64,000 nucleotides of DNA from NCBI GenBank assembly GCA_030829985.1, contig JAURNW010000013.1, forward strand, positions 35,469 to 99,468. Reading direction: 5' to 3'. The position numbers were made by a program, and so were the translations under genes. The first letter of the stretch is position 1. Every line of letters begins with the position of its first letter. Below are positions 1-64,000 of the stretch, one piece after another. This stretch comes from Gammaproteobacteria bacterium. GTDB lineage: Bacteria; Pseudomonadota; Gammaproteobacteria; Eutrophobiales; Eutrophobiaceae. Under the pieces are notes generated by a model. The model did no database searches and was not told the origin of the DNA. It saw only the letters and a program-made list of their open reading frames with translations.

Positions 1-1
1 C

Positions 2-571
2 GGCGATCCGCTACGATCAATTCATTGGCGCAGTTTTGCAAAACTTAATAAACCCATCGTTAAAGAATACCAGGATGAATACTTTACGCGTTATGGCTTG
101 GTTCTGGACACCTACTTGCTTAATAAATCGGAATTAATATTCGAAGATGCTGTCTCGATTGCCGCCTCTTTGATGACCGCACAAAAAGAACAGGATGCCC
201 TGCTCGACTTGATGTTCGTTGGTGACAATGCCTATCGCTTCACCTCCGGTCGCGGACTGGCCGGAGCTGCAAATATACTTGAGATACTGGCTTGTGTAGA
301 GCCTGTGTACGAATCAAATATTAAAGAAGTTGAATCAATGGTTAGACAAGTCAGTCACGAATGCAGTGTCTTGATTTGCATACTACTGGCTTTGGATGAA
401 TCTCGAACAGGATTAATCAAAGAACTATCTGGATTAAATATACCTGTTAAGTTTTTACTCCTTAGTGATTCAAATGAGGAAACTCAGGGCGAAGTATTAA
501 AGAAATACGATATCCATGTACTTCAACATGATAGCTTGCAACAGGATCTCGACACACTATGGATAATGTGA
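2..571 (+). CDS. DUF58 family protein (5' partial; MoxR-DUF58-transglutaminase type locus)
   Basis: Frame is open from the window start: GDPLRSIHWRSFAK...VKEYQDE...LVLDT, the DUF58 signature; followed by a transglutaminase-like gene. Confidence 0.85.
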   Translation, partial: GDPLRSIHWRSFAKLNKPIVKEYQDEYFTRYGLVLDTYLLNKSELIFEDAVSIAASLMTAQKEQDALLDLMFVGDNAYRFTSGRGLAGAANILEILACVEPVYESNIKEVESMVRQVSHECSVLICILLALDESRTGLIKELSGLNIPVKFLLLSDSNEETQGEVLKKYDIHVLQHDSLQQDLDTLWIM

Positions 572-2557
572 GCGATAAGCCTGACAGGAATAAATTAAGT
601 CCGGCGCCGCCCGGTTTGATTATGGCCAGCTTGTTGTTATGGGGCTGGCAAACAGAATTTTTCTTATATGCTGTCATTATGGGTGTCGTGCTTGAGTTAC
701 CTATATTTATAAAATGGCGTATTGATTTCAGTGACAAAGACATCAATCAACTGGCCGACCTGAGTGGCGTTATCTTTTTTATTCTGACTGTTTATATTTT
801 CGTCAATTATTCATTTCAAGGTATATACAAAATACTGGAATTAATGCCATTTGTATTACTTCTGCTAATGCTCGCGCAAGGTTATGGCTTACAAAATGGC
901 ATAAAGACCTCAGCCTTGTTTATTAGTATTCGTCGGCTTGGAGAAAGCGCCGGGTCAGACGTTCTCTACAAAACGAATATTGGTCTGCCCTATGTGTTTA
1001 TATGCATGATCTCAGCTAGCTCAGGCAATAAATTCAGCGACTATTTTTTTTATATTATGCGCGCTTATCATTGCATGGTTATTATTCACGCAAAGGCCAA
1101 AATATTTTTCGAAAATCACATGGCTTGCCTCCGTCGTATTTGTCATTTTCTTTTCCTACTTAACTCAACAGGGATTTCAGCAACTACAATTTAAATCTGA
1201 AGCATTTCTACTCGGTTTGTTTGAACAATATGGATGGAGAAGTACAAATCCGCTACAAACATCAACATCAATAGGTTCATTAGGACGTTTAAAATTATCA
1301 GACCGTATCGTATTCAGAGTTAAAACGGATAAACCAGCTTCAAAAGCACTGTATTTTCGTGAAACCGCATACAGTATTTATGAGTATGGGACCTGGCGTA
1401 ACCCAGGAGTTGAGTTCGATATTATCACCAAGACACCTAACAAGAATGAATGGCGCGTTAATAAAACTATTAAAGATAAAGGCGATATGGATGTATCTAT
1501 CTATCTTCAGGATAGATCCGCCATTATCCCGGTGCCTGATAATATCAATACTTTATCAGGCAAAGATTTGATTCAAGTGGAAACCAGTGTCTATGGTTCA
1601 ACCCGAATTGAAGCACGCGAAGGCTGGATTAACTATCGACTTGGTTATGCCGACCACGACTTTGTGGAAGCTGGACCAAATGAGCACGACCTTATTGTTC
1701 CAAGTAATTATCAAGAAGATTTTAAACAGGTAGCAACTCAATTAGACCTTTATTCTAAATCACCCGAAGAAATTATTAGTGTTGTACAAAAATATTTTAA
1801 AGATAATTTTTATTATTCCATCACACAAAACCAGCGCTACACACGAGGCCAGTACCTGACAAAGTTTCTGTTTGAAAGTAAAAAGGGGCACTGCGAATAC
1901 TATGCAACTGCAACGGCTTTATTATTACGTGAGGCTGGAATCCCGGCACGCTATACCATAGGTTATTCAGTTCAGGAATACAGCGAATGGCAAAAGATGT
2001 ATCTCGTCCGTGCACGACATGCTCATGCCTGGTTAAAGTATTACATGGATGGTATGTGGCATAACATGGATACGACACCTTCTATTTGGGCGCCAATGGA
2101 GGCTGAAGACCGCACACTATTGGAACCGATAATGGATCTATTGTCATGGTTACGCTACAAAACGACAGCCAGTAATATTGATACAAAAAAACAGGATTCC
2201 ACTGACTGGATGCTCTGGTTATTGATTCCATTGGGCGCCTATCTAAGCTGGCGTTTCTATACCAAGCAACGTGTTGAACAGAAAGAAAAAACTGACATTG
2301 AAACACATATAGTCGAACGATTCGGAATCGACTCACCATTCTACCCCTTACTCAAGCAACTGGAGAGACAAGTAGATAACAGACAAACTGGAGAGTCGTT
2401 AAGTAAATGGATACAACGCATCTTGCCTGATACAAAAGCAGAAAAATATTTTAAGCTGATTACGTTACATAATCGTTATCGATTTAACCCGACAAGTGAT
2501 AAAGAACAAGAAAAGCAATCCATCAAAATAGCAATTGAAGAAATCGCCCGGCAATAG
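559..2557 (+). pseudogene. TgpA-like membrane-anchored transglutaminase-family protein, split by a 1-nt frameshift (pseudogene or sequencing error)
   Basis: ORF 559-1194 (TM helices) and ORF 1217-2557 (KKGHCEYYATA, HAHAW, MDTTP catalytic Cys-His-Asp) join in frame if one T is removed from the T8 run at 1044-1051, giving ...DYFFILCALIIAWLLFTQRPK...LLGLFEQYGW. Confidence 0.8.
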
Positions 2558-2574
2558 GCCGGTTCTTTCAGGTA

Positions 2575-3198
2575 TCAAGAATAAATATACAGGAAGCCAT
2601 CTACAATCTTGTGTTCAATACTATTAAGTGGGCGACTACCCTTTTCGATACATTCGCCATTATCTAGATTGAATTTCCATTGATGTTTTGGACAGGTTAA
2701 TGTTCTACCTTCAAGTGCTGACAAAGGGATGTTCGTGATCTGGTGCGGACAACGACTATCGAATATCTGGTAGTCATCACCAGTTTTATTAACAAAACAG
2801 GCACGACCATCATAGTCATAACGTGAGATGCCCTCTTCTACTTCATTAACTGCTATTAATTTATGCCATTGCTTTTCTTTGCCAATCAAATCCGGATTAA
2901 AATCTGGAATATCCATTTTGATAATAATATCAACAGCCCAAATGATCTTGCTTAAACCTAATGTCGGCATACATACTAGTAAGGCATCCAGTATTTCGTC
3001 TGCGCTATTACCTTCTTTTAATGCACGCACCAAATATTGTTTTAAGCCTGCTTCTGTCTGCGCATCAACCTTGGTTATGACTGACAACAGTGAACGGGTT
3101 TTGTTATCTAAATGCTTTCCCCCTTCTTTCAGGAATTTGAAATAAGGCTCAATCGCTTCTTTTCTGACCTTGATCAGATAATCTAATGCTTCACTCAT
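2575..3198 (-). CDS. Carboxymuconolactone decarboxylase/AhpD-like domain fused to a Rieske [2Fe-2S] domain
   Basis: N-terminal LDNKTRSLL...ALKEGNSADEILDALL (CMD-like); C-terminal CPH...CPKH Rieske ligands. Confidence 0.8.
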   Translation of the reverse strand: MSEALDYLIKVRKEAIEPYFKFLKEGGKHLDNKTRSLLSVITKVDAQTEAGLKQYLVRALKEGNSADEILDALLVCMPTLGLSKIIWAVDIIIKMDIPDFNPDLIGKEKQWHKLIAVNEVEEGISRYDYDGRACFVNKTGDDYQIFDSRCPHQITNIPLSALEGRTLTCPKHQWKFNLDNGECIEKGSRPLNSIEHKIVDGFLYIYS

Positions 3199-3697
3199 AT
3201 TCGTCTTCGTCGTCTTCTATGTCTTGTTGCGGCTCTGCCCATGCTCTGGGTGGCATCTCGACGGTGTATTCAGTCTCTTTACCCGAATATATATTTTCTA
3301 GCAGGATGGTTTTGGTTGGATTGTTATAATTCTGATGCATCAACATAACATGCATTTTCGGATCTGCCGGCTTGATAAATTCTTCTGATTTCTTAAACAA
3401 GAGTGTGGAAGTGACCAAACGACGCACTGGAAAATGCGCAGCTACAACGCCAGCCTGGTGACTCTCTCTTCTGGTGCAAGCATCCATAGTGTGCTTTTGG
3501 AAACAACGTACTCCTACATCAATTACAAGTGCACCCGTGTCTTTGTTAAGCGTACGAAAACGTGCCTCGACAAATCCCAGCTTTAATTCTGTCTTTGTGC
3601 CAAACAAAGCGAAGTAATCTGCCATTACAAAAAGCCCAGCCATGAGAACAGCAGCAGCAATGATAGATGAGAATATTTTTATTTGTTTCTTATTCAC
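3191..3697 (-). CDS. Hypothetical protein with N-terminal membrane anchor
   Basis: 168-aa ORF with a hydrophobic N-terminus and acidic tail; overlaps the downstream gene start. Confidence 0.7.
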   Translation of the reverse strand: MNKKQIKIFSSIIAAAVLMAGLFVMADYFALFGTKTELKLGFVEARFRTLNKDTGALVIDVGVRCFQKHTMDACTRRESHQAGVVAAHFPVRRLVTSTLLFKKSEEFIKPADPKMHVMLMHQNYNNPTKTILLENIYSGKETEYTVEMPPRAWAEPQQDIEDDEDEYE

Positions 3698-3711
3698 TTA
3701 TTTTAGCCTGG

Positions 3712-4881
3712 TTAATCTCTGCGTAAACGATCGGTTACAGATATCGGTGTCGGATACTTCATCACTATGATATAGGACGAGACAACAAACGTTAATAGTG
3801 TTGCGAACTGGATCAAATACGATGTGCGCTCATCAATAAAACCAGACTTAACCGCAAGTACCGCAATCAACAAAGAGAACTCACTGATTTGACCTAATCT
3901 GAACCCTGTTTCAAAAGAGACATATTTCTTTTCTCCTTGCATACGCAATAACCAGCTAAAGATTAACGGCTTGAATACCAGTGCCAATGTTGCCAGGATC
4001 ACACCAGGTATGAGAATCTCATCGATCACTGCCAGATTGAAGCCTGCACCTAATGAAAAGAAAAAGATGATCAAAAAGAAATCACGCAACGGTTTTAAAC
4101 GTTCTGTTATGAATAGAGCAATCGGACTGGATGCCATTGTTACTCCGGCCACTAAAGCACCTATTTCATGTGACAAGCCAACATAATAAGCCAATTCAGA
4201 TATTCCCAGACACCAGGCAATGGCTAATAAAAATATGTATTCATGAATCTGATCAAATCGTAATATCAATTTGAACAGAATAAAACGTGCCATCAGATAG
4301 ACAACACCGATCAATAACGGCAAGTACAAAAGTTGACTTGCAATATCAACTATCAGGTTACCACCCTTACCGTATCCCTGTAGTAATAACAGAATAACAA
4401 TCGCAATCAGATCCTGTATCAATAAAATACTTATAATAATCTGGCCTGTATGACGATGGTGTAAAGTTGTTGTAGGTAAAAGCTTTAAGCCAATAATTGT
4501 GCTTGAGAACATCATGACGGCACCAATCAAGAGAGCCTGTAAAATCTCATAGCCAAATAAAAAACCAATCAAAAATCCGATCAGGCAAAATGCAACGCAA
4601 CTCAGCAAGGTCACTTCCAGAGCTTCGCGCAACATTTCCCATAATTGTTGCGGCAACAAATCCAGACCAAGTAAATAGAGCAGAAAGATAATACCAATAT
4701 TGGATATATCGCTAATCAGCTCAGCATCATCGATGAAACCCATGCCCCATGGGCCGAGTATCAAACCAAGGGCGATATAAGCAACAATCATTGCCTGTCT
4801 GGCATACAAGGCAAAGGTTGCGAATATTGCCGCACCGGTAAAGATGAGGAAAATTGAGTATTGAATTGATTGTTCAATCAT
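3712..4881 (-). CDS. Cation:proton antiporter (CPA2/Kef family)
   Basis: About 12 TM helices; FSSTIIGLKLL, IQDL and GQISEFS motifs. Confidence 0.9.
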   Translation of the reverse strand: MIEQSIQYSIFLIFTGAAIFATFALYARQAMIVAYIALGLILGPWGMGFIDDAELISDISNIGIIFLLYLLGLDLLPQQLWEMLREALEVTLLSCVAFCLIGFLIGFLFGYEILQALLIGAVMMFSSTIIGLKLLPTTTLHHRHTGQIIISILLIQDLIAIVILLLLQGYGKGGNLIVDIASQLLYLPLLIGVVYLMARFILFKLILRFDQIHEYIFLLAIAWCLGISELAYYVGLSHEIGALVAGVTMASSPIALFITERLKPLRDFFLIIFFFSLGAGFNLAVIDEILIPGVILATLALVFKPLIFSWLLRMQGEKKYVSFETGFRLGQISEFSLLIAVLAVKSGFIDERTSYLIQFATLLTFVVSSYIIVMKYPTPISVTDRLRRD

Positions 4882-4903
4882 TGCTTATATCAGCCTGATA
4901 CCT

Positions 4904-7900
4904 TTATTTAATATTTTTTGATAGTTGTTCCCATGCTTTATCCAGTCTTTTTAGTGAAACTGGTATTCTGGTTTTTAACTCTTGCGTAAACAACGATATC
5001 CTTAATTCTTCAAACATCCAACGATAATCATCAAACAACGATGTATTACCATCAATTTCATAAGCCTGATCCACCAGTTTTTTAATCCTGTTCCAATGTT
5101 GCTGAATCTGATGCGTTGTTTGGCGATCTTTTTCTATAGCATACTCAAGTTTATCAATACGCTTCAATATCGCTTCCAGATATCGTGGATATTGTTTCAA
5201 ATAATCTGTTTTAATATCCTCAATAAAGCCATGAAATATCATATATTCCAGTTGCTCTTCAATATCATTGATGGCATGGCTATATTTCATAGTCGCTTCT
5301 TCGGAAAGTAATGCTTGAACTTTCAGATTCAGCCCAAGTATTTTCTTTAATAACAGACACACTCTATCGGCATTAAGTATCATTTCGGGCCGACCTTGTT
5401 CTAATCTAGCCAGAAAATGATCCTGTTTACGAATCAGTTCATTTTCATATAAAAATGTTTCATCCAGAACAAGGTTTATAATTGAACTGATTAATTCTTC
5501 TTTGTTACCGAATTGGGCATATAACAGTGCCAGTTTTTCAAAATCTTTCAGGTTTTTACATAGATATTTAATCTCTTTTTGTAATTGCCATTTCAATAAG
5601 CCTCTAAGACCAAAACGCAATTGATACTCAGCCGTTTGCAAGTTATCAAATGCATAACGATAAACTCTGCCATCCTCCTCCAGCAGAGAAGGATAAGTAA
5701 TCAAAACATTGTCTTTAACAGTAATCTTTTCCTCTACAGCTAAATCACCAAAATCCCATGTAGTGACTTCTTCAGCTCCACTGTCATCCTGATGGATTTC
5801 GGTAAATGCATATTCTATTTCTGTGGCAAGTTTATTTTTTAAATCGACAATATCATTGCCTTCTGCAATTAGTTTATTGTCTGCATTAAGCACCCGATAA
5901 TTTACTTTTAAATGTTCGGGCAAGAGGCCCTCAGAAAAATCATCATTTGTTATGTCAACTAAACGTGTTTTGTATAAATACGAGATCAGGTTTTGTTTTA
6001 ACGATATTGATTTATTACTTATGTTCCTGGCACATTCATTCGCTGTGTCGGGAATCGGCACAAGCGTCTTCCTGATATGTTTTGGTAATGACTTTAACAA
6101 CAAGGTTATCTTTTCTTCAATCAGACCCGGCACCAGATAATCCATCTGGTGTTGATTGAATTGATTTAATGCCTCAATCGGCACGTCAATATTAAGCCCA
6201 TCGTTGCTATTGCCCGGCAGGAACTTATATTCAAGTGGCAATGACAATCCTCGATATTCAATTTGTTCAGGAAAAGCAGTTTCTGTTACTTCATCCGCGT
6301 GCCGACGCATTATTTTATCTTTGGATATGAGTAAAGCTTGCTTTTGATCTTTACTAAGCTTTTTTGACCATGCAGCAAATGATTGTCCATCATAGACGTG
6401 CATAGGTAATGCATTACTATAAAAATCATAAACTGCTTCTTCATCAAGAATATCAGGGCGACGTGTCTTTACCTCTAGATGTCGGATTTCATCGATAACT
6501 TTATTATTTTGTTTATAAAAACTTGCGGCTGATTCAAGGTCAGCTTCTATCAATCCATTTCTGATAAACAGTGCCTGTGATTCTTTAGGATTAATAAGCC
6601 CATAATTAATTCTCTTCCCGGCTACTAGCGTCATACCGTATAAGCTGATTTTTTCAAGTGCAATAACACGTGTACTTTTACTATCCCAATAAGCATCAGA
6701 ATAATCATATTTCAGTAAATGTTTTGCGACATTTATTAACCACGCCGAGTCAATTTTAGCCACATTACGTGCAAACAAACGAGATGTTTCAACCAAATCG
6801 GCAGCAACAATCCATTTTGGTTTTTTATGAAATTGGCCTGAGGCCGGGAACAGATTTAACTTGATATCACGCGCACCGGTGTATTCGTGTTTATCTGATA
6901 AAAATGCCACATGGCTCGCCATACCACTTAATATTGCACAATGAATATTCTGATAACTGGCCGATTCATTATTTATAGACAATTTCATGTCTGTACAAAC
7001 ATGCCGCAACTGCCTGTGTATATCAATCCATTCGCGCATCTTCATATAAGACAAGAAGTTTGTTTGACATAGTTTCCTGAGTTTATTCTGTGAAAGTTGT
7101 TTTATTTGTTTTTGATAAAAATTCCAAAGATTAAGAAACCATAAAAAGTCCGAATCATCATGATTGAATTGTTGATGGGATTCATCTGCCTTTTGCTGCT
7201 TATCAAGCGGACGTTCTCTCGGATCCTGAATGCTTAGCGCACTGACGATAATTAATATTTCATGCAGACAATTAAGATCATTTGCAGCTATCAATATCCT
7301 TGCGTATCTTGGATCCAGTGGAAATCGGACTAACTTTCGCCCGATCGGTGTTAATTTTTCTTCTTTATTGAGCGCATTAATTTCGCGTAACAAGCGCATT
7401 CCATCATTGATAAATTTTTTATCCGGTGGATTAATGAATGGATATTCTTCCACATTTCCAATCTTTAATGCCTTCATTTGTAAAATAACAGAAGCGAGAT
7501 TGGTTCTAAGTATCTCGGGTTCGGTATATTCCGGGCGTGATGAAAAATCATCTTCGCTGTATAAACGAATACAGATGCCTTCACTTGTTCTACCACAACG
7601 TCCTTTTCTTTGATTCGCGGCTGCCATCGAAATTTTTTCAATCGGCAAACGCTGCACTTTACTGCGATAGCTATATCGACTGATACGTGCCATACCAGTA
7701 TCGATCACGTAACGTATACCGGGGATAGTTAGTGATGTTTCGGCAATATTGGTAGCCAGTACAATATGTCGTCGCTTATGTGGGGCGAATATTTTATTTT
7801 GTCTGGATGAACTTAAACGAGCATATAAAGGCAGGATATCCGTGTCTGGCAAGTTTTGTTTTCGAAGAAATTTATCTGTTTCATGGATTTCACCTTCACC

Positions 7901-8791
7901 TTCCATGAAAATCAGGATATCCCCCATATCGTAAGACGTTAATTCATGTATCGCTTGTAAAATATGGTCTTCACGCCCAATAGAATCCTCGTCATCCTCT
8001 TGCAGTGGACGATATAAGACATCAACCGGATAAGTTCGACCAGACACTTCAATAACCGGTGCATTGTCAAAATGAGCCGAAAATCTGCTTACGTCTATCG
8101 TCGCCGAGGTAATAATGACCTTTAAATCAGGCCTTTTTGGCAGCAACTCCTTAAGATAACCCAGGATAAAGTCAATATTCAGGCTACGCTCATGCGCCTC
8201 ATCTATAATCAAAGTGTCATATTGATTTAAATATCTATCCTGTTGTAATTCCGCTAACAAAATACCGTCTGTCATCAATTTGATATAGGAATGTTTATTC
8301 GTTACATCCTGATGACGAATCTTAAAACCGACATCGCAACCTAAATCGGAGCCCAATTCTTCAGCGATTCTTTTTGCTACCGTTCTGGCGGCTAGTCTTC
8401 TGGGCTGCGTGTGTCCAATTACGCCTTCAATACTGCGACCTAGAGTAAGACACAGCTTGGGTAACTGTGTTGTTTTACCTGATCCTGTTTCACCACATAT
8501 TATCGTTACTGGATTGTTTTTTATTGTTTTATATATTTCATCAACACATTGATTTATTGGTAAATTTTCATCAAAAAAACACTTTGGCAGTCCATTTTTT
8601 CGTTCAGTTTTATTATTAATCGATATTTCAATATCACGATATAAAGCATCCCATTCAGAGTTGTTAACTACATTATCTTTTTTCAATCGATCAAACTGAC
8701 GTTTAAGTCGAAACCGGTCTGAAGCACGAACCTCCGATAAATGTTCCGAAATTTGATCTATTTGCACAGTTGTCATGCTTTTCTTGTCCAT
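4904..8791 (-). CDS. hrpA: ATP-dependent RNA helicase HrpA
   Basis: GETGSGKTTQLPK, DEAH, SAT and QRKGRCGR motifs; C-terminal EELRISLF; 1295 aa. Confidence 0.96.
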   Translation of the reverse strand: MDKKSMTTVQIDQISEHLSEVRASDRFRLKRQFDRLKKDNVVNNSEWDALYRDIEISINNKTERKNGLPKCFFDENLPINQCVDEIYKTIKNNPVTIICGETGSGKTTQLPKLCLTLGRSIEGVIGHTQPRRLAARTVAKRIAEELGSDLGCDVGFKIRHQDVTNKHSYIKLMTDGILLAELQQDRYLNQYDTLIIDEAHERSLNIDFILGYLKELLPKRPDLKVIITSATIDVSRFSAHFDNAPVIEVSGRTYPVDVLYRPLQEDDEDSIGREDHILQAIHELTSYDMGDILIFMEGEGEIHETDKFLRKQNLPDTDILPLYARLSSSRQNKIFAPHKRRHIVLATNIAETSLTIPGIRYVIDTGMARISRYSYRSKVQRLPIEKISMAAANQRKGRCGRTSEGICIRLYSEDDFSSRPEYTEPEILRTNLASVILQMKALKIGNVEEYPFINPPDKKFINDGMRLLREINALNKEEKLTPIGRKLVRFPLDPRYARILIAANDLNCLHEILIIVSALSIQDPRERPLDKQQKADESHQQFNHDDSDFLWFLNLWNFYQKQIKQLSQNKLRKLCQTNFLSYMKMREWIDIHRQLRHVCTDMKLSINNESASYQNIHCAILSGMASHVAFLSDKHEYTGARDIKLNLFPASGQFHKKPKWIVAADLVETSRLFARNVAKIDSAWLINVAKHLLKYDYSDAYWDSKSTRVIALEKISLYGMTLVAGKRINYGLINPKESQALFIRNGLIEADLESAASFYKQNNKVIDEIRHLEVKTRRPDILDEEAVYDFYSNALPMHVYDGQSFAAWSKKLSKDQKQALLISKDKIMRRHADEVTETAFPEQIEYRGLSLPLEYKFLPGNSNDGLNIDVPIEALNQFNQHQMDYLVPGLIEEKITLLLKSLPKHIRKTLVPIPDTANECARNISNKSISLKQNLISYLYKTRLVDITNDDFSEGLLPEHLKVNYRVLNADNKLIAEGNDIVDLKNKLATEIEYAFTEIHQDDSGAEEVTTWDFGDLAVEEKITVKDNVLITYPSLLEEDGRVYRYAFDNLQTAEYQLRFGLRGLLKWQLQKEIKYLCKNLKDFEKLALLYAQFGNKEELISSIINLVLDETFLYENELIRKQDHFLARLEQGRPEMILNADRVCLLLKKILGLNLKVQALLSEEATMKYSHAINDIEEQLEYMIFHGFIEDIKTDYLKQYPRYLEAILKRIDKLEYAIEKDRQTTHQIQQHWNRIKKLVDQAYEIDGNTSLFDDYRWMFEELRISLFTQELKTRIPVSLKRLDKAWEQLSKNIK

Positions 8792-9007
8792 TGATAGAAT
8801 GTGGCATTACGATTATTCATTAATATTTGAAATCTTATTTTATTGACACGAATCAAGTATTTATTTGTAATTTATTGATGGACTGGCAGGATAATCAAAC
8901 ATAAAATATTGATATTATCCAAGCAGTATTTTCTACGTTAAGTACTACACATAATAAATAATATCAGTAGATTATATTACTTTTCTCACACGGGGTTTCC
9001 TTAACGT

Positions 9008-10981
9008 ATGGCACTTGAATTCGAATTAGCAGGTTCACAGATTGATGGCGCAAGAGACTATCAGGAAGATGCGTTTCTTATAACTAATTTAACTGATGCC
9101 AACGGCAAACCAAGTGCTTTGGTTGTTATCGCAGATGGAATGGGTGGCCATGCTGCTGGAAACGTTGCCAGCAACATGGCTGTACAAGCATTCAACAAAC
9201 ATGTGTCTGCAAATTACCCTACAGAAAACATAGCTGACGTACTCGAACAGGCTGTAGTCAAAGCAAACAATTCAATTAAAGAAACGGTTAAAGAAACACC
9301 TGCATTATCGGGCATGGGCTGTACCATGGTAGCTGCAATCCTTGAAGAAGGAAAAATGTGGTGGGCAAGCGTGGGTGATAGTCATTGTTATTTAGTTCGC
9401 AATCGTGAACTGACCAAGAAAAATGCCGATCATAGTTATGGCGGTTTTTTAGACAGGATGGAAGCCGAAGGCACACCGGTTGAAGCAGAGCCCGGCTTGT
9501 CTCGAAATATGTTAATGAGTGCCGTAACGGGGGAAGATATTAATGAAATTGATGTCTCTTCAACCCCACTGGAACTCGAATCTGGCGATAGAATAATATT
9601 ATGTAGTGATGGTCTTGATACCTTAAGTGCCGGCAAAATTATTCAATACTCCGAGTGGTCAGAATCAACAAAAGAATGCGCTGATGCATTAATGACGGCC
9701 GTTGAAGAAGCCAACATGCCCCGCCAAGACAACACCACGGCGGTTGTTGTAAATGTAAAAGAAGCCGCAAACGGTGTCACCAGCGTCCCAGCAGTGGAAC
9801 CTGAGCCTGAAGAAATAGGTGAATCTACCGCTGAATTGTCAGTTTCTGATGTTTCTACAGAAGAAGCAGTAGCAGAACCCATTTCAGAACCACAACCCGA
9901 GCCACAGATAGGTCAGCCTGCATTTGTCGAAGAAACTGTTGAAACAGCAGATAAACCGAAGAGCAAAATGGGGTTGATGATTGGTATTGCAGCTGCGGTA
10001 ATTCTTGTCATTGGTGGTGTTGCCTTTACCATGATGGGCAAAAAATCAACACAAGAAACTGAGCCTAGTGTTGCCTCAGAGGTTGAGATGCAGGCTGAAT
10101 CCGAAGCAAGCACAGATGAAATGACCGCTTCTGATGAGGAAGTGACTGTTGAAGTCTCTGCTACTGAAGAGACTGCTGAAAAAGCCAAGGAAGAACCAAA
10201 AACCACAGCAGCAGCGCCTGAAGAGAAAACAGAAAAAGCGACAGCTGTCGCCAGTAAAACTATTCAAGATGATTTGAAGTCGGGCGGAAAAGGCCCGCTG
10301 ATGGTCACTATTCCTGCTGGAAAATTTTCTATGGGTAGCGGCAGCGCCAAAAACTCGGATGAACGCCCCCGACATGATGTAACTGTTGAGAAATTTGCTG
10401 TTAGCCAATATGAGGTCACATTTGCTGAATATGATCTTTTTGCAAAAGCTGAAAACCGTAAAATACCTGACTCCCTTTATCTGGATAGAGAAACACACCC
10501 GGTTATATTCGTCTCCTGGGATGAGGCCTACTACTATACAAAATGGCTTTCCGAACAAACTGGAGAGCGCTACCGTTTGCCTAACGAAGCCGAATGGGAA
10601 TATATGGCTTCAACAGGCAAAAAATCTACTTTTTGGTGGGGCTACAACGAAGAGCCTAATCGAGCACACTGTTTTGGTTGTGGCACTAACCTGGACCCGC
10701 GTAAGCCAACAAAAATCGGGAGTTTTGAACCAAACGCTTTTGGAGTTTATGACACTTCCGGCAATGTCGCAGAATGGGTACATGATTGCTGGCATGATAA
10801 TTATAACGAAGCGCCAAAATATGGAGAAATCTGGGAAGGTGGGGATTGTTCCTATCGTGTTGTAAGAGGTGGAGCATATAGCACGCCACCACAATCAATA
10901 AGAAGCGCCAAAAGGGATAAATACAAATCCGATAAAGTCTATGACCATATTGGCATCCGCGTTGTCAGAGAAATCCGTTAA
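9008..10981 (+). CDS. PP2C Ser/Thr phosphatase - TM - FGE/SUMF1-like domain fusion
   Basis: ADGMGGH, VGDS, CSDGL and DNTT PP2C motifs; one TM flanked by acidic linkers; RLPNEAEWEY, GNVAEW and RGG FGE-fold motifs. Confidence 0.85.
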   Translation: MALEFELAGSQIDGARDYQEDAFLITNLTDANGKPSALVVIADGMGGHAAGNVASNMAVQAFNKHVSANYPTENIADVLEQAVVKANNSIKETVKETPALSGMGCTMVAAILEEGKMWWASVGDSHCYLVRNRELTKKNADHSYGGFLDRMEAEGTPVEAEPGLSRNMLMSAVTGEDINEIDVSSTPLELESGDRIILCSDGLDTLSAGKIIQYSEWSESTKECADALMTAVEEANMPRQDNTTAVVVNVKEAANGVTSVPAVEPEPEEIGESTAELSVSDVSTEEAVAEPISEPQPEPQIGQPAFVEETVETADKPKSKMGLMIGIAAAVILVIGGVAFTMMGKKSTQETEPSVASEVEMQAESEASTDEMTASDEEVTVEVSATEETAEKAKEEPKTTAAAPEEKTEKATAVASKTIQDDLKSGGKGPLMVTIPAGKFSMGSGSAKNSDERPRHDVTVEKFAVSQYEVTFAEYDLFAKAENRKIPDSLYLDRETHPVIFVSWDEAYYYTKWLSEQTGERYRLPNEAEWEYMASTGKKSTFWWGYNEEPNRAHCFGCGTNLDPRKPTKIGSFEPNAFGVYDTSGNVAEWVHDCWHDNYNEAPKYGEIWEGGDCSYRVVRGGAYSTPPQSIRSAKRDKYKSDKVYDHIGIRVVREIR

Positions 10982-10995
10982 TCACATATTACATA

Positions 10996-11295
10996 CTAGT
11001 GACTAACATCACTGTGTCCTAATGACATATCGGGCTCTATCCGATCACGAATTAATTGCTTTAATTCTTTAGATTCTGGAAACCTGCCCAACTCTTTTCT
11101 GGAGAAAATTTCTTCCCCATCCAGAAATACGGTAAAAACTCCTCCAGTAGACGGAATCAAAGCTAATTCTCCCAGCTTTTCAGCAAAGGTCATTAATAAC
11201 TCTTGCGCCAGCCAATTTGCCCTGAGAATAAAACGACACTGTGTACAATATTGAATTTCTACTCTGGGAGTGTGAATCTTTGCAACCATTTCCAT
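10996..11295 (-). CDS. SelT/SelW/SelH (Rdx) family protein
   Basis: YCTQC CxxC, WLAQELL and GHSD C-terminus. Confidence 0.9.
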   Translation of the reverse strand: MEMVAKIHTPRVEIQYCTQCRFILRANWLAQELLMTFAEKLGELALIPSTGGVFTVFLDGEEIFSRKELGRFPESKELKQLIRDRIEPDMSLGHSDVSH

Positions 11296-11342
11296 ACAAA
11301 CACCTCTAAAACCTATAAAACATTAATTGCAGGAGAAGAATC

Positions 11343-11732
11343 GTGTTAAATAATCATTACAGAACAGTATTTTATTCCGTAATTTTATCATTGCTTCCAG
11401 TAACTTCTTATGCAGACGTAAAAATATATTTTGGCGTGCCTACTGTTACTCATAACAAACAGCATTATTATCCACAAAATAATTACAACAGACACAATAA
11501 TCTCTACAAAAGAAATAACAATGCTTATTCAAATCGCGGACTTACTGATCTCTCCAGCCTCTATAAGTATCAGGGTAATAAACAGGAGTATGAGCGGGCC
11601 ATGTACAATCAAAAAAAATACGGCAACTCATATAATAGAAATAACCGTCGCTTTCAAAATTCATACAATAATGGCTTCCGACATGGCCGAGAGTTTGAGA
11701 GAAAAAACAGAAGTACAAAACTGGGAGATTAA
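11343..11732 (+). CDS. Hypothetical exported Asn/Tyr/Arg-rich protein
   Basis: GTG start after a GGAG RBS; signal-peptide-like N-terminus (SYA-DV); low-complexity mature part. Confidence 0.6.
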   Translation: MLNNHYRTVFYSVILSLLPVTSYADVKIYFGVPTVTHNKQHYYPQNNYNRHNNLYKRNNNAYSNRGLTDLSSLYKYQGNKQEYERAMYNQKKYGNSYNRNNRRFQNSYNNGFRHGREFERKNRSTKLGD

Positions 11733-11733
11733 A

Positions 11734-12972
11734 TTACTGCACATCATACTGTTGCAAAAGGTTCTTCAAACGAATTAACAAATATAATCCTGGCAATGCA
11801 ATAATAAAGGTCAGCATAAAAAAGATTTCCCAACCAAAAAGGGCGACAATTTCACCCGATGGAGGTCCAACAAAGACTCGCCCTATCGCAGATAGCGCTG
11901 ATAACAAGGCAAATTGTGTAGCGGTATATTTATGATTACATAAGGCCATTAATAACGCGACAAAAGCAGCTGTACCCATACCACCAGATAGGTTTTCCAT
12001 ACCTATCACTATCATCATGCCGAGATAATTTTTCCCAATAATAGCTAAGCCCATAAAACCAAGATTGGTTAAAGCCTGGCAGATTCCAAACCATAATAAA
12101 GAACGATATAAACCGAGTTGTACCATAATGGCGCCACCAAAAATAACGCCGACTAATGTTGCAATGAGTCCAAAACCTTTATTCACCACCCCTACTTCAG
12201 ATATGGAAAAATCGAGTGATTGAATTAAAAAAGCCGTTGTTAGCGTTCCAGCAAAAGCATCACCCATTTTATAAAGGATAATTAATACTAATAACAAGAT
12301 TGCAGAAGGTCGATTTATGAATTCTACGAATGGTTTTATCACAGCATCTTGCAGTGACTTGGGCGCATTGCTGTCATCGGGTTGATAACAGAAGAAAGAA
12401 GTTGTCATCCCAATCAACATTAATCCGGCCATAATAAAATAAGCCGTTTTCCAGTCGATCAGATCAGCAATAATCAACGCACCCGCTCCTGAAATAAGCA
12501 TTGCTATACGGTATCCAGCAACCGAAACAGCCGCACCAAACCCCCTTTCTTTGGCTGGGAGCACATCTGTGCGATAAGCATCAAAGGCAATATCTTGAGA
12601 AGCAGAGCAAAAGGCGATAAAGAACGCAATCATTCCCATGATCTTTAAGTCTTCATCGGGCGTTAATAAGCCCATTAAAGTAATCAGGATTAATAGCCCA
12701 CACTGCGTAAGGAACATCCAGCCTCGACGCCGACCAAGGCTGTTTGGTACAAACCTGTCCATTAAAGGCGACCAGATAAATTTTAGGGTATAAGGCAAAC
12801 CCGCTAATGAAAACCAACCGATAGAACGAATGTTTACATCAACGTCGGCCAACCATGCTTGTAATGTACCGGTACTTAGCGCTAATGGTAAACCAGACGA
12901 AAACCCCAAAAGCAGGATCGTCATCATCCGCGCATTGAATAGATGTTCGATAGATTGTCTAGTTAGTAACAT
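11734..12972 (-). CDS. ampG: AmpG muropeptide MFS transporter
   Basis: LLLGFSSGLP, KFIWSPLMD, GRRRGW, ASQDIAFDAYR and TATQFALLSAL motifs. Confidence 0.93.
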   Translation of the reverse strand: MLLTRQSIEHLFNARMMTILLLGFSSGLPLALSTGTLQAWLADVDVNIRSIGWFSLAGLPYTLKFIWSPLMDRFVPNSLGRRRGWMFLTQCGLLILITLMGLLTPDEDLKIMGMIAFFIAFCSASQDIAFDAYRTDVLPAKERGFGAAVSVAGYRIAMLISGAGALIIADLIDWKTAYFIMAGLMLIGMTTSFFCYQPDDSNAPKSLQDAVIKPFVEFINRPSAILLLVLIILYKMGDAFAGTLTTAFLIQSLDFSISEVGVVNKGFGLIATLVGVIFGGAIMVQLGLYRSLLWFGICQALTNLGFMGLAIIGKNYLGMMIVIGMENLSGGMGTAAFVALLMALCNHKYTATQFALLSALSAIGRVFVGPPSGEIVALFGWEIFFMLTFIIALPGLYLLIRLKNLLQQYDVQ

Positions 12973-13010
12973 GGAATGTCATTGTTGTTATTCTCACGTT
13001 ATCATAAAGC

Positions 13011-13478
13011 ATGGGCATAGAAATTGAACGTAAATATCTTATAGCTAATGATTCCTGGCAAGAAAATGCTGATGAAGGCATACAGATGATTCAAGGTTAT
13101 ATGAGCAGTAATGATAAAAGCTCGGTTCGCATCCGGGTTAACGGCGAGATAGCAAACCTGAATATCAAGAGTAAAACTATTGGCGCCCAACGTAGTGAAT
13201 TTGATTATCTTATTCCTGTAGCAGAAGCTATGGAAATGCTTGAGACTTTATGTAATAAACCCTTTATTAAAAAAACGCGTTATCACGTAAAATTTCAAGA
13301 TCACACTTGGGAAATAGATGTTTTTGCCGGTGAAAATCAGGGGTTAATCGTGGCTGAACTGGAGTTGAATTCCGTCGACGAAAACTTCGTCTTACCTGAT
13401 TGGATAGGTAAAGAGGTAACAGACGACCCTCGCTATTACAATATTTGCCTTGTAAGTCACCCATATAAAGACTGGTGA
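13011..13478 (+). CDS. CYTH domain protein (triphosphatase/adenylate cyclase family)
   Basis: EIERKY, SVRIR, WEIDVF, AELEL and EVTDDPRYYN motifs. Confidence 0.92.
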   Translation: MGIEIERKYLIANDSWQENADEGIQMIQGYMSSNDKSSVRIRVNGEIANLNIKSKTIGAQRSEFDYLIPVAEAMEMLETLCNKPFIKKTRYHVKFQDHTWEIDVFAGENQGLIVAELELNSVDENFVLPDWIGKEVTDDPRYYNICLVSHPYKDW

Positions 13479-13570
13479 TAGTAGCATTGTGGCATAATTC
13501 AACAATCTCTAAATTGATAGCGCTTTATTAGCATAAACCATTGTTATTTCAATATGTTTCAACATCCGAA

Positions 13571-13618
13571 TACGTTATAATCCAAGTACATTATAATCCA
13601 AGTACGTTATAATCCAAC
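13571..13618 (+). repeat. 3 x 16-bp tandem repeat (TACRTTATAATCCAAS) upstream of moaA
   Basis: TACGTTATAATCCAAG / TACATTATAATCCAAG / TACGTTATAATCCAAC; each copy contains TATAAT. Confidence 0.9.
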
Positions 13619-13678
13619 TATTTCAATGCACCCAGTACATTCGTTAAAATACAAAGATATTTAATTCTCTATATATGT

Positions 13679-14692
13679 ATGGACGTTAAAACCAACACAA
13701 ATGAAGAAGTATTAATCGATAAATTTAATCGAGTTGTCGATTACGTACGTCTTTCGGTTACAGATCGTTGCGACTTTCGCTGTGTCTATTGCATGGATGA
13801 AGAAATGCAGTTTGTGCCACGCGCACAACTTTTAACGTTGGAAGAAATTGCAAGAATAGCCCAGGCTTTCACTGAACTTGGCGTAAAAAAAGTACGTATT
13901 ACCGGTGGTGAGCCACTGATTCGTCGAAACGTCATCAAATTGTTTGAAGATATTGGCCAGTTACCCGGCCTGGATGAATTGGTTTTAACCACTAATGGCT
14001 CACAATTGACAAAACTTGCGCAACCCCTGAAAGATGCCGGTGTTAAACGCATAAATATCAGCCTGGATTCGCTTGATCCTGAAAAATTCAACCGCATAAC
14101 ACGTGTCGGCGAATTACAAAATGTTCTTGCAGGTATAGAAGCGGCACTCGCCGTTGGTTTTGAAAAACTAAAATTAAATGCTGTCATATTAAAAAATCGT
14201 AATCATGATGAAATAATTGATCTGGTTCGTTATGCCAGTGACAGAAAAATGGATATCAGTTTTATTGAGGAAATGCCACTTGGTGTCATAGGTGACCATG
14301 ACCGAGCTGAGGCATATTACTCCAGTGATAAAATAAAAAGCGATCTGGAACAAGAATTTACATTAGTGCCCACGACCGAGACCACTGCTGGACCATCAAA
14401 ATACTACAAGTTAAATGAAACTGGCACACGTGTCGGCTTCATCTCACCACATAGCCATAATTTTTGTGAGCAATGCAACCGGGTAAGATTGACTTGTGAA
14501 GGTCGCTTGTTGTTATGCCTAGGTCAGGAACATTCGGTTGATCTACGAAAAATACTTCGTGCCTACCCCGGCGATATGGATAAACTGAAACAAGCAATAA
14601 AAGATTCGATGTTAATAAAACCTAAAGGGCATGATTTTAATTTAACCGAAAAACCAATCATATTTAGACATATGAATGTCACTGGAGGCTAA
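13679..14692 (+). CDS. moaA: GTP 3',8-cyclase MoaA
   Basis: CDFRCVYC radical SAM motif, C-terminal CEQCNRVR...C cluster, ends in TGG. Confidence 0.96.
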   Translation: MDVKTNTNEEVLIDKFNRVVDYVRLSVTDRCDFRCVYCMDEEMQFVPRAQLLTLEEIARIAQAFTELGVKKVRITGGEPLIRRNVIKLFEDIGQLPGLDELVLTTNGSQLTKLAQPLKDAGVKRINISLDSLDPEKFNRITRVGELQNVLAGIEAALAVGFEKLKLNAVILKNRNHDEIIDLVRYASDRKMDISFIEEMPLGVIGDHDRAEAYYSSDKIKSDLEQEFTLVPTTETTAGPSKYYKLNETGTRVGFISPHSHNFCEQCNRVRLTCEGRLLLCLGQEHSVDLRKILRAYPGDMDKLKQAIKDSMLIKPKGHDFNLTEKPIIFRHMNVTGG

Positions 14693-14693
14693 G

Positions 14694-15554
14694 ATGTCAA
14701 CCTCCTATCGTCCGGAGATGACATCTGCCGGACTTTCACCTACCCAGCTCGTACTCGCCACTGACGAATACCAGAATATACGTGAACTCCATGTCGCAGA
14801 AGAACGTGCGTTAACAATCTATATCGATAGCTATGAAATCGTCACCTTGATGACTTTAGGTACACAGCCAGAAATGCTCGCGCTAGGTTATTTAAAGAAT
14901 CAGGGTCTGGTAAAAAATATAAGTGAAATTAAATCCATTCAGGTAGATTGGGATGTCAATGCTGTTGCAATCACCACATTTGAAGATCGCAATGACTGGA
15001 AAGATAAATTGGGCCCCAGAATTGTTACCACAGGTTGCGGTCAAGGCACTGTCTTCGGCGATATTATGGAACATCTGGATGCACTTGATATAAAGTCAAT
15101 CACAATAAAACAATCACGACTTTATGAATTATTAAAGAACCTGAATGTTTATAACGATGTTTATAAAAATGCTGGTGCGGTTCATGGTTGTGCACTCTGT
15201 CATGATACGGAACCTTTAATCTTTATCGAGGATGTGGGGCGACATAATGCTGTTGATGCGATTGCAGGCAAGATGTGGTTGGAAAGTATTTCCGGTAATG
15301 ACAAAATATTTTATACCACTGGCAGATTAACCTCAGAGATGGTGATTAAGGTCGCGCAAATGGAAATACCTGTATTACTTTCGCGCTCAGGTATTACTAA
15401 AATGGGGTTAAATCTTGCGCGGGACATGAACATAACGCTCTTATCCAGAGCCAAGAGCAAACATTTTCTTGTCTATAACGGTATGGAAAATATTGAATAT
15501 GATGTTGTACTTCCACCGAAACGAGAAGTCGCAAATATGATGAAAGAAGACTAA
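14694..15554 (+). CDS. fdhD: Formate dehydrogenase accessory sulfurtransferase FdhD
   Basis: TTGCGQG, GAVHGCAL, EDVGRHNAVD and TGRLTSEMV motifs; ATG immediately after the moaA stop. Confidence 0.93.
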   Translation: MSTSYRPEMTSAGLSPTQLVLATDEYQNIRELHVAEERALTIYIDSYEIVTLMTLGTQPEMLALGYLKNQGLVKNISEIKSIQVDWDVNAVAITTFEDRNDWKDKLGPRIVTTGCGQGTVFGDIMEHLDALDIKSITIKQSRLYELLKNLNVYNDVYKNAGAVHGCALCHDTEPLIFIEDVGRHNAVDAIAGKMWLESISGNDKIFYTTGRLTSEMVIKVAQMEIPVLLSRSGITKMGLNLARDMNITLLSRAKSKHFLVYNGMENIEYDVVLPPKREVANMMKED

Positions 15555-15602
15555 CTTTTCAATCCAGAACATTAGCACCGCTAAATTAACTAATTAAAGA
15601 TA

Positions 15603-16208
15603 ATGAATATTAACTCAGATGTTACTGGTGTAATACTTGCGGGCGGACAAGCCAGACGTATGGGGGGTAAAGATAAAGGACTTATAAGACTTAATGATAA
15701 ACCCATGATCGAATACATCATCGCGGCCTTCAAACCACAAACATCAAAACTGCTCATAAATGCAAACCGAAACCATGAAGTCTACTCAAGTTACGGCATC
15801 GAAATTATAGCGGACAACCTGTCAGGGTTTTGTGGTCCGTTGGCTGGAATGGCAAGTGCGTTACAGACAATTAAAACAGAGTATATGGTTACCGCACCGT
15901 GTGATTCACCCTTTATACCCGCTGATTTAGTACAACGACTAGCCACAGCGATTGAAAATGAATCAGCAGATATAAGTGTTGCACATAATGGAGATCGCAT
16001 TCAGCCTGTCTTTTGTATGCTTAAAAAATCCCTTGCTCAATCTTTAAATGGTTATCTTGCCAAAGGCGAGAGAAAAATTGATCGCTGGTTTGAACAACAT
16101 AATTATGCAGTCGCAGATTTTTCTGATGTGCCAACAACTTTTGATAATATCAATACACCTGAAGATATTGAAAATGCATTGTCACGGGTAATTGCCAATA
16201 ATGACTGA
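15603..16208 (+). CDS. mobA: Molybdenum cofactor guanylyltransferase MobA
   Basis: ILAGGQARRMGGKDKG, GPLAG, PCDSPF and NINTPED motifs. Confidence 0.95.
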   Translation: MNINSDVTGVILAGGQARRMGGKDKGLIRLNDKPMIEYIIAAFKPQTSKLLINANRNHEVYSSYGIEIIADNLSGFCGPLAGMASALQTIKTEYMVTAPCDSPFIPADLVQRLATAIENESADISVAHNGDRIQPVFCMLKKSLAQSLNGYLAKGERKIDRWFEQHNYAVADFSDVPTTFDNINTPEDIENALSRVIANND

Positions 16209-16749
16209 AATTAATTCAAAAATACCGGTATTGGGCTTTGCGGCTTATAGTGGCACAGGCAAAACAACCTTATTAGTTAAATTAATTCCCTTACTAATTC
16301 AGCATGGTATAGAGGTAGGTGTAATTAAACATGCACATCATAATTTTGAAATAGACCAACCCGGCAAAGACAGTTATGAGTTAAGAAAATCAGGTGCGAG
16401 TCAGATGTTGATCGGCTCAAAAAACCGGTGGGCCTTGATGGTAGAAAAAGAAGAAGCCGATCCAGCAGTCCGTCTGCAAGAATATATCTCACATCTGGAT
16501 CAAAATAAACTGGACATCATATTAGTCGAGGGTTTCAAACCGGAGGTGCTTACCAAGATTGAGTTACATCGTCCTAGCCTGGGTCATCCTTTGTTATGCA
16601 AAACGGATGAAGGTGTCATTGCCATTGCCACTGACGGTGACATTGCAGAAAGTATAGATTTAAAGATACTTGATTTGAATAATTATGAATCGATAGTAAA
16701 TTACATTATTAATACTTTTGATTTAAAGAAAGGGAAAGTTACTAATTAG
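16201..16749 (+). CDS. mobB: Molybdopterin-guanine dinucleotide biosynthesis protein MobB
   Basis: AYSGTGKTTLL, KHAHH, PGKDS and LVEGFK motifs. Confidence 0.93.
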   Translation: MTEINSKIPVLGFAAYSGTGKTTLLVKLIPLLIQHGIEVGVIKHAHHNFEIDQPGKDSYELRKSGASQMLIGSKNRWALMVEKEEADPAVRLQEYISHLDQNKLDIILVEGFKPEVLTKIELHRPSLGHPLLCKTDEGVIAIATDGDIAESIDLKILDLNNYESIVNYIINTFDLKKGKVTN

Positions 16750-16764
16750 ATAATGGATGCATGA

Positions 16765-18033
16765 ATGTCAGAAAAAACTATCAATAAAGACATAAGCTGT
16801 ATGGATGATTTTGATCCAGAGTCAATCTTGCCAGAAGAAGCATTAACCAGGATTTTTAATGCAATATCGGGATTAACTGAAAAAGAAACAGTACCGATTC
16901 GTAATGCATTATCTCGTGTTCTGGCGTCAAATATTAAATCAGAAATAAACGTCCCCTCTGGACGGAATTCTGCTATGGATGGTTATGCAATTAACGCAGA
17001 AGACCTACCCTCTGAAGGGATAAACACTTTACGTTTAATTGGATCCAGTTTTGCTGGGAGACCTTATACTGGAAAACTCAAGAAAGGTGAATGCATTCGC
17101 ATAATGACTGGAGCCATAATGCCAGAGGGTTCCGATACCGTCGTTATCCAGGAAAACGTAAATACGATTGAAAACGAAATTAGTATAGGCATAGACACAA
17201 GAGCTGGAGACAATGTTCGGCAGGCCGGTGAAGACCTTGCCGTTGGTGATCTTGTTTTAGAAAAAGGCATGCGGTTATCTCCCGCGGACATAGGTTTATT
17301 AGCCTCTTTGGGTATAGCGACGGTTGATGTAATACGGAAACTTAAAGTCGCCTTTTTCTCAACCGGTGATGAGTTACGTTCAGTCGGTGAAGAACTTGAG
17401 GTTGGCATGATCTACGACAGCAATCGTTATACGCTTTATGGAATGTTGTCACGGCTTGGAGTCGAGATAATTGACATGGGTGTAGTTAAAGATGATCGCG
17501 AACTAATGGACATGGCCTTTAAAGAAGCTGCTGGAAATGTAGATGTTCTTATTACATCAGGTGGTGTATCAGTTGGCGAAGCAGATTATGTTAAAGAAAC
17601 ATTAGTAAAGCATGGCAAAGTTGATTTCTGGAAGGTTGCAATGAAACCGGGCCGCCCTCTCACATTTGGCAAACTGGATTCAACTTATTTCTTTGGCCTC
17701 CCTGGAAACCCCGTCTCAGTAATGGTTACTTTCTATCAATTTGTACAACCCGCTTTACGTAAGTTAGCCGGTGAAAATGAAACAAGACCCATTATGATGA
17801 AAGTTCCTTGTATAAGTAAGTTAAAGAAACGTCCGGGTCGTGTGGAATATCAGCGTGGAGTTTTGGAGCAAGACGAAACAGGTCGCATGATTGTTAGAAA
17901 AACCGGCGCTCAAGGTTCAGGAATTTTACGCTCAATGGCTGATGCTAATTGTTTTATTGTATTGCCAATAAATAATGACGGTGTGCAACCTGATGATCTG
18001 GTGGATGTGCAAGTCTTTCATGGGTTAATTTGA
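16765..18033 (+). CDS. moeA: Molybdopterin molybdotransferase MoeA
   Basis: SAMDGYA, RIMTGA, STGDEL, TSGGVSVG, KPGRP and GLPGNPVS motifs. Confidence 0.96.
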   Translation: MSEKTINKDISCMDDFDPESILPEEALTRIFNAISGLTEKETVPIRNALSRVLASNIKSEINVPSGRNSAMDGYAINAEDLPSEGINTLRLIGSSFAGRPYTGKLKKGECIRIMTGAIMPEGSDTVVIQENVNTIENEISIGIDTRAGDNVRQAGEDLAVGDLVLEKGMRLSPADIGLLASLGIATVDVIRKLKVAFFSTGDELRSVGEELEVGMIYDSNRYTLYGMLSRLGVEIIDMGVVKDDRELMDMAFKEAAGNVDVLITSGGVSVGEADYVKETLVKHGKVDFWKVAMKPGRPLTFGKLDSTYFFGLPGNPVSVMVTFYQFVQPALRKLAGENETRPIMMKVPCISKLKKRPGRVEYQRGVLEQDETGRMIVRKTGAQGSGILRSMADANCFIVLPINNDGVQPDDLVDVQVFHGLI

Positions 18034-18276
18034 CCAAATACGTTTTTTAAATTTCTCATAAAATTCATGAGCCGATGCTTTACCATACCGTTTTTCTACA
18101 GCTTTCAAAATCTTCTCTGTTTTTAATCCTTTTGCTTTTAGCTCCTTCAAAATTTGACGCATGGCATTAGTTGACCATTCATTTTCAAGCCCGTCAAAAA
18201 GCATCTCAAACAATGTGTCAGACCAAAGTGTCCTAAGATCTGTCTTTTCTAACACCTCTTCTGTCTTGACGATCAT
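18025..18276 (-). CDS. Hypothetical small protein
   Basis: 83-aa ORF filling the gap, convergent on moeA; no recognisable motif. Confidence 0.5.
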   Translation of the reverse strand: MIVKTEEVLEKTDLRTLWSDTLFEMLFDGLENEWSTNAMRQILKELKAKGLKTEKILKAVEKRYGKASAHEFYEKFKKRIWSN

Positions 18277-18371
18277 TTTATGTTCATTTTAATAAACCAG
18301 AGACTACATTAGCAGACATTATTATTTCAATCTGGGAAGCAATTCACGTTTATGTAAAATTAGTTTAAAGC

Positions 18372-19583
18372 TTACTTATTTTTAATTTTCATTATCTCAT
18401 CTACAATCAGACGACTGAACGGCAATGAACATGTAAATGCGGGTGAAACTGCATTTAAGACATGAAAGGATTTAGTGTCTCCCTCAAACTTAAAATCCAT
18501 TTCCAGTTGTTTCGTTTTGGTGTTTATGAGCTGCGCCCTTAATCCCGGATGTCCCCATTTCTTAAAATCTCCTGGGTTAATGTTTTTCACTAATGTGCCT
18601 GCTAATTGCACAAGTTTCTTTTTAGAATATTTTTGCATTTCCTGGAAAGCGAGATTTCTAAATCCAAAATTATTTGACAGAAACAAACCCGCATCAATGC
18701 CAACAATATCAACCAGCTCTTCCAGATTAAATTTTTCCCACCCAGTGTAGTTTTCGCGCCAAAATGCAGGAATAGCTGTCGGGCCTATCTTGGTTTTATT
18801 TTCTGCTGTGACTGTAAAGTGCACACCGAGAAAAGGATTTCTTAGATCGGGCACAGGGTAGACATTCGTTTTTAATTTCAAGCCGCTATCATTTGCATAT
18901 AGATACAAACCCTTAAAAGGTAATATTTTATAATTTTTAGAGAAAGCAAAGTCTCGCGCGATTTTGTCCGCATATAAACCTCCGGCATTGATCAAATATC
19001 CTGGGGAAAAATTACCTTTCGATGTTATGACGTTATTCTCTGAATTTTCTATATAAGCAGTGTCTGTCAATATTGCTACACCAGCATCAATAAGCTTTTT
19101 TGTAATTGATTCGACAACTTGTTTTGGATTGACTGTAGCCGTTGTTGGAGACCAAAGGGCACGTTCATAAGTGAATGCATGAGGCTCTATTTCTGTTGCT
19201 TCAGCAGCTGAAAGCATTTCCAGATTAACATTGTTGATTCTGGCTCGCCGTTCTAGCTCGTCCAGTCCATTCAGTTCTTCTTCATTCCGTGCAACGACCA
19301 GTTTTCCACATTGATTAAGTGTCAAATCATTTTCTAAACAATACTCACGCCAGGCAAAATTTCCATCACGGCATAACTTTGCCTTTAATGAATCTGCTGT
19401 GTAATAAAAACCGGCATGTAATACGCCACTATTTCGACCACTGGCATGAACACCGGGTCGACTCTCTTTTTCAATTATCATTATTTTTTGATCGGGAAAC
19501 CTTTTCTTTAATTCAAAAGCAATTGTCAGGCCGACAATTCCCGCTCCGATAATCAAAAAATCGGGGGATTTATTATTTAACAT
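18372..19583 (-). CDS. lhgO: L-2-hydroxyglutarate oxidase-like FAD-dependent oxidoreductase
   Basis: GAGIVG, SGRNSGVLHAG, PFLGVHFT, GLRAQ and NAVSPAFT motifs. Confidence 0.85.
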   Translation of the reverse strand: MLNNKSPDFLIIGAGIVGLTIAFELKKRFPDQKIMIIEKESRPGVHASGRNSGVLHAGFYYTADSLKAKLCRDGNFAWREYCLENDLTLNQCGKLVVARNEEELNGLDELERRARINNVNLEMLSAAEATEIEPHAFTYERALWSPTTATVNPKQVVESITKKLIDAGVAILTDTAYIENSENNVITSKGNFSPGYLINAGGLYADKIARDFAFSKNYKILPFKGLYLYANDSGLKLKTNVYPVPDLRNPFLGVHFTVTAENKTKIGPTAIPAFWRENYTGWEKFNLEELVDIVGIDAGLFLSNNFGFRNLAFQEMQKYSKKKLVQLAGTLVKNINPGDFKKWGHPGLRAQLINTKTKQLEMDFKFEGDTKSFHVLNAVSPAFTCSLPFSRLIVDEIMKIKNK

Positions 19584-19590
19584 GTTTTAT

Positions 19591-20028
19591 TCAAATTCCT
19601 GGTGTATTCTTCTCAACCCATTTGCTACCCGAAGTAGTACTCTCTTTCTTCCAAAAAGGTGCGCTAGACTTTAGTTGCTCCATCATAGACCGACAACTTT
19701 CAAAAGCTTCTTTTCTATGGGCAGACCAACTCGCGACAACTACGATATCCTCACCTATCGTTACCTTGCCAATTCTATGCAGTATAAGCACATCAAGTAA
19801 TCTCCATTTTTCTGTGGCTTCTCTGGCAATGGCATTAAGATGTTTTTCAGTCATCCCAGGATAATGCTCTAGTGTCATGCTGGTTACTTTTCTATCTTCA
19901 TTAAAATCTCGCATGGATCCGACAAAGCTAGCTGTTGCACCATACTCTCCAGAAAAGTTTTGACTTTCCTGATATGAAAGTATCTCTCGATATGCATTAA
20001 ATGATTCTTTACGAATATCAACCAGCAT
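19591..20028 (-). CDS. moaE: Molybdopterin synthase catalytic subunit MoaE
   Basis: LEHYPGMT, HRIG, SAHRKEAF and APFWKKE motifs. Confidence 0.95.
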   Translation of the reverse strand: MLVDIRKESFNAYREILSYQESQNFSGEYGATASFVGSMRDFNEDRKVTSMTLEHYPGMTEKHLNAIAREATEKWRLLDVLILHRIGKVTIGEDIVVVASWSAHRKEAFESCRSMMEQLKSSAPFWKKESTTSGSKWVEKNTPGI

Positions 20029-20031
20029 CGT

Positions 20032-20268
20032 CTAACCTCCAGTCACAGGGGGGAAAAAAGCAACTTCATCTCCGGCTATTAGCTGCCGCTCGGATTTTAC
20101 ATATTCCATGTTTACCGTCATCATGACATTATCGAATTCGATATTTTTACGTCTAATTATTTCCATCCAAAGATCGTGTACCGTGGTATTTTCCTCAATA
20201 TCTATGGTCACACTAGCCTCACCGATTAATTCACGTAGACTGGCAAAGTATTTAATGGAAACCTGCAT
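20032..20268 (-). CDS. moaD: Molybdopterin synthase sulfur carrier MoaD
   Basis: YFASLRE...GDEVAFFPPVTGG; adjacent to moaE. Confidence 0.95.
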   Translation of the reverse strand: MQVSIKYFASLRELIGEASVTIDIEENTTVHDLWMEIIRRKNIEFDNVMMTVNMEYVKSERQLIAGDEVAFFPPVTGG

Positions 20269-20343
20269 TTCTTCAACCTGTTATTTATCTAAATTGCTTA
20301 TTTGAGTAGTATTAACACATTATATCAAAGAGATAAGAATCTT

Positions 20344-20817
20344 ATGTCTAAATTAACCCATTTTAACGATAAAGGTAGCGCGCATATGGTCGATATCGGT
20401 CAAAAATCGATAACGCACAGAATTGCTATCGCTAGCGGTTCTATATCAATGCAGGCGGAAACATTATCATTAATCGAAGCCGGTAGTCATAAGAAGGGCG
20501 ATGTCCTGGGGATAGCAAGAATCGCCGGCATAATGGCAGCGAAAAAAACCAGCGAGTTGATACCGCTTTGTCATCCACTTACTCTGACACATATTAATAT
20601 TGATTTAAGTATCACTAAAGAAACTGATTCTATCTATTGCGAATGCCGAACGGAGACTGAGGGTAAAACAGGCGTTGAAATGGAGGCATTAACCGCTGTC
20701 CAGATCACTCTGCTAACAATTTATGATATGTGTAAAGCGGTGGACAGAGGAATGACCATGTCCGATATTAAATTATTGAAAAAATCTGGTGGTAAATCAG
20801 GCGCTTGGGAAAGATAA
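20344..20817 (+). CDS. moaC: Cyclic pyranopterin monophosphate synthase MoaC
   Basis: [33 protein letters not shown] and KSGG motifs. Confidence 0.96.
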
Positions 20818-21011
20818 ATCGATAGATATTTCGGGAATTATCCTTGCATTATTTCAAGATTCGTAAAAATGTATTTGGATTGGTATTATTCACCATATAT
20901 CGTAATTATTACGACAAAAATCAAATCCTTGAGTATACTACGGTCAAATTAATGGCTAGCATAAATAGTCTAACGTCGTTTATACCAGTTAATGTTTGGA
21001 GTATTAGAATA

Positions 21012-21299
21012 ATGGGTACATACAAAACCGATAGCAGTACTAATAGAAGTCACGGTATTCTGAAATATCCGCGCACTGAAGTTGAATTTATTAAAATATT
21101 AGACCACTTTGTAGGTAGAAATATAGTCAAGGCAGTAGAGCATTTTGGGATTCCAGAACATGAACTGGATCTTGAAAGTGGACATAAAGCCATTAAATTC
21201 ACTAAATCTGCTATTAGTTTTAACAGTCAATGTACTTTTACAATCAATAATGTTGGTAATATTACTAATTATGAATTTGTAAGAGGCGAAATAGCATAA
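21012..21299 (+). CDS. Hypothetical protein (start uncertain; ORF extends upstream to 20844)
   Basis: Open frame ending at a strong hairpin; no recognisable motif. Confidence 0.4.
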   Translation: MGTYKTDSSTNRSHGILKYPRTEVEFIKILDHFVGRNIVKAVEHFGIPEHELDLESGHKAIKFTKSAISFNSQCTFTINNVGNITNYEFVRGEIA

Positions 21300-21312
21300 A
21301 GTTAGCTATTCA

Positions 21313-21356
21313 AAAATATGATTGATGTCCTCAGGTGAGGGGCATCAATCATATTT
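21313..21356. terminator. Long hairpin between convergent genes (probable bidirectional terminator)
   Basis: AAATATGATTGATGTCCTC-AGGT-GAGGGGCATCAATCATATTT. Confidence 0.65.
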
Positions 21357-21734
21357 AATATATTTAAATCTTGGATCTTCTGGCGTTCCCTCCAAAGCAC
21401 TTCCTTCTTCTGATGCTGGTTGCCATTGAATAACTTCCTCAATTTTTTTAGCTAACTCAAAATCTTTTTCCGTAATTCCTTTTGCTGCATGATTCATAAG
21501 CTTCACAATAACAAAGGCATAAGAAACTGTAAGGTCTGGATGATGCCAGGCTGATTCTGCCAAATGACCTACTGTGTTAACTACCATTAACGTGGCTTTC
21601 CAACCGCTGGTTTTAAACTTACGACGTATCCAACCACCTTCTAAATTCCATAATGGTAGTTCTTCTTTTAAACGTGCTTCTACTTCTTCATCCGTGTAAG
21701 TTTCGTCTTTTTCTTTTTTACGCCACTGCGCCAT
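21345..21734 (-). CDS. Pterin-4-alpha-carbinolamine dehydratase (PcbD/PhhB type of H4MPT clusters)
   Basis: AESAWHHPDL, HAAKGITEKDFELA; likely start MAQWRKK after a GAGGAG RBS. Confidence 0.9.
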   Translation of the reverse strand: MAQWRKKEKDETYTDEEVEARLKEELPLWNLEGGWIRRKFKTSGWKATLMVVNTVGHLAESAWHHPDLTVSYAFVIVKLMNHAAKGITEKDFELAKKIEEVIQWQPASEEGSALEGTPEDPRFKYIKYD

Positions 21735-22467
21735 TACTAAACTCCTCTTTTTGATACTCTTTATTATCATAGTTGATATTGTTCTGGTTTGGGATTGGGA
21801 TTGCATTTCTTATTTTTTTTATCTGGGCTGGATCGATTGATTTAACCCGATCATGCCCGGAACAAAGCGCACCACGAAAACCTAAATAATCAGGTTTAAT
21901 TTTCAACAGATGCTTTATATCCTTATGCCCTATAGAACCCGCAAGACCAGTTAACAGGCCAGATGATTTTGCCATTTGTACGAAATTATCCAACACATGA
22001 TAATCAAGCAAGGTACATAAATTTTTATCTGACTTGTCTTTTGTGTCCAGCATGACACCTTTAATATTGCTATCCATTAACACTTCCAATGAACTAAGGT
22101 CGGAAATATTTTCTGCAAACAAGACAATAATTAAATCAATATTTTTTTTTGCCGCATTATTTATCACACTAATAAAATGCTTTGTAGGATATTTATCAAA
22201 CAAACCTACCTTAACAAAATGTACTCCCGTATTAGACATAGCAACAATCTTGTCATATAGAAATTCACTATCAGATTTAATATCACCGACCGTAGCGCTG
22301 GTGAGCACCTTGTCGTTTATTGATGCCACAATTTCAGAAACGATAGTATTATCAAGCGCGCCTAATGCGCCGTCATGTGGGTTTTTCAAATCAATAATGT
22401 CGACTCCCTCATTCAACACGAGACGGGTCTCATCGATAGAAGTCACACTGGCCAACATGCCCGTCAT
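21718..22467 (-). CDS. mfnB: (5-formylfuran-3-yl)methyl phosphate synthase MfnB (DUF556, Orf22-type)
   Basis: MLASV, DIIDLKNP..GALGA, SATVGD, VKVG, MLDTKDK, GLAGS and DYLGFRGALC motifs. Confidence 0.9.
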   Translation of the reverse strand: MTGMLASVTSIDETRLVLNEGVDIIDLKNPHDGALGALDNTIVSEIVASINDKVLTSATVGDIKSDSEFLYDKIVAMSNTGVHFVKVGLFDKYPTKHFISVINNAAKKNIDLIIVLFAENISDLSSLEVLMDSNIKGVMLDTKDKSDKNLCTLLDYHVLDNFVQMAKSSGLLTGLAGSIGHKDIKHLLKIKPDYLGFRGALCSGHDRVKSIDPAQIKKIRNAIPIPNQNNINYDNKEYQKEEFSNGAVA

Positions 22468-23039
22468 ACTGACTTATCCTTTAATGACTCTTTTCTAAAT
22501 ATTTCTATTTTTTCAATTAACCATTTCCATGCAATTTTTTCATTTTCACCCGCAGTTTTATCAATCGCAATCATCAAATATTCAAGCTCTTGATCAATTT
22601 TTTCATTACTAAGCATATGTAATCGACTAACCAGTATAGCGGCTTCCAGAACCGCAGCTTGCGCACGATTAAAACCTTTAAACGGTCTATGTGTAACTTC
22701 ATGAACAGGTTTGCAATAAAAACAAGGTCTTAGGTCATCATCTTCGAATGATTCCAATTGTAGTTCAACATGACTCAGAGCAGCCTGCAAACGAAAATCT
22801 TCAATTTTTTCAGCTGCGCTTAGCGGCCAGTCTTTGCGACCGGTTAGACATCCGGCAAAAATCCTTACATCATCAATACGGTTAATAACGGCAGTATTAT
22901 TACGTAATATATTATCAAGCGTCGCAGATGGTTTGAATGGTGCGATAATAATTTCGCCAGCTTCTTCACGTATACCCATTGGGGCTATGTGGGTAGTCCC
23001 ATCCTTATTAGTGGTTGTTACTATAATTTCCTGAATCAT
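22464..23039 (-). CDS. DUF447 family protein (H4MPT-linked C1 cluster, Orf19-like)
   Basis: EIIVTT...HIAPMG, PFKPSATL, FNRAQAAVLEAAILVSRL; context with mfnB and DHPS-like gene. Confidence 0.85.
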   Translation of the reverse strand: MIQEIIVTTTNKDGTTHIAPMGIREEAGEIIIAPFKPSATLDNILRNNTAVINRIDDVRIFAGCLTGRKDWPLSAAEKIEDFRLQAALSHVELQLESFEDDDLRPCFYCKPVHEVTHRPFKGFNRAQAAVLEAAILVSRLHMLSNEKIDQELEYLMIAIDKTAGENEKIAWKWLIEKIEIFRKESLKDKSV

Positions 23040-24514
23040 TTATTTTTTTTCTTTCTATTGCGAGAGGCTTTTAGAGTACTGCCCTCTTCTTTATATTCTG
23101 CAGTATCCTTCCTTAGATCTTTCATAGTGTGAGCCGCACGAGAATCCAGATCTTTTTGCGCTTCGGTTTTTGTATCTGTGCAGGCTCCCCAATTGAGTTC
23201 TTCATCCTGCATATAATTCTTTCCTAACTGCCATGCAATTTGCGCTTTTGACAATTCTACGCCCATATAAAATGCGTGTGGTGCGTCTTCCTGAAGTAAA
23301 TCCAGTTTTGGAAATAGTTCGAATGGATTAATTTCAGTATTAAAACCATCTCGATTATATACATGAATTCCGTCTTTACTCACTTGAATTCGATAGCTCG
23401 GATCTTTTACTTGTTGTTGAATTTCCCGGATTTCTTCCTCAGTGTAAGGAAAGGGTTTTCGAGCGTGCATGCCTAATAAAGAACCATCAATACCTTTTGG
23501 CAAACTATCATCTTTTCTTGCTGCATACATTAATCGACGAGCTTTATCTGCCTCACGTATAGCAGAACAACAATGCGGACTAACTTCCGTAGCTAATACT
23601 GCATTCAACTGCATTTCAGATATTAAACCAAACAAGATAGCATTAATCCCCGTAGTATCAGCTTCAGTAAGTTCAGTAAGATTACCCACACCCATCATGA
23701 TTTTAATATCCGGGCAATTTTGACGTAACTCATGATAACGTATGATCGATTCTGTAAAACCAAAATGTATCGGATCTAGTATCGCATCTGCATAAAACGG
23801 GCGGCCCCTATCTGAAAACTTCTCAATAGTGCGATAAAGGGATTCCATATCTCCATGTGTTTCCGGGATCAAGATCGGAACAGAATCTACTTCATCGGCA
23901 ATCCACAGCGTAGTTTCTTTAAGGCTAAGTAAATAATCTGCTCCAGCTCGTCCACCACGTATTAAATCCTCTTCTTCCAAAGAATCAATACTGACTTTAA
24001 AGCCTGCGTTATGTAATGCTTGAATTGTTTCTTCTAAATGAGGAAATGAAGTATCTGGTAAACAACCGACATCAATTACGTTGGCACCATCACGACGGTA
24101 TTTTTCTGCCCGATTCAGTATATTATCGATACTAACCATAGGCGCATCGACTATCTCTGCAAAGATCTCAACATTATAGTTATTCAAGTCAGGCGGTTTG
24201 CAATCCCTCCCAAAAAATACAGGGAGGTCTTTTAAGTCGATAGGCCCTCTAATACACTCAATACCCAAAGCTTCTGTCGTCACCGATAAATCTCCGCGAC
24301 ACAGACCAGGGACAATAATTCTATTTACACCCATCAAATCTGATAAACGACGCGTAACCATCTGTGCCGTCATCAATGCCGCTACACTGACACCAATATT
24401 ACGAATCTCATAGGTGAATTCCGTTGGTGCCATCTCTTTAAGGATATTTTCTAATCGCTTTTGAGCCAGTTTACCAGTCAGAAAGAGGATATGTTCTTGA
24501 GTAGTTTTTTGCAT
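23036..24514 (-). CDS. Dihydropteroate synthase-like methanopterin biosynthesis protein (Orf20/DUF6513)
   Basis: FLTGKLA, VAALMT, FAEIVDAP, DVGCLP, GNLTELTEAD, HAFYMGVELSKA and YMQDEEL motifs. Confidence 0.88.
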   Translation of the reverse strand: MQKTTQEHILFLTGKLAQKRLENILKEMAPTEFTYEIRNIGVSVAALMTAQMVTRRLSDLMGVNRIIVPGLCRGDLSVTTEALGIECIRGPIDLKDLPVFFGRDCKPPDLNNYNVEIFAEIVDAPMVSIDNILNRAEKYRRDGANVIDVGCLPDTSFPHLEETIQALHNAGFKVSIDSLEEEDLIRGGRAGADYLLSLKETTLWIADEVDSVPILIPETHGDMESLYRTIEKFSDRGRPFYADAILDPIHFGFTESIIRYHELRQNCPDIKIMMGVGNLTELTEADTTGINAILFGLISEMQLNAVLATEVSPHCCSAIREADKARRLMYAARKDDSLPKGIDGSLLGMHARKPFPYTEEEIREIQQQVKDPSYRIQVSKDGIHVYNRDGFNTEINPFELFPKLDLLQEDAPHAFYMGVELSKAQIAWQLGKNYMQDEELNWGACTDTKTEAQKDLDSRAAHTMKDLRKDTAEYKEEGSTLKASRNRKKKNK

Positions 24515-24721
24515 TGCTGCTGCATTATAAGCAGGCTATGACTAATAACAGAGCACTATTTTATTTTTAAAAATATGGTTTATTTGAACCATATTTCCCG
24601 ATTCAATACATCCAGATGGATAAACCATCATTATATATGATTCAATTATTAACATTAACTTTGTTTTCTATTAATATGTTTTTATTATATTTATTAAATC
24701 TTTTACCTGTAATAATAATGA

Positions 24722-24737
24722 TGGCACGATTATAGCT
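24722..24737 (+). promoter_or_regulatory. Sigma-54 (-24/-12) promoter of pqqABCDE
   Basis: TGGCACGATTATAGCT = GG-N10-GC, about 45 bp before the pqqA ATG. Confidence 0.75.
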
Positions 24738-24782
24738 CTATTAGAGGTAATTATGACAAAACTCACTTTAAGGAGAATCACA

Positions 24783-24857
24783 ATGAAATGGTCAACACCT
24801 GAGTACAACGATATCCGTTATGGCTTTGAAGTCACCATGTATATCAACAATAAATAA
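24783..24857 (+). CDS. pqqA: PQQ precursor peptide PqqA (MKWSTPEYNDIRYGFEVTMYINNK)
   Basis: 24-aa ORF absent from the ORF track; AAGGAG RBS; GFEVTMY with the ExxxY core; directly upstream of pqqB. Confidence 0.97.
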   Translation: MKWSTPEYNDIRYGFEVTMYINNK

Positions 24858-24893
24858 TCCTAGTATTGTTAGATAAGTTTAGAACACCCCTCT

Positions 24894-24925
24894 GCCGGGC
24901 ATATTAGATTATCGATATGCCTGGC
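24894..24925 (+). terminator. Hairpin after pqqA (attenuator or mRNA-stabilising stem)
   Basis: GCCGGGCATAT...ATATGCCTGGC followed by TATTT. Confidence 0.55.
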
Positions 24926-25015
24926 TATTTCCATAGTGTGATGATCATTCGATCTGCACATTTAACTCGTCTATTATTCCGATACAATTTAACAAGAGAT
25001 TAGAACTAAAAGATT

Positions 25016-25930
25016 ATGCATATACATTTATTAGGTACGGGTGCTGGTGGTGGTTTTCCACAGTGGAATTGTAATTGTGATAACTGCAGTAGACTGCGTA
25101 AAGGAACAATAAAGAGTTCTGCCAGAACTCAATCATCTATCACGATTAGTGGCAATGGCGTGGATTGGGTTTTATTTAATGCTTCACCCGATATCCGTGC
25201 ACAGATTGAATCTTTTCCTCCTCTACAACCTGCCCGTCAGGTAAGAGATACCGGAATTTGTTCTATCATTCTCTGTGATGGTCAGATTGACCATACAACA
25301 GGCTTGATAATTCTTCGAGAACACGACAAACCCTGGGATGTTTACTGTACTGAAAGTGTTTATGAAGATATGACAAGCGGTTACCCGATATTCAATATAT
25401 TAGGGCATTTCCGTGGCGTAAACTGGCATGAAGTAAGTACCGAGCAAGTTCCTTTCACAATCCCAAAAGCTGATAATCTAATTTTTACGGCAGTTCCACT
25501 GAAAAGTGAAGCACCACCCTATTCTCCTCACAGACACAATACTGTTCCTGGTGATAACGTCGGTTATAAGGTTGAAGACACCTCAACAGGAAAGAACCTC
25601 TTTTATGCGCCGGGTTTAGGTGAAATAGAAGAGCATGTCTATGAATACATGCAAAATGCCGATGTTGTCTTGGTTGATGGCACCGTCTGGACTAATGACG
25701 AAATGTCACGTCATGGTATTAGCGATAAATTAGCGAGTGAGATGGGTCATCTTGATCAATCCAGTAAAGGCGGCATCAAAGATACATTAAGCAGTCTAAA
25801 AAAACCTCGCAAGATATTGATCCATATCAATAATACTAACCCAATATTAGATGAAGATTCACCTGAACGTAAGCAACTCGATGATGCCGGGATAGAAGTT
25901 TCGTTCGATGGAATGGACATTCATATATAA
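25016..25930 (+). CDS. pqqB: PQQ biosynthesis protein PqqB
   Basis: LGTGAGGGFPQWNCNCDNC, RTQSS, NASPD, IDHTTG and HINNTNP motifs. Confidence 0.97.
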   Translation: MHIHLLGTGAGGGFPQWNCNCDNCSRLRKGTIKSSARTQSSITISGNGVDWVLFNASPDIRAQIESFPPLQPARQVRDTGICSIILCDGQIDHTTGLIILREHDKPWDVYCTESVYEDMTSGYPIFNILGHFRGVNWHEVSTEQVPFTIPKADNLIFTAVPLKSEAPPYSPHRHNTVPGDNVGYKVEDTSTGKNLFYAPGLGEIEEHVYEYMQNADVVLVDGTVWTNDEMSRHGISDKLASEMGHLDQSSKGGIKDTLSSLKKPRKILIHINNTNPILDEDSPERKQLDDAGIEVSFDGMDIHI

Positions 25931-25948
25931 GATTTGGAGATATCATAA

Positions 25949-26671
25949 ATGACAGAAGAAAGAACGCCTTGGACACGTGAAGAATTTGAGGCGCAGCTCC
26001 GTGCAAAGGAAAAGTTTTATCATATTAACCACGAATTTCATCATTTGATGAATGAAGGTGGTCTTGATAAAGAAGCCGTCCAGGGCTGGGTTGCTAATCG
26101 TTTTTATTATCAAACAACGATTCCCATTAAAGATGCTGCCATCATGGCTAACTGCCCGGAACGTGATGTCCGTCGCCAATGGGTGCAGAGAATTATTGAT
26201 CATGATGGTGTCGAAGGAGAGGAAGGCGGCATTGAAGCCTGGTTACAACTGGCTGAAGCCGTCGGTTTGAGTCGCGAAGAAACAACCTCTTATCAACATG
26301 TGCTACCCGGTGTCCGCTTTGCGATTGATGCCTATTTAAACTTTGCCCGACGGGCTACCTGGCAAGAGGCCGCTTGTTCTTCATTGACCGAATTATTCGC
26401 ACCGAAGATTCATCAGAAACGACTGGATAACTGGCCAGAAATATATCCCTGGATTGATGGCAAAGGTTACATCTATTTTAGAAAACGCCTTAAAGAAGCA
26501 CGCCGTGATGTTGAACATGGTTTGCATATCACGCTGGATTATTTCAAGACCCGCGATGAGCAAGAACGTGCTTTGGACATTTTACAATTAAAACTGGATA
26601 TTCTATGGACGATGCTCGATTGCATGTGGATGGCCTACATAGAAAAAAAACCACCTTTTCATAATTGTTAA
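25949..26671 (+). CDS. pqqC: PQQ synthase PqqC
   Basis: [31 protein letters not shown] and [11 protein letters not shown] motifs. Confidence 0.97.
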
Positions 26672-26681
26672 GACTATTGTC

Positions 26682-26957
26682 ATGAATATTAATAAAGCTG
26701 ATATCCCGGAAATTGCACCAACATTTCGTTTTCAATGGGAAGAGGTGCAGGATTGTTATGTTGTCCTCTACCCGGAAGGCATGGTTAAGCTTAGTGGAAG
26801 TGCCGGAGAGATCATGAAACGTATCAATGGTGAACATTCCGTTGACACCATAATTAAAGATTTAGAAACCACATTTTCAGAGAACAAGCTTGAAGATGAT
26901 GTCATAAAATTCCTGGAGGTCGCCTATGACACCGGCTGGATTAGAAACAAAAAGTGA
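26682..26957 (+). CDS. pqqD: PqqA-binding protein PqqD
   Basis: [23 protein letters not shown]. Confidence 0.96.
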
Positions 26958-28092
26958 TTTGAAACCCCCTTTATGGTTACTCGCAGAGTTAACCTATCGG
27001 TGCCCGCTACAGTGCCCCTATTGTTCAAACCCACTTGAGATAGCGAAGTATCAAAACGAGCTCTCTACTGAAGACTGGGTTCGTGTGATGCAACAAGCGC
27101 GTAAGATGGGCGCTGCCCAAATTGGCTTTTCTGGTGGAGAACCGCTAGTACGTCCGGACCTTGAAGAACTGGTGCAGGAGGCAAGACATCTGGGTTATTA
27201 CACTAACCTGATTACGTCCGGTGTCGGCATGGATGAAGCGCGTATTAAACGCCTCAAAGATGCAGGACTGGATCATATTCAAATCAGTTTCCAAGCTAGC
27301 GATGAAGAGTTGAATAACTTTCTCGGCGGCACCAAGACCTTTCAACACAAAAAGGAAATGGCGCGCTTGGTCAAAGCATATGAATACCCCATGGTCCTGA
27401 ACATTGTGATTCATCGCAAAAATATCGATCAGATCCGAGATATTCTTGAGATGACTGTTGAGCTAGATGCCGATTACGTTGAACTAGCCAGTACACAGTA
27501 CTATGGCTGGTCACGCATCAATGTCGATCAACTCCTGCCCACGAGAGAGCAATTAGCTCGCGCTGAAATCGTCGCTAAAGAATATCAGGAAAGAATGAAA
27601 GGTAAGTCTAGAATCATCTATGTGATTCCTGATTATTTTGAAAATCGTCCTAAGCCTTGTATGAATGGATGGGGTGCTATCTTTCTGACTATTGCGCCAG
27701 ATGGTACTGCACTCCCCTGTCATGAGGCAGGACAGTTACCCATCGATTTTCCCAATGTCAAAGAGGTCAGTGTCGAAGAAGCCTGGAAAGATTCACCCGG
27801 CTTTAATCATTTCCGCGGTTTCGAATGGATGAAAGAACCCTGTCGATCTTGCGATGAGAAAGAGAAAGATTTCGGTGGTTGTCGATGTCAGGCATTCATG
27901 ATGACGGGAGATGCGGCTAATACCGATCCAGTCTGTGATAAATCACCCAAACATCAGGAGTTACTGGATGATGTAGAACGTATTGAAAAATTAGCAGCGC
28001 AAGAAGCGGCGCATCAAGTCGAGGCAAAGCCACTGGTCTTTCGAAACATGAAAAATTCTAAACAGATTGTGAAAGAAGCTGCGGACGTATAG
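26926..28092 (+). CDS. pqqE: Radical SAM PqqA peptide cyclase PqqE
   Basis: [19 protein letters not shown]; SPASM cysteines CMNGWG and [13 protein letters not shown]. Confidence 0.97.
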
Positions 28093-28095
28093 CTA

Positions 28096-28917
28096 TTAAC
28101 TATTCAAAATCGCCCAGGCAACATCAGCTGCTTGCCTGTTCGGTTTTACATCATGCACACGAAACATTTTAACACCGGCTTGAACACCCAATGCTGTTGT
28201 TGCTGCTGTCGCGCCTATCAACTCATCGGCTGTATTGACCGTGCATATGCTACCCATGAATCGTTTGCGACTAGTGCCTAATAAAACTGTATAACCTGTT
28301 TTTACAAAAGCATTAAGATTATTTAATAACATCAAGTTATGTTCTTTTGTCTTACCAAATCCTATCCCGGGATCAATAACAATATTATCTTTATCAACTC
28401 CCGCCTTTATACAATCTTCCACTCTGCTTTCCAAAAAATGTTTAATCTCTGAAACAACATCATTATAAGCTGGCTTATTTTGCATTGTTTCAGGTGTACC
28501 TAACATATGCATAATAATGTACGGACAATTCTTATCCGCACACAAATTGATTATCTCCGGATCATCATTGCCGCCTGAAACATCATTAACGATAGAAGCC
28601 CCGGCATCGAGTGCAGCTTCAGCTACTTTTGATCGTGTCGTATCAATGCTTATCTGAACATGTCCTGGTTTAGTCTCACTGATAGCTTTAACTATGTGAA
28701 CAACTCGCTCTATCTGTTCTTCTATACTAATTCGTTCAGAACCTGGCCGTGTAGATTCTCCACCTATATCAATAATATCTGCCCCTTCATCAATCATTTT
28801 CTTGCCATGATTAACAGCGGCCTCTAAATTATTATATTGCCCGCCATCAGAGAAACTATCAGGTGTGACATTAAGGATCCCCATTATTAATGGTCCTTTT
28901 TTATCATGGAGAATCAT
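28096..28917 (-). CDS. folP: Dihydropteroate synthase
   Basis: MGILNVTPDSFSDGG, GGESTRPG, DPGIGFGK, SRKRF and RVHDV motifs. Confidence 0.96.
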   Translation of the reverse strand: MILHDKKGPLIMGILNVTPDSFSDGGQYNNLEAAVNHGKKMIDEGADIIDIGGESTRPGSERISIEEQIERVVHIVKAISETKPGHVQISIDTTRSKVAEAALDAGASIVNDVSGGNDDPEIINLCADKNCPYIIMHMLGTPETMQNKPAYNDVVSEIKHFLESRVEDCIKAGVDKDNIVIDPGIGFGKTKEHNLMLLNNLNAFVKTGYTVLLGTSRKRFMGSICTVNTADELIGATAATTALGVQAGVKMFRVHDVKPNRQAADVAWAILNS

Positions 28918-29858
28918 CTAATGCTGTCTGCCATTTGATCAGTTGCAGAAACAAGCGCATCGATCATCGCTGATTCACCTGCCAAGTGACCAGCATTGGC
29001 AATGATGACTAATTTAGATTTAGGTAATGCTTTATGAACTAGCCAGGATGATTCTGGAAGACACGTTAAATCTTTACGGCCGTGAATAATCGTAATCGGC
29101 ACATCGGGAATTTTTGAAATATTATTGATAATCTGATTTTCGGTTATGAAATATTTATTTATCGCATAATGCATTTCAATTTTTGTTTCATTGATTAACT
29201 TGTCTTCATCACTGATATCAAGCACATATTCGTCAACGAAACTATGCGTCACTATTCTACCGGCCCATAAACCCCATGCTTTGGCCGCAGCTAATTGTGT
29301 TTGTTTATTATCAGAAAAGACACGTTCGTGTAACGATGCTATTAACTGTTCATCTTTACTTATTATAGATATTAGTTTTTCCCAATAGTCAGGAAATATT
29401 TTATTGACTCCTGATTTAGCAAACCAGTCAAAATCACATTGTCTTGCTAGAAAAGAACCACGCAAAATAATTCCTGCTACATGTTCTGAATATTGTTCAG
29501 CATACAGTAAGGCTAATGTTGCACCCCAGGAACCACCAAATAGAACCCATTTATCAATATTTAATTTTTTTCGTATTGCCTCAAGATCATCAAGAATGTC
29601 ATGAGTGGTATTATTTTCTACACAACCGTTTGGTGTTGATCGATTACAACCACGTTGATCAAGTAAAATAATGCGATATTTATCAGGATTGAAATATCGT
29701 CGATGATTCTCATTACAACCGGAGCCGGGGCCTCCATGTAAAAAAATGACAGCGGGAGCCGTCGGATTGCCTACCTGTTCGTAGTATGTTTGATGAGCTG
29801 AATTTGTGTTTAATAAGCCTTTATCAAAAGGCTCACACTCAGGATAGAGGTTTCTCAA
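28914..29858 (-). CDS. pip: Proline iminopeptidase
   Basis: HGGPG, DQRGC.RS, GGSWG and AGH motifs. Confidence 0.93.
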   Translation of the reverse strand: MRNLYPECEPFDKGLLNTNSAHQTYYEQVGNPTAPAVIFLHGGPGSGCNENHRRYFNPDKYRIILLDQRGCNRSTPNGCVENNTTHDILDDLEAIRKKLNIDKWVLFGGSWGATLALLYAEQYSEHVAGIILRGSFLARQCDFDWFAKSGVNKIFPDYWEKLISIISKDEQLIASLHERVFSDNKQTQLAAAKAWGLWAGRIVTHSFVDEYVLDISDEDKLINETKIEMHYAINKYFITENQIINNISKIPDVPITIIHGRKDLTCLPESSWLVHKALPKSKLVIIANAGHLAGESAMIDALVSATDQMADSIR

Positions 29859-29885
29859 TTCGAATAGTATTTATTAGTGGGTAAA

Positions 29886-30833
29886 TTAAATATCGTTAAG
29901 AATTTCCTTTCTTTTAACAGCATATTCCTCTTTTGAGATCAGCTCTTTTTCTAGCAACTGGTCGAGTGTGCTAATTCGTTCTTCAATACTTTTAGCAGAT
30001 GATGATTCGTTATTTCGTTGCTCAACATCTTTTCTAAGTCGTGCCATTTCAGCCCGCATTTCACGTCTTTGTTTAGCGAGCTTTGCTGCTTCGACCTTCA
30101 ATGCCTGGCTTCCTTGCAATTGCGGGTTTTCTCTTTCTTTTTTTCTTGCTACATAAGCTTCTGCAGCTAGTTTAATATCGATTTCAATCCAATCTAGTCG
30201 TGGCTCACCCTTAATTACCTTTTGGGCTACCCCAGTAACACCAATAATACTATCCTTAAAATGATTGGATTTTTTATCACGATACCCATGACTAAAATTA
30301 TAATTAACCTCTCCTCTACCTGAAGGGTCGAGTTCTTTTTCCATCGCTTCACTTCGTACTAAATCATATTCGCCAATAATAATATTAAGTTTACCTGCTT
30401 TATAAAATACCCGACCGGTTGTGTATGATTTTTTTGTTAAAACAAGCAGTTTCCTACTACTTCCGCCAATCGCAAAAATAATATCTTGCGTTGCTTTTGC
30501 CTCACTTAGCCCTTTTGAAATATATTCGGCAAGAAGCCGTACTTGTGAATAAGAATAAACAGAAACGATTGATTCGGAACCCAAAATACTTGTATCGGTA
30601 TACTCTAAAGCGGTAAGTGCATCGATAATCTCTTCTTCATCGATTGAAATGGGATGATCGTTTTTACCAAATTTTGAGTCTTCTTGCTCTGCAAGCTTAA
30701 AATAGTTATTTGCTGCACCTTCCCAAATAATCTCTTCATCTCCACCAAACCAGCTTACTGCAGAAACACTATTAGTAAAAAATACGAAGGAAATAATAAA
30801 AAAGGATATTAGGTGATTTTGAGTGTTTTTCAT
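29886..30833 (-). CDS. Exported SHOCT-domain protein
   Basis: Signal peptide, coiled coil and C-terminal IEERISTLDQLLEKELISKEEYAVKRKEILNDI SHOCT motif; the longer start at 31058 runs through repeat DNA. Confidence 0.8.
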   Translation of the reverse strand: MKNTQNHLISFFIISFVFFTNSVSAVSWFGGDEEIIWEGAANNYFKLAEQEDSKFGKNDHPISIDEEEIIDALTALEYTDTSILGSESIVSVYSYSQVRLLAEYISKGLSEAKATQDIIFAIGGSSRKLLVLTKKSYTTGRVFYKAGKLNIIIGEYDLVRSEAMEKELDPSGRGEVNYNFSHGYRDKKSNHFKDSIIGVTGVAQKVIKGEPRLDWIEIDIKLAAEAYVARKKERENPQLQGSQALKVEAAKLAKQRREMRAEMARLRKDVEQRNNESSSAKSIEERISTLDQLLEKELISKEEYAVKRKEILNDI

Positions 30834-30944
30834 AAATGAGTAATATTTTAATCGATTGGTAGATTTAGAGTTGATAGCAGGCGTGAAGTTTACATTAAAT
30901 ATAGAATTAATGGAAAATGAATGATTTATTGCATAGTTTTTTGT

Positions 30945-31182
30945 TTTCGTCCTCGGCTTTGTCAATCGCTCTATCGCTTTCCTGCGATTACGATACTTGA
31001 ACATCCTGTTCATCTTCCTGTGTCGCTCTAACTCCTGCATCCATGCAGTCGTGAACAACTGACATAAAATTACATCCCTTTACGCCGTTCTCGGGCTTCC
31101 TCGCTAACTGCTCCCGGCGTTACTCTACCTCCTACTTCCATGTAGTCGTACTCTACACGGCATAAGTACACATTCCATGTAC
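30945..31182. repeat. REP/MITE-like palindromic element cluster
   Basis: Two related copies, GCTCTAACTCCTGCATCCATGCAGTCGT and ACTCTACCTCCTACTTCCATGTAGTCGT, plus several short stems with TCC-containing loops. Confidence 0.6.
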
Positions 31183-31211
31183 AAAAAAAAGGCCTCCGAA
31201 GAGGCCTTTTA
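31183..31211 (-). terminator. Rho-independent terminator of the porin gene
   Basis: A8-GGCCTC-CGAA-GAGGCC-T5. Confidence 0.9.
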
Positions 31212-31249
31212 GTACTTACCAGTTTTCTTCCAACTATAAAATTTTAGTC

Positions 31250-32518
31250 TTAGAAGAAGTAGGTTGCGCCAAGAGCAAATATATCTAGCTCTTCAGCACC
31301 ACCGTAGGCTGCAGTACAAGTTGCAGCTGCAGTATTAAGAGCAGCCGCATTAGCACAATCTACGTCTAGGTCAAGCTGTTCCCAAGTACCATAGATTTGA
31401 AAACCTGCACCAAAGTATTGAACTATTTCAAAACCAATACGTTCGACTTCAGAACCTGTGACACCGACACCACCAGTACCGAAACCATCTTCATAACTAC
31501 CATATTTGAATGCAAGCGAAGTATCACCTAGATTATTAAACGCACGTTTAACACCCACTTTAATAAAGTATGATTCTGTTTCGTCTGATACTTGAATACC
31601 GGTATTTGCAGTATTTGCATTCACAGCTAGAGCAGCTGCGGTAAGGTCACCCTCGTCTATCATGTAGGCAATTGAACCAAAGATACCTGTACCCGGATCC
31701 ATCAAACCAGCTTGTACCTGAAAGACTTCAGATTCAGCAACTGTTGTATTACCGCCGCCTTGATTAATAGCATAACCGATACCAATAACAGTATTTAAGC
31801 CAGCGATTGAACCCGAGTGGTTAAGAGCTACATCATAAATGTCATCGTTAGCATAACCAAAAGCTAATTTAACACCCATTATTGCAGGAAGGTCATAACG
31901 GATACCAGTACGATAGACACCGTTACAGTCAAAACCGATACCTAAACCGCTAGTCTGACACTGTAGATTGCTACCCCATGTGGTATCAACTGCACCAGCA
32001 CCTAAGCCACGAATGGTAAAGCCTGAGCCACGGAACACTGGGCTTACGCCTGACCATAAGGTCAATGAAGGATCAGACAAAACGGCAATATTATCTGTAG
32101 GCATTGATTGAGTACCTAACGTTACCTTACCAAAGCCACCACTCAAATGGATATTGCTACCAAGTAAACCGATGTCAGTACCGAAAGCATTATTATTACT
32201 AATTGCTGCTTGGTTACTCAATAATGGTGTAAGACCGTTATCTGCACTTAGCGTATTTGCAGGCTCAAAGGACAATTCAAAACCAGCAGTCAACCCAGTA
32301 TTTGGTAATGCTTGTGTGCCAGTAAATGAAAGACGACTAGCAAGTGTAGTACCGTTATCTTGAATCGCTGAGAAATCGCTATTTGTGCCATCGTCGGTGA
32401 ACAACATACCTTCGTTGATCCAACCTGAGATGTTAACTTCTCCGGCGGTTGCTGCTTGTGATAATGGAAGCAGTGCTGCCGCAGCGACTAAGCAAGCTCC
32501 TTTAATTGTTTTATTCAC
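31250..32518 (-). CDS. Outer-membrane porin (Gram-negative porin family)
   Basis: GTG start after GGAGG; signal peptide; VNISGWIN...SRLSFTG, FGKVTLG; C-terminal ATYFF. Confidence 0.85.
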   Translation of the reverse strand: MNKTIKGACLVAAAALLPLSQAATAGEVNISGWINEGMLFTDDGTNSDFSAIQDNGTTLASRLSFTGTQALPNTGLTAGFELSFEPANTLSADNGLTPLLSNQAAISNNNAFGTDIGLLGSNIHLSGGFGKVTLGTQSMPTDNIAVLSDPSLTLWSGVSPVFRGSGFTIRGLGAGAVDTTWGSNLQCQTSGLGIGFDCNGVYRTGIRYDLPAIMGVKLAFGYANDDIYDVALNHSGSIAGLNTVIGIGYAINQGGGNTTVAESEVFQVQAGLMDPGTGIFGSIAYMIDEGDLTAAALAVNANTANTGIQVSDETESYFIKVGVKRAFNNLGDTSLAFKYGSYEDGFGTGGVGVTGSEVERIGFEIVQYFGAGFQIYGTWEQLDLDVDCANAAALNTAAATCTAAYGGAEELDIFALGATYFF

Positions 32519-33071
32519 GTTGTATTCCTCCTTAAGAAAATACAAATTTATTTACTAATTTACATCTCTAGAGATAAAAATTGGCCTCCCCAGCCTCGTT
32601 TCCCCTAAATCTAGATTCAACAAGTCTTTTGAAGCTACATCTTATATAGCTAGAAAAGCCATTAATAAGACAGCTGTAAAAATACTACATAATTCCATGC
32701 CTTGCAAACATTTATTGTTTTTAATACAACAACAGTATAAATCATTTAAAATTGTTGTTTTTTAACAACGAAAGGTTAAAACTGCATAATTTACAGTAAT
32801 TAGCATTTCTTAATCGGATAGATGATTTATATTTTATTGATTAGTATAGAGACAGAGCGTTGCATAAACGCAACATCTGCCATATTATTCTTATTTTACA
32901 ATTACTTACAGATATTTTTAAATTTGAAATAGAAGGTTTTATTGAGGAGCTTAATTCTACACATAAGTGAATTTTCATTTGAACTGACCTATTACTAATG
33001 GAGTTTAGTCAGTTCACTCAACTATTAAAGTTAACTGATACTTATATAAAGCAATATTTAATCACTACGCT

Positions 33072-33992
33072 TCAATTGAAATAATTCTGTTCCATATCAG
33101 GATAAAGTTGTAAAACAGCACGTTTGTACTCTTCGTGTAAAATATCGAGAGACTGAAATGATGCGGGTAATTCTAACGTCAAGGCTTCACTCATAGCCAA
33201 ACCTCTGTCCAATGCATTTTGAAGGTGCTTATGCAACCACGAAAGGTAGTCGCGCGTTTGTATCATCGCGTGTTCATCACTAATTACTGCGCCATGACCA
33301 GGAACCATATATTTATAGTTCAATTCTTGCAATTTGCTGATGCTATCTAACCAATGTTGAATATTAGCATTGGCCACAGCGGGTGTTCGGTTGTGGAATA
33401 CTAAATCTCCTGGAAATAATACTCCGGTAGTATGATCATAAATGACCATATCCGAATCAGTATGTCCATCTAAAGCAATTATTTCTATCTCATGCCCACC
33501 AATTGAAAACTTACCGGGAACGATTACTTCCGTGGGTATATATGCCTCAGTCTCCTTCATCCAATCACCAATAAGTGCATATAAATTATCGGTAAAGGCG
33601 TTGCCCTGAAGTTTTATACCATTAATAACACCCGACAATGATGCGATTGGCACATCATTAAACGCCTGATTACCGAGAAAATGGTCTGGGTGATGGTGAG
33701 TAATAAATACTTTAATAATTGATAAGCCCGTTGTTGACTCAATATAGTCACGCATCTGTTTGCCATATCGATATGATGGCCCTGTATCAATAACAACCAC
33801 ACCTGCATTAGTAACGATATACGCGGTATTAACAATATTACCGCCATTTTGTTTTGAGAAATATTTAGTTGAACCAACAAAAACATAGGTCCCTTCGACA
33901 ACAGGTTCCGCTATTAAATTGTAATCAAGTTCAGCAGCTTTACTAACCTGAATAGTTAGTATGAATAAAATTAAAACAGAGAAGGTTCGCAT
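33072..33992 (-). CDS. Quinoprotein relay system zinc metallohydrolase (SoxH-like MBL fold)
   Basis: NGGNIVN, IDTGPS, THHHPDH, GHT, GDLVF and PGHG motifs; signal peptide; next to the SoxYZ-like gene (start could be up to 34055). Confidence 0.85.
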   Translation of the reverse strand: MRTFSVLILFILTIQVSKAAELDYNLIAEPVVEGTYVFVGSTKYFSKQNGGNIVNTAYIVTNAGVVVIDTGPSYRYGKQMRDYIESTTGLSIIKVFITHHHPDHFLGNQAFNDVPIASLSGVINGIKLQGNAFTDNLYALIGDWMKETEAYIPTEVIVPGKFSIGGHEIEIIALDGHTDSDMVIYDHTTGVLFPGDLVFHNRTPAVANANIQHWLDSISKLQELNYKYMVPGHGAVISDEHAMIQTRDYLSWLHKHLQNALDRGLAMSEALTLELPASFQSLDILHEEYKRAVLQLYPDMEQNYFN

Positions 33993-34093
33993 TAATATGC
34001 TAACGTTATCATGTGGTTGGAAGAATCGTACAGTCGGCTTCATTGAAATAAACATTCTTTGTAAGGATATTTTTAAATCTTTAAATATTAGAA

Positions 34094-34876
34094 TTACTGC
34101 AATACTTTATTTATTTGATTGCCGTTATTATCGTGCCCGGTAAGCGTGAGTCCTTGATATCGATTACTTTCAAGGTCCAGACTAAAGAAAGGGTTTTCAC
34201 TCACGGGCTGGTAAGACTCTATATGCGCCAATAAATCACCGTTACTATCTTTCAATTCCAGTAATTCAATATAAAAAGCCGGAATACCGGATGCCAATCC
34301 CGTGTCCATCGGATGCATAATTCGAAAACGTAATCTATCCGGTTGGTCTTTTCGTGACCAAAGACGTGATTTAACATCACCCAGCGTATCTTCCCAATTA
34401 GCAAGCCCACTACTCACGCTGGGCGCTGTACAACCACCACCCGTCGCATCGAGCCAATGACCTCCAACATGCCAAACACCGTCTTTTGTGCGGGCAGCGG
34501 CGCGGACCGGCGTTGACTGCTGCACCTTAAATCGAAACGCGATAAAGGGTTCAATCTTGCCAGGGTAAAAGTTTAAAATTTTCTGAATAGGATTTAAATC
34601 GGCAAACACTCTGATTTCTTCAATTTCACCTATGTCACCGACTCTGACAGATACAGGCACATTCATTGGATCTTCAGCTACATCAGGCACAACAACTTTA
34701 ACACGCTCATCAAAAACAACTTCTTCATTGAATAACATTGTCTTATGTACTGTTTCCCAGGTGGGAGCGTCTAGCGGATCAACTGATGTTTGTGCGTACA
34801 CAAAATTTACAGCGGCAATCAAGCTTAAGCTTGAAAATATTTTAAAGTAAAATCTTTGTTTGATGTTTATAGACAT
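34094..34876 (-). CDS. Quinoprotein dehydrogenase-associated SoxYZ-like carrier (fused SoxY-SoxZ)
   Basis: AEDPMNVPV, DLNPIQ, TPVRAAA, internal GGGCTAP, then SoxZ-like HPMDTGL...IPAFYI...VSENP. Confidence 0.88.
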   Translation of the reverse strand: MSINIKQRFYFKIFSSLSLIAAVNFVYAQTSVDPLDAPTWETVHKTMLFNEEVVFDERVKVVVPDVAEDPMNVPVSVRVGDIGEIEEIRVFADLNPIQKILNFYPGKIEPFIAFRFKVQQSTPVRAAARTKDGVWHVGGHWLDATGGGCTAPSVSSGLANWEDTLGDVKSRLWSRKDQPDRLRFRIMHPMDTGLASGIPAFYIELLELKDSNGDLLAHIESYQPVSENPFFSLDLESNRYQGLTLTGHDNNGNQINKVLQ

Positions 34877-34995
34877 ATTTTATCCATCTGAAATTACCCT
34901 GTGATTTACCGAATCAGTAATCACCGGGAATAATAATAAATGTAAATGAGTAATAGCATGAAGTATGAATTGTGTGAGATATTTTAAAGTCTACT

Positions 34996-36981
34996 TCAGT
35001 TATATGAAAATGCTAAATTTCTATCAATTTTGTATTTCTTTAACTTTAAATATAATGTGCTCTTTGCGATACCCAAATGGCTGGCAGTCTTAGTAAGGTT
35101 CCCTTTATGATCCTTTATCGCAGATATAATGATAAGGCGTTCCGCATCATCAATACCTAAACTACTATCGTTTGATATAACATCTTTTATAGAAGTGGGG
35201 CTACTATCTTTGCTTGATTTAGAATAGAATTCGCCAGGTAAATCATCCGGTGTGACTGTATCAGTTTGTGACATCAGCACAGAACACTCGACTATATTTC
35301 GTAATTCCCTGATATTGCCAGGCCATTCATACTCTGTTAATACTTTTATAAAGTCAGGTTCGAATTGTTTGACCGAAGTGCCATCTCGTTTTGCAATCTC
35401 CTTGGCAAAATAATGCGTCAAAACTTCAATGTCATTATCACGTTCACGTAATGGTGGAACTGTAAGTGTTATCACTGAAATTCGATAAAATAAATCCATG
35501 CGAAAACGTCCTTCTTTCACATCAAGGTTCAAATCACGGTTAGTTGCAACAAGTACGCGAAAACTTACTTTGCGTTGCTGGTAATCTCCCAAACGACATA
35601 TTTCACCTTCTTGCAAAACTCTTAGAAAATTAGCCTGAATATCAAGCGGCAATTCTCCTATCTCATCAAGGAACAACGTACCACCGTCAGCAGCTTCAAT
35701 TTTTCCTTTTTTACCACCACGGATAGCGCCTGTGAATGCCCCTTCAACATAACCAAACAATTCACTGGTAATTAAATCGCGTGACAAACCACCACAGTTC
35801 AGAGTGATGAGTGGGCCTTTAGCATTGGGTCCTGCGGCATGAATAGCCTTGGCAAACATTTCTTTACCAACCCCTGTTTCTCCATTAATTAATATTGGTA
35901 CTGGAAGTGCTGCAAGACGTTGAGCCTTATTTATAGTTTTTTTAAGTGCTGAACTGGAGCCCACAATATCTTCGAAATATTTTGCATCACTATTTAAAGG
36001 CACCCTGTTCCTGTTTGTTCCTAAATGGACACTGTGCGGGGATGGAATAATTAACATGCTTCCTAGTTGGTCTTGTCCTTCCATAACTGGTTCTATCCAA
36101 TCTGTAGACAACCATTCAGCTTCCGGCATTTTAGATTCATTATTTATACTATGGATAATACTTTTGCCATTACATTTAAAATCAATACCGCGCATTGCGA
36201 GGTTAGATGCCACATTTTCATTTGCCTTCACAAGATATCCATAATTATCCAGGAGCATCAAGGCATCGTTTGTTGGTGAAGAAAACATAGAAACCGCGGC
36301 ATTTAATAATCGATTTTTTTCTTCCAGCTTAATTCCCATAAGCCTACTTTCTATCCTGCCAGCAGCTTCTACAGCCAAAGCCTGTGTATGAAAATTAAAA
36401 TCACTTTTCAATCCGGATATATCCAAAACGCCAATGGTTTCCTGAGTACCTGGATCACGGATAACCATCGAAGTACAGGTCCATGATTTGATACCCTCAC
36501 AAAAATGTTCTGTCGTATTAATTTGTATCGGGCGACCAACGGAAAGAACTGTTCCGATAGCATTAGTTCCCGCCGCATGCTCACTCCAATTTGCCCCGAC
36601 ACATAAACGAATATCATGGCCATCTTCAACTGTCTTGGGGTCACCTTCTACATGCAAACAAATACCATCACGGTCTGCCAAAATCATCATCGAGCCTGAC
36701 TCGGCCAAGAGATCTCGTGCATGTTCCATAACCGGTTTAGCTGCTTCTAGTAATTGAGCATTTTTTCTGAGGAGATTTTGATAGGTTTGGTCATTAACGC
36801 TTAATCGTGTTTTACTACTTGAGGGGTCTACGCCATCTTCTAGACATCGCGCCCATGAATCAATAATGATTCTTCGGATGGAATTTTTGGGTAATTCTCC
36901 GCTGTTAACATATCTATCCCAGGCTAAATCTACCTGACCAGGATTTATATTGAATGCTGAATAAGAGTCATTATTCTTCAT
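34996..36981 (-). CDS. Sigma-54-dependent activator, GAF-AAA+-Fis HTH (AcoR/AcxR-like)
   Basis: SWARC, GTNAIGT and EHF GAF motifs; GETGVGKE, GAFTGA, FLDEIGE, WPGNIREL; LGIAKSTLYLKL HTH. Confidence 0.93.
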   Translation of the reverse strand: MKNNDSYSAFNINPGQVDLAWDRYVNSGELPKNSIRRIIIDSWARCLEDGVDPSSSKTRLSVNDQTYQNLLRKNAQLLEAAKPVMEHARDLLAESGSMMILADRDGICLHVEGDPKTVEDGHDIRLCVGANWSEHAAGTNAIGTVLSVGRPIQINTTEHFCEGIKSWTCTSMVIRDPGTQETIGVLDISGLKSDFNFHTQALAVEAAGRIESRLMGIKLEEKNRLLNAAVSMFSSPTNDALMLLDNYGYLVKANENVASNLAMRGIDFKCNGKSIIHSINNESKMPEAEWLSTDWIEPVMEGQDQLGSMLIIPSPHSVHLGTNRNRVPLNSDAKYFEDIVGSSSALKKTINKAQRLAALPVPILINGETGVGKEMFAKAIHAAGPNAKGPLITLNCGGLSRDLITSELFGYVEGAFTGAIRGGKKGKIEAADGGTLFLDEIGELPLDIQANFLRVLQEGEICRLGDYQQRKVSFRVLVATNRDLNLDVKEGRFRMDLFYRISVITLTVPPLRERDNDIEVLTHYFAKEIAKRDGTSVKQFEPDFIKVLTEYEWPGNIRELRNIVECSVLMSQTDTVTPDDLPGEFYSKSSKDSSPTSIKDVISNDSSLGIDDAERLIIISAIKDHKGNLTKTASHLGIAKSTLYLKLKKYKIDRNLAFSYN

Positions 36982-37114
36982 GTGTAAATCACCTCAACCT
37001 GAATTTTTACTCTTTAATAAAGGTGCATTCACCAATGCGTCTTTATTTCAAGTATTTCAAATATGTCCTATTGTCGCATTTTTGCGATCTAATAATTGAT
37101 TTTATAGGACGAAA

Positions 37115-37131
37115 CGTATGATTATCGTACA
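37115..37131. promoter_or_regulatory. Putative bEBP binding palindrome upstream of the activator gene
   Basis: CGTATGA-TTA-TCGTACA, related to sites at 40709, 40739 and 46272. Confidence 0.45.
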
Positions 37132-37188
37132 CCTTGAAATTGGCTTTATCAAGAAAGAAGTCTCTTGATAGTCATGATTCTCTTATCA

Positions 37189-38055
37189 TCACTGATAATT
37201 AATTCTAGCTGCTGGCACATGATAACTAGCACCATGATTATTGAAAATTTGCTTGATAGTTCCATTCTCTACCAGTTTATCCATAGCGGTCTTAATTGAA
37301 TTGGTCAGTTTTTCATTGCTAGCTTTGACTGCCACGCCCAAATCCCATGATGGTTTAGCTATGCCCGGCATAGACATAAGTCCAATTTGATAATTAGCTT
37401 TGGCGTCACCTAAGCTTGCTTCGATTTCAGTTCGAGCTCCCATTACGGCCGTTATTTCCTTCTTCAATAAGGCCTGGGTAGCCTCTGCTATCGAATAGTA
37501 ATGGACAACGTTATCTCTAATTCGTCCTTGATATGCGCCTAGCAAATAACCATCCGCCATGGTTACGCGCTCAACACCAATCTTATTTGTAAAGAATGTC
37601 GTTATTTGCGGGTTACCACCAAGTTGTTCTGTATCAGCAGCAACCACTACCTGTTCCTCAGAATAAGGAGCGATGAAATTCACCTTGTCTTCTCTTTTCA
37701 TAAGATACTGATCATAAGGTATATGTAACATTACATCCGCCGGCGGACCAGTAACATGATGCCCTTTCCATACATATACTCTCAAATCATCTTCCAGGGA
37801 CTCATCTGCAAAAACCAAACGAATACTAGCCTTAAGTCCTAACTCTTCTGCTAATGCTCTGGCAATATCAACATCAATACCCTCAGCCTTACCATTCTCA
37901 GCCTGATAAGAGTAAGGAGGAAAATTATCATAGGCAGCGAATTTTAGAATATCACTGGTAGTTTCAGCTTGTGCATCGGCGGAAACTTGCATTGATAAAA
38001 ACAAAACTCCGCACAGTAATAAAAGATTTGCACATTTAATCTTCATTTTTAGCAT
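37189..38055 (-). CDS. Quinoprotein dehydrogenase-associated periplasmic substrate-binding protein (MxaJ/PedG-like)
   Basis: YDNFPPYS, GIDVDIA, ESLEDDLR..VWKGH and ADVMLHIPYD motifs; follows the cytochrome c550 gene. Confidence 0.82.
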   Translation of the reverse strand: MLKMKIKCANLLLLCGVLFLSMQVSADAQAETTSDILKFAAYDNFPPYSYQAENGKAEGIDVDIARALAEELGLKASIRLVFADESLEDDLRVYVWKGHHVTGPPADVMLHIPYDQYLMKREDKVNFIAPYSEEQVVVAADTEQLGGNPQITTFFTNKIGVERVTMADGYLLGAYQGRIRDNVVHYYSIAEATQALLKKEITAVMGARTEIEASLGDAKANYQIGLMSMPGIAKPSWDLGVAVKASNEKLTNSIKTAMDKLVENGTIKQIFNNHGASYHVPAARINYQ

Positions 38056-38072
38056 GTCTTATATAATCTCCT

Positions 38073-38510
38073 TCAATCCTCGATTGCTATGGTCTCGATC
38101 CATGCCCATATAGCCCATAACGCTTCCTGGCTAAAAGGACCGCCGTCAGTATCTGCAAAGACAGGCATATAAGTAACACCATTTCTTACAGATCCCTTGC
38201 GAACGCGCATGACATACCACGCATCATCCTCAGCATTATGTTTCATTTTTCGTAAATCAGGGTTTATTCCGCCTGATTTGCCCTGCAGACCATGACAACG
38301 CGCACAGTTCTGTCCATAGGCCGCTTCTCCGATTTTAATGGCTTTTTCATTACCGGAATAAGGATTTCTCTCTAACCATTCGTCACCAAGTTCTTCCAAG
38401 CCTTCCGTATTAACCGGTTGCGGCGCCACATCACCGTGTGCAAAAAGTAAAGGTGAAAAAAAAGAAAAAATACAAATAAATGCAATAGCAGAAATATTAT
38501 TATGTTTCAT
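38073..38510 (-). CDS. pedF: Cytochrome c-550 PedF/ExaB
   Basis: AHGDVAPQPV, NPY, single CARCH heme site, PDLR, YMP; directly downstream of the PQQ-ADH. Confidence 0.9.
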   Translation of the reverse strand: MKHNNISAIAFICIFSFFSPLLFAHGDVAPQPVNTEGLEELGDEWLERNPYSGNEKAIKIGEAAYGQNCARCHGLQGKSGGINPDLRKMKHNAEDDAWYVMRVRKGSVRNGVTYMPVFADTDGGPFSQEALWAIWAWIETIAIED

Positions 38511-38648
38511 AAGATTAGCTTCTCTTAAATTATAATTATGAGCATATCTTTAGACTCGACGAAATATTATGAGTTCATACAAATATTGTGCAAACAGGCG
38601 TTTTATTTTTTTACAACGTTAGATCGAGTAAAGACAAACCATCATTTA

Positions 38649-38685
38649 TAAGTGACGAGGCCAACATTACGTTGGCCCCGACTTA
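38649..38685 (-). terminator. Hairpin downstream of the PQQ-ADH
   Basis: GGCCAAC-ATTAC-GTTGGCC core with extended imperfect stem. Confidence 0.55.
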
Positions 38686-38730
38686 TTACTTATATTGGGT
38701 CACTGGTACCCAAGTATTACCTAGAGTTTA

Positions 38731-40485
38731 TTAATAGAGCTTAAACACGACTAAGCTAGCGCCCTGATTAATTCCCTCAATTTGCTTAGCAACTTCACCA
38801 CCCCATAGAGGTACTGCAGCACCCCAACCAGATGGAACTGCGATGAACTGTTCACCACCCTGTTCCCAGGTAATTGGAGATCCGACGATACCAGAACCGG
38901 TGTTGTACTGCCAAAGCTCTTTACCGGTCTTAGCGTCAACAGCTTTGAAGTAACCTTCTGGTGTACCGTAGAAAACCAGGTTGCCTGCTGTTGCCATTAC
39001 ACCACCCCAAAGAGGAGCTTTGTTTTTGACTTCAAACACCTTCTTACCAGTCATTGGATCAAAAGCACGTAGCGCACCTATATAATCATCAAAGACAGGT
39101 TTGATGCTGAATCCAGCACCCATGTATGCTGCACCTTTCTTATAGGTAACAGGCTCATTCCATAAGTCCATACCCATTTCATTGGCAGGAACATAGAATA
39201 GACCTGTATTTTGGCTGTATGCCATACCCATCCAGTTGGTGCCACCAAGGAAAGAAGGCGTTACTGTAATAACAGAACCTTTTTTACCATCAGCGCTGTC
39301 AGCAGGATTGCCTGGACGCATCCCTGTTTCAATTGGACGACCTGTTTTCAAATCAATCGCACTGGCCCAACTATGCTTTTCAACAAATGGGAAAGCGTTA
39401 ACGAGTTTACCGTTAGTTCTATCTAGTGTGTAGAAAAAACCGTTTCTGTCCGCGTGAGCAGCCAACTTTTTACCACCATTGTTGAAAGCGACCGTATGGT
39501 TTGTACCATCATAATCCCATGCTTCATTTGGTGTATATTGGAAATGCCACTTAATTTTTCCTGTATCTGGATCAACAGCAATTGTTGAGATTGCGTATAG
39601 ATTGTCACCAGGGCGCATATGTGAATTCCAAGGTGCAGGGTTACCTGTACCCCACATAATGGTTTTGGTTTCAGGATCATAGGTTCCTGTGTTCCAAGGT
39701 GCGCCACCACCAACTTTCCAGAGATCGCCAGGCCATGTCGCATTTAACTTACCGGTCATACCATTTGGTTTACCGTTTAAGGTACCGATATGCCCTTCAA
39801 TTGTAGGACGTTCCCAGATTAATTTACCAGTCTTAGCATCAAAACCTCTCAACATACCAATAATACCGAATTCACCACCCGCAACACCGATAATGACTTT
39901 ATCTTCAGCGATAATTGGAGCGGCTGTAGAAGAATGACCTGCTTTAAAATCACCCAGGTTTTGTTTCCAAACCACTTTACCGTTAGCTGTATCTAGTGCA
40001 ATTAACTCTGCATCCAGTGTACCAAAGATAAACAGGTTGTCGAACAACGCTCCACCACGGTTAATTACGTCACAGCAAGGTAATATGCCTTCTGGCAAAC
40101 GATGCTCATACTTCCAGATTTGCATGCCGGTTTCAGCATTAATTGCAAAAACGCGATTGTATGAAGCGGTAACATAAATAACACCATTGTGGACTAATGG
40201 CTGTGCTTCCTGGCCACGCATTTTTTCCCCACCGAAGGAGAAGGTATATGCAGGCGCTAATGTCTTTATGTTTTTATCATTGATTTTCGCAAGTGGGCTC
40301 CAACGTTGGCCTTGTGTACCCATACCATAAGAAACAACATCACCCGTTGTCGTTGCATCATTTTTAATATCGTCAGCAGTAACACCCGCCGCGAGACTAT
40401 TACTCATTGGCGCGGCAACTAAAATACCGGCTATGGCAATTGATTTAAGAAAACCTGACTCGCAGGCAATTGATAAGGACTTCAT
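38731..40485 (-). CDS. pedH: PQQ-dependent alcohol dehydrogenase, lanthanide-type (PedH/ExaF-like)
   Basis: PCCDVINRG vicinal cysteines, GGEFG, GNPAPWN, WDYDG (extra Asp) and AVPLWGG; signal peptide. Confidence 0.88.
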
Positions 40486-40602
40486 ATTTACACCCCTCTT
40501 TGTGTTGTGTATGAACTAACTATTTTTCTAACTTTCATGTCTTTAACTTAGATAATCGAAATAATTATCTAAAACTATGAATATTGTATCACTAATTATA
40601 CT

Positions 40603-40618
40603 AGCAAAAGATAAGCCA
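40603..40618 (-). promoter_or_regulatory. Sigma-54 promoter of the PQQ-ADH operon
   Basis: Minus strand TGGCTTATCTTTTGCT = GG-N10-GC. Confidence 0.7.
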
Positions 40619-40708
40619 TTAATAAGTTATTAATATTAAGTAAAAGAGAATATCATGTTAATCAATTTGTTATATTATATTATTAATGTTTTCTATAATA
40701 ATAGAAAC

Positions 40709-40755
40709 CGTCCGATTTTAATACATAACAATGTCGAACGTCTCATTTTGATACA
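40709..40755. promoter_or_regulatory. Pair of putative enhancer (UAS) palindromes
   Basis: CGTCCGA-TTT-TAATACA (40709) and CGTCTCA-TTT-TGATACA (40739), 30 bp apart and about 90-140 bp upstream of the sigma-54 site. Confidence 0.55.
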
Positions 40756-40906
40756 TTTATTCATACAACAAAATATCATTGAATACAGATACAAACAATA
40801 ATAATTTAATTAATAGAATCAACATGTAGCAAAATGCAACACAAAAATTATTGAACGATTCTCTGCTCATATTTATGATTAAGATATACGAGAATTAAGT
40901 TTAATG

Positions 40907-40944
40907 AAAAAAAAAGCCATCCGTTAATTAAAACGGATGGCTTT
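40907..40944 (-). terminator. Rho-independent terminator of acxABC
   Basis: A9-GCCATCCGTT...AACGGATGGC-TTT. Confidence 0.9.
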
Positions 40945-40984
40945 AATGATATAGCTAAACTACTTTTATTTTAGTGGAGGATAA

Positions 40985-41491
40985 TCAAGCAGCTATTTTT
41001 TTAGGTACTTTTAAGCCTACCCATTTATAAAACGCCGCAATATCAGGCTCAAAATCATGGATTACCGGATACCAGGGTGTTGGCGCTTCAACATCATGCT
41101 GACATGCACACTCTGGACAATAGTATTCGCGATAGACCTGCCATTCCTGATTAGGTGCCATCAAGTTAGGATAAACTTCGTTAAATTTTTCATCCGTATC
41201 ACGAACAAAAATAACTGCATTTAACTTCCAGTTTTCCGTATATGGACCGAAGACATAACCACAGTCACATTTGTTGACAATATCGCCATTTTTATCTTCG
41301 ACGATGTACAAATGAGGAGCTAAAGGCAGAACAATTTTGTCATCCCACTTTGCTCTATCTTGAAGAACGTCGATGTACATTTCGAATCGCAGTGGATCCT
41401 TCGGCATGAATAACATCTTCCGAACTGTTTCCCAATCTAGGTCACCGTCGATAAGGTCGGCAACCTGTTTTTTTGTGTAAGTTGTAGCCAT
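40985..41491 (-). CDS. acxC: Acetone carboxylase gamma subunit
   Basis: MPKD..RF, KCDCG, NWKL, REYYCPEC and PWYPVIHDFEPD motifs. Confidence 0.95.
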   Translation of the reverse strand: MATTYTKKQVADLIDGDLDWETVRKMLFMPKDPLRFEMYIDVLQDRAKWDDKIVLPLAPHLYIVEDKNGDIVNKCDCGYVFGPYTENWKLNAVIFVRDTDEKFNEVYPNLMAPNQEWQVYREYYCPECACQHDVEAPTPWYPVIHDFEPDIAAFYKWVGLKVPKKIAA

Positions 41492-41525
41492 TTTTTAAAA
41501 CCTCTAATTATTTATTGTTCAAGCA

Positions 41526-41550
41526 TGTGGGCGTATTGTATACGCCCACA
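41526..41550 (-). other. Intercistronic stem-loop between acxB and acxC
   Basis: TGTGGGCGTA-TTGTA-TACGCCCACA, a perfect 10-bp stem. Confidence 0.6.
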
Positions 41551-41563
41551 AACCCAGAGTTGA

Positions 41564-43897
41564 TTATTCCTCTACCAAGACAACAGTCTTAACGTCTGGC
41601 ATTTGACTCAAGTCCATAGCATGCTTGGAACCGAAACAAGGAACACCCAGTTCTTTCTCTGTTACTAGCCAATCAGCTGGCAGGCTCCAGAATGCTCGGA
41701 ACTTATCCAGAAATGGTTGTGACAACTCAAAAGACGACGCATACATTTGCTGAACCTGTTTCGAAGCCTTCTTATCAAGGATATTCTGGCGTTCGCCTTT
41801 CATCCATTCTTTGACAGGCTTAGCACGTGCTAGACGTTCTTTACGAATCTCTGCTTGACGTGCTCTAGTTTTATCAACATCAACGGTGTAATAACCTTCA
41901 TCATCCTTCGTGAAGATAGCGCCATAAATTTTGAACGCATACTCTTCTAACAGAACAACATCATTCAAATCTTTCTGAATGTTTTCTATCGTACGATCCA
42001 ATGGATCACCAAAACCTGGTCCACCACGAAGGTAGTTCAGGTAAAGATCTCCGTTTTCGAAGATTTCTTCGGTGGTGATACATTGGTTGTCACGTTTAAC
42101 AATGGCACCTGGCTCCAGATGATTTTCATAATCAGGATAATCAGGATTCCAGTCATGGCCCATAGGTAATGATTTACCCTCAGCAATACGCTTATGTAAA
42201 CCAGTATTGTGAGCTTCAAAACGATAACCGGTTGCTGATGGATAACCACCATGTAAACCCCAGTCACTGTTCATGTAACCATTGCCCATGAAAAACATAC
42301 ACCAGTCAGCAGAGTTATGTACCATACGCAGGGTTTCAAAACCCATACCACCACGATACTTACCATAGCCACCGGTGTTAGATTTGATTGCACGACCCAT
42401 ATACAGTAATGGCTCAGCTAATTCCCAAATCTCGCAGTCACCCATGTCACCCTCTGGATTCCAGATAGCTGCTGCATGGTTAAGACCGTCTTTCATAGCA
42501 CAGGCACCGGTACCGCAAGCGGCTGTTTCGAAGCTATTCACTGCGTGAATTTCTTCTTCCTGGTTAAAACCACCACCTTGCATCCAGTTACATGGATTTG
42601 AGTTACCTGCATTCACTTCTTCCAGATAACCACGTGAGAAGTAACCACGGCTTACTGCTCTCCACAAAGAGCTCCAAGAAGAGACCAAGAAATGCCAAGC
42701 ATCAGCGTGTGCAGTTCTTCGATCGTTTGGATTAGTCCATGTGCCTTTAGGCAGACGGAATTCTGAAGCGTAGAGTGAACCATCATTGATACGTTCCGTT
42801 GGTACAACAGTCTGCGTCATCATCACCCATATACCACTGGTAAACGCGGTTGGATTTGCGTTATAGGTATGCCAACCCCAACGACTACAGCCTTCAAAAT
42901 CTAAACGCCATGTCGCTTCTGGTTTAACAGTGATTGTACAAGGCGCGTGCATGATGGTGTCGACCTTTGCAAATGGAGATGGCACATGTACATCTTCATG
43001 CATGTAAGGTACGTCAACAAAAGCGACTGTATTGTACTTACCTGGGATAAGAATATCGTTGATACGTTTTACCAAACCACGTCGGCCATCTTCAATGATT
43101 TCAGAGGTGAACTGTAAGAAGGTTTCAACACCAACGTCAGCAATCACTTCTTCGACAATGTCACGAATCATATGATCACCAGCAATACGGGTTCTTTCAT
43201 CAAGAATCCAGTATTTTGGTGTACGTACATTTCGTTGAACTTCATGTTGCCAATCACGCATAGGCTTGTCATTAATACCAGTCTTACGACAGGTGATTTG
43301 AACACCATCACCAAAACGTTGTACTTGACCGTTAGACATAGAACCTGGTCCAACTGCACCGGTGTCGATAACGTGTGTTACACCACCAACCCATGCCACC
43401 AGTTTACCTTCGTGGAAAATAGGGACGATCGTTGCGATATCACATGGATGTACGTTACCAATTTGGCAATCGTTATTGGTAAACATATCACCAGGATTGA
43501 TTGTTGGATCTTCTTCCCATTCGTTTTCAATCATGTACTTGATGGCCATACCCATAGTACCCACATGGATAATGATACCGGTAGAAGTACAAACACAATC
43601 ACCTGCTGTGTTGTAAAGAGTGAAACAAAGCTCACCCTCTTGCTCAACAATAGGAGATGCAGCAATTTTCTTAGCTGTTTCACGTGCGTTTACAACACCG
43701 GCACGTAATTTTGAAAATATCTTCTCGAAAGTAATTGGGTCAGATTTTTTCAGTTTTAGCTCTTTCAAGCCGTCATAATGTCCAGTTTTCTTAGACGTAC
43801 TGTACATATCACGACGATTCTGAGAAAGGCTCTTGCCATTGTGCAAGATAGACTTTCTTTTAGTAGAACCACCTGATATTGATTCTGGTTTATTCAT
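41564..43897 (-). CDS. acxB: Acetone carboxylase alpha subunit
   Basis: ASPIVEQEGELCF, STGIIIHVGTMG, NVHPCD and THVID metal-ligand region; hydantoinase B family; 777 aa. Confidence 0.95.
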   Translation of the reverse strand: MNKPESISGGSTKRKSILHNGKSLSQNRRDMYSTSKKTGHYDGLKELKLKKSDPITFEKIFSKLRAGVVNARETAKKIAASPIVEQEGELCFTLYNTAGDCVCTSTGIIIHVGTMGMAIKYMIENEWEEDPTINPGDMFTNNDCQIGNVHPCDIATIVPIFHEGKLVAWVGGVTHVIDTGAVGPGSMSNGQVQRFGDGVQITCRKTGINDKPMRDWQHEVQRNVRTPKYWILDERTRIAGDHMIRDIVEEVIADVGVETFLQFTSEIIEDGRRGLVKRINDILIPGKYNTVAFVDVPYMHEDVHVPSPFAKVDTIMHAPCTITVKPEATWRLDFEGCSRWGWHTYNANPTAFTSGIWVMMTQTVVPTERINDGSLYASEFRLPKGTWTNPNDRRTAHADAWHFLVSSWSSLWRAVSRGYFSRGYLEEVNAGNSNPCNWMQGGGFNQEEEIHAVNSFETAACGTGACAMKDGLNHAAAIWNPEGDMGDCEIWELAEPLLYMGRAIKSNTGGYGKYRGGMGFETLRMVHNSADWCMFFMGNGYMNSDWGLHGGYPSATGYRFEAHNTGLHKRIAEGKSLPMGHDWNPDYPDYENHLEPGAIVKRDNQCITTEEIFENGDLYLNYLRGGPGFGDPLDRTIENIQKDLNDVVLLEEYAFKIYGAIFTKDDEGYYTVDVDKTRARQAEIRKERLARAKPVKEWMKGERQNILDKKASKQVQQMYASSFELSQPFLDKFRAFWSLPADWLVTEKELGVPCFGSKHAMDLSQMPDVKTVVLVEE

Positions 43898-43944
43898 ATT
43901 TTATTCCTCTTTCTTAAATTGAACTTAAGTATCAAAACTTGAAC

Positions 43945-46083
43945 CTATACTTCGATCAGATGGAAAAGTCTGTGCTTATCCATAAACGTTTCGAAACCAG
44001 GCGGCACAACAAAGGTTGTAGCATCGGACTCAATAACACATGGTCCAGGCATTTTATTTCCAGGCATAATTGCTTCCATTAGATATAAATCAGCTTCATG
44101 CCATTTTTTCTTAAAGTAGAATTTACGTTTACCCAACTTAGCTTCTGCAGAAGGATTAGGACCTGCATCTGGCTGAGAAGGAATAGCCGGTTTCTTGACT
44201 TCAACTGTACCATGCATAATAGCGGTGGTAACACCGTAACCTAACTCAGGTGATTGAGCTGCTTTTGCATAGACACGACCAAAAGTTTCTTCGAATGCTT
44301 CGGTCAATGCAGGCCAATCTTTAGCACCTTTTATGTTTTTCACTGGGGCAACAATCTCAAGGTCGTTCAATTGACCCATGTATTGCATACTAAAACCAGG
44401 ATCGAGAGTAACTGATTCTTTACCAAAACCATTAATCTTGAACTCTTCCAAAACTTTAACTTCCAGTTCATCCCAAGCTGCTTGTAAGACTGCACAAGCT
44501 TCTGCCTTTGCAGAGTCACCACTATCTGGTGGCATTGCAATATCGACACTCATATCATAGCGATATTCAAATTCTGCAGCAGCACAACCAAAGGCAGAGA
44601 ATCCAGCCGCCCATGCAGGAACGATTGTTTCCTGGAAGCCTAAACCTTGTGTATAACCATAAGCGTGTACTGGACCAGCACCACCGTATGAGAAACAAAC
44701 AAATTCAGAAGGCGTATAACCTTTACTTGAGATCATGTCACCAAGATGCTGCTTCAGAGACTGATCAAGTAATTCAATAACACCTGCAGATGCATCTTCG
44801 ACACTCATACCTAATTTATCAGCAATCTGTTCTTTGATGCATTGACGAGCACGGTCAACATTTAACTCTAATGCGCCGCCTAAGAAGTTATCAGGGTTTA
44901 AATAACCCAGCATAAGGTGACAATCGGTCACAGATACGGTGTCTACACCGCCCTCTTCCCAACATGTGCCCACTCTATAACCAGCACTGTCTGGACCAAG
45001 CTTAATAGCATCTGAATAAGGGTCAATACGCACATAACTACCTGCGCCTGCGCCAACGGTATCCATACCTACTAGCGGCAATGACAATACCAATCGCGCC
45101 ATGTCCTTATCACGACCAATTGCAAAGTTACCCTTTACAATCAATGCCATATCAAAACTTGTGCCACCAATATCTGAACAAGCGATGTTTTCATAACCGA
45201 GTTGCTTACCAAGATAAGCAGAACCGATTACACCACCGATTGGACCAGAAACCAGCGTACGAGCTAATTCTTTTGCTTTCCAGCTAATGGTTCCGCCATG
45301 GCTTGCCATTACGCGGACATCAAACTTACCACCTAGTCCTTTCAGTTTGTCACTTAGGTTCTTCAATGTGACACGTGAAGGCTCAGCAGCATAGGCTTCA
45401 AGGATAGTAGTGTTGGTACGATGGCTCTCTTTACGACTTGGATAGTAGTCACAAGAAGCAAATACAGGGATGTTTTTGCCAGAAGCCTTAACTTCAGCAA
45501 GAACAGCATCTCTAACAGCTTCTTCATGAGAATGATTAGCATGTGAATTTAAGAAACTGATTACAATTGCTTTAATGTCTGTTGCAAGCAATTCTTTTGC
45601 CGCAATTACAGCTTCTTCAACACGCACTGGAATTACTACTGTACCCTGACAATCAATACGTTCGGTAACACCACGTGTATCTTGAATAGCAACTAGTGGC
45701 TCATCATAACGGTGTGAATTCAGGTGAAGACGATCTTCAAATGCGTATCCAAGATAGCATTGAATCGCACGACCCATACGATGGTTATCTTCAAAACCTC
45801 TGCTACAAATCAATGCAGTACGAATGCCTGTGCGTGATACCACTCTGTTCAGCATTGCTGTACCAGAATATACACATGTAGTCATTTGCCCATAGACTTC
45901 TTCAAGACTACGGCCTGAATCTGTAAGTGCATCCTTACTTGATTCAACAACGGCAGAGGCCTCATCAATACTACTTTGCGCCTTGCCTACAATAAATTGG
46001 CCATCGGCCGCAACGAAAAAAGTATCTGTCATTGTGCCGCCGGCATCAATTCCCAGTACTTCGATAGGATTATCTGAACTCAA
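43945..46083 (-). CDS. acxA: Acetone carboxylase beta subunit (ATP-binding)
   Basis: GIDAGGTMTD, SGPIGG, DIGGTSFD and YGGAGP motifs; hydantoinase A family; TTG start after GGAGG. Confidence 0.95.
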   Translation of the reverse strand: MSSDNPIEVLGIDAGGTMTDTFFVAADGQFIVGKAQSSIDEASAVVESSKDALTDSGRSLEEVYGQMTTCVYSGTAMLNRVVSRTGIRTALICSRGFEDNHRMGRAIQCYLGYAFEDRLHLNSHRYDEPLVAIQDTRGVTERIDCQGTVVIPVRVEEAVIAAKELLATDIKAIVISFLNSHANHSHEEAVRDAVLAEVKASGKNIPVFASCDYYPSRKESHRTNTTILEAYAAEPSRVTLKNLSDKLKGLGGKFDVRVMASHGGTISWKAKELARTLVSGPIGGVIGSAYLGKQLGYENIACSDIGGTSFDMALIVKGNFAIGRDKDMARLVLSLPLVGMDTVGAGAGSYVRIDPYSDAIKLGPDSAGYRVGTCWEEGGVDTVSVTDCHLMLGYLNPDNFLGGALELNVDRARQCIKEQIADKLGMSVEDASAGVIELLDQSLKQHLGDMISSKGYTPSEFVCFSYGGAGPVHAYGYTQGLGFQETIVPAWAAGFSAFGCAAAEFEYRYDMSVDIAMPPDSGDSAKAEACAVLQAAWDELEVKVLEEFKINGFGKESVTLDPGFSMQYMGQLNDLEIVAPVKNIKGAKDWPALTEAFEETFGRVYAKAAQSPELGYGVTTAIMHGTVEVKKPAIPSQPDAGPNPSAEAKLGKRKFYFKKKWHEADLYLMEAIMPGNKMPGPCVIESDATTFVVPPGFETFMDKHRLFHLIEV

Positions 46084-46167
46084 AATGTTTTCCTCCTAAG
46101 AATTGGTACATAAGTCATCATGGACTTAATGAAACCAGATTGTTTTTATATTTCCACGTTCTCTAAG

Positions 46168-46183
46168 AGCAATAGTCATGCCG
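46168..46183 (-). promoter_or_regulatory. Sigma-54 promoter of acxABC
   Basis: Minus strand CGGCATGACTATTGCT = GG-N10-GC. Confidence 0.75.
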
Positions 46184-46271
46184 TTTTTAAAAAACGTTGC
46201 TATATGAAGATATGTATTTGATTTATAATGGCTTTATTGTAGGCGTGCATTTATTAGATAGCATCTAAAAG

Positions 46272-46288
46272 CGTATGATTTTCATCCG
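46272..46288. promoter_or_regulatory. Putative enhancer (UAS) palindrome for acxABC
   Basis: CGTATGA-TTT-TCATCCG, 90 bp upstream of the -24 element. Confidence 0.5.
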
Positions 46289-46654
46289 ATCGGTCGAACA
46301 CCGGTCTATTATTAGTCTGAACGTTTAATCAAAAACATTAATGGCCCGTAATTTCTATTTGCTTCTGAAAATCTTTTTATAATTTTAATATTATGCCAAG
46401 ATAGGCTAATTCAGTAGGGTTTTAATAACTGATTTATATTATATATAAGTGATAAATATATGTTACATAAAATACCGAAGAATTTGATTATGATTCACAA
46501 TCAAAATAATTATTTCAGTAAAGCTTTATCTTATTTAAAAATAATCTGAATATACGTGGTATAAAATCAAAAAAGATTTTTACTTTATTGTTAATAAGAC
46601 GCTAAACTAGATTTCAGATACATCATTCATATCAGAATATATATTTAATAAACC

Positions 46655-47353
46655 ATGCTAACTAAAACTTTCAAATCGCGATTAATTCTACAATGGTGCA
46701 TATACACAGGTGTTGTCATCTTCCTTTTATGGTTTAGTTTGGAACTCCATCTTTTAGTCAAAATTTTCATTAGTGATCCAACCAAGATCACCTTCCTCAT
46801 AGCTCTGTTTTTTATTGGTGGGACTATACATTGTGGTATCAGAGCAAATTATTTATCGAATCAACTCAATGCAATCATGGATATTGAAGACAATAGCTTA
46901 TCCTGGGAGAACGATAGTTCTTTGCCCGCTGAATTTTTAAGAACCATCACGAAAAGTCTGGAAGGACAAACTTTTAAAGGTGAACAATCTGCAGATAATG
47001 CATTGCTAGCGGAAGTATTCGCTGATCAGGCTCATGCGCAGCATGAGATAGGCTGGTTTTTTACAAGTTTATTAGTAAAGCTGGGTTTGTTAGGCACCGT
47101 GATTGGATTTGTTCTTATGCTTGGTCCACTTTCCACTTTAAAATCATTCGATATAGCAGATGTACAAGGCATTCTCACGTCAATGACAGCTGGAATGGGA
47201 GTTGCTTTGAATACGACCCTGGTTGGTCTATTGGGTAGTATGTTACTCAGCTTTCAATACTTATTACTGGATCGAGGTGCAGATGAAGTCGTCGCGAGAA
47301 CTGTACATTTTATGGAAACCGAGTTAATACCGGAAAAGTTTAAAAAGGCTTAG
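46655..47353 (+). CDS. MotA/TolQ/ExbB proton channel family protein
   Basis: KLGLLGTVIGF and GMGVALNTTLVGL channel helices. Confidence 0.88.
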   Translation: MLTKTFKSRLILQWCIYTGVVIFLLWFSLELHLLVKIFISDPTKITFLIALFFIGGTIHCGIRANYLSNQLNAIMDIEDNSLSWENDSSLPAEFLRTITKSLEGQTFKGEQSADNALLAEVFADQAHAQHEIGWFFTSLLVKLGLLGTVIGFVLMLGPLSTLKSFDIADVQGILTSMTAGMGVALNTTLVGLLGSMLLSFQYLLLDRGADEVVARTVHFMETELIPEKFKKA

Positions 47354-47356
47354 TAG

Positions 47357-47965
47357 ATGAGTATCCGACGCTCATCAAGGCAATTCGAGCAGGATCCGTT
47401 TACGGACTTGTTATTTAATTCTTTGTTAGCCTTTACGCTACTTTTTCTCATCACAATATTATTTCTTAATCCGCCAGCTAAAAAAGGAATTATTGACCCC
47501 AAGGCAGAATTTATTGTGACTATTAAATGGGATGATAGTAGTCCTGATGATGTGGATACCTGGGTGCAGGGACCAAACGGCGGTGTAGTCTGGTTTCGAA
47601 ATTCTGAAGTTGGATTAATACATCTTGATCGTGACGACCGTGGTATAGCAAAAGACAGCATTATCGTTAATGGAGTTGAAGTCATTAATCCATTAAATCA
47701 GGAAGTAGTGACGATACGCGGCAATGTACCAGGAGAATATATTTTTAATGTGCATTACTACAATAGTAAATCATTAAGAAAAGCAAACGTTGAGGTACGA
47801 GCTGTAAAAGTTAATCCGCAATTACAGATTGTATATTACGGTACGCTTACACTAGAAAATAAAGGTGATGAAAAAACGGCAGTGCGTTTTACTATAGATG
47901 CAGAAGGAAATGTCACTAATGTTAATACATTATTTAAATCCATCGTTGAGGTTAATAAATTATGA
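47357..47965 (+). CDS. Putative stator B-type partner: TM with conserved Asp plus atypical periplasmic beta-rich domain
   Basis: RRSSR..DPFTDLLFNSLLAF N-terminal TM; then W..DDVDTWVQGP, LDRDDRG, EVVTIRG and PGEYIFNVHYY. Confidence 0.7.
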   Translation: MSIRRSSRQFEQDPFTDLLFNSLLAFTLLFLITILFLNPPAKKGIIDPKAEFIVTIKWDDSSPDDVDTWVQGPNGGVVWFRNSEVGLIHLDRDDRGIAKDSIIVNGVEVINPLNQEVVTIRGNVPGEYIFNVHYYNSKSLRKANVEVRAVKVNPQLQIVYYGTLTLENKGDEKTAVRFTIDAEGNVTNVNTLFKSIVEVNKL

Positions 47966-48477
47966 ATCAGGCTGTTTTAGGGCTCACGCTAACGTATGTT
48001 GCATTAGCGGCATTAGTGTTGGGAATATTTTTACTCACCCGTTTACCGGTATGGTTAAAATTCACATTTGTACTAACCGTTAGTGGATTTTATTATCTAA
48101 CCTATTTTAGTCTGCAAGGCATGCTAGGTTGGCCTACACAACAAGAATTGCCAGATACATTCCAACTTATGGCTTCATCAATAACAGAACCAGACGAAGA
48201 CGAAGGTATTGCCGGCCGTATTCATATCTGGGCGACTGAGTTTGAAGATAATAAACCGGCAGCTGAACCACGTGCCTATGAACTACCTTATGATCTTGAT
48301 CTGCACTCCGCCCTAGAAGCCGCATTAAAAGAACAACGCAGAGGAAACATTCAACTTGGGAAGAAAAAAGAAGGTAAAACCACTGATGACTTAGCCAGAG
48401 ACCTTTCTAAGTACGGACAGAAACGTGAGGAGATTGAATTTTTTGATCTGCCTGATCCTGAGGTTCCTGAAAAATAA
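47962..48477 (+). CDS. Hypothetical membrane protein (2 N-terminal TMs)
   Basis: Two hydrophobic segments, then GWP...EP...IHIW...PRAYELPY; translationally coupled to the upstream gene. Confidence 0.75.
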   Translation: MNQAVLGLTLTYVALAALVLGIFLLTRLPVWLKFTFVLTVSGFYYLTYFSLQGMLGWPTQQELPDTFQLMASSITEPDEDEGIAGRIHIWATEFEDNKPAAEPRAYELPYDLDLHSALEAALKEQRRGNIQLGKKKEGKTTDDLARDLSKYGQKREEIEFFDLPDPEVPEK

Positions 48478-48481
48478 CATC

Positions 48482-49240
48482 ATGCTCATAAAAAACATAT
48501 TAACTATGAAAATTTTTAATTGCTTAATACTTTCAATACTTCTAGTTTTTTCACTCGCAGGCTGTTCTGAAAAACCAGTAGGAAGTAAATATTTTCCACT
48601 AAATGAGGGGATGAGTTGGACTTACAGTTTAACAACAGAATATAGCAATGAAGAAGAATCACTCGAGAAACAATTAACTATTACCAATCTTGGTGTAGAA
48701 AAATTTGGTAAACAAACTTATTACGTACGCCGAACCAGTTCAGGGATCGATTACTATCATAATTTTGATGAAACAGGACTGTTTCGTGAAGCCTTGCGTA
48801 CACTAGTCGAAAGCAAACCACGCATGGATAGAGCGAAACGCTATGTTTTAAAACAACCGTTGGAAATTGGTACGGAATGGCGTGAGATCAGTCGTCCATT
48901 ACTTATGTTGCGCGTTTACCCTTATCGTGTGCGTGTTGGTAAAGATGCACAGGTTCCTATGATTTATCGAATTGAATCCTTATCCGAAACTGTCACTGTA
49001 GCAGCTGGCACATTTGAAAATTGTATTAAAGTGGTCGCAAATGGGACCTTCAATACCTATACCGATGCGGTCAGTGGCGACACAGAAATTCCTATGAAGG
49101 TGGAAGAATGGTATGCCCCAGGAGTTGGATTAGTGAAACAGATACGCTATGAACTTGATGGCGACATTATTGATATATTTAATACGCCGGTTTTCCTGGG
49201 TGGGCGCTCTACTCTTGCATTACAATCGTTCGATAATTAA
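48482..49240 (+). CDS. Hypothetical lipoprotein
   Basis: Lipobox LAGC; YFPL..G.SWTY, VTVAAGTFENCIKV and EWYAPGVGLVK. Confidence 0.78.
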   Translation: MLIKNILTMKIFNCLILSILLVFSLAGCSEKPVGSKYFPLNEGMSWTYSLTTEYSNEEESLEKQLTITNLGVEKFGKQTYYVRRTSSGIDYYHNFDETGLFREALRTLVESKPRMDRAKRYVLKQPLEIGTEWREISRPLLMLRVYPYRVRVGKDAQVPMIYRIESLSETVTVAAGTFENCIKVVANGTFNTYTDAVSGDTEIPMKVEEWYAPGVGLVKQIRYELDGDIIDIFNTPVFLGGRSTLALQSFDN

Positions 49241-49283
49241 ACAGCTATTAACACGATTTAATTAGTGCATTCCAAACTATTTT

Positions 49284-49586
49284 TTATCCACCGCCTTTCT
49301 GAAAGGTGGTATTAAATTTCTCTAGATACGTATCTATTTGTTCTTTGGTCAAACCTTGAAATTTAAAATTCATTGGTGTGTGATGGATTGAAAGTGATGC
49401 GATTTTTCTGGTTAGCTGATTATCCAGGTTAATATCCACATACCCATTCAAGAAAGGAAAACTAACACTTGAATTTTCCGGATCAATTTTTAATAAATGA
49501 CCGTCGATTATTGTTTTAATAATCAGTCGATAAAACTCGTCATGCGTCACTGCCATATCGCGTTTTAACTCAATTGATTCAGTCAC
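49284..49586 (-). CDS. Small AOR-operon protein ending FQKGGG (AorE-like)
   Basis: Last gene of the aor operon; C-terminal triglycine. Confidence 0.65.
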   Translation of the reverse strand: MTESIELKRDMAVTHDEFYRLIIKTIIDGHLLKIDPENSSVSFPFLNGYVDINLDNQLTRKIASLSIHHTPMNFKFQGLTKEQIDTYLEKFNTTFQKGGG

Positions 49587-49617
49587 TGTGTATCCTGGTT
49601 TTGGATTGAAAGTAAAT

Positions 49618-49869
49618 TTAACCGCCGGCCACTGGTGGCCATATAGCTAGTGTATCGCCGTCACTAAAGTTCAAGCTTTTTCTTTCTTCAGGATGCAGAT
49701 AAACCCCGTTTAACAGTACCAGATGAACTTCTTTGTCTGGTACATTGAATCTATCAAGGATTGAAATAGTTGTATCTGATGTTGAAATTTCAAACTTAGC
49801 CGAGTGCTTTACTGAATTTTCCGGCAAATACTGACTTAAACTCGCGTAGAGTTTTAATGTGATTTCCAT
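49618..49869 (-). CDS. MoaD/ThiS family sulfur carrier (AorD-like)
   Basis: KLYASL...HLVLLNG...DGDTLAIWPPVAGG. Confidence 0.9.
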   Translation of the reverse strand: MEITLKLYASLSQYLPENSVKHSAKFEISTSDTTISILDRFNVPDKEVHLVLLNGVYLHPEERKSLNFSDGDTLAIWPPVAGG

Positions 49870-49876
49870 TAAATAT

Positions 49877-51142
49877 CTAGATTACTCCAGCATTGTGACC
49901 AATAGCCTGAGTGTTGGCTAGATAAGCTTCCATAATTCGAGTCGGATCTTTTAATAAATGATTTTTCCACTTACCTAGTTTCAGTTTGGTTTGTATTAAT
50001 CCACGTAACACACCCACATGTTGCGTCAAGCCAAGCGCCTGAGCCCCAACCAGAATGTCATCTTCAAACTGTAAACTTATATAACGATAGCGATCATTAT
50101 CACATAGATGGACTGATTCTCCCCCATCAACGCCCATCCAAAGTCCATAAGAACTCGAAATTAATCCCATAGTATCTAGAACATTCATATTCACACATCC
50201 CTGATGTGCAGTATCTTTACCCGACATATTCATCGCAGCTATGCGACCATGATCTGCCGCTGTTGGTTGAATAGCCTGAACTGTGTATTCGCCTGTTGAA
50301 AAATCCTTACCCTGACAAACATCACCAGCAGCATAAATGTCAGGGATATTAGATTGAAGCCTGTCATTCACCAAGACACCGAAATCAGTTTCTAAACCAC
50401 TTCCTTCCAGGAATTGAATGTTTGCTGCTACGCCTGTTGCTGATATGACAAGATCTGCATCCAGTACTTCGCCATTATCAAGTTTAACTTTTAGTGAGTC
50501 GCCACTGCCTTTTTCGATAGCATCTACACGTGTAGAGGTATGCACCGCTACGCCCTTTTTCTTACACCAATCTTTTATCAGGTTGCCCGCCGTTTGATCC
50601 ATCATCCTTGGAACCATCCTGTCACCCATTTCGATAACGGTTAGGTTAACTTTACGGAGTGCGAGTGCTTCCAGAATAATACAACCAATAAACCCTGCCC
50701 CCATCAAGATAACATTGGCACCGGGTTGTGCTCTATTTACGATATTTCTACCGTCTTCTAGTGTCCAACACGAATGTATACCAGGCAGACCTATCCCCTC
50801 AATGGGAGGACTAACAGGGTGAGAACCTGTGGCAATTAACAATTTATCGTAATCAACTTTGTCATTATTTTTAAGACTTAAACATTTCGACTTTGTGTCT
50901 ATCTTGCTCACCCTGTCTCTGATCACATCAATTTCTTTATTTCCATAATGCGCAGCATCTTTTCTGAGATAGGTACCAGACTCATCAATTTTATTAATCA
51001 AATAATAGGGCAAAGCCATTCGTGAATATGGTGGTTCGGGTTCATCCCCAATCATAATTATGCTTGATGTAGGATCTACTTTACGTAAGGTTTCCGCTGC
51101 AATAACACCTGAAGGGCCAGCGCCAATAATGACATGCTTCAT
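49877..51142 (-). CDS. FAD/NAD(H) oxidoreductase subunit (AorC-like)
   Basis: GAGPSG, PYSRMALPY, IATGS, GAGFIG and IYAAGD motifs. Confidence 0.88.
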   Translation of the reverse strand: MKHVIIGAGPSGVIAAETLRKVDPTSSIIMIGDEPEPPYSRMALPYYLINKIDESGTYLRKDAAHYGNKEIDVIRDRVSKIDTKSKCLSLKNNDKVDYDKLLIATGSHPVSPPIEGIGLPGIHSCWTLEDGRNIVNRAQPGANVILMGAGFIGCIILEALALRKVNLTVIEMGDRMVPRMMDQTAGNLIKDWCKKKGVAVHTSTRVDAIEKGSGDSLKVKLDNGEVLDADLVISATGVAANIQFLEGSGLETDFGVLVNDRLQSNIPDIYAAGDVCQGKDFSTGEYTVQAIQPTAADHGRIAAMNMSGKDTAHQGCVNMNVLDTMGLISSSYGLWMGVDGGESVHLCDNDRYRYISLQFEDDILVGAQALGLTQHVGVLRGLIQTKLKLGKWKNHLLKDPTRIMEAYLANTQAIGHNAGVI

Positions 51143-51173
51143 CTAGCTATTTTCCTTATTGTTTATTTGCTAC

Positions 51174-53027
51174 TTAAAGACCAAGACGCATACGCGTTTC
51201 ATCTGTAGGCACACCTTCCGGTGTCCAACCACGAAGCTGGTAATATTCTGGTAGCATTTGACCCAGATCGTTCACTCTGCCTTTTGCCGGGCCGGTTTTA
51301 GCAGCAATGTCTTTTAACAAACGTTTCGGTAATGTGTCGTCCATCGCCGTCAAGCCAGCTGCCAGATTAAATTCACGTTCCATATTCCAGATCCGTTCAC
51401 CGACTTCAAGACATCGCTCAGCACTCCAGTCACCTTCACAAGCGGCATCAATCTGTGGTGCGATATCTTCTAATGTCCATGCAAATGTGGTGAAAACACA
51501 TATCCCTGCAGAATCGACAACGGCGGTTGCATCCTGAAATGCTTTGACTAGCGCTGCCTTTCCTTCAGTAACCAGCGGATCAGTTTTTTCGGGGATGCCT
51601 AGAATCTCAGAGGCAACGGTATACCCTCTGAGGTGACACGCACCACGATTCGATGTGGCATAGGCTAAACCTATACCTTGAATACCGCGTGGGTCATAGG
51701 CCGGGAATTCCTGGCCTTTAACCGTCATTGAAAACTCGGGACGACCATATTTTTCACACAGTCTTTTTGAACCCATACCCAGATCTAGACCAAAGCCCTC
51801 GCCTTTCACGGTAACTTCGGTTGCCCAGACTAGCGCCTCAGCAGAACCAAATTTCAGTTCCATCCCACCGGTTTCTTTTACTGTAATGGCACCTTCTTCA
51901 AACAACTCCATCGCGGCAGCAATCGTCGCACCAAGTGAAATCGGATCAACCGCATCCTCGTTACAGAGAAAGTTAGCAAATGTAACCGCATCCAGATCAT
52001 CAACACCACAGTCAGTACCTAATGACCAGGCATTTTCAAATTCAAGTCCGCCAGAATTGCCCTGATATTGAGGTTTGTCTTTTACGGTAAAATGATTCTT
52101 GTCGACAGTGGAAATTCTTTGACAAGCTATGGTGCAACCAAAACACGCACCATTTGTGGTTAGATTAGCCTTACCATCACTTGCACGTACTTCTAGCATG
52201 GCTTCACCAGAAATTTTGCTCGCGCCGTCAAACTGAACTTCACGGTGATTATGGGTTGGTAATGCACCAACTTCGTTAATCACATTCATCAATACCTGAG
52301 TACCCAACGCGGGCAAACCTTCACCGGTAACCGCATTTTCAGCTAACACTTTTTTTCCATCTTCAGTTGCCTTGAAAAACTTTGCTGGGTCACTAATGCC
52401 ACCGACCCCTTTAGTCCCTCTGAGAACAACTGCTTTCACATTCTTGGATGCCATAACGGTGCCCACGCCAGAGCGTCCAGCAGCTCTATGCAGATCATTA
52501 ACTATGGCAGAAAACAAACAACCTTTTTCAGCAGCACGACCAACCACTGCAATACGCAACATTGGGTCCTGATGTTTACTGTGAATTAATTCGTCGGTTT
52601 CCCAGGCAGATTTACCCCACAGGTCATCCGCAGGTATCAGTTCGGCCTTATCATTCTCTATGTACAAATAAACAGGTGTTGGCGATTTACCTTCCAGGAT
52701 AATCATATCCCAGCCTGCGTTTTTCATCTCATTGCCAAAATAGCCACCCGAATTGGAACAAGCTATTGCGCCTGTCAAAGGGCTTTTCGTTACCACGGAA
52801 TACCGCCCTGCAGTTGACGCCATCGTGCCCGTCAACGGCCCCGTTGTCATGATCATCTTGTTTTCAGGACTGAGAGCATCACATTTAGGATCGATTTCTT
52901 CTACAAGATATTTTGTTGCCAGACCGCGCTGCCCGAGATAATCATTTGCCCATTGCATATTCAGAGGTTCATGTGTAATTGAGCCATTGCTTAAGTTCAC
53001 ACGTAATACATTTCTAGTCCAAGACAT
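51174..53027 (-). CDS. aor: Tungsten-type aldehyde:ferredoxin oxidoreductase catalytic subunit (AorB-like)
   Basis: KSPLTG, SNSGG, AAGRSGVG, CFGCTIAC, YDPRG, RGACH, DSAGIC and YYQLRGW motifs. Confidence 0.92.
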   Translation of the reverse strand: MSWTRNVLRVNLSNGSITHEPLNMQWANDYLGQRGLATKYLVEEIDPKCDALSPENKMIMTTGPLTGTMASTAGRYSVVTKSPLTGAIACSNSGGYFGNEMKNAGWDMIILEGKSPTPVYLYIENDKAELIPADDLWGKSAWETDELIHSKHQDPMLRIAVVGRAAEKGCLFSAIVNDLHRAAGRSGVGTVMASKNVKAVVLRGTKGVGGISDPAKFFKATEDGKKVLAENAVTGEGLPALGTQVLMNVINEVGALPTHNHREVQFDGASKISGEAMLEVRASDGKANLTTNGACFGCTIACQRISTVDKNHFTVKDKPQYQGNSGGLEFENAWSLGTDCGVDDLDAVTFANFLCNEDAVDPISLGATIAAAMELFEEGAITVKETGGMELKFGSAEALVWATEVTVKGEGFGLDLGMGSKRLCEKYGRPEFSMTVKGQEFPAYDPRGIQGIGLAYATSNRGACHLRGYTVASEILGIPEKTDPLVTEGKAALVKAFQDATAVVDSAGICVFTTFAWTLEDIAPQIDAACEGDWSAERCLEVGERIWNMEREFNLAAGLTAMDDTLPKRLLKDIAAKTGPAKGRVNDLGQMLPEYYQLRGWTPEGVPTDETRMRLGL

Positions 53028-53038
53028 TTCTAATTCTC

Positions 53039-53518
53039 CTAGGTTTGCGCGCTATCTTGTGGAAGGTTTTGTGCTGCATGCGCACGCATTCTTTCCAGAC
53101 CACCGTGGTCAGAATCCACATAGGTAATCGCCTGAGTAGGACATGCCTTGGCACATTCAGGGTCTCCACCGCACAAATCACATTTGTACACTGTACCGGC
53201 ATCCTGATTGTAATTGACTGTTCCGAATGGACAGGCAATTGTGCAGACTTTACAGCCGACACAGATGTCATCTATAACCTCTTTTGCTCCGGTAGCTTCG
53301 TTAAGAACAATAGCTTCCACAGGACATGCATGCATGCACCATGCTTCTGTGCATTGTGTACATGTATATGGTACAAAACGTCCTTCTTCATGAAATGAGA
53401 ATATTTTTATACGTGATTTAGATGGGTTAAAGACCCCTTCAGCCTGGTAGGAACACGCCATTTCACATTGCAGACAACCGGTACATTTTTCCGGCTCGAT
53501 CTGTAAAGATCTCAGCAT
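53039..53518 (-). CDS. 4x[4Fe-4S] electron-transfer subunit (AorA-like)
   Basis: CTGCLQCEMAC, CTQC..C..CP, CVGCKVCTIACP and KCDLC..C..CP, plus a C-terminal helical extension. Confidence 0.9.
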   Translation of the reverse strand: MLRSLQIEPEKCTGCLQCEMACSYQAEGVFNPSKSRIKIFSFHEEGRFVPYTCTQCTEAWCMHACPVEAIVLNEATGAKEVIDDICVGCKVCTIACPFGTVNYNQDAGTVYKCDLCGGDPECAKACPTQAITYVDSDHGGLERMRAHAAQNLPQDSAQT

Positions 53519-53709
53519 TTGAATACCCCTCTAGTTACTTAATTCTTGGTTAGGATTCTTAATGATCCACTATCATGCTAATTTTTATAGTTCTATCTAT
53601 TTTTTTAAAATAGAACCCTTAATCATCTCTGTGAATTATAAACACAATTTATGAGGATATCACCTATCGGTGTTTTTCCATATATCGTATTTTTTCAATG
53701 AAATTAAAA

Positions 53710-53726
53710 TGATGCAAAATGCAACA
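53710..53726. promoter_or_regulatory. Palindromic operator between aorA and its divergent regulator
   Basis: TGATGCA-AAA-TGCAACA; shares an exact 14-mer with TGTAGCA-AAA-TGCAACA at 40825-40841. Confidence 0.5.
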
Positions 53727-53872
53727 CCGCCTAAACAACAGGCTATTAACAAGCATACTAATTATATTACTAGTAAATTTGCTATTTTTAACCATAATAG
53801 TCTTATGTAAGACGGTTTATTTAAGCAAAAGACTCGATCTATTATTGATATACAGAATCAAATGAGCAACCA

Positions 53873-55030
53873 ATGTCTACGCTGGAAACAATAAAAAAAA
53901 CCATTCCAAACAGTACACATACCTCACAACGCGCAGTCGCCGCAAGTTGGGAAAAATTTGTTGGTACCGGGGAATTAAACCATAAAGGCTTACGTCCTGT
54001 GATCGCAGACAGCTGGTTACGTTGTCGTGAGTTATCAATAAACCCATTCAAAAACCGCGTACAAACAAGTATCACAGAAGAAGAGATAGAAGCACGACTT
54101 CACTCAGAAAATCTTGGTATTTCAGGTAAAAATGTCCTCGACAAAATGTCAAGTTCAGTTGAAGGCACTGGACATGCAATCATTCTTGCCGACAGTGGTG
54201 GCAGAATCTTATATTCCGTAGGTCATGATGGCATCAGGGACAGTTTGGAAAAGATAAATTTCAGACCGGGTAGTGACTGGAATGAAGATGTTGCTGGACC
54301 CAACGGTATTGGCACACCAATAGCACTCGGACACCCCGAATTGGTTCTGGGCGCCGAACATTATTGTAGAGGTTGGCAACCCTGGGTATGTTATGGCGCA
54401 CCCATTCATAACCCGCATAATAACTCAATCCTTGGATGTATCGACATTACTGGTCCTGCAGACAAAGTCTGTATTGAAGCAATGGCTCTGGCGATGTCTA
54501 TAACACAAACTATTGAGTCCGAATTGTGTGTGATTCAACTCAGAAATCGTGAAAAATTACGATTAGCCTATTGCGATATACAAATAAACTGGCCAAATGA
54601 AGCTTCTTTTGTAGTCGATGAGCACGGGTTTATTATTGATATAAACTCGCATGCAAACATCTTGTTTAATACTCCATCATCTTTAATTAATTTGCCCGTA
54701 ATAAAAACATTCCCCAACCTCATTCCGTTAATTGAAGAATGCTTTACTGATAATACTGAAAAAGAATTTGAAATAGACCTTGAAAAAACACTTATTGGTA
54801 CAACACGACTGCTGTTAAAACCGATTATGATAGAGGGAAAAAAATTAGGGTGCTTCATAATGGTTATTGGAGGAAATAATATTATCAACAACTTTACCAG
54901 TCTACGTTCACAAGAAGATGATTTGATAAAAAATACCCTCATAAAAACTAATAATAATATAAGTAAAGCGGCAAAGATCTTGAACATAGATCGGACAACA
55001 ATATATCGTCGACGCAAAATCTGGCAATAA
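53873..55030 (+). CDS. GAF/PAS-like plus Fis HTH regulator lacking the sigma-54 AAA+ domain
   Basis: IADSWLRC, GPNGIGT, EHYC and DITG GAF motifs; NNNISKAAKILNIDRTTIYRR HTH; no Walker A or GAFTGA. Confidence 0.82.
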   Translation: MSTLETIKKTIPNSTHTSQRAVAASWEKFVGTGELNHKGLRPVIADSWLRCRELSINPFKNRVQTSITEEEIEARLHSENLGISGKNVLDKMSSSVEGTGHAIILADSGGRILYSVGHDGIRDSLEKINFRPGSDWNEDVAGPNGIGTPIALGHPELVLGAEHYCRGWQPWVCYGAPIHNPHNNSILGCIDITGPADKVCIEAMALAMSITQTIESELCVIQLRNREKLRLAYCDIQINWPNEASFVVDEHGFIIDINSHANILFNTPSSLINLPVIKTFPNLIPLIEECFTDNTEKEFEIDLEKTLIGTTRLLLKPIMIEGKKLGCFIMVIGGNNIINNFTSLRSQEDDLIKNTLIKTNNNISKAAKILNIDRTTIYRRRKIWQ

Positions 55031-55244
55031 TACAGACAGTACTACAAACTTATTTCTCCCGAAATTAATAATCAGTCAATTTTCCTATCCTATTTCAATG
55101 GAATTTATTTTATATTCTATTGTCAGAATGTTTAGTTACTTCGGCTATTCAAAAAATCACCTAACTTACTGAACATTCGATTAGAAAATTTCACTATTTA
55201 TTTGTAGGACAAACAAAAATTTATAACTATCGGTAACAATAATT

Positions 55245-56060
55245 ATGTTGAAAAAAAATATCATTAGAATACTTGCCAGCATTAGTGTAGTGCTGTTGAT
55301 GACCAATACTACATTTGCAGAAGTCATTGAGGTTAGCTTTGTCTATGTTGGCAAAAGTGACCATAGTGCCTTACTAGGCGCACAACAAGGAATTGAAGAA
55401 GCAAACTTACAAGGTCAGTTTCTAAATCAAAAATATAATCTTGAAGTTATATCGCCAAGCGATATTGCAACGTTTGATTTTTCTAACTACATAGCAGTTC
55501 TGACCGCTGTTGATATTGATACATTTACATTACTCAGCGAAAAATTACCCAATGTCCCAGTCTTTAATTTAACCATTGATGATGACAATTTAAGAACTTC
55601 ATGCATAAAAAATGCGTTAAATGTAATTCCAAGTAAGCAAATGAAACAAGATGCCATTAAACAATGGTTAAAAAAGACCCCTGAATCACATGCAACTGCA
55701 CATGCATGGCATCCTGATTTTGTGAAGTTTGCCGCACGAGATCTCAACAAAAGATTTAAAAAAACGCATAACGTTGAAATGGATGATTTCTCCTGGGCCG
55801 GATGGGCAGCGGTTAAAATGACCTCAGATACAGTAGCAAGAACAAACTTTACTGATCAGACAAAAATCCTGGATTATCTAAAGACAAAACTACTTTTTGA
55901 TGGTCAGAAAGGAAGTGATATGAACTTCAGAGAAACAGGCCAATTACGACAACCGATCTTATTGGTTGAGGACAAAAAAATTGTTGCTGAAGCACCAATT
56001 CGGGGCATTGCCAAACCACCAACATTAGATAGCTTAGGAGCATTAAGCTGTAAAAAATAG
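55245..56060 (+). CDS. PQQ-catabolism-associated ABC-type substrate-binding protein (short form)
   Basis: GIEEANLQGQFL, AWH....AARDLNKRF, WAAVK and GQKG..FR..GQLRQPILL motifs; signal peptide. Confidence 0.75.
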   Translation: MLKKNIIRILASISVVLLMTNTTFAEVIEVSFVYVGKSDHSALLGAQQGIEEANLQGQFLNQKYNLEVISPSDIATFDFSNYIAVLTAVDIDTFTLLSEKLPNVPVFNLTIDDDNLRTSCIKNALNVIPSKQMKQDAIKQWLKKTPESHATAHAWHPDFVKFAARDLNKRFKKTHNVEMDDFSWAGWAAVKMTSDTVARTNFTDQTKILDYLKTKLLFDGQKGSDMNFRETGQLRQPILLVEDKKIVAEAPIRGIAKPPTLDSLGALSCKK

Positions 56061-56099
56061 TCTATTAATTATAAGAATTTAACTATCAGGAGTTTAATC

Positions 56100-57050
56100 A
56101 TGAAATTATATTTGGCACCACTGTTATTATTATTTACCTTCAATGCTACTGCTGCTGAACTTACCGGGCGCATATTTGTTACAAACGAGCGATCCAATAC
56201 TGTTTCCGTCATTAGTAGTAGTACATTGGACGTTGAAGCAACTATAGATATAGGTGAACGGCCAAGAGGCATTGGTCTCTCTCCAGATGGAAGTGAACTG
56301 TATGTCGCTGTTAGCGAAGAAAATAAGATTAAAGTTGTTGATCCATCATCACTCAAGATATTGAGAGAATTTGATGCAGGCTCTGATCCGGAAACATTTG
56401 CGGTACATCCTAATGGAAACATCTATATCTCTAATGAAGATGATGCCAAGGCAAGTGTCTTTAACCCTAAGACTGGAGAGCAAGTAGCGGCTATACAAGT
56501 CGGTTTAGAACCAGAGGGCGTTGCAATATCTCCCGATGGGAAACGCGTCATTGTTACCAGTGAATCAACCAACATGCTGCATGTTATAAAAGCACCTGAA
56601 AATATAATTGAAAGTAATATTCTGGTTGGTTCTCGTCCACGAGCAGCCACTTTCACACAAGCAGGTAATATTGCCTATGCCACTGCGGAAATTAGTGGCG
56701 AAGTCGTTAAAGTGGATGTGGACAGTGGCAAGATTTTAAAAATAGGAAGCACCGGTGATAGCAAATCAAAACCAAAGGATGTTGTTTTAAGCAAAGATGA
56801 ATCAACTATTTATGTCGCTGGCGGCAGGGCGAACAAGGTTGTGGTGATGGATGCTGATACGCTTGAAATCATAAAAGGCATTCCAGTCGGCAAACGTGTT
56901 TGGGGACTGGCCATAAGTAAAGATGGAAAACGCATATTCACTACCGATGGTGTCAGTGGAACTGTATCTGTTATCGATACAGAACAGAATGAAGTCATTA
57001 AAACCATTAACGTTGGTGAATTCCCATGGGGAGTCATCATTAACGATTAA
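56100..57050 (+). CDS. PQQ-catabolism-associated YVTN beta-propeller protein
   Basis: FVTNE, RPRGIGLSPDG, DPETFA, YISNEDD, VGLEPEG and VG.FPWG repeats. Confidence 0.88.
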   Translation: MKLYLAPLLLLFTFNATAAELTGRIFVTNERSNTVSVISSSTLDVEATIDIGERPRGIGLSPDGSELYVAVSEENKIKVVDPSSLKILREFDAGSDPETFAVHPNGNIYISNEDDAKASVFNPKTGEQVAAIQVGLEPEGVAISPDGKRVIVTSESTNMLHVIKAPENIIESNILVGSRPRAATFTQAGNIAYATAEISGEVVKVDVDSGKILKIGSTGDSKSKPKDVVLSKDESTIYVAGGRANKVVVMDADTLEIIKGIPVGKRVWGLAISKDGKRIFTTDGVSGTVSVIDTEQNEVIKTINVGEFPWGVIIND

Positions 57051-57059
57051 CAACTAAAT

Positions 57060-57093
57060 TAACGGGACAGATAGACTTTAATCTGTCCCGTTA
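57060..57093. terminator. Bidirectional terminator between convergent genes
   Basis: TAACGGGACAGAT...ATCTGTCCCGTTA, a 13-bp stem. Confidence 0.8.
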
Positions 57094-57106
57094 GTTATTA
57101 TTATAT

Positions 57107-57748
57107 TCATGCCTGAATAATATTATACCGGATAGCAATGCGCGCAATATCGGCAACAGTTGTAACATCGAGTTTATTCTTGATCTGTGTACTATAATTA
57201 GCAACCGTCTTGTAACTCAAGGATAAGCGCTTGGCAATCTCACTGGTATTTGAGCCTTCAGCCAACATACAAAATATTTCAAATTCACGTGTAGATAGAT
57301 CTGACAATAAAGAATCTTGTCCTCTAGACTTTTCATAAGCTAATCTTTGTGCAACTTCGGTATCTATATATTTTCCTCCTTTTGATAGAACTGATATAGC
57401 ATCTACCAGCAACTGAGGATCAGTGCTTTTCGTTATGTAGCCATTTGCCCCCGCCTGTAATGCCTGTTCTACAAAGATATTTTCTTCATGCATACTGAAA
57501 ACAAGAATTTTAGCCTTACTGTCACGCAAACAAATCCGCTTGATTGTATCTATACCTCCTATCCCGGGTAAAGATAGATCCATAACTACTACATCAGGTT
57601 TGTGATTACAATATAATTGATAAGCTTCTTCGCCATTACTCGCTTCCGCAATAACTTCTATCTCTGGTGAATTTTTCAACAACATTTGATAACCCGCACG
57701 AACGACAGCATGATCATCAACCAACATTACTTTAATCATTTCATTCAT
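57107..57748 (-). CDS. NarL/LuxR family response regulator (PedR2/MxcE-like)
   Basis: LVDDHAVVR, VMDLSLPG, GYITK and LSTREFEI..KTVANY motifs. Confidence 0.9.
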   Translation of the reverse strand: MNEMIKVMLVDDHAVVRAGYQMLLKNSPEIEVIAEASNGEEAYQLYCNHKPDVVVMDLSLPGIGGIDTIKRICLRDSKAKILVFSMHEENIFVEQALQAGANGYITKSTDPQLLVDAISVLSKGGKYIDTEVAQRLAYEKSRGQDSLLSDLSTREFEIFCMLAEGSNTSEIAKRLSLSYKTVANYSTQIKNKLDVTTVADIARIAIRYNIIQA

Positions 57749-57759
57749 AGCTCCATCGT

Positions 57760-59097
57760 TCATGAATTTAGTGGTATACGGATATTTATGTCTATTCCAC
57801 ACTTACTTTCACTCGTGAGTTCAAAGCTCCCGTTATTCATCCCTACCCTTTTCTTCATGCCAGACAAACCTAAACCCATCACCATATTCTCTTTATCAAT
57901 TCCGATACCATCGTCCTGGATTTTTAAAATTATATAGTCTGACCCCGATTCAGTAACCTTATTCATTGTTACTAAAACATTAGTGGCTGATGAGTGTCTT
58001 AGGGCGTTTGTTAAACTTTCCTGAATGATTCTAAATAGATTGATATTTAACGACTCTGACAACCCGTCAGGTATATCTGAAAACGAAAAATGACAAAAAA
58101 TATCATCTTGCCTGCTATTCCAATCATCAATCATTGTTTGCAAAGCCTTAATCAGACCAAATTCATCCAGCACTGATGGACGTAAGCGATGCATCATATT
58201 TTTAGCCACTTGATAGATATGATCTGAATATTCAATAATTGTCTTTACACTGGATTTAATATGATTTTCGTCAGACTTTTGATTATTCATAATAGCAGCC
58301 GCAACTGCTTTAATTGCAGCAATCGTTTGTCCTAATTCATCGTGTAGTTCTTGTGCCAGGTGGCGCCGCTCTTCTTCCTGAATTTCCAGCGAGCGTTGTG
58401 TTAGTGACTGATTTTTAGCCTTACTTTCCGATAAGACTTTCGCCATATGATTAAATTGTTGTGATATTCGATCAAGTTCAGGCAATCGAAAACGTGGCAA
58501 CTCTAATTGATAATTTCCTTTTTGAATATCAGACAAGCCTGATAATATTATATCGATTGGAGCTAAATACTTGCCTATAACCAAATACAACATCGAATTC
58601 GCAAGAACAATAAAGATTAACAGAAAAGCCAATACCCCCCTTACTTCAACCCAGTTTTCATCAATCTCATCTGCAGGATCAGCACGGATAAGTATACCTG
58701 TTGGAGGAATTGCCGGGTTATAGATCCAATGTCTGATTTCAGTTGGCGGTGGTTGTACAAGCTTTACAAACCAGTCCGGAGCACTAGTAGCATTTAGTGA
58801 AGTAAATTCTTCAATCGGCACTAACACGTCATTCGAATTATATATATCGATGTGTAGATGACGCGTCTCATCTAATTCTGATAGCTTCTTTATAAGCTGT
58901 TTTTGCTCATTTTCATCGGATTCCAATGTTGCCGAGGAGAAGGCAATCTGGATTAGATTCAGCGCCAGTTCTGCTGTTGATTCAACTTCATGCTGTACAG
59001 AATTACGTGCGTTAGCAATAATATAAAAACTACTGCTAATAAACAGGCTAATGAATAACAATGTTATAAGAAAATTAAGCCTGACTCTAAGGCTCAT
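57760..59097 (-). CDS. Membrane sensor histidine kinase (PedS2/MxcQ-like; HAMP, HisKA_3)
   Basis: MSLRVRLN TM, periplasmic RHL..APDWF, HAMP, QEEERRHLAQELHDELGQ, QESLTNALRHS and DDGIG. Confidence 0.88.
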   Translation of the reverse strand: MSLRVRLNFLITLLFISLFISSSFYIIANARNSVQHEVESTAELALNLIQIAFSSATLESDENEQKQLIKKLSELDETRHLHIDIYNSNDVLVPIEEFTSLNATSAPDWFVKLVQPPPTEIRHWIYNPAIPPTGILIRADPADEIDENWVEVRGVLAFLLIFIVLANSMLYLVIGKYLAPIDIILSGLSDIQKGNYQLELPRFRLPELDRISQQFNHMAKVLSESKAKNQSLTQRSLEIQEEERRHLAQELHDELGQTIAAIKAVAAAIMNNQKSDENHIKSSVKTIIEYSDHIYQVAKNMMHRLRPSVLDEFGLIKALQTMIDDWNSRQDDIFCHFSFSDIPDGLSESLNINLFRIIQESLTNALRHSSATNVLVTMNKVTESGSDYIILKIQDDGIGIDKENMVMGLGLSGMKKRVGMNNGSFELTSESKCGIDINIRIPLNS

Positions 59098-59267
59098 TGA
59101 TATTTTAACCTCTTCATTTATGATTCCAGAACTTATGCAGATTTATAGCACTAACTATAGTAATAAAACTAACTATATAAAATATTATGTTCTTAGGGTA
59201 AATTATGAATCTACAGCACAGTTTAAAATTATTCAGTAACTATTTAATCAATTAGGAAAAACTCCTG

Positions 59268-60044
59268 ATGGGAAAACAATACCAGCTTTCAGTTATAATC
59301 GTTATTCTGCTTTTGGCGGGTTATAACACTTCATCCGCTGAAATCACATCTCTTGAGGCAGCAATCGAAACTAAAATGCAGGCTCAGAAAGATGTTGTAA
59401 AATCGCAGGCAAAAGTCGACAAATTAGTCGAACAAACTGCCGATATGGTCGAGAAATATCGCGATATTATTGAAAAGACAGACAGTCTTGAAACATATAA
59501 TGTTCAGCTATCAAAACTCGTCAAACAACAGAAAGTATCGTTAAGTTCAATTAAACGTCAACTTGACAATGTTGAAGAGACTCAACGCAGCATTGTCCCA
59601 TTTATGATCAAGATGATTGATACTCTCGATAAATTTGTAATGCTTGATTTGCCATTCCTGACACAGGAGCGACAACAACGTGTCGCCGATTTAAAAACTA
59701 TCATGGACCGTCCAGATGTCAGCTTGCCTGAGAAATACCGTCGTATTATGGAAGCCTACCAAATCGAAATGGAATATGGACGAACCATTGAAACCTACAC
59801 AGACGCGGTCAAGATAGATGGTCAGGAATATACCGTTGATATTTTACGAGTTGGCCGATTACTAATTAGTTTTCAATCATTAGATGGGGAATTAAGTGGG
59901 CTCTGGAATAAAGAATCAAATATGTGGGAAAAATTATCATCTGAATATGACCGTTCCATCAAGCAAGGGATTCAAATTGCGAAAAAGCAGGCTCCACCTG
60001 AATTAATAAAACTACCCATCGATGTCACAGGTAAAAGAAAATGA
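59268..60044 (+). CDS. DUF3450 family protein (TonB2 system TtpB-like)
   Basis: Signal peptide, coiled coil, LDLPF..ER, EKYRRIMEAYQIE.EYG and LRVGR motifs. Confidence 0.85.
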   Translation: MGKQYQLSVIIVILLLAGYNTSSAEITSLEAAIETKMQAQKDVVKSQAKVDKLVEQTADMVEKYRDIIEKTDSLETYNVQLSKLVKQQKVSLSSIKRQLDNVEETQRSIVPFMIKMIDTLDKFVMLDLPFLTQERQQRVADLKTIMDRPDVSLPEKYRRIMEAYQIEMEYGRTIETYTDAVKIDGQEYTVDILRVGRLLISFQSLDGELSGLWNKESNMWEKLSSEYDRSIKQGIQIAKKQAPPELIKLPIDVTGKRK

Positions 60045-61387
60045 ATAGATTAATTATTTTAGGTCTACTCATCTTCCTGTCCCCCGCTTTTGCTGATGAA
60101 CCAAATGATTTGCAGTCACTATTAGAACAAGTGAAAAATGATCGCTCACAGGAAAAACAGGCTCTGGCAAAACGTGAATCAGTTTTTGCAAATGACCGTA
60201 ATAAACAGAAAGAATTACTCGCTGAAGCATCAAAAAAACTGGAAGAAGTGGAAGCGCGCAGTGAATTTTTAAGAAAAAGTTATAACGGTAATGATATCGA
60301 GATTGCGCGGCAAAACGCCCTGTTAAGAGAAAAAATGGGCGCACTGGGTGAGCTTGATGGCATAGTCAAACAAATCGCAGGTGACCTTGATGTCATAATC
60401 GACACATCTCTGGTTTCCGCACAAAAACCGGGGCGCGATAAAATCTTAAATGTTTTATCCAGTCGTAAAGAATTACCCTCGTTACAGGAATTAGAAGAAC
60501 TCTGGATACTGGCTATGGATGAGATGGTCGAATCCGGAAAAGTGATTACATTCCCCGGCAAAATCGTTACTGCAGCTGGGAATGAAATTGAGCAAGATGT
60601 GACACGCATCGGAGTATTCAATGCCGTATCTGCAGGTCGTTTTTTGAGGAATCTCCCTGAAACAGGCAAATTGATTGAGCCTGGCCGACAACCCGGACAG
60701 CGTTATCTGGATATGGCGCAAGATCTTGAAATGTCTGATGCAGGACTACATGCATTTCCTATCGACCCCACCCGCGGTGCAATGTTGGCACTATTAGTAC
60801 AAGTGCCCGATTTGAAAAATCGTATTGAGCAGGGTGGGCTCGTGGGTTACGTAATATTATTTATTGGTCTGGTTGGAATCTTAATCTCTTTGGAGAGACT
60901 TTTCGTGTTAGTGCTAACTGGACGAAAAGTAAACCGACAACTTAAAAATAAAAATCCTGAAAATAATCCACTCGGGCGCATCATGCAGGTCTATTTAAAG
61001 AATACGAATGTTGATACTGAAACCCTTGGGCTAAAACTGGATGAAGCGGTTCTGAAAGAAATGCCGAAAATACAACGCGGATTAAGCACACTGGCTTTAC
61101 TTGCTGCTGTTTCGCCATTACTTGGCTTGCTTGGAACGGTAACAGGAATTATTGAAACATTTCAATCAATTACCCTTTATGGCACTGGTGACCCACGGGT
61201 TATGTCCGGCGGTATATCACAAGCACTTGTGACAACGGTAATGGGTCTTTTGGTAGCTATCCCACTGCTGTTGTTTCATAGCTTATTATCTTCAAAAAGT
61301 AATACTCTGGTTCAGGTACTGGATGAAAAAAGTACTGCCTTCGTAGCCCTGCTTGCAGAGAAAAACCAGACTAATAACAATGCTTGA
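60041..61387 (+). CDS. Large MotA/TolQ/ExbB family protein (TtpC-like)
   Basis: LPSLQELEELW, VTRIGVFN, IDPTRG, PLLGLLGTVTG and GGISQALVTT motifs. Confidence 0.88.
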   Translation: MNRLIILGLLIFLSPAFADEPNDLQSLLEQVKNDRSQEKQALAKRESVFANDRNKQKELLAEASKKLEEVEARSEFLRKSYNGNDIEIARQNALLREKMGALGELDGIVKQIAGDLDVIIDTSLVSAQKPGRDKILNVLSSRKELPSLQELEELWILAMDEMVESGKVITFPGKIVTAAGNEIEQDVTRIGVFNAVSAGRFLRNLPETGKLIEPGRQPGQRYLDMAQDLEMSDAGLHAFPIDPTRGAMLALLVQVPDLKNRIEQGGLVGYVILFIGLVGILISLERLFVLVLTGRKVNRQLKNKNPENNPLGRIMQVYLKNTNVDTETLGLKLDEAVLKEMPKIQRGLSTLALLAAVSPLLGLLGTVTGIIETFQSITLYGTGDPRVMSGGISQALVTTVMGLLVAIPLLLFHSLLSSKSNTLVQVLDEKSTAFVALLAEKNQTNNNA

Positions 61388-61895
61388 ACAAATGGACATA
61401 ATGAGAGATTTCTTCTCTAAAGGAGGTCCTGTCCTTTCAGGTGTATTTATATTGTCAATATTTTTATGGCTATTAATACTTGAACGATATTATTTTCTGT
61501 ATGTGGTTTACCCAAAACACCTTGAGTCAATAGTGACGCAGTGGCAAGAAAGACGCGAACAATCATCATGGTATGCACTTAAAATCAGAGATGGCCTTTT
61601 GAGTGAGGCATCTATCGCTTTAAAACGTAATCTGATACCAATACAAACATTAACAGGCATTTTACCGTTATTGGGCTTACTCGGTACAGTTACCGGCATG
61701 ATTGCTATATTTGAAGTTTTAAATGTCTTCGGTAACGGCAATGCACGTGGTATGGCTGATGGTATTTCAAAAGCATTGTTACCTACAACAGCTGGACTGG
61801 TTACCTCAATTATTGGTATTTATTTTAGTGCCGATCTCAATAAACGAACTAAAACTAAAGAATTATTAGCCAAAGATTTATTAACACATAATTGA
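61380..61895 (+). CDS. exbB: ExbB family proton channel
   Basis: GGPVL, PLLGLLGTVTGMI and GISKALLPTTAGL motifs. Confidence 0.88.
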   Translation: MLEQMDIMRDFFSKGGPVLSGVFILSIFLWLLILERYYFLYVVYPKHLESIVTQWQERREQSSWYALKIRDGLLSEASIALKRNLIPIQTLTGILPLLGLLGTVTGMIAIFEVLNVFGNGNARGMADGISKALLPTTAGLVTSIIGIYFSADLNKRTKTKELLAKDLLTHN

Positions 61896-62302
61896 TTATG
61901 AGACGCACACATACTAAACAAGAAACTGCAGCAGAGAGCGTTAACCTGACCCCTCTGATCGATATGGTATTTATACTATTGATATTCTTTCTGGTTACGG
62001 CATCGTTCACTAAGGAATCAGGCATAGATGTTGACCGACCCACTGCACAAACGGCCAACCGGGAAGAACATGGCAGCATGATCATTGGTGTCAGCAAGAA
62101 AGGCGATATATGGATAGATAATCAAAAAATAGACTTACGTGCTGTTCGAGCACACGTAGAGCATTTACACGCACAAAATCCGGAAGGAACTGTCATTATA
62201 CTCGCTGATAAAAATGCCCGGACGGGTACTACCGTTGAAGTACTTGATCAAGTTCGTCTCGCCGGCGTATCTAATGTGTCTATCGCTGCTTCAAATGAAT
62301 AA
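61892..62302 (+). CDS. exbD: Biopolymer transporter ExbD
   Basis: NLTPLIDMVFILLIFFLVT and ADK motifs. Confidence 0.92.
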   Translation: MIMRRTHTKQETAAESVNLTPLIDMVFILLIFFLVTASFTKESGIDVDRPTAQTANREEHGSMIIGVSKKGDIWIDNQKIDLRAVRAHVEHLHAQNPEGTVIILADKNARTGTTVEVLDQVRLAGVSNVSIAASNE

Positions 62303-62326
62303 TATAAATTTCGCATTGCGTAAATT

Positions 62327-63007
62327 ATGTCATCCCAAAAACAGAATATTCTGAATGTAATAAAGCTTCCCTCTTTAATGCTAATCGCAATAGTTTTAAA
62401 TATAGCGATATTCATTCTTATTCAACAGTTAGTCAGTAAAGAACACTCGCTCAAATCAGCTTTAACTAATATCAATTTAGTTGAATTTATTCGCCTGGAT
62501 AAAAAACCTGAACCACCAAAACCCGAAAAAGAGATTGAGGAAATTCAGCCACCACCGCCTGAAAAAGAGCCTCCACCACCTGAAATACTTGAACCTGATA
62601 TAAAAAATCTACAACCATCGAAGATGGACCTGTCTTTGCCCAACATTAACCTGCCTTCATCCCTATCAGGAAAACCCTACCTTGGTGCTTCGATGAAAAG
62701 TATGGGGCTTGGAAAATCAGGAAACCCCAAGTTTGACAGTAATGTGGTTCCAACTTTAAGAGTACCTCCGGTGTATCCGATGCGCGCACTACGCAGCGGC
62801 ATTGAAGGCGTTGTCACAGTTGAATTTACGATAGCCATTGATGGTTCTGTAAAAGATACTGTTATTGTGAAATCCACACCTTCTGAAATATTTGACAGTG
62901 CTGTATTAAAGGCCATATCAAAGTGGAAATATGCCCCTGATATTATAGATGGAAAACCGGTCGAAAAACGTGCGCGACAAGATGTGAAGTTTAAATTAAA
63001 ACGATGA
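62327..63007 (+). CDS. tonB: Energy transducer TonB
   Basis: N-terminal TM, Pro-rich linker, PVYP..A...GIEG.V.VEF and KWKY.P. Confidence 0.92.
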   Translation: MSSQKQNILNVIKLPSLMLIAIVLNIAIFILIQQLVSKEHSLKSALTNINLVEFIRLDKKPEPPKPEKEIEEIQPPPPEKEPPPPEILEPDIKNLQPSKMDLSLPNINLPSSLSGKPYLGASMKSMGLGKSGNPKFDSNVVPTLRVPPVYPMRALRSGIEGVVTVEFTIAIDGSVKDTVIVKSTPSEIFDSAVLKAISKWKYAPDIIDGKPVEKRARQDVKFKLKR

Positions 63008-64000
63008 TTATCCTTATTAAAAAATTACTCTACAAACTCACGCTCATTTCTTTATGCGTCTTTTATTCTGTTACGTGGTTATCGGCAGAAGAACAAAAAT
63101 ACTTATTAGATCAAAAAACACATACAGTCTTATCTGAATGTCATCAATATATTGAAGACGGTAAAAATGCAGATGCCATTAAAAAGTTAAAGCAATTACT
63201 CGTTTCAGATAAAATAAAAGATTATGATGCGGCTGTTGTTTATCAAACGTTGGGCTTTGCTGAGTATAATATAGGTAATTTCACTATCTCCGCAGATAAT
63301 TTTATCAAGGCATTATCATTCAAAGCATTGCCGAAAGATGTGACGCATCAATTAAATTACTCTACTTCTGAAATCTTGCTTCAAATAGACAAACCTAAAG
63401 AAGCTTTGCAATATCTATCCAAATGGTTTACCGATGAAGCTACACCTAACGCCGAAGCACATATATTAGCTGCTACAATAAACTACAAAATCAAAAACTA
63501 TAAAGAGATGGTTGCTCATGCGGAGAAAGCGCTGTCCCTTTCTGATGACCCACCTCTGAATTGGTATGAGCTGTTATTAACTGGTTATTACGAAGCAAAG
63601 TCGTATAAGAAAGCAGCGTCACTGGTTGAAAAAATAATCAGCAAAGATCCACAAAAAACCAATTACTGGTTGCATCTGGCAGAGATATATCAGCGAATGA
63701 AACAAGACAAGAAAGCATTAGCTATTTATGAACTTGCCTACACAAAAAAAATATTGAAACCAGATGACGTCCTTAGATTGATTAATAATTACCTTTACCT
63801 GGACATGCCCTACAAGGCGGCTGTTATTCTTGAGAAAGAAATTAACAATGGAGATATACAACCTGATAAAAAAATGCTGACTTTATTAGCAGATAGCTGG
63901 CTGCTTGCACATGAAAATGAAAGAGTAAAAACAGTCTATAAGGAAATTCTTAAAAAATTCAATGACGATAGTACGCGCCTTCGTTTAGGACAACTCTATA
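63004..64000 (+). CDS. TPR-repeat protein (TtpD-like, 3' partial)
   Basis: ATG overlaps the tonB stop; frame open to the window end; signal peptide and TPR-like helices; LDMPYKAA. Confidence 0.8.
   Translation, partial: MIILIKKLLYKLTLISLCVFYSVTWLSAEEQKYLLDQKTHTVLSECHQYIEDGKNADAIKKLKQLLVSDKIKDYDAAVVYQTLGFAEYNIGNFTISADNFIKALSFKALPKDVTHQLNYSTSEILLQIDKPKEALQYLSKWFTDEATPNAEAHILAATINYKIKNYKEMVAHAEKALSLSDDPPLNWYELLLTGYYEAKSYKKAASLVEKIISKDPQKTNYWLHLAEIYQRMKQDKKALAIYELAYTKKILKPDDVLRLINNYLYLDMPYKAAVILEKEINNGDIQPDKKMLTLLADSWLLAHENERVKTVYKEILKKFNDDSTRLRLGQLY

What the first reader, a model, noticed from the sequence alone, without database searches (positions are those of the whole stretch)
46655..49240. 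Atypical MotA/ExbB-type ion-driven motor operon between acetone carboxylase and AOR
Seen in sequence: four tightly spaced genes. Gene 1 has both ExbB/MotA channel helices. Gene 2 starts with basic residues and a single TM carrying an Asp (DPFTDLLF), positioned like the essential Asp of ExbD (compare PLIDMVF at 61892 in this window) and MotB. Its soluble part shows neither an OmpA-like peptidoglycan domain nor an ExbD-like domain; it is a beta-rich, Asp-rich domain (DDVDTW, LDRDDRG, PGEY..NVHYY) that resembles YfaP/DUF2135 by eye. Gene 3 has two TMs and a soluble domain, and gene 4 is a lipoprotein. There is no tonB, tolA or flagellar gene in the operon. Established knowledge: MotAB, ExbBD, TolQR and ZorAB are 5:2 ion-driven motors that depend on this Asp. 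Inference: this is a distinct motor class, with gene 3 as a possible transducer, that may serve periplasmic quinoprotein metabolism (metal or PQQ handling, enzyme loading) given the acidic motifs and genomic position.
Basis: partly seen in the sequence, partly recalled or inferred. Interest (0 to 1): 0.78.

Follow-up and report, generated by a model that had tools for sequence, protein, structure and literature searches.

The report
Uncharacterised ExbBD-like motor tied to PQQ
This is a conserved four-gene membrane module whose core looks like the ion-driven ExbB/ExbD or MotA/MotB motors but carries an unusual calcium-binding-type outer domain, and across many bacteria it occurs with the genes for PQQ-dependent alcohol oxidation, so it may be an unrecognised helper of those enzymes.

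Summary
Window 46655-49240 (+) holds four tightly packed genes.
- A: a weak but above-threshold MotA/ExbB family member.
- B: 202 aa, with one ExbD-like transmembrane helix carrying a conserved Asp and a periplasmic beta-sandwich. The sandwich folds like the Ca-binding protein TerD and is a remote relative of YfaP/DUF2135.
- C: two TM helices plus a small soluble domain of no known family.
- D: a DUF3108-like lipoprotein.

The A-B-C order is almost universal in 94 related loci. The fourth gene is either D or a vWA-TM-FHA protein, and the window's own genome has one cassette of each kind.

The family is large (1795 clusters at 50% identity) and every named member is annotated as hypothetical.

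The proposed PQQ link survives testing. In 400 Gammaproteobacteria, 29 of 44 carriers have pqqC against 33 of 356 non-carriers. D-type cassettes often sit beside PQQ-dehydrogenase cluster genes, and in one lineage the cassette is translationally coupled to pqqBCDE.

The 5:2 assembly, ion flow, metal binding and the actual task were not tested. I rate it a new variant of a known kind, with interest 0.7.

The parts
46084..46654 (.). AT-rich 571-nt intergenic region between the divergent acetone carboxylase gene and gene A; presumed promoter region
   Evidence: Only weak sigma-70-like matches, fewer than in shuffles.
46655..47353 (+). Gene A, 232 aa: MotA/ExbB/TolQ-family channel subunit with four predicted TM helices
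   Evidence: Pfam PF01618 at 1.9e-8, over the cut-off. Weak ZorA hits, far below cut-offs. The family profile matches solved ExbB, TolQ, MotA and PomA.
47057..47266 (+). The two channel helices of A (about residues 135-158 and 178-204), with KLGLLGT148VIGF and ALNT187T188LVGL
   Evidence: Alignment A3: L143, G144, L145, G147, G151, G180, A184, T188, G191 and L192 are invariant, including against the window's ExbB.
47357..47965 (+). Gene B, 202 aa: basic N-terminus, one TM helix (14-36), periplasmic beta-sandwich (about 46-202)
   Evidence: The family has 3828 hits and 1795 clusters at 50% identity.
47405..47407 (+). GAC codon of Asp17 in the TM helix (PFTDLLF), aligned with the Asp of the window's ExbD (PLIDMVF)
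   Evidence: Conservation is given.
47492..47962 (+). Periplasmic domain of B: TerD-like fold, remote DUF2135/YfaP relative, with near-invariant acidic residues D65, D67, D93, D94 and E116
   Evidence: AF2 pLDDT 89.1. TerD entries take the only 4 Foldseek hits at E<=0.001. VIA-align Z 10.0 and 9.4, next 6.0. hhalign against YfaP gives probability 87%.
47962..48477 (+). Gene C, 171 aa: two TM helices (2-25, 30-51), a GWP motif, a beta-rich domain with one helix, and a disordered linker; no known family
   Evidence: No Pfam, NCBIfam or PADLOC hit. Model pLDDT 73.5. Alignment A2. Atlas clusters are all 'hypothetical'.
48445..48474 (+). Conserved extreme C-terminal motif of C (DLPDPEVPEK; consensus DLPxPxLPEK)
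   Evidence: Alignment A2: L163, P169 and K171 invariant, P164 in at least 90%.
48482..49240 (+). Gene D: lipoprotein with a DUF3108-like beta-barrel. The mechanical ORF starts at GTG 48425; the likely start is ATG 48482 or 48506; the lipobox Cys codon is 48563-48565
   Evidence: Pfam PF21347 at 3.7e-8. Weak match to the solved 'putative lipoprotein' 4fvs. Relatives align from residue 19-26 on.
49290..49310 (+). Terminator-like hairpin just after gene D
   Evidence: Two were found in the region; shuffles average 2.1, so this is weak evidence.
37189..40485 (-). Context: PQQ-dependent dehydrogenase (38731-40485, with WDYDG), cytochrome c (38073-38510) and an SBP_bac_3 protein (37189-38055)
25016..28092 (+). 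Context: pqqB (25016-25930), pqqC (25949-26671) and pqqE (26926-28092), about 18.5 kb upstream of the cassette

Best explanation
Genes A and B most likely form an inner-membrane, ion-driven complex of the MotAB/ExbBD/TolQR kind.
- A supplies the channel ring. B's single helix, with its conserved Asp, sits in the pore. Ion flow moves B relative to A. (Inferred from family membership, not shown here.)
- B does not end in a peptidoglycan-binding or ExbD-type domain. It ends in an Asp-rich beta-sandwich of the TerD/DUF2135 type, which probably binds Ca2+ or a similar cation. (Fold shown; binding inferred.)
- C is an obligatory third membrane subunit that exposes a small domain and a conserved proline-rich tail to the periplasm.
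- D is an outer partner, a lipoprotein that is probably outer-membrane bound.

The task of the module is probably tied to periplasmic PQQ-dependent dehydrogenases. Possibilities are supply, insertion or retention of the cofactor (PQQ) or of its metal (Ca or lanthanide), or assembly of the enzyme system. This rests on comparative genomics only.
For: Motor kind.
- A passes Pfam MotA_ExbB and keeps the pore-helix motifs.
- The A-family profile matches solved ExbB (3.3e-5), TolQ, MotA and PomA (the profile includes one canonical ExbB of the window).
- B has ExbD-like topology. Its TM Asp is kept in 118 of 120 close clusters and 133 of 150 distant representatives, and it aligns with the ExbD Asp.
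- A is upstream of B in 73 of 74 loci with room for it.
- The only 4 longer forms of B found are fusions to PF01618.

B domain.
- The model has pLDDT 89 and TerD is the top fold by two methods.
- The YfaP relation has hhalign probability 87%.
- D65, D67, D93, D94 and E116 are near-invariant.

C and D.
- C follows B in 72 of 75 loci with room for it.
- The fourth gene is D in 43 of 63 loci and vWA-FHA in 10 of 63.

PQQ link.
- In 400 Gammaproteobacteria, 29 of 44 B-carriers have pqqC against 33 of 356 non-carriers. The carriers with pqqC fall in 20 of the 29 carrier families.
- 24 of 25 D-type or vWA-type cassettes lie in genomes with pqqC or a PQQ dehydrogenase.
- 8 of 14 D-type places have PQQ-cluster genes within about 4 kb.
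- 15 of 46 long loci have a PQQ dehydrogenase or pqqB/C/E in the stretch held.
- In L101, pqqE ends 2 nt before A, and A, B, C and D overlap by 4 nt each.
- PQQ dehydrogenases lie 4-30 kb from B in 6 of 6 genomes of families f1 and f7.

Expression. Contigs from RNA libraries, identical to the window, bridge the A/B and C/D junctions.
Against: - No assembly, stoichiometry, ion flow or metal binding was tested.
- A's Pfam score is low (34.6 bits).
- B has no sequence-level match to TerD.
- 11 of 44 carrier genomes showed neither pqqC nor a PQQ dehydrogenase. These include 1.1-Mb genomes, but most of them carry only A-B(-C) without a recognised fourth gene.
- The vWA-type cassettes never lie next to PQQ genes: 0 of 11 places.
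- The window's closest relatives outside its genus (L016, L018, L019, L048) lack PQQ genes in the flanks held.
- In the window, the dehydrogenase is 6 kb away, beyond the acetone carboxylase genes, and the pqq genes are 18.5 kb away.
- Two clades depart from the canonical ion path: B has Asp to Val in L042-L044, and A has the pore Thr replaced by Lys in L039-L041 and L101.
- Related genomes are not independent, so co-occurrence overstates significance. It could also reflect shared lifestyle.
Confidence: 0.55

Rival explanations
1. A general Tol-Pal-like envelope-maintenance motor. A-B-C-D would parallel TolQ-TolR-TolA-Pal and have no specific role in PQQ enzymes. It would travel with PQQ genes only because both suit the same periplasm-centred lifestyles.
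For: - The gene order mirrors tolQ-tolR-tolA...pal, with a lipoprotein last.
- Carriers without any PQQ gene exist: 11 of 44.
- Low-GC marine loci place it next to rodA and pbp2, and the vWA-type cassettes have an L,D-transpeptidase gene upstream.
- It is present in 1.1-Mb genomes.
Against: - pqqC is found in 66% of carriers against 9% of non-carriers, across 20 families.
- The cassette is translationally coupled to pqqBCDE in L101.
- There is no TolB or OmpA-like Pal, and C lacks the TolA/TonB features.
- The genome also has further MotA_ExbB-family loci elsewhere.
Confidence: 0.22
2. A sensor rather than a worker. The Asp-rich domain of B would sense periplasmic Ca2+ or lanthanide (or envelope state), and the A-B-C complex would relay this to regulators.
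For: - The alternative fourth gene carries a cytoplasmic FHA domain.
- HisKA_3 kinases lie next to the cassette in L042-L044, L129 and L171.
- A sigma-54 activator with a GAF domain is the commonest upstream neighbour, in 15 loci.
- Some clades lack the canonical ion-path residues.
Against: - No signalling domain lies in A, B, C or D of the window.
- The regulators are not constant neighbours.
- The TM Asp is strongly conserved, as expected for ion coupling.
Confidence: 0.13
3. A Zorya-like anti-phage system, because A resembles ZorA.
For: PADLOC ZorA models hit A weakly (best 4.9e-6, 23.5 bits). NCBIfam ZorA models also hit it (16.8 bits against a cut-off of 100).
Against: - All matches cover only the shared MotA/ExbB helices and lie far below the cut-offs.
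- B, C and D have no PADLOC hit, and there are no ZorC/D/E-like genes.
- The chromosomal context is stable across families, and the cassette is coupled to pqq genes.
Confidence: 0.02

Closest known systems
ExbB-ExbD-TonB (Ton system)
   Same: - A is in the same Pfam family as ExbB, and solved ExbB is the best match to its profile.
- B has ExbD's topology and the PF-x-D TM motif.
- The gene order is channel, Asp-helix protein, then a third membrane protein.
   Different: - B lacks the ExbD periplasmic domain (PF02472: no hit for the query, 3 of 58 weak).
- C has two TM helices, no His, and no TonB_C domain.
- No TonB-dependent receptor is a constant neighbour.
- A has four predicted helices, not three (by eye).
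TolQ-TolR-TolA-TolB-Pal
   Same: The motor genes are followed by a membrane protein and end with a lipoprotein. TolQ is among the solved matches.
   Different: There is no TolB. D is DUF3108-like, not OmpA-like. B's domain is a TerD-like sandwich.
MotA-MotB / PomA-PomB flagellar stators
   Same: Same family for A, a four-helix layout, and an Asp in the B helix.
   Different: There is no plug or OmpA-like peptidoglycan-binding domain (MotB_plug in 1 of 58 at 0.055). A's cytoplasmic loop is short. There are no flagellar genes nearby.
TolQ-like motors with vWA partners (Mol Biol Evol 2025, PMC12204202; section 8 read in full)
   Same: These are another recently noticed set of uncharacterised PMF-motor modules in Proteobacteria, with non-canonical partners. 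That paper states that more such systems remain to be found.
   Different: Those systems have TMH-linker-vWA proteins, either beside tolQR-like genes or replacing TolR. Here B has a DUF2135/TerD-like domain. The vWA protein of the sister cassette has the layout signal peptide, vWA, TM, FHA. PQQ and DUF terms do not occur in that paper's main text.
TerD (tellurite-resistance, Ca2+-binding beta-sandwich; PDB 2kxt, 2qz7)
   Same: TerD is the best structural match to B's periplasmic domain: Z 10.0 (rmsd 3.8, 133 residues) and Z 9.4 (rmsd 3.6, 135 residues); Foldseek E about 7e-5. Both are Asp-rich.
   Different: No sequence-level match was found. That TerD proteins are soluble and cytoplasmic is recalled, not tested. 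B's domain is membrane-anchored and periplasmic.
YfaP / DUF2135 (PF09906)
   Same: Remote homology over the W-D...D-x-D-L-x-V...P-x-G and PGxY...YY segments (hhalign probability 87%, E 3.7e-6). JGI and the Atlas name some members 'YfaP (DUF2135 family)'.
   Different: - The match is below Pfam's threshold (6 of 58 weak hits).
- E. coli yfaP sits in the yfaQ-yfaS-yfaT-yfaA cluster without a motor gene.
- The function of DUF2135 is itself unknown; 'DUF2135' occurs in no paper of the library searched.

Membership tests
MotA/TolQ/ExbB (PF01618), gene A | Profile match over the curated cut-off | tested here: met
   34.6 bits against a cut-off of 22.9, E 1.9e-8. The paralog scores 40.4 bits.
MotA/TolQ/ExbB (PF01618), gene A | Conserved pore helices with the Thr residues facing the B-subunit Asp | tested here: met
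   KLGLLGT148 and T187/T188 align with the window's ExbB. That these are the pore Thr is taken from recalled knowledge and PMC12204202 section 8. Thr148 is Lys in L039-L041 and L101.
MotA/TolQ/ExbB (PF01618), gene A | Pentamer around a dimer of B (5:2) | not testable with these tools
The job was not attempted.
ExbD/TolR (PF02472), gene B | ExbD/TolR periplasmic domain | tested here: not met
   No hit for the query at E<=1. 3 of 58 family members hit weakly, best 0.0051. hhalign against the window's ExbD aligns only the TM segment, probability 14%.
ExbD/TolR/MotB, gene B | Single N-terminal TM helix with a conserved Asp | tested here: met
   Helix 14-36. Asp17 is kept in 118 of 120 close clusters and 133 of 150 representatives.
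MotB/ZorB, gene B | OmpA-like peptidoglycan-binding domain; MotB plug | tested here: not met
   No OmpA hit. MotB_plug in 1 of 58 at 0.055. No PADLOC ZorB hit.
Zorya system | ZorA and ZorB over the cut-offs, plus ZorC/D/E partners | tested here: not met
   ZorA models score 16.8 bits or less against cut-offs of 100-700. There are no partner genes.
TerD (PF02342), B periplasmic domain | TerD fold | tested here: met
   Top match by Foldseek and by VIA-align, Z 10.0 and 9.4 against 6.0 for the next row. This is a predicted model, not a structure.
TerD (PF02342), B periplasmic domain | Sequence-profile membership | tested here: inconclusive
   TerD is not among the first 25 of the 51 families that members hit at E<=1. 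No TerD chain appears in the PDB profile search at E<=10.
DUF2135/YfaP (PF09906), B periplasmic domain | Profile match | tested here: inconclusive
   Pfam: 6 of 58 weak hits, none for the query. hhalign against E. coli YfaP: probability 87%, E 3.7e-6.
TonB/TolA force transducers, gene C | One N-terminal TM helix with the SHLS/His motif, a Pro-rich linker, and a TonB_C or TolA C-terminal domain | tested here: not met
   C has two helices and no His in them. There is no Pfam hit. The motif is as described in PMC12204202 section 8. C does have a disordered linker and a Pro-rich tail.
DUF3108-like (PF21347), gene D | Profile match over the cut-off | tested here: met
   33.9 bits against a cut-off of 27, covering residues 185-247 only.

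The most novel reading that the evidence does not exclude
A-B-C-D would be a proton-driven machine dedicated to periplasmic quinoproteins. It would use the membrane potential to deliver or lock in PQQ and/or its Ca2+ or lanthanide ion (through B's acidic TerD-like domain and the D lipoprotein), or to move PQQ out of the cell's interior. That would be a new job for the 5:2 motor family and a candidate for the still-unassigned step between cytoplasmic PQQ synthesis and periplasmic holo-enzyme.
Probability: 0.28. Interest if true: 0.85.

Novelty: new variant of a known kind. Interest (0 to 1): 0.7.

Why it matters
Ion-driven 5:2 motors are known to power flagella, TonB-dependent import, Tol-Pal, gliding and type IX secretion, and Zorya defence.

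This cassette would add a large, unnamed branch.
- B has 1795 clusters at 50% identity.
- It is present in 44 of 400 sampled Gammaproteobacteria, and also in Bradyrhizobium and in marine alphaproteobacterial MAGs.
- It has a different output domain and a third subunit of no known family.

Its genome-wide tie to PQQ biosynthesis and PQQ-dehydrogenase clusters gives a concrete, testable hypothesis. How PQQ and its metal reach the periplasmic apo-enzymes is still poorly understood (this last statement is recalled, not checked here).

Cultured carriers exist, so ordinary genetics can test the idea.

Tried and rejected
Structure and complex prediction.
- Complex prediction of B (44-202) with C (53-171) returned no verdict (score 0.00). 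It says nothing either way.
- Fold searches with the C model found nothing usable. The VIA-align rows all cover only the helical hairpin 1-54. The best Foldseek E was 0.11.

Searches that failed or needed a second route.
I used the single protein instead, and a narrower alignment A4 for the metagenome scan.
- The first tree script gave no answer. I redid it with FastTree on the 48 rows with long flanks, so supports are weaker than a full search would give.

Literature. Nothing on this cassette was found.
- DUF2135 + ExbB: 0 papers.
- TerD + ExbB/MotA: none relevant.
- pqqE/pqqB + ExbB/MotA/TolQ: only genome surveys.
- PQQ + 'proton channel family': the phrase had 0 occurrences in each of the 15 papers listed.
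- YfaP/DUF2135.
- lanthanide + xoxF + ExbB/ExbD: only the canonical TonB system.
- A PQQ-binding proteome paper holds none of my terms.
- Supplements were not opened.

Other points.
- I first read the acetone carboxylase and AOR flanks as showing that the PQQ link was coincidental. Searches overturned that.
- RNA-library contigs leave parts of the cassette and the upstream spacer uncovered. That shows nothing.
- Zorya was considered and rejected.
Full report
WHAT IS THERE

Window 46655-49240 (+) holds four ORFs.
- The A stop and the B start are 3 nt apart.
- B and C overlap by 4 nt.
- D most likely starts at ATG 48482, 4 nt after C's stop, or at ATG 48506, rather than at the upstream GTG. Relatives align only from residue 19-26 on.

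The flanks are acetone carboxylase (hydantoinase A/B and gamma subunit) on the minus strand upstream. Downstream, also on the minus strand, are a ThiS-like gene, a pyridine-nucleotide-disulphide oxidoreductase, an aldehyde:ferredoxin oxidoreductase and a ferredoxin.

Contigs from metatranscriptome libraries of two studies are identical to the window. They cover parts of all four genes and bridge the A/B and C/D junctions. This fits transcription as a unit, but contigs cannot prove a single transcript, and RNA libraries can carry DNA.

THE FOUR PROTEINS

A (232 aa).
- It passes Pfam MotA_ExbB: 34.6 bits against a cut-off of 22.9.
- It hits ZorA models only far below their cut-offs.
- Its last two helices carry KLGLLGTVIGF and ALNTTLVGL, which align with the window's own ExbB.
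- A profile of 12 A proteins plus that ExbB matches solved ExbB (3.3e-5), TolQ, MotA and PomA.

B (202 aa).
- It has basic residues, one helix (14-36) and a beta-rich domain (AF2 pLDDT 89.1, pTM 0.73).
- Asp17 in PFTDLLF aligns with the Asp of the window's ExbD, but only the TM segment aligns (hhalign probability 14%).
- The Asp is present in 118 of 120 close clusters. Among 150 distant representatives it is present in 133, with 9 gaps, 5 Val, 2 Ala and 1 Arg.
- The periplasmic domain has no Pfam or NCBIfam family.
- Its model matches TerD proteins best. All 4 Foldseek hits at E<=0.001 are TerD-family entries. VIA-align gives Z 10.0 (rmsd 3.8, 133 residues) and Z 9.4 (the NMR structure titled for calcium binding), against 6.0 for the next rows.
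Pfam DUF2135 is hit weakly by only 6 of 58 members.
- D65, D67, D93, D94, E116, W58 and G96 are invariant or nearly so. This is what one expects of a cation site, but binding was not tested.

C (171 aa).
- It has two helices, an invariant GW just after them, a beta-rich domain with one helix, a disordered stretch, and an invariant-ended tail DLPxPxLPEK.
- It has no family and no fold match.
- From the positive charges in the short loop between the helices, I infer that both ends face the periplasm.

D is a lipoprotein (LAGC) with a DUF3108-like C-terminal part.

HOW CONSERVED IS IT

B has 3828 hits among 3913 candidates in the word-indexed search. In the exhaustive search it has 1795 representative clusters at E<=0.001, of which 176 are at E<=1e-30. 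All names given by sources are 'hypothetical protein', 'YfaP (DUF2135 family)' or, rarely, 'ExbD'.

I examined 94 loci: 14 from genomes and 80 metagenome contigs, the best of 551 confirmed matches, so all have at least 52% identity in B.
- A precedes B in 73 of 74 loci with room for it.
- C follows B in 72 of 75 loci with room for it.
- The fourth gene is D-like in 43 of 63 loci, a signal peptide-vWA-TM-FHA protein in 10 of 63, and not recognised in 10 of 63.
- The vWA type also has an L,D-transpeptidase gene and a DUF302 gene upstream (13 of 54 loci with room).

The window's own genome has one cassette of each type. The second lies about 33 kb downstream of the first, outside the window.

The only longer forms of B found (4) are fusions to a MotA_ExbB domain. 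These may be read-through artefacts.

THE PQQ QUESTION

At first the link looked lineage-specific. The acetone carboxylase and AOR flanks are kept only in L009-L015, where B is at least 92% identical. Annotating recurrent neighbours changed that.

Physical linkage in the long loci.
- Of 46 loci with at least 5 kb of flank, 15 have a PQQ dehydrogenase or pqqB/C/E in the stretch held. Their GC content ranges from 0.43 to 0.72.
- In L101 the order is pqqB-C-D-E-A-B-C-D. There are 2 nt between pqqE and A, and 4-nt overlaps after that. A PQQ dehydrogenase follows.
- L040 also has pqqB, C and E directly upstream.
- On a FastTree of 48 B proteins, PQQ-linked loci fill 15 of 17 rows of one clade. They also appear in the L096/L109 pair and in the window. 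The trait needs at least 4 changes on the tree.

The window itself.
- It carries pqqB, C and E at 25016-28092.
- It carries a PQQ dehydrogenase, a cytochrome c and an SBP_bac_3 gene at 37189-40485.
- The dehydrogenase has W-D-Y-D-G. From memory, that is the Asp-x-Asp signature of lanthanide-dependent enzymes. I did not test this.

Genome-level sample of Pseudomonadota.
- 13 of 401 genomes have B.
- 52 of 401 have pqqC.
- 9 of the 13 B-carriers have pqqC.

Genome-level sample of 400 Gammaproteobacteria, spread over 320 genera.
- 44 have B (34 genera, 29 families).
- 62 have pqqC.
- 29 have both, so pqqC is present in 29 of 44 carriers against 33 of 356 non-carriers. The 29 fall in 20 of the 29 carrier families.
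- The 33 include four genomes flagged as unpublished (G681, G534, G693, G435).
- Of the 15 carriers without pqqC, 4 have a PQQ dehydrogenase and 11 have none at E<=1e-20. Three of those 11 genomes are at most 75% complete.

Cassette type against PQQ status, over 45 places.
- D type: 11 in pqqC genomes, 2 in genomes with a dehydrogenase only, 1 in a genome with neither (73% complete).
- vWA type: 10 in pqqC genomes, 1 with a dehydrogenase only, 0 with neither.
- Unrecognised fourth gene: 8 in pqqC genomes, 2 with a dehydrogenase only, 10 with neither.
- 8 of 14 D-type places have PQQ-cluster genes within about 4 kb (SBP_bac_3 of the XoxJ kind, cytochrome c, the dehydrogenase, a PqqB-like gene or a YNCE-like propeller). 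These 8 places lie in 7 families. 0 of 11 vWA-type places do.

Distance from B to the nearest PQQ dehydrogenase is 4-30 kb in 6 of 6 genomes of families f1 and f7. In the two Bradyrhizobium-type genomes checked it is 473 kb or on another contig.

Caveats.
- Kin are not independent.
- My cassette typing and neighbour calls rest on tblastn with a few queries (E<=1e-5 and at least 35% coverage).
- The SBP_bac_3 query can cross-hit other binding proteins.

READING

The A-B pair is best read as a member of the MotAB/ExbBD/TolQR kind of ion-driven motor, with a new output domain and an obligatory third subunit. This is family-level inference; no assembly was modelled.

The tie to PQQ is now supported by physical linkage in several families and by strong genome-level co-occurrence for both full cassette types. 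What the module does for PQQ enzymes is open. B's TerD-like acidic domain, and the Ca or lanthanide ion that (from memory) these enzymes hold in their active site, make metal or cofactor handling the most attractive guess.

Against a strict PQQ role stand three things.
- Bare A-B(-C) versions occur in genomes without PQQ genes.
- The vWA type has no physical linkage to PQQ genes.
- Two clades have altered ion-path residues: Asp to Val in B of L042-L044, and the pore Thr to Lys in A of L039-L041 and L101.

COMPARISON WITH WHAT IS KNOWN

The cassette is not ExbD/TolR, MotB/ZorB, Zorya, Tol-Pal or TonB/TolA by their defining domains (see the membership table).

The nearest published idea is the set of TolQ-like motors with vWA partners in PMC12204202 (section 8 read in full). 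That is a different architecture, and that paper's main text does not mention PQQ or DUF.

A 2025 survey of MotAB relatives groups many non-flagellar pairs 'of unknown function' without describing this one in the passages I saw. Its supplements were not opened.

Seven literature searches found no paper on this cassette.

VERDICT

The feature is real, widespread, uncharacterised, and a new variant of a known kind of machine. Its functional guess is partly supported, and better supported than I expected. Interest 0.7.

Noticed in passing
G000:C6:114084-118601 (= L038 6084-10601), about 16-19 kb beyond the window's end: A paralogous cassette in the same genome: YkuD L,D-transpeptidase, a DUF302 lipoprotein, A' (247 aa), B' (197 aa, 61% identical to B, Asp kept), C' (170 aa), then a 495-aa protein with a signal peptide, vWA domain, TM helix and FHA domain. 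The same layout recurs in L020 and many metagenome loci.
   Followed up: partly
L042:8096-8782, L043:7488-8126, L044:8128-8802: In this clade the TM Asp of B is Val (FDPLGVMLFK) and a Lys sits five residues later. There is no recognised fourth gene, and a HisKA_3 kinase lies next to the cassette. Identical proteins are on record as hypothetical proteins of Bradyrhizobium and Tardiphaga. This may be a non-conducting or differently coupled form.
   Followed up: partly
L039:7359-8039, L040:7550-8212, L041:7343-8044, L101:8216-9004: In the clade most tightly linked to pqq genes, the pore Thr of A (KLGLLGT) is Lys (KLGLLGK), while B keeps its Asp. Five Lys residues around two Asp would change the ion path.
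   Followed up: no
window 21718-40485: The window is a C1/PQQ island. It holds methanopterin-type genes (4-HFC-P synthase, DUF447, DUF6513, a pterin-binding enzyme); pqqB, C and E; an alpha/beta hydrolase; a metallo-beta-lactamase plus a SoxY-SoxZ fusion; a GAF sigma-54 activator; and SBP_bac_3, cytochrome c and a PQQ dehydrogenase with W-D-Y-D-G. The same lactamase and SoxYZ pair follows the cassette directly in L109.
   Followed up: partly
window 59268-63999: A separate, canonical Ton-type cluster: DUF3450, a long MotA_ExbB protein (448 aa), ExbB (180 aa), ExbD, TonB and a TPR protein. It is preceded by a MoxY-type HisKA_3 kinase, a LuxR regulator and a YNCE-like beta-propeller (56100-59097).
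   Followed up: no
P0313-P0316 (metagenome proteins, 397-457 aa): Four clusters in which a MotA_ExbB domain and B are one polypeptide. A 1:1 fusion would not fit 5:2 stoichiometry, so these are either read-through or assembly artefacts or a real variant.
   Followed up: no
L022:6316-7519: Two tandem B paralogs, with no A or C found by tblastn, next to a YNCE-like beta-propeller gene. The record title names a Bauldia MAG.
   Followed up: no
window 48445-48474 and alignment A2: C ends in a conserved DLPxPxLPEK at the very C-terminus, after a disordered linker. It looks like a short docking motif for an unknown partner.
   Followed up: no
L157 (G576) and L158 (G730): Genomes of only 1.1 Mb keep an A-B pair, with no C found by my queries and no PQQ genes. 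This hints at a core function of the bare pair that is independent of PQQ.
   Followed up: no
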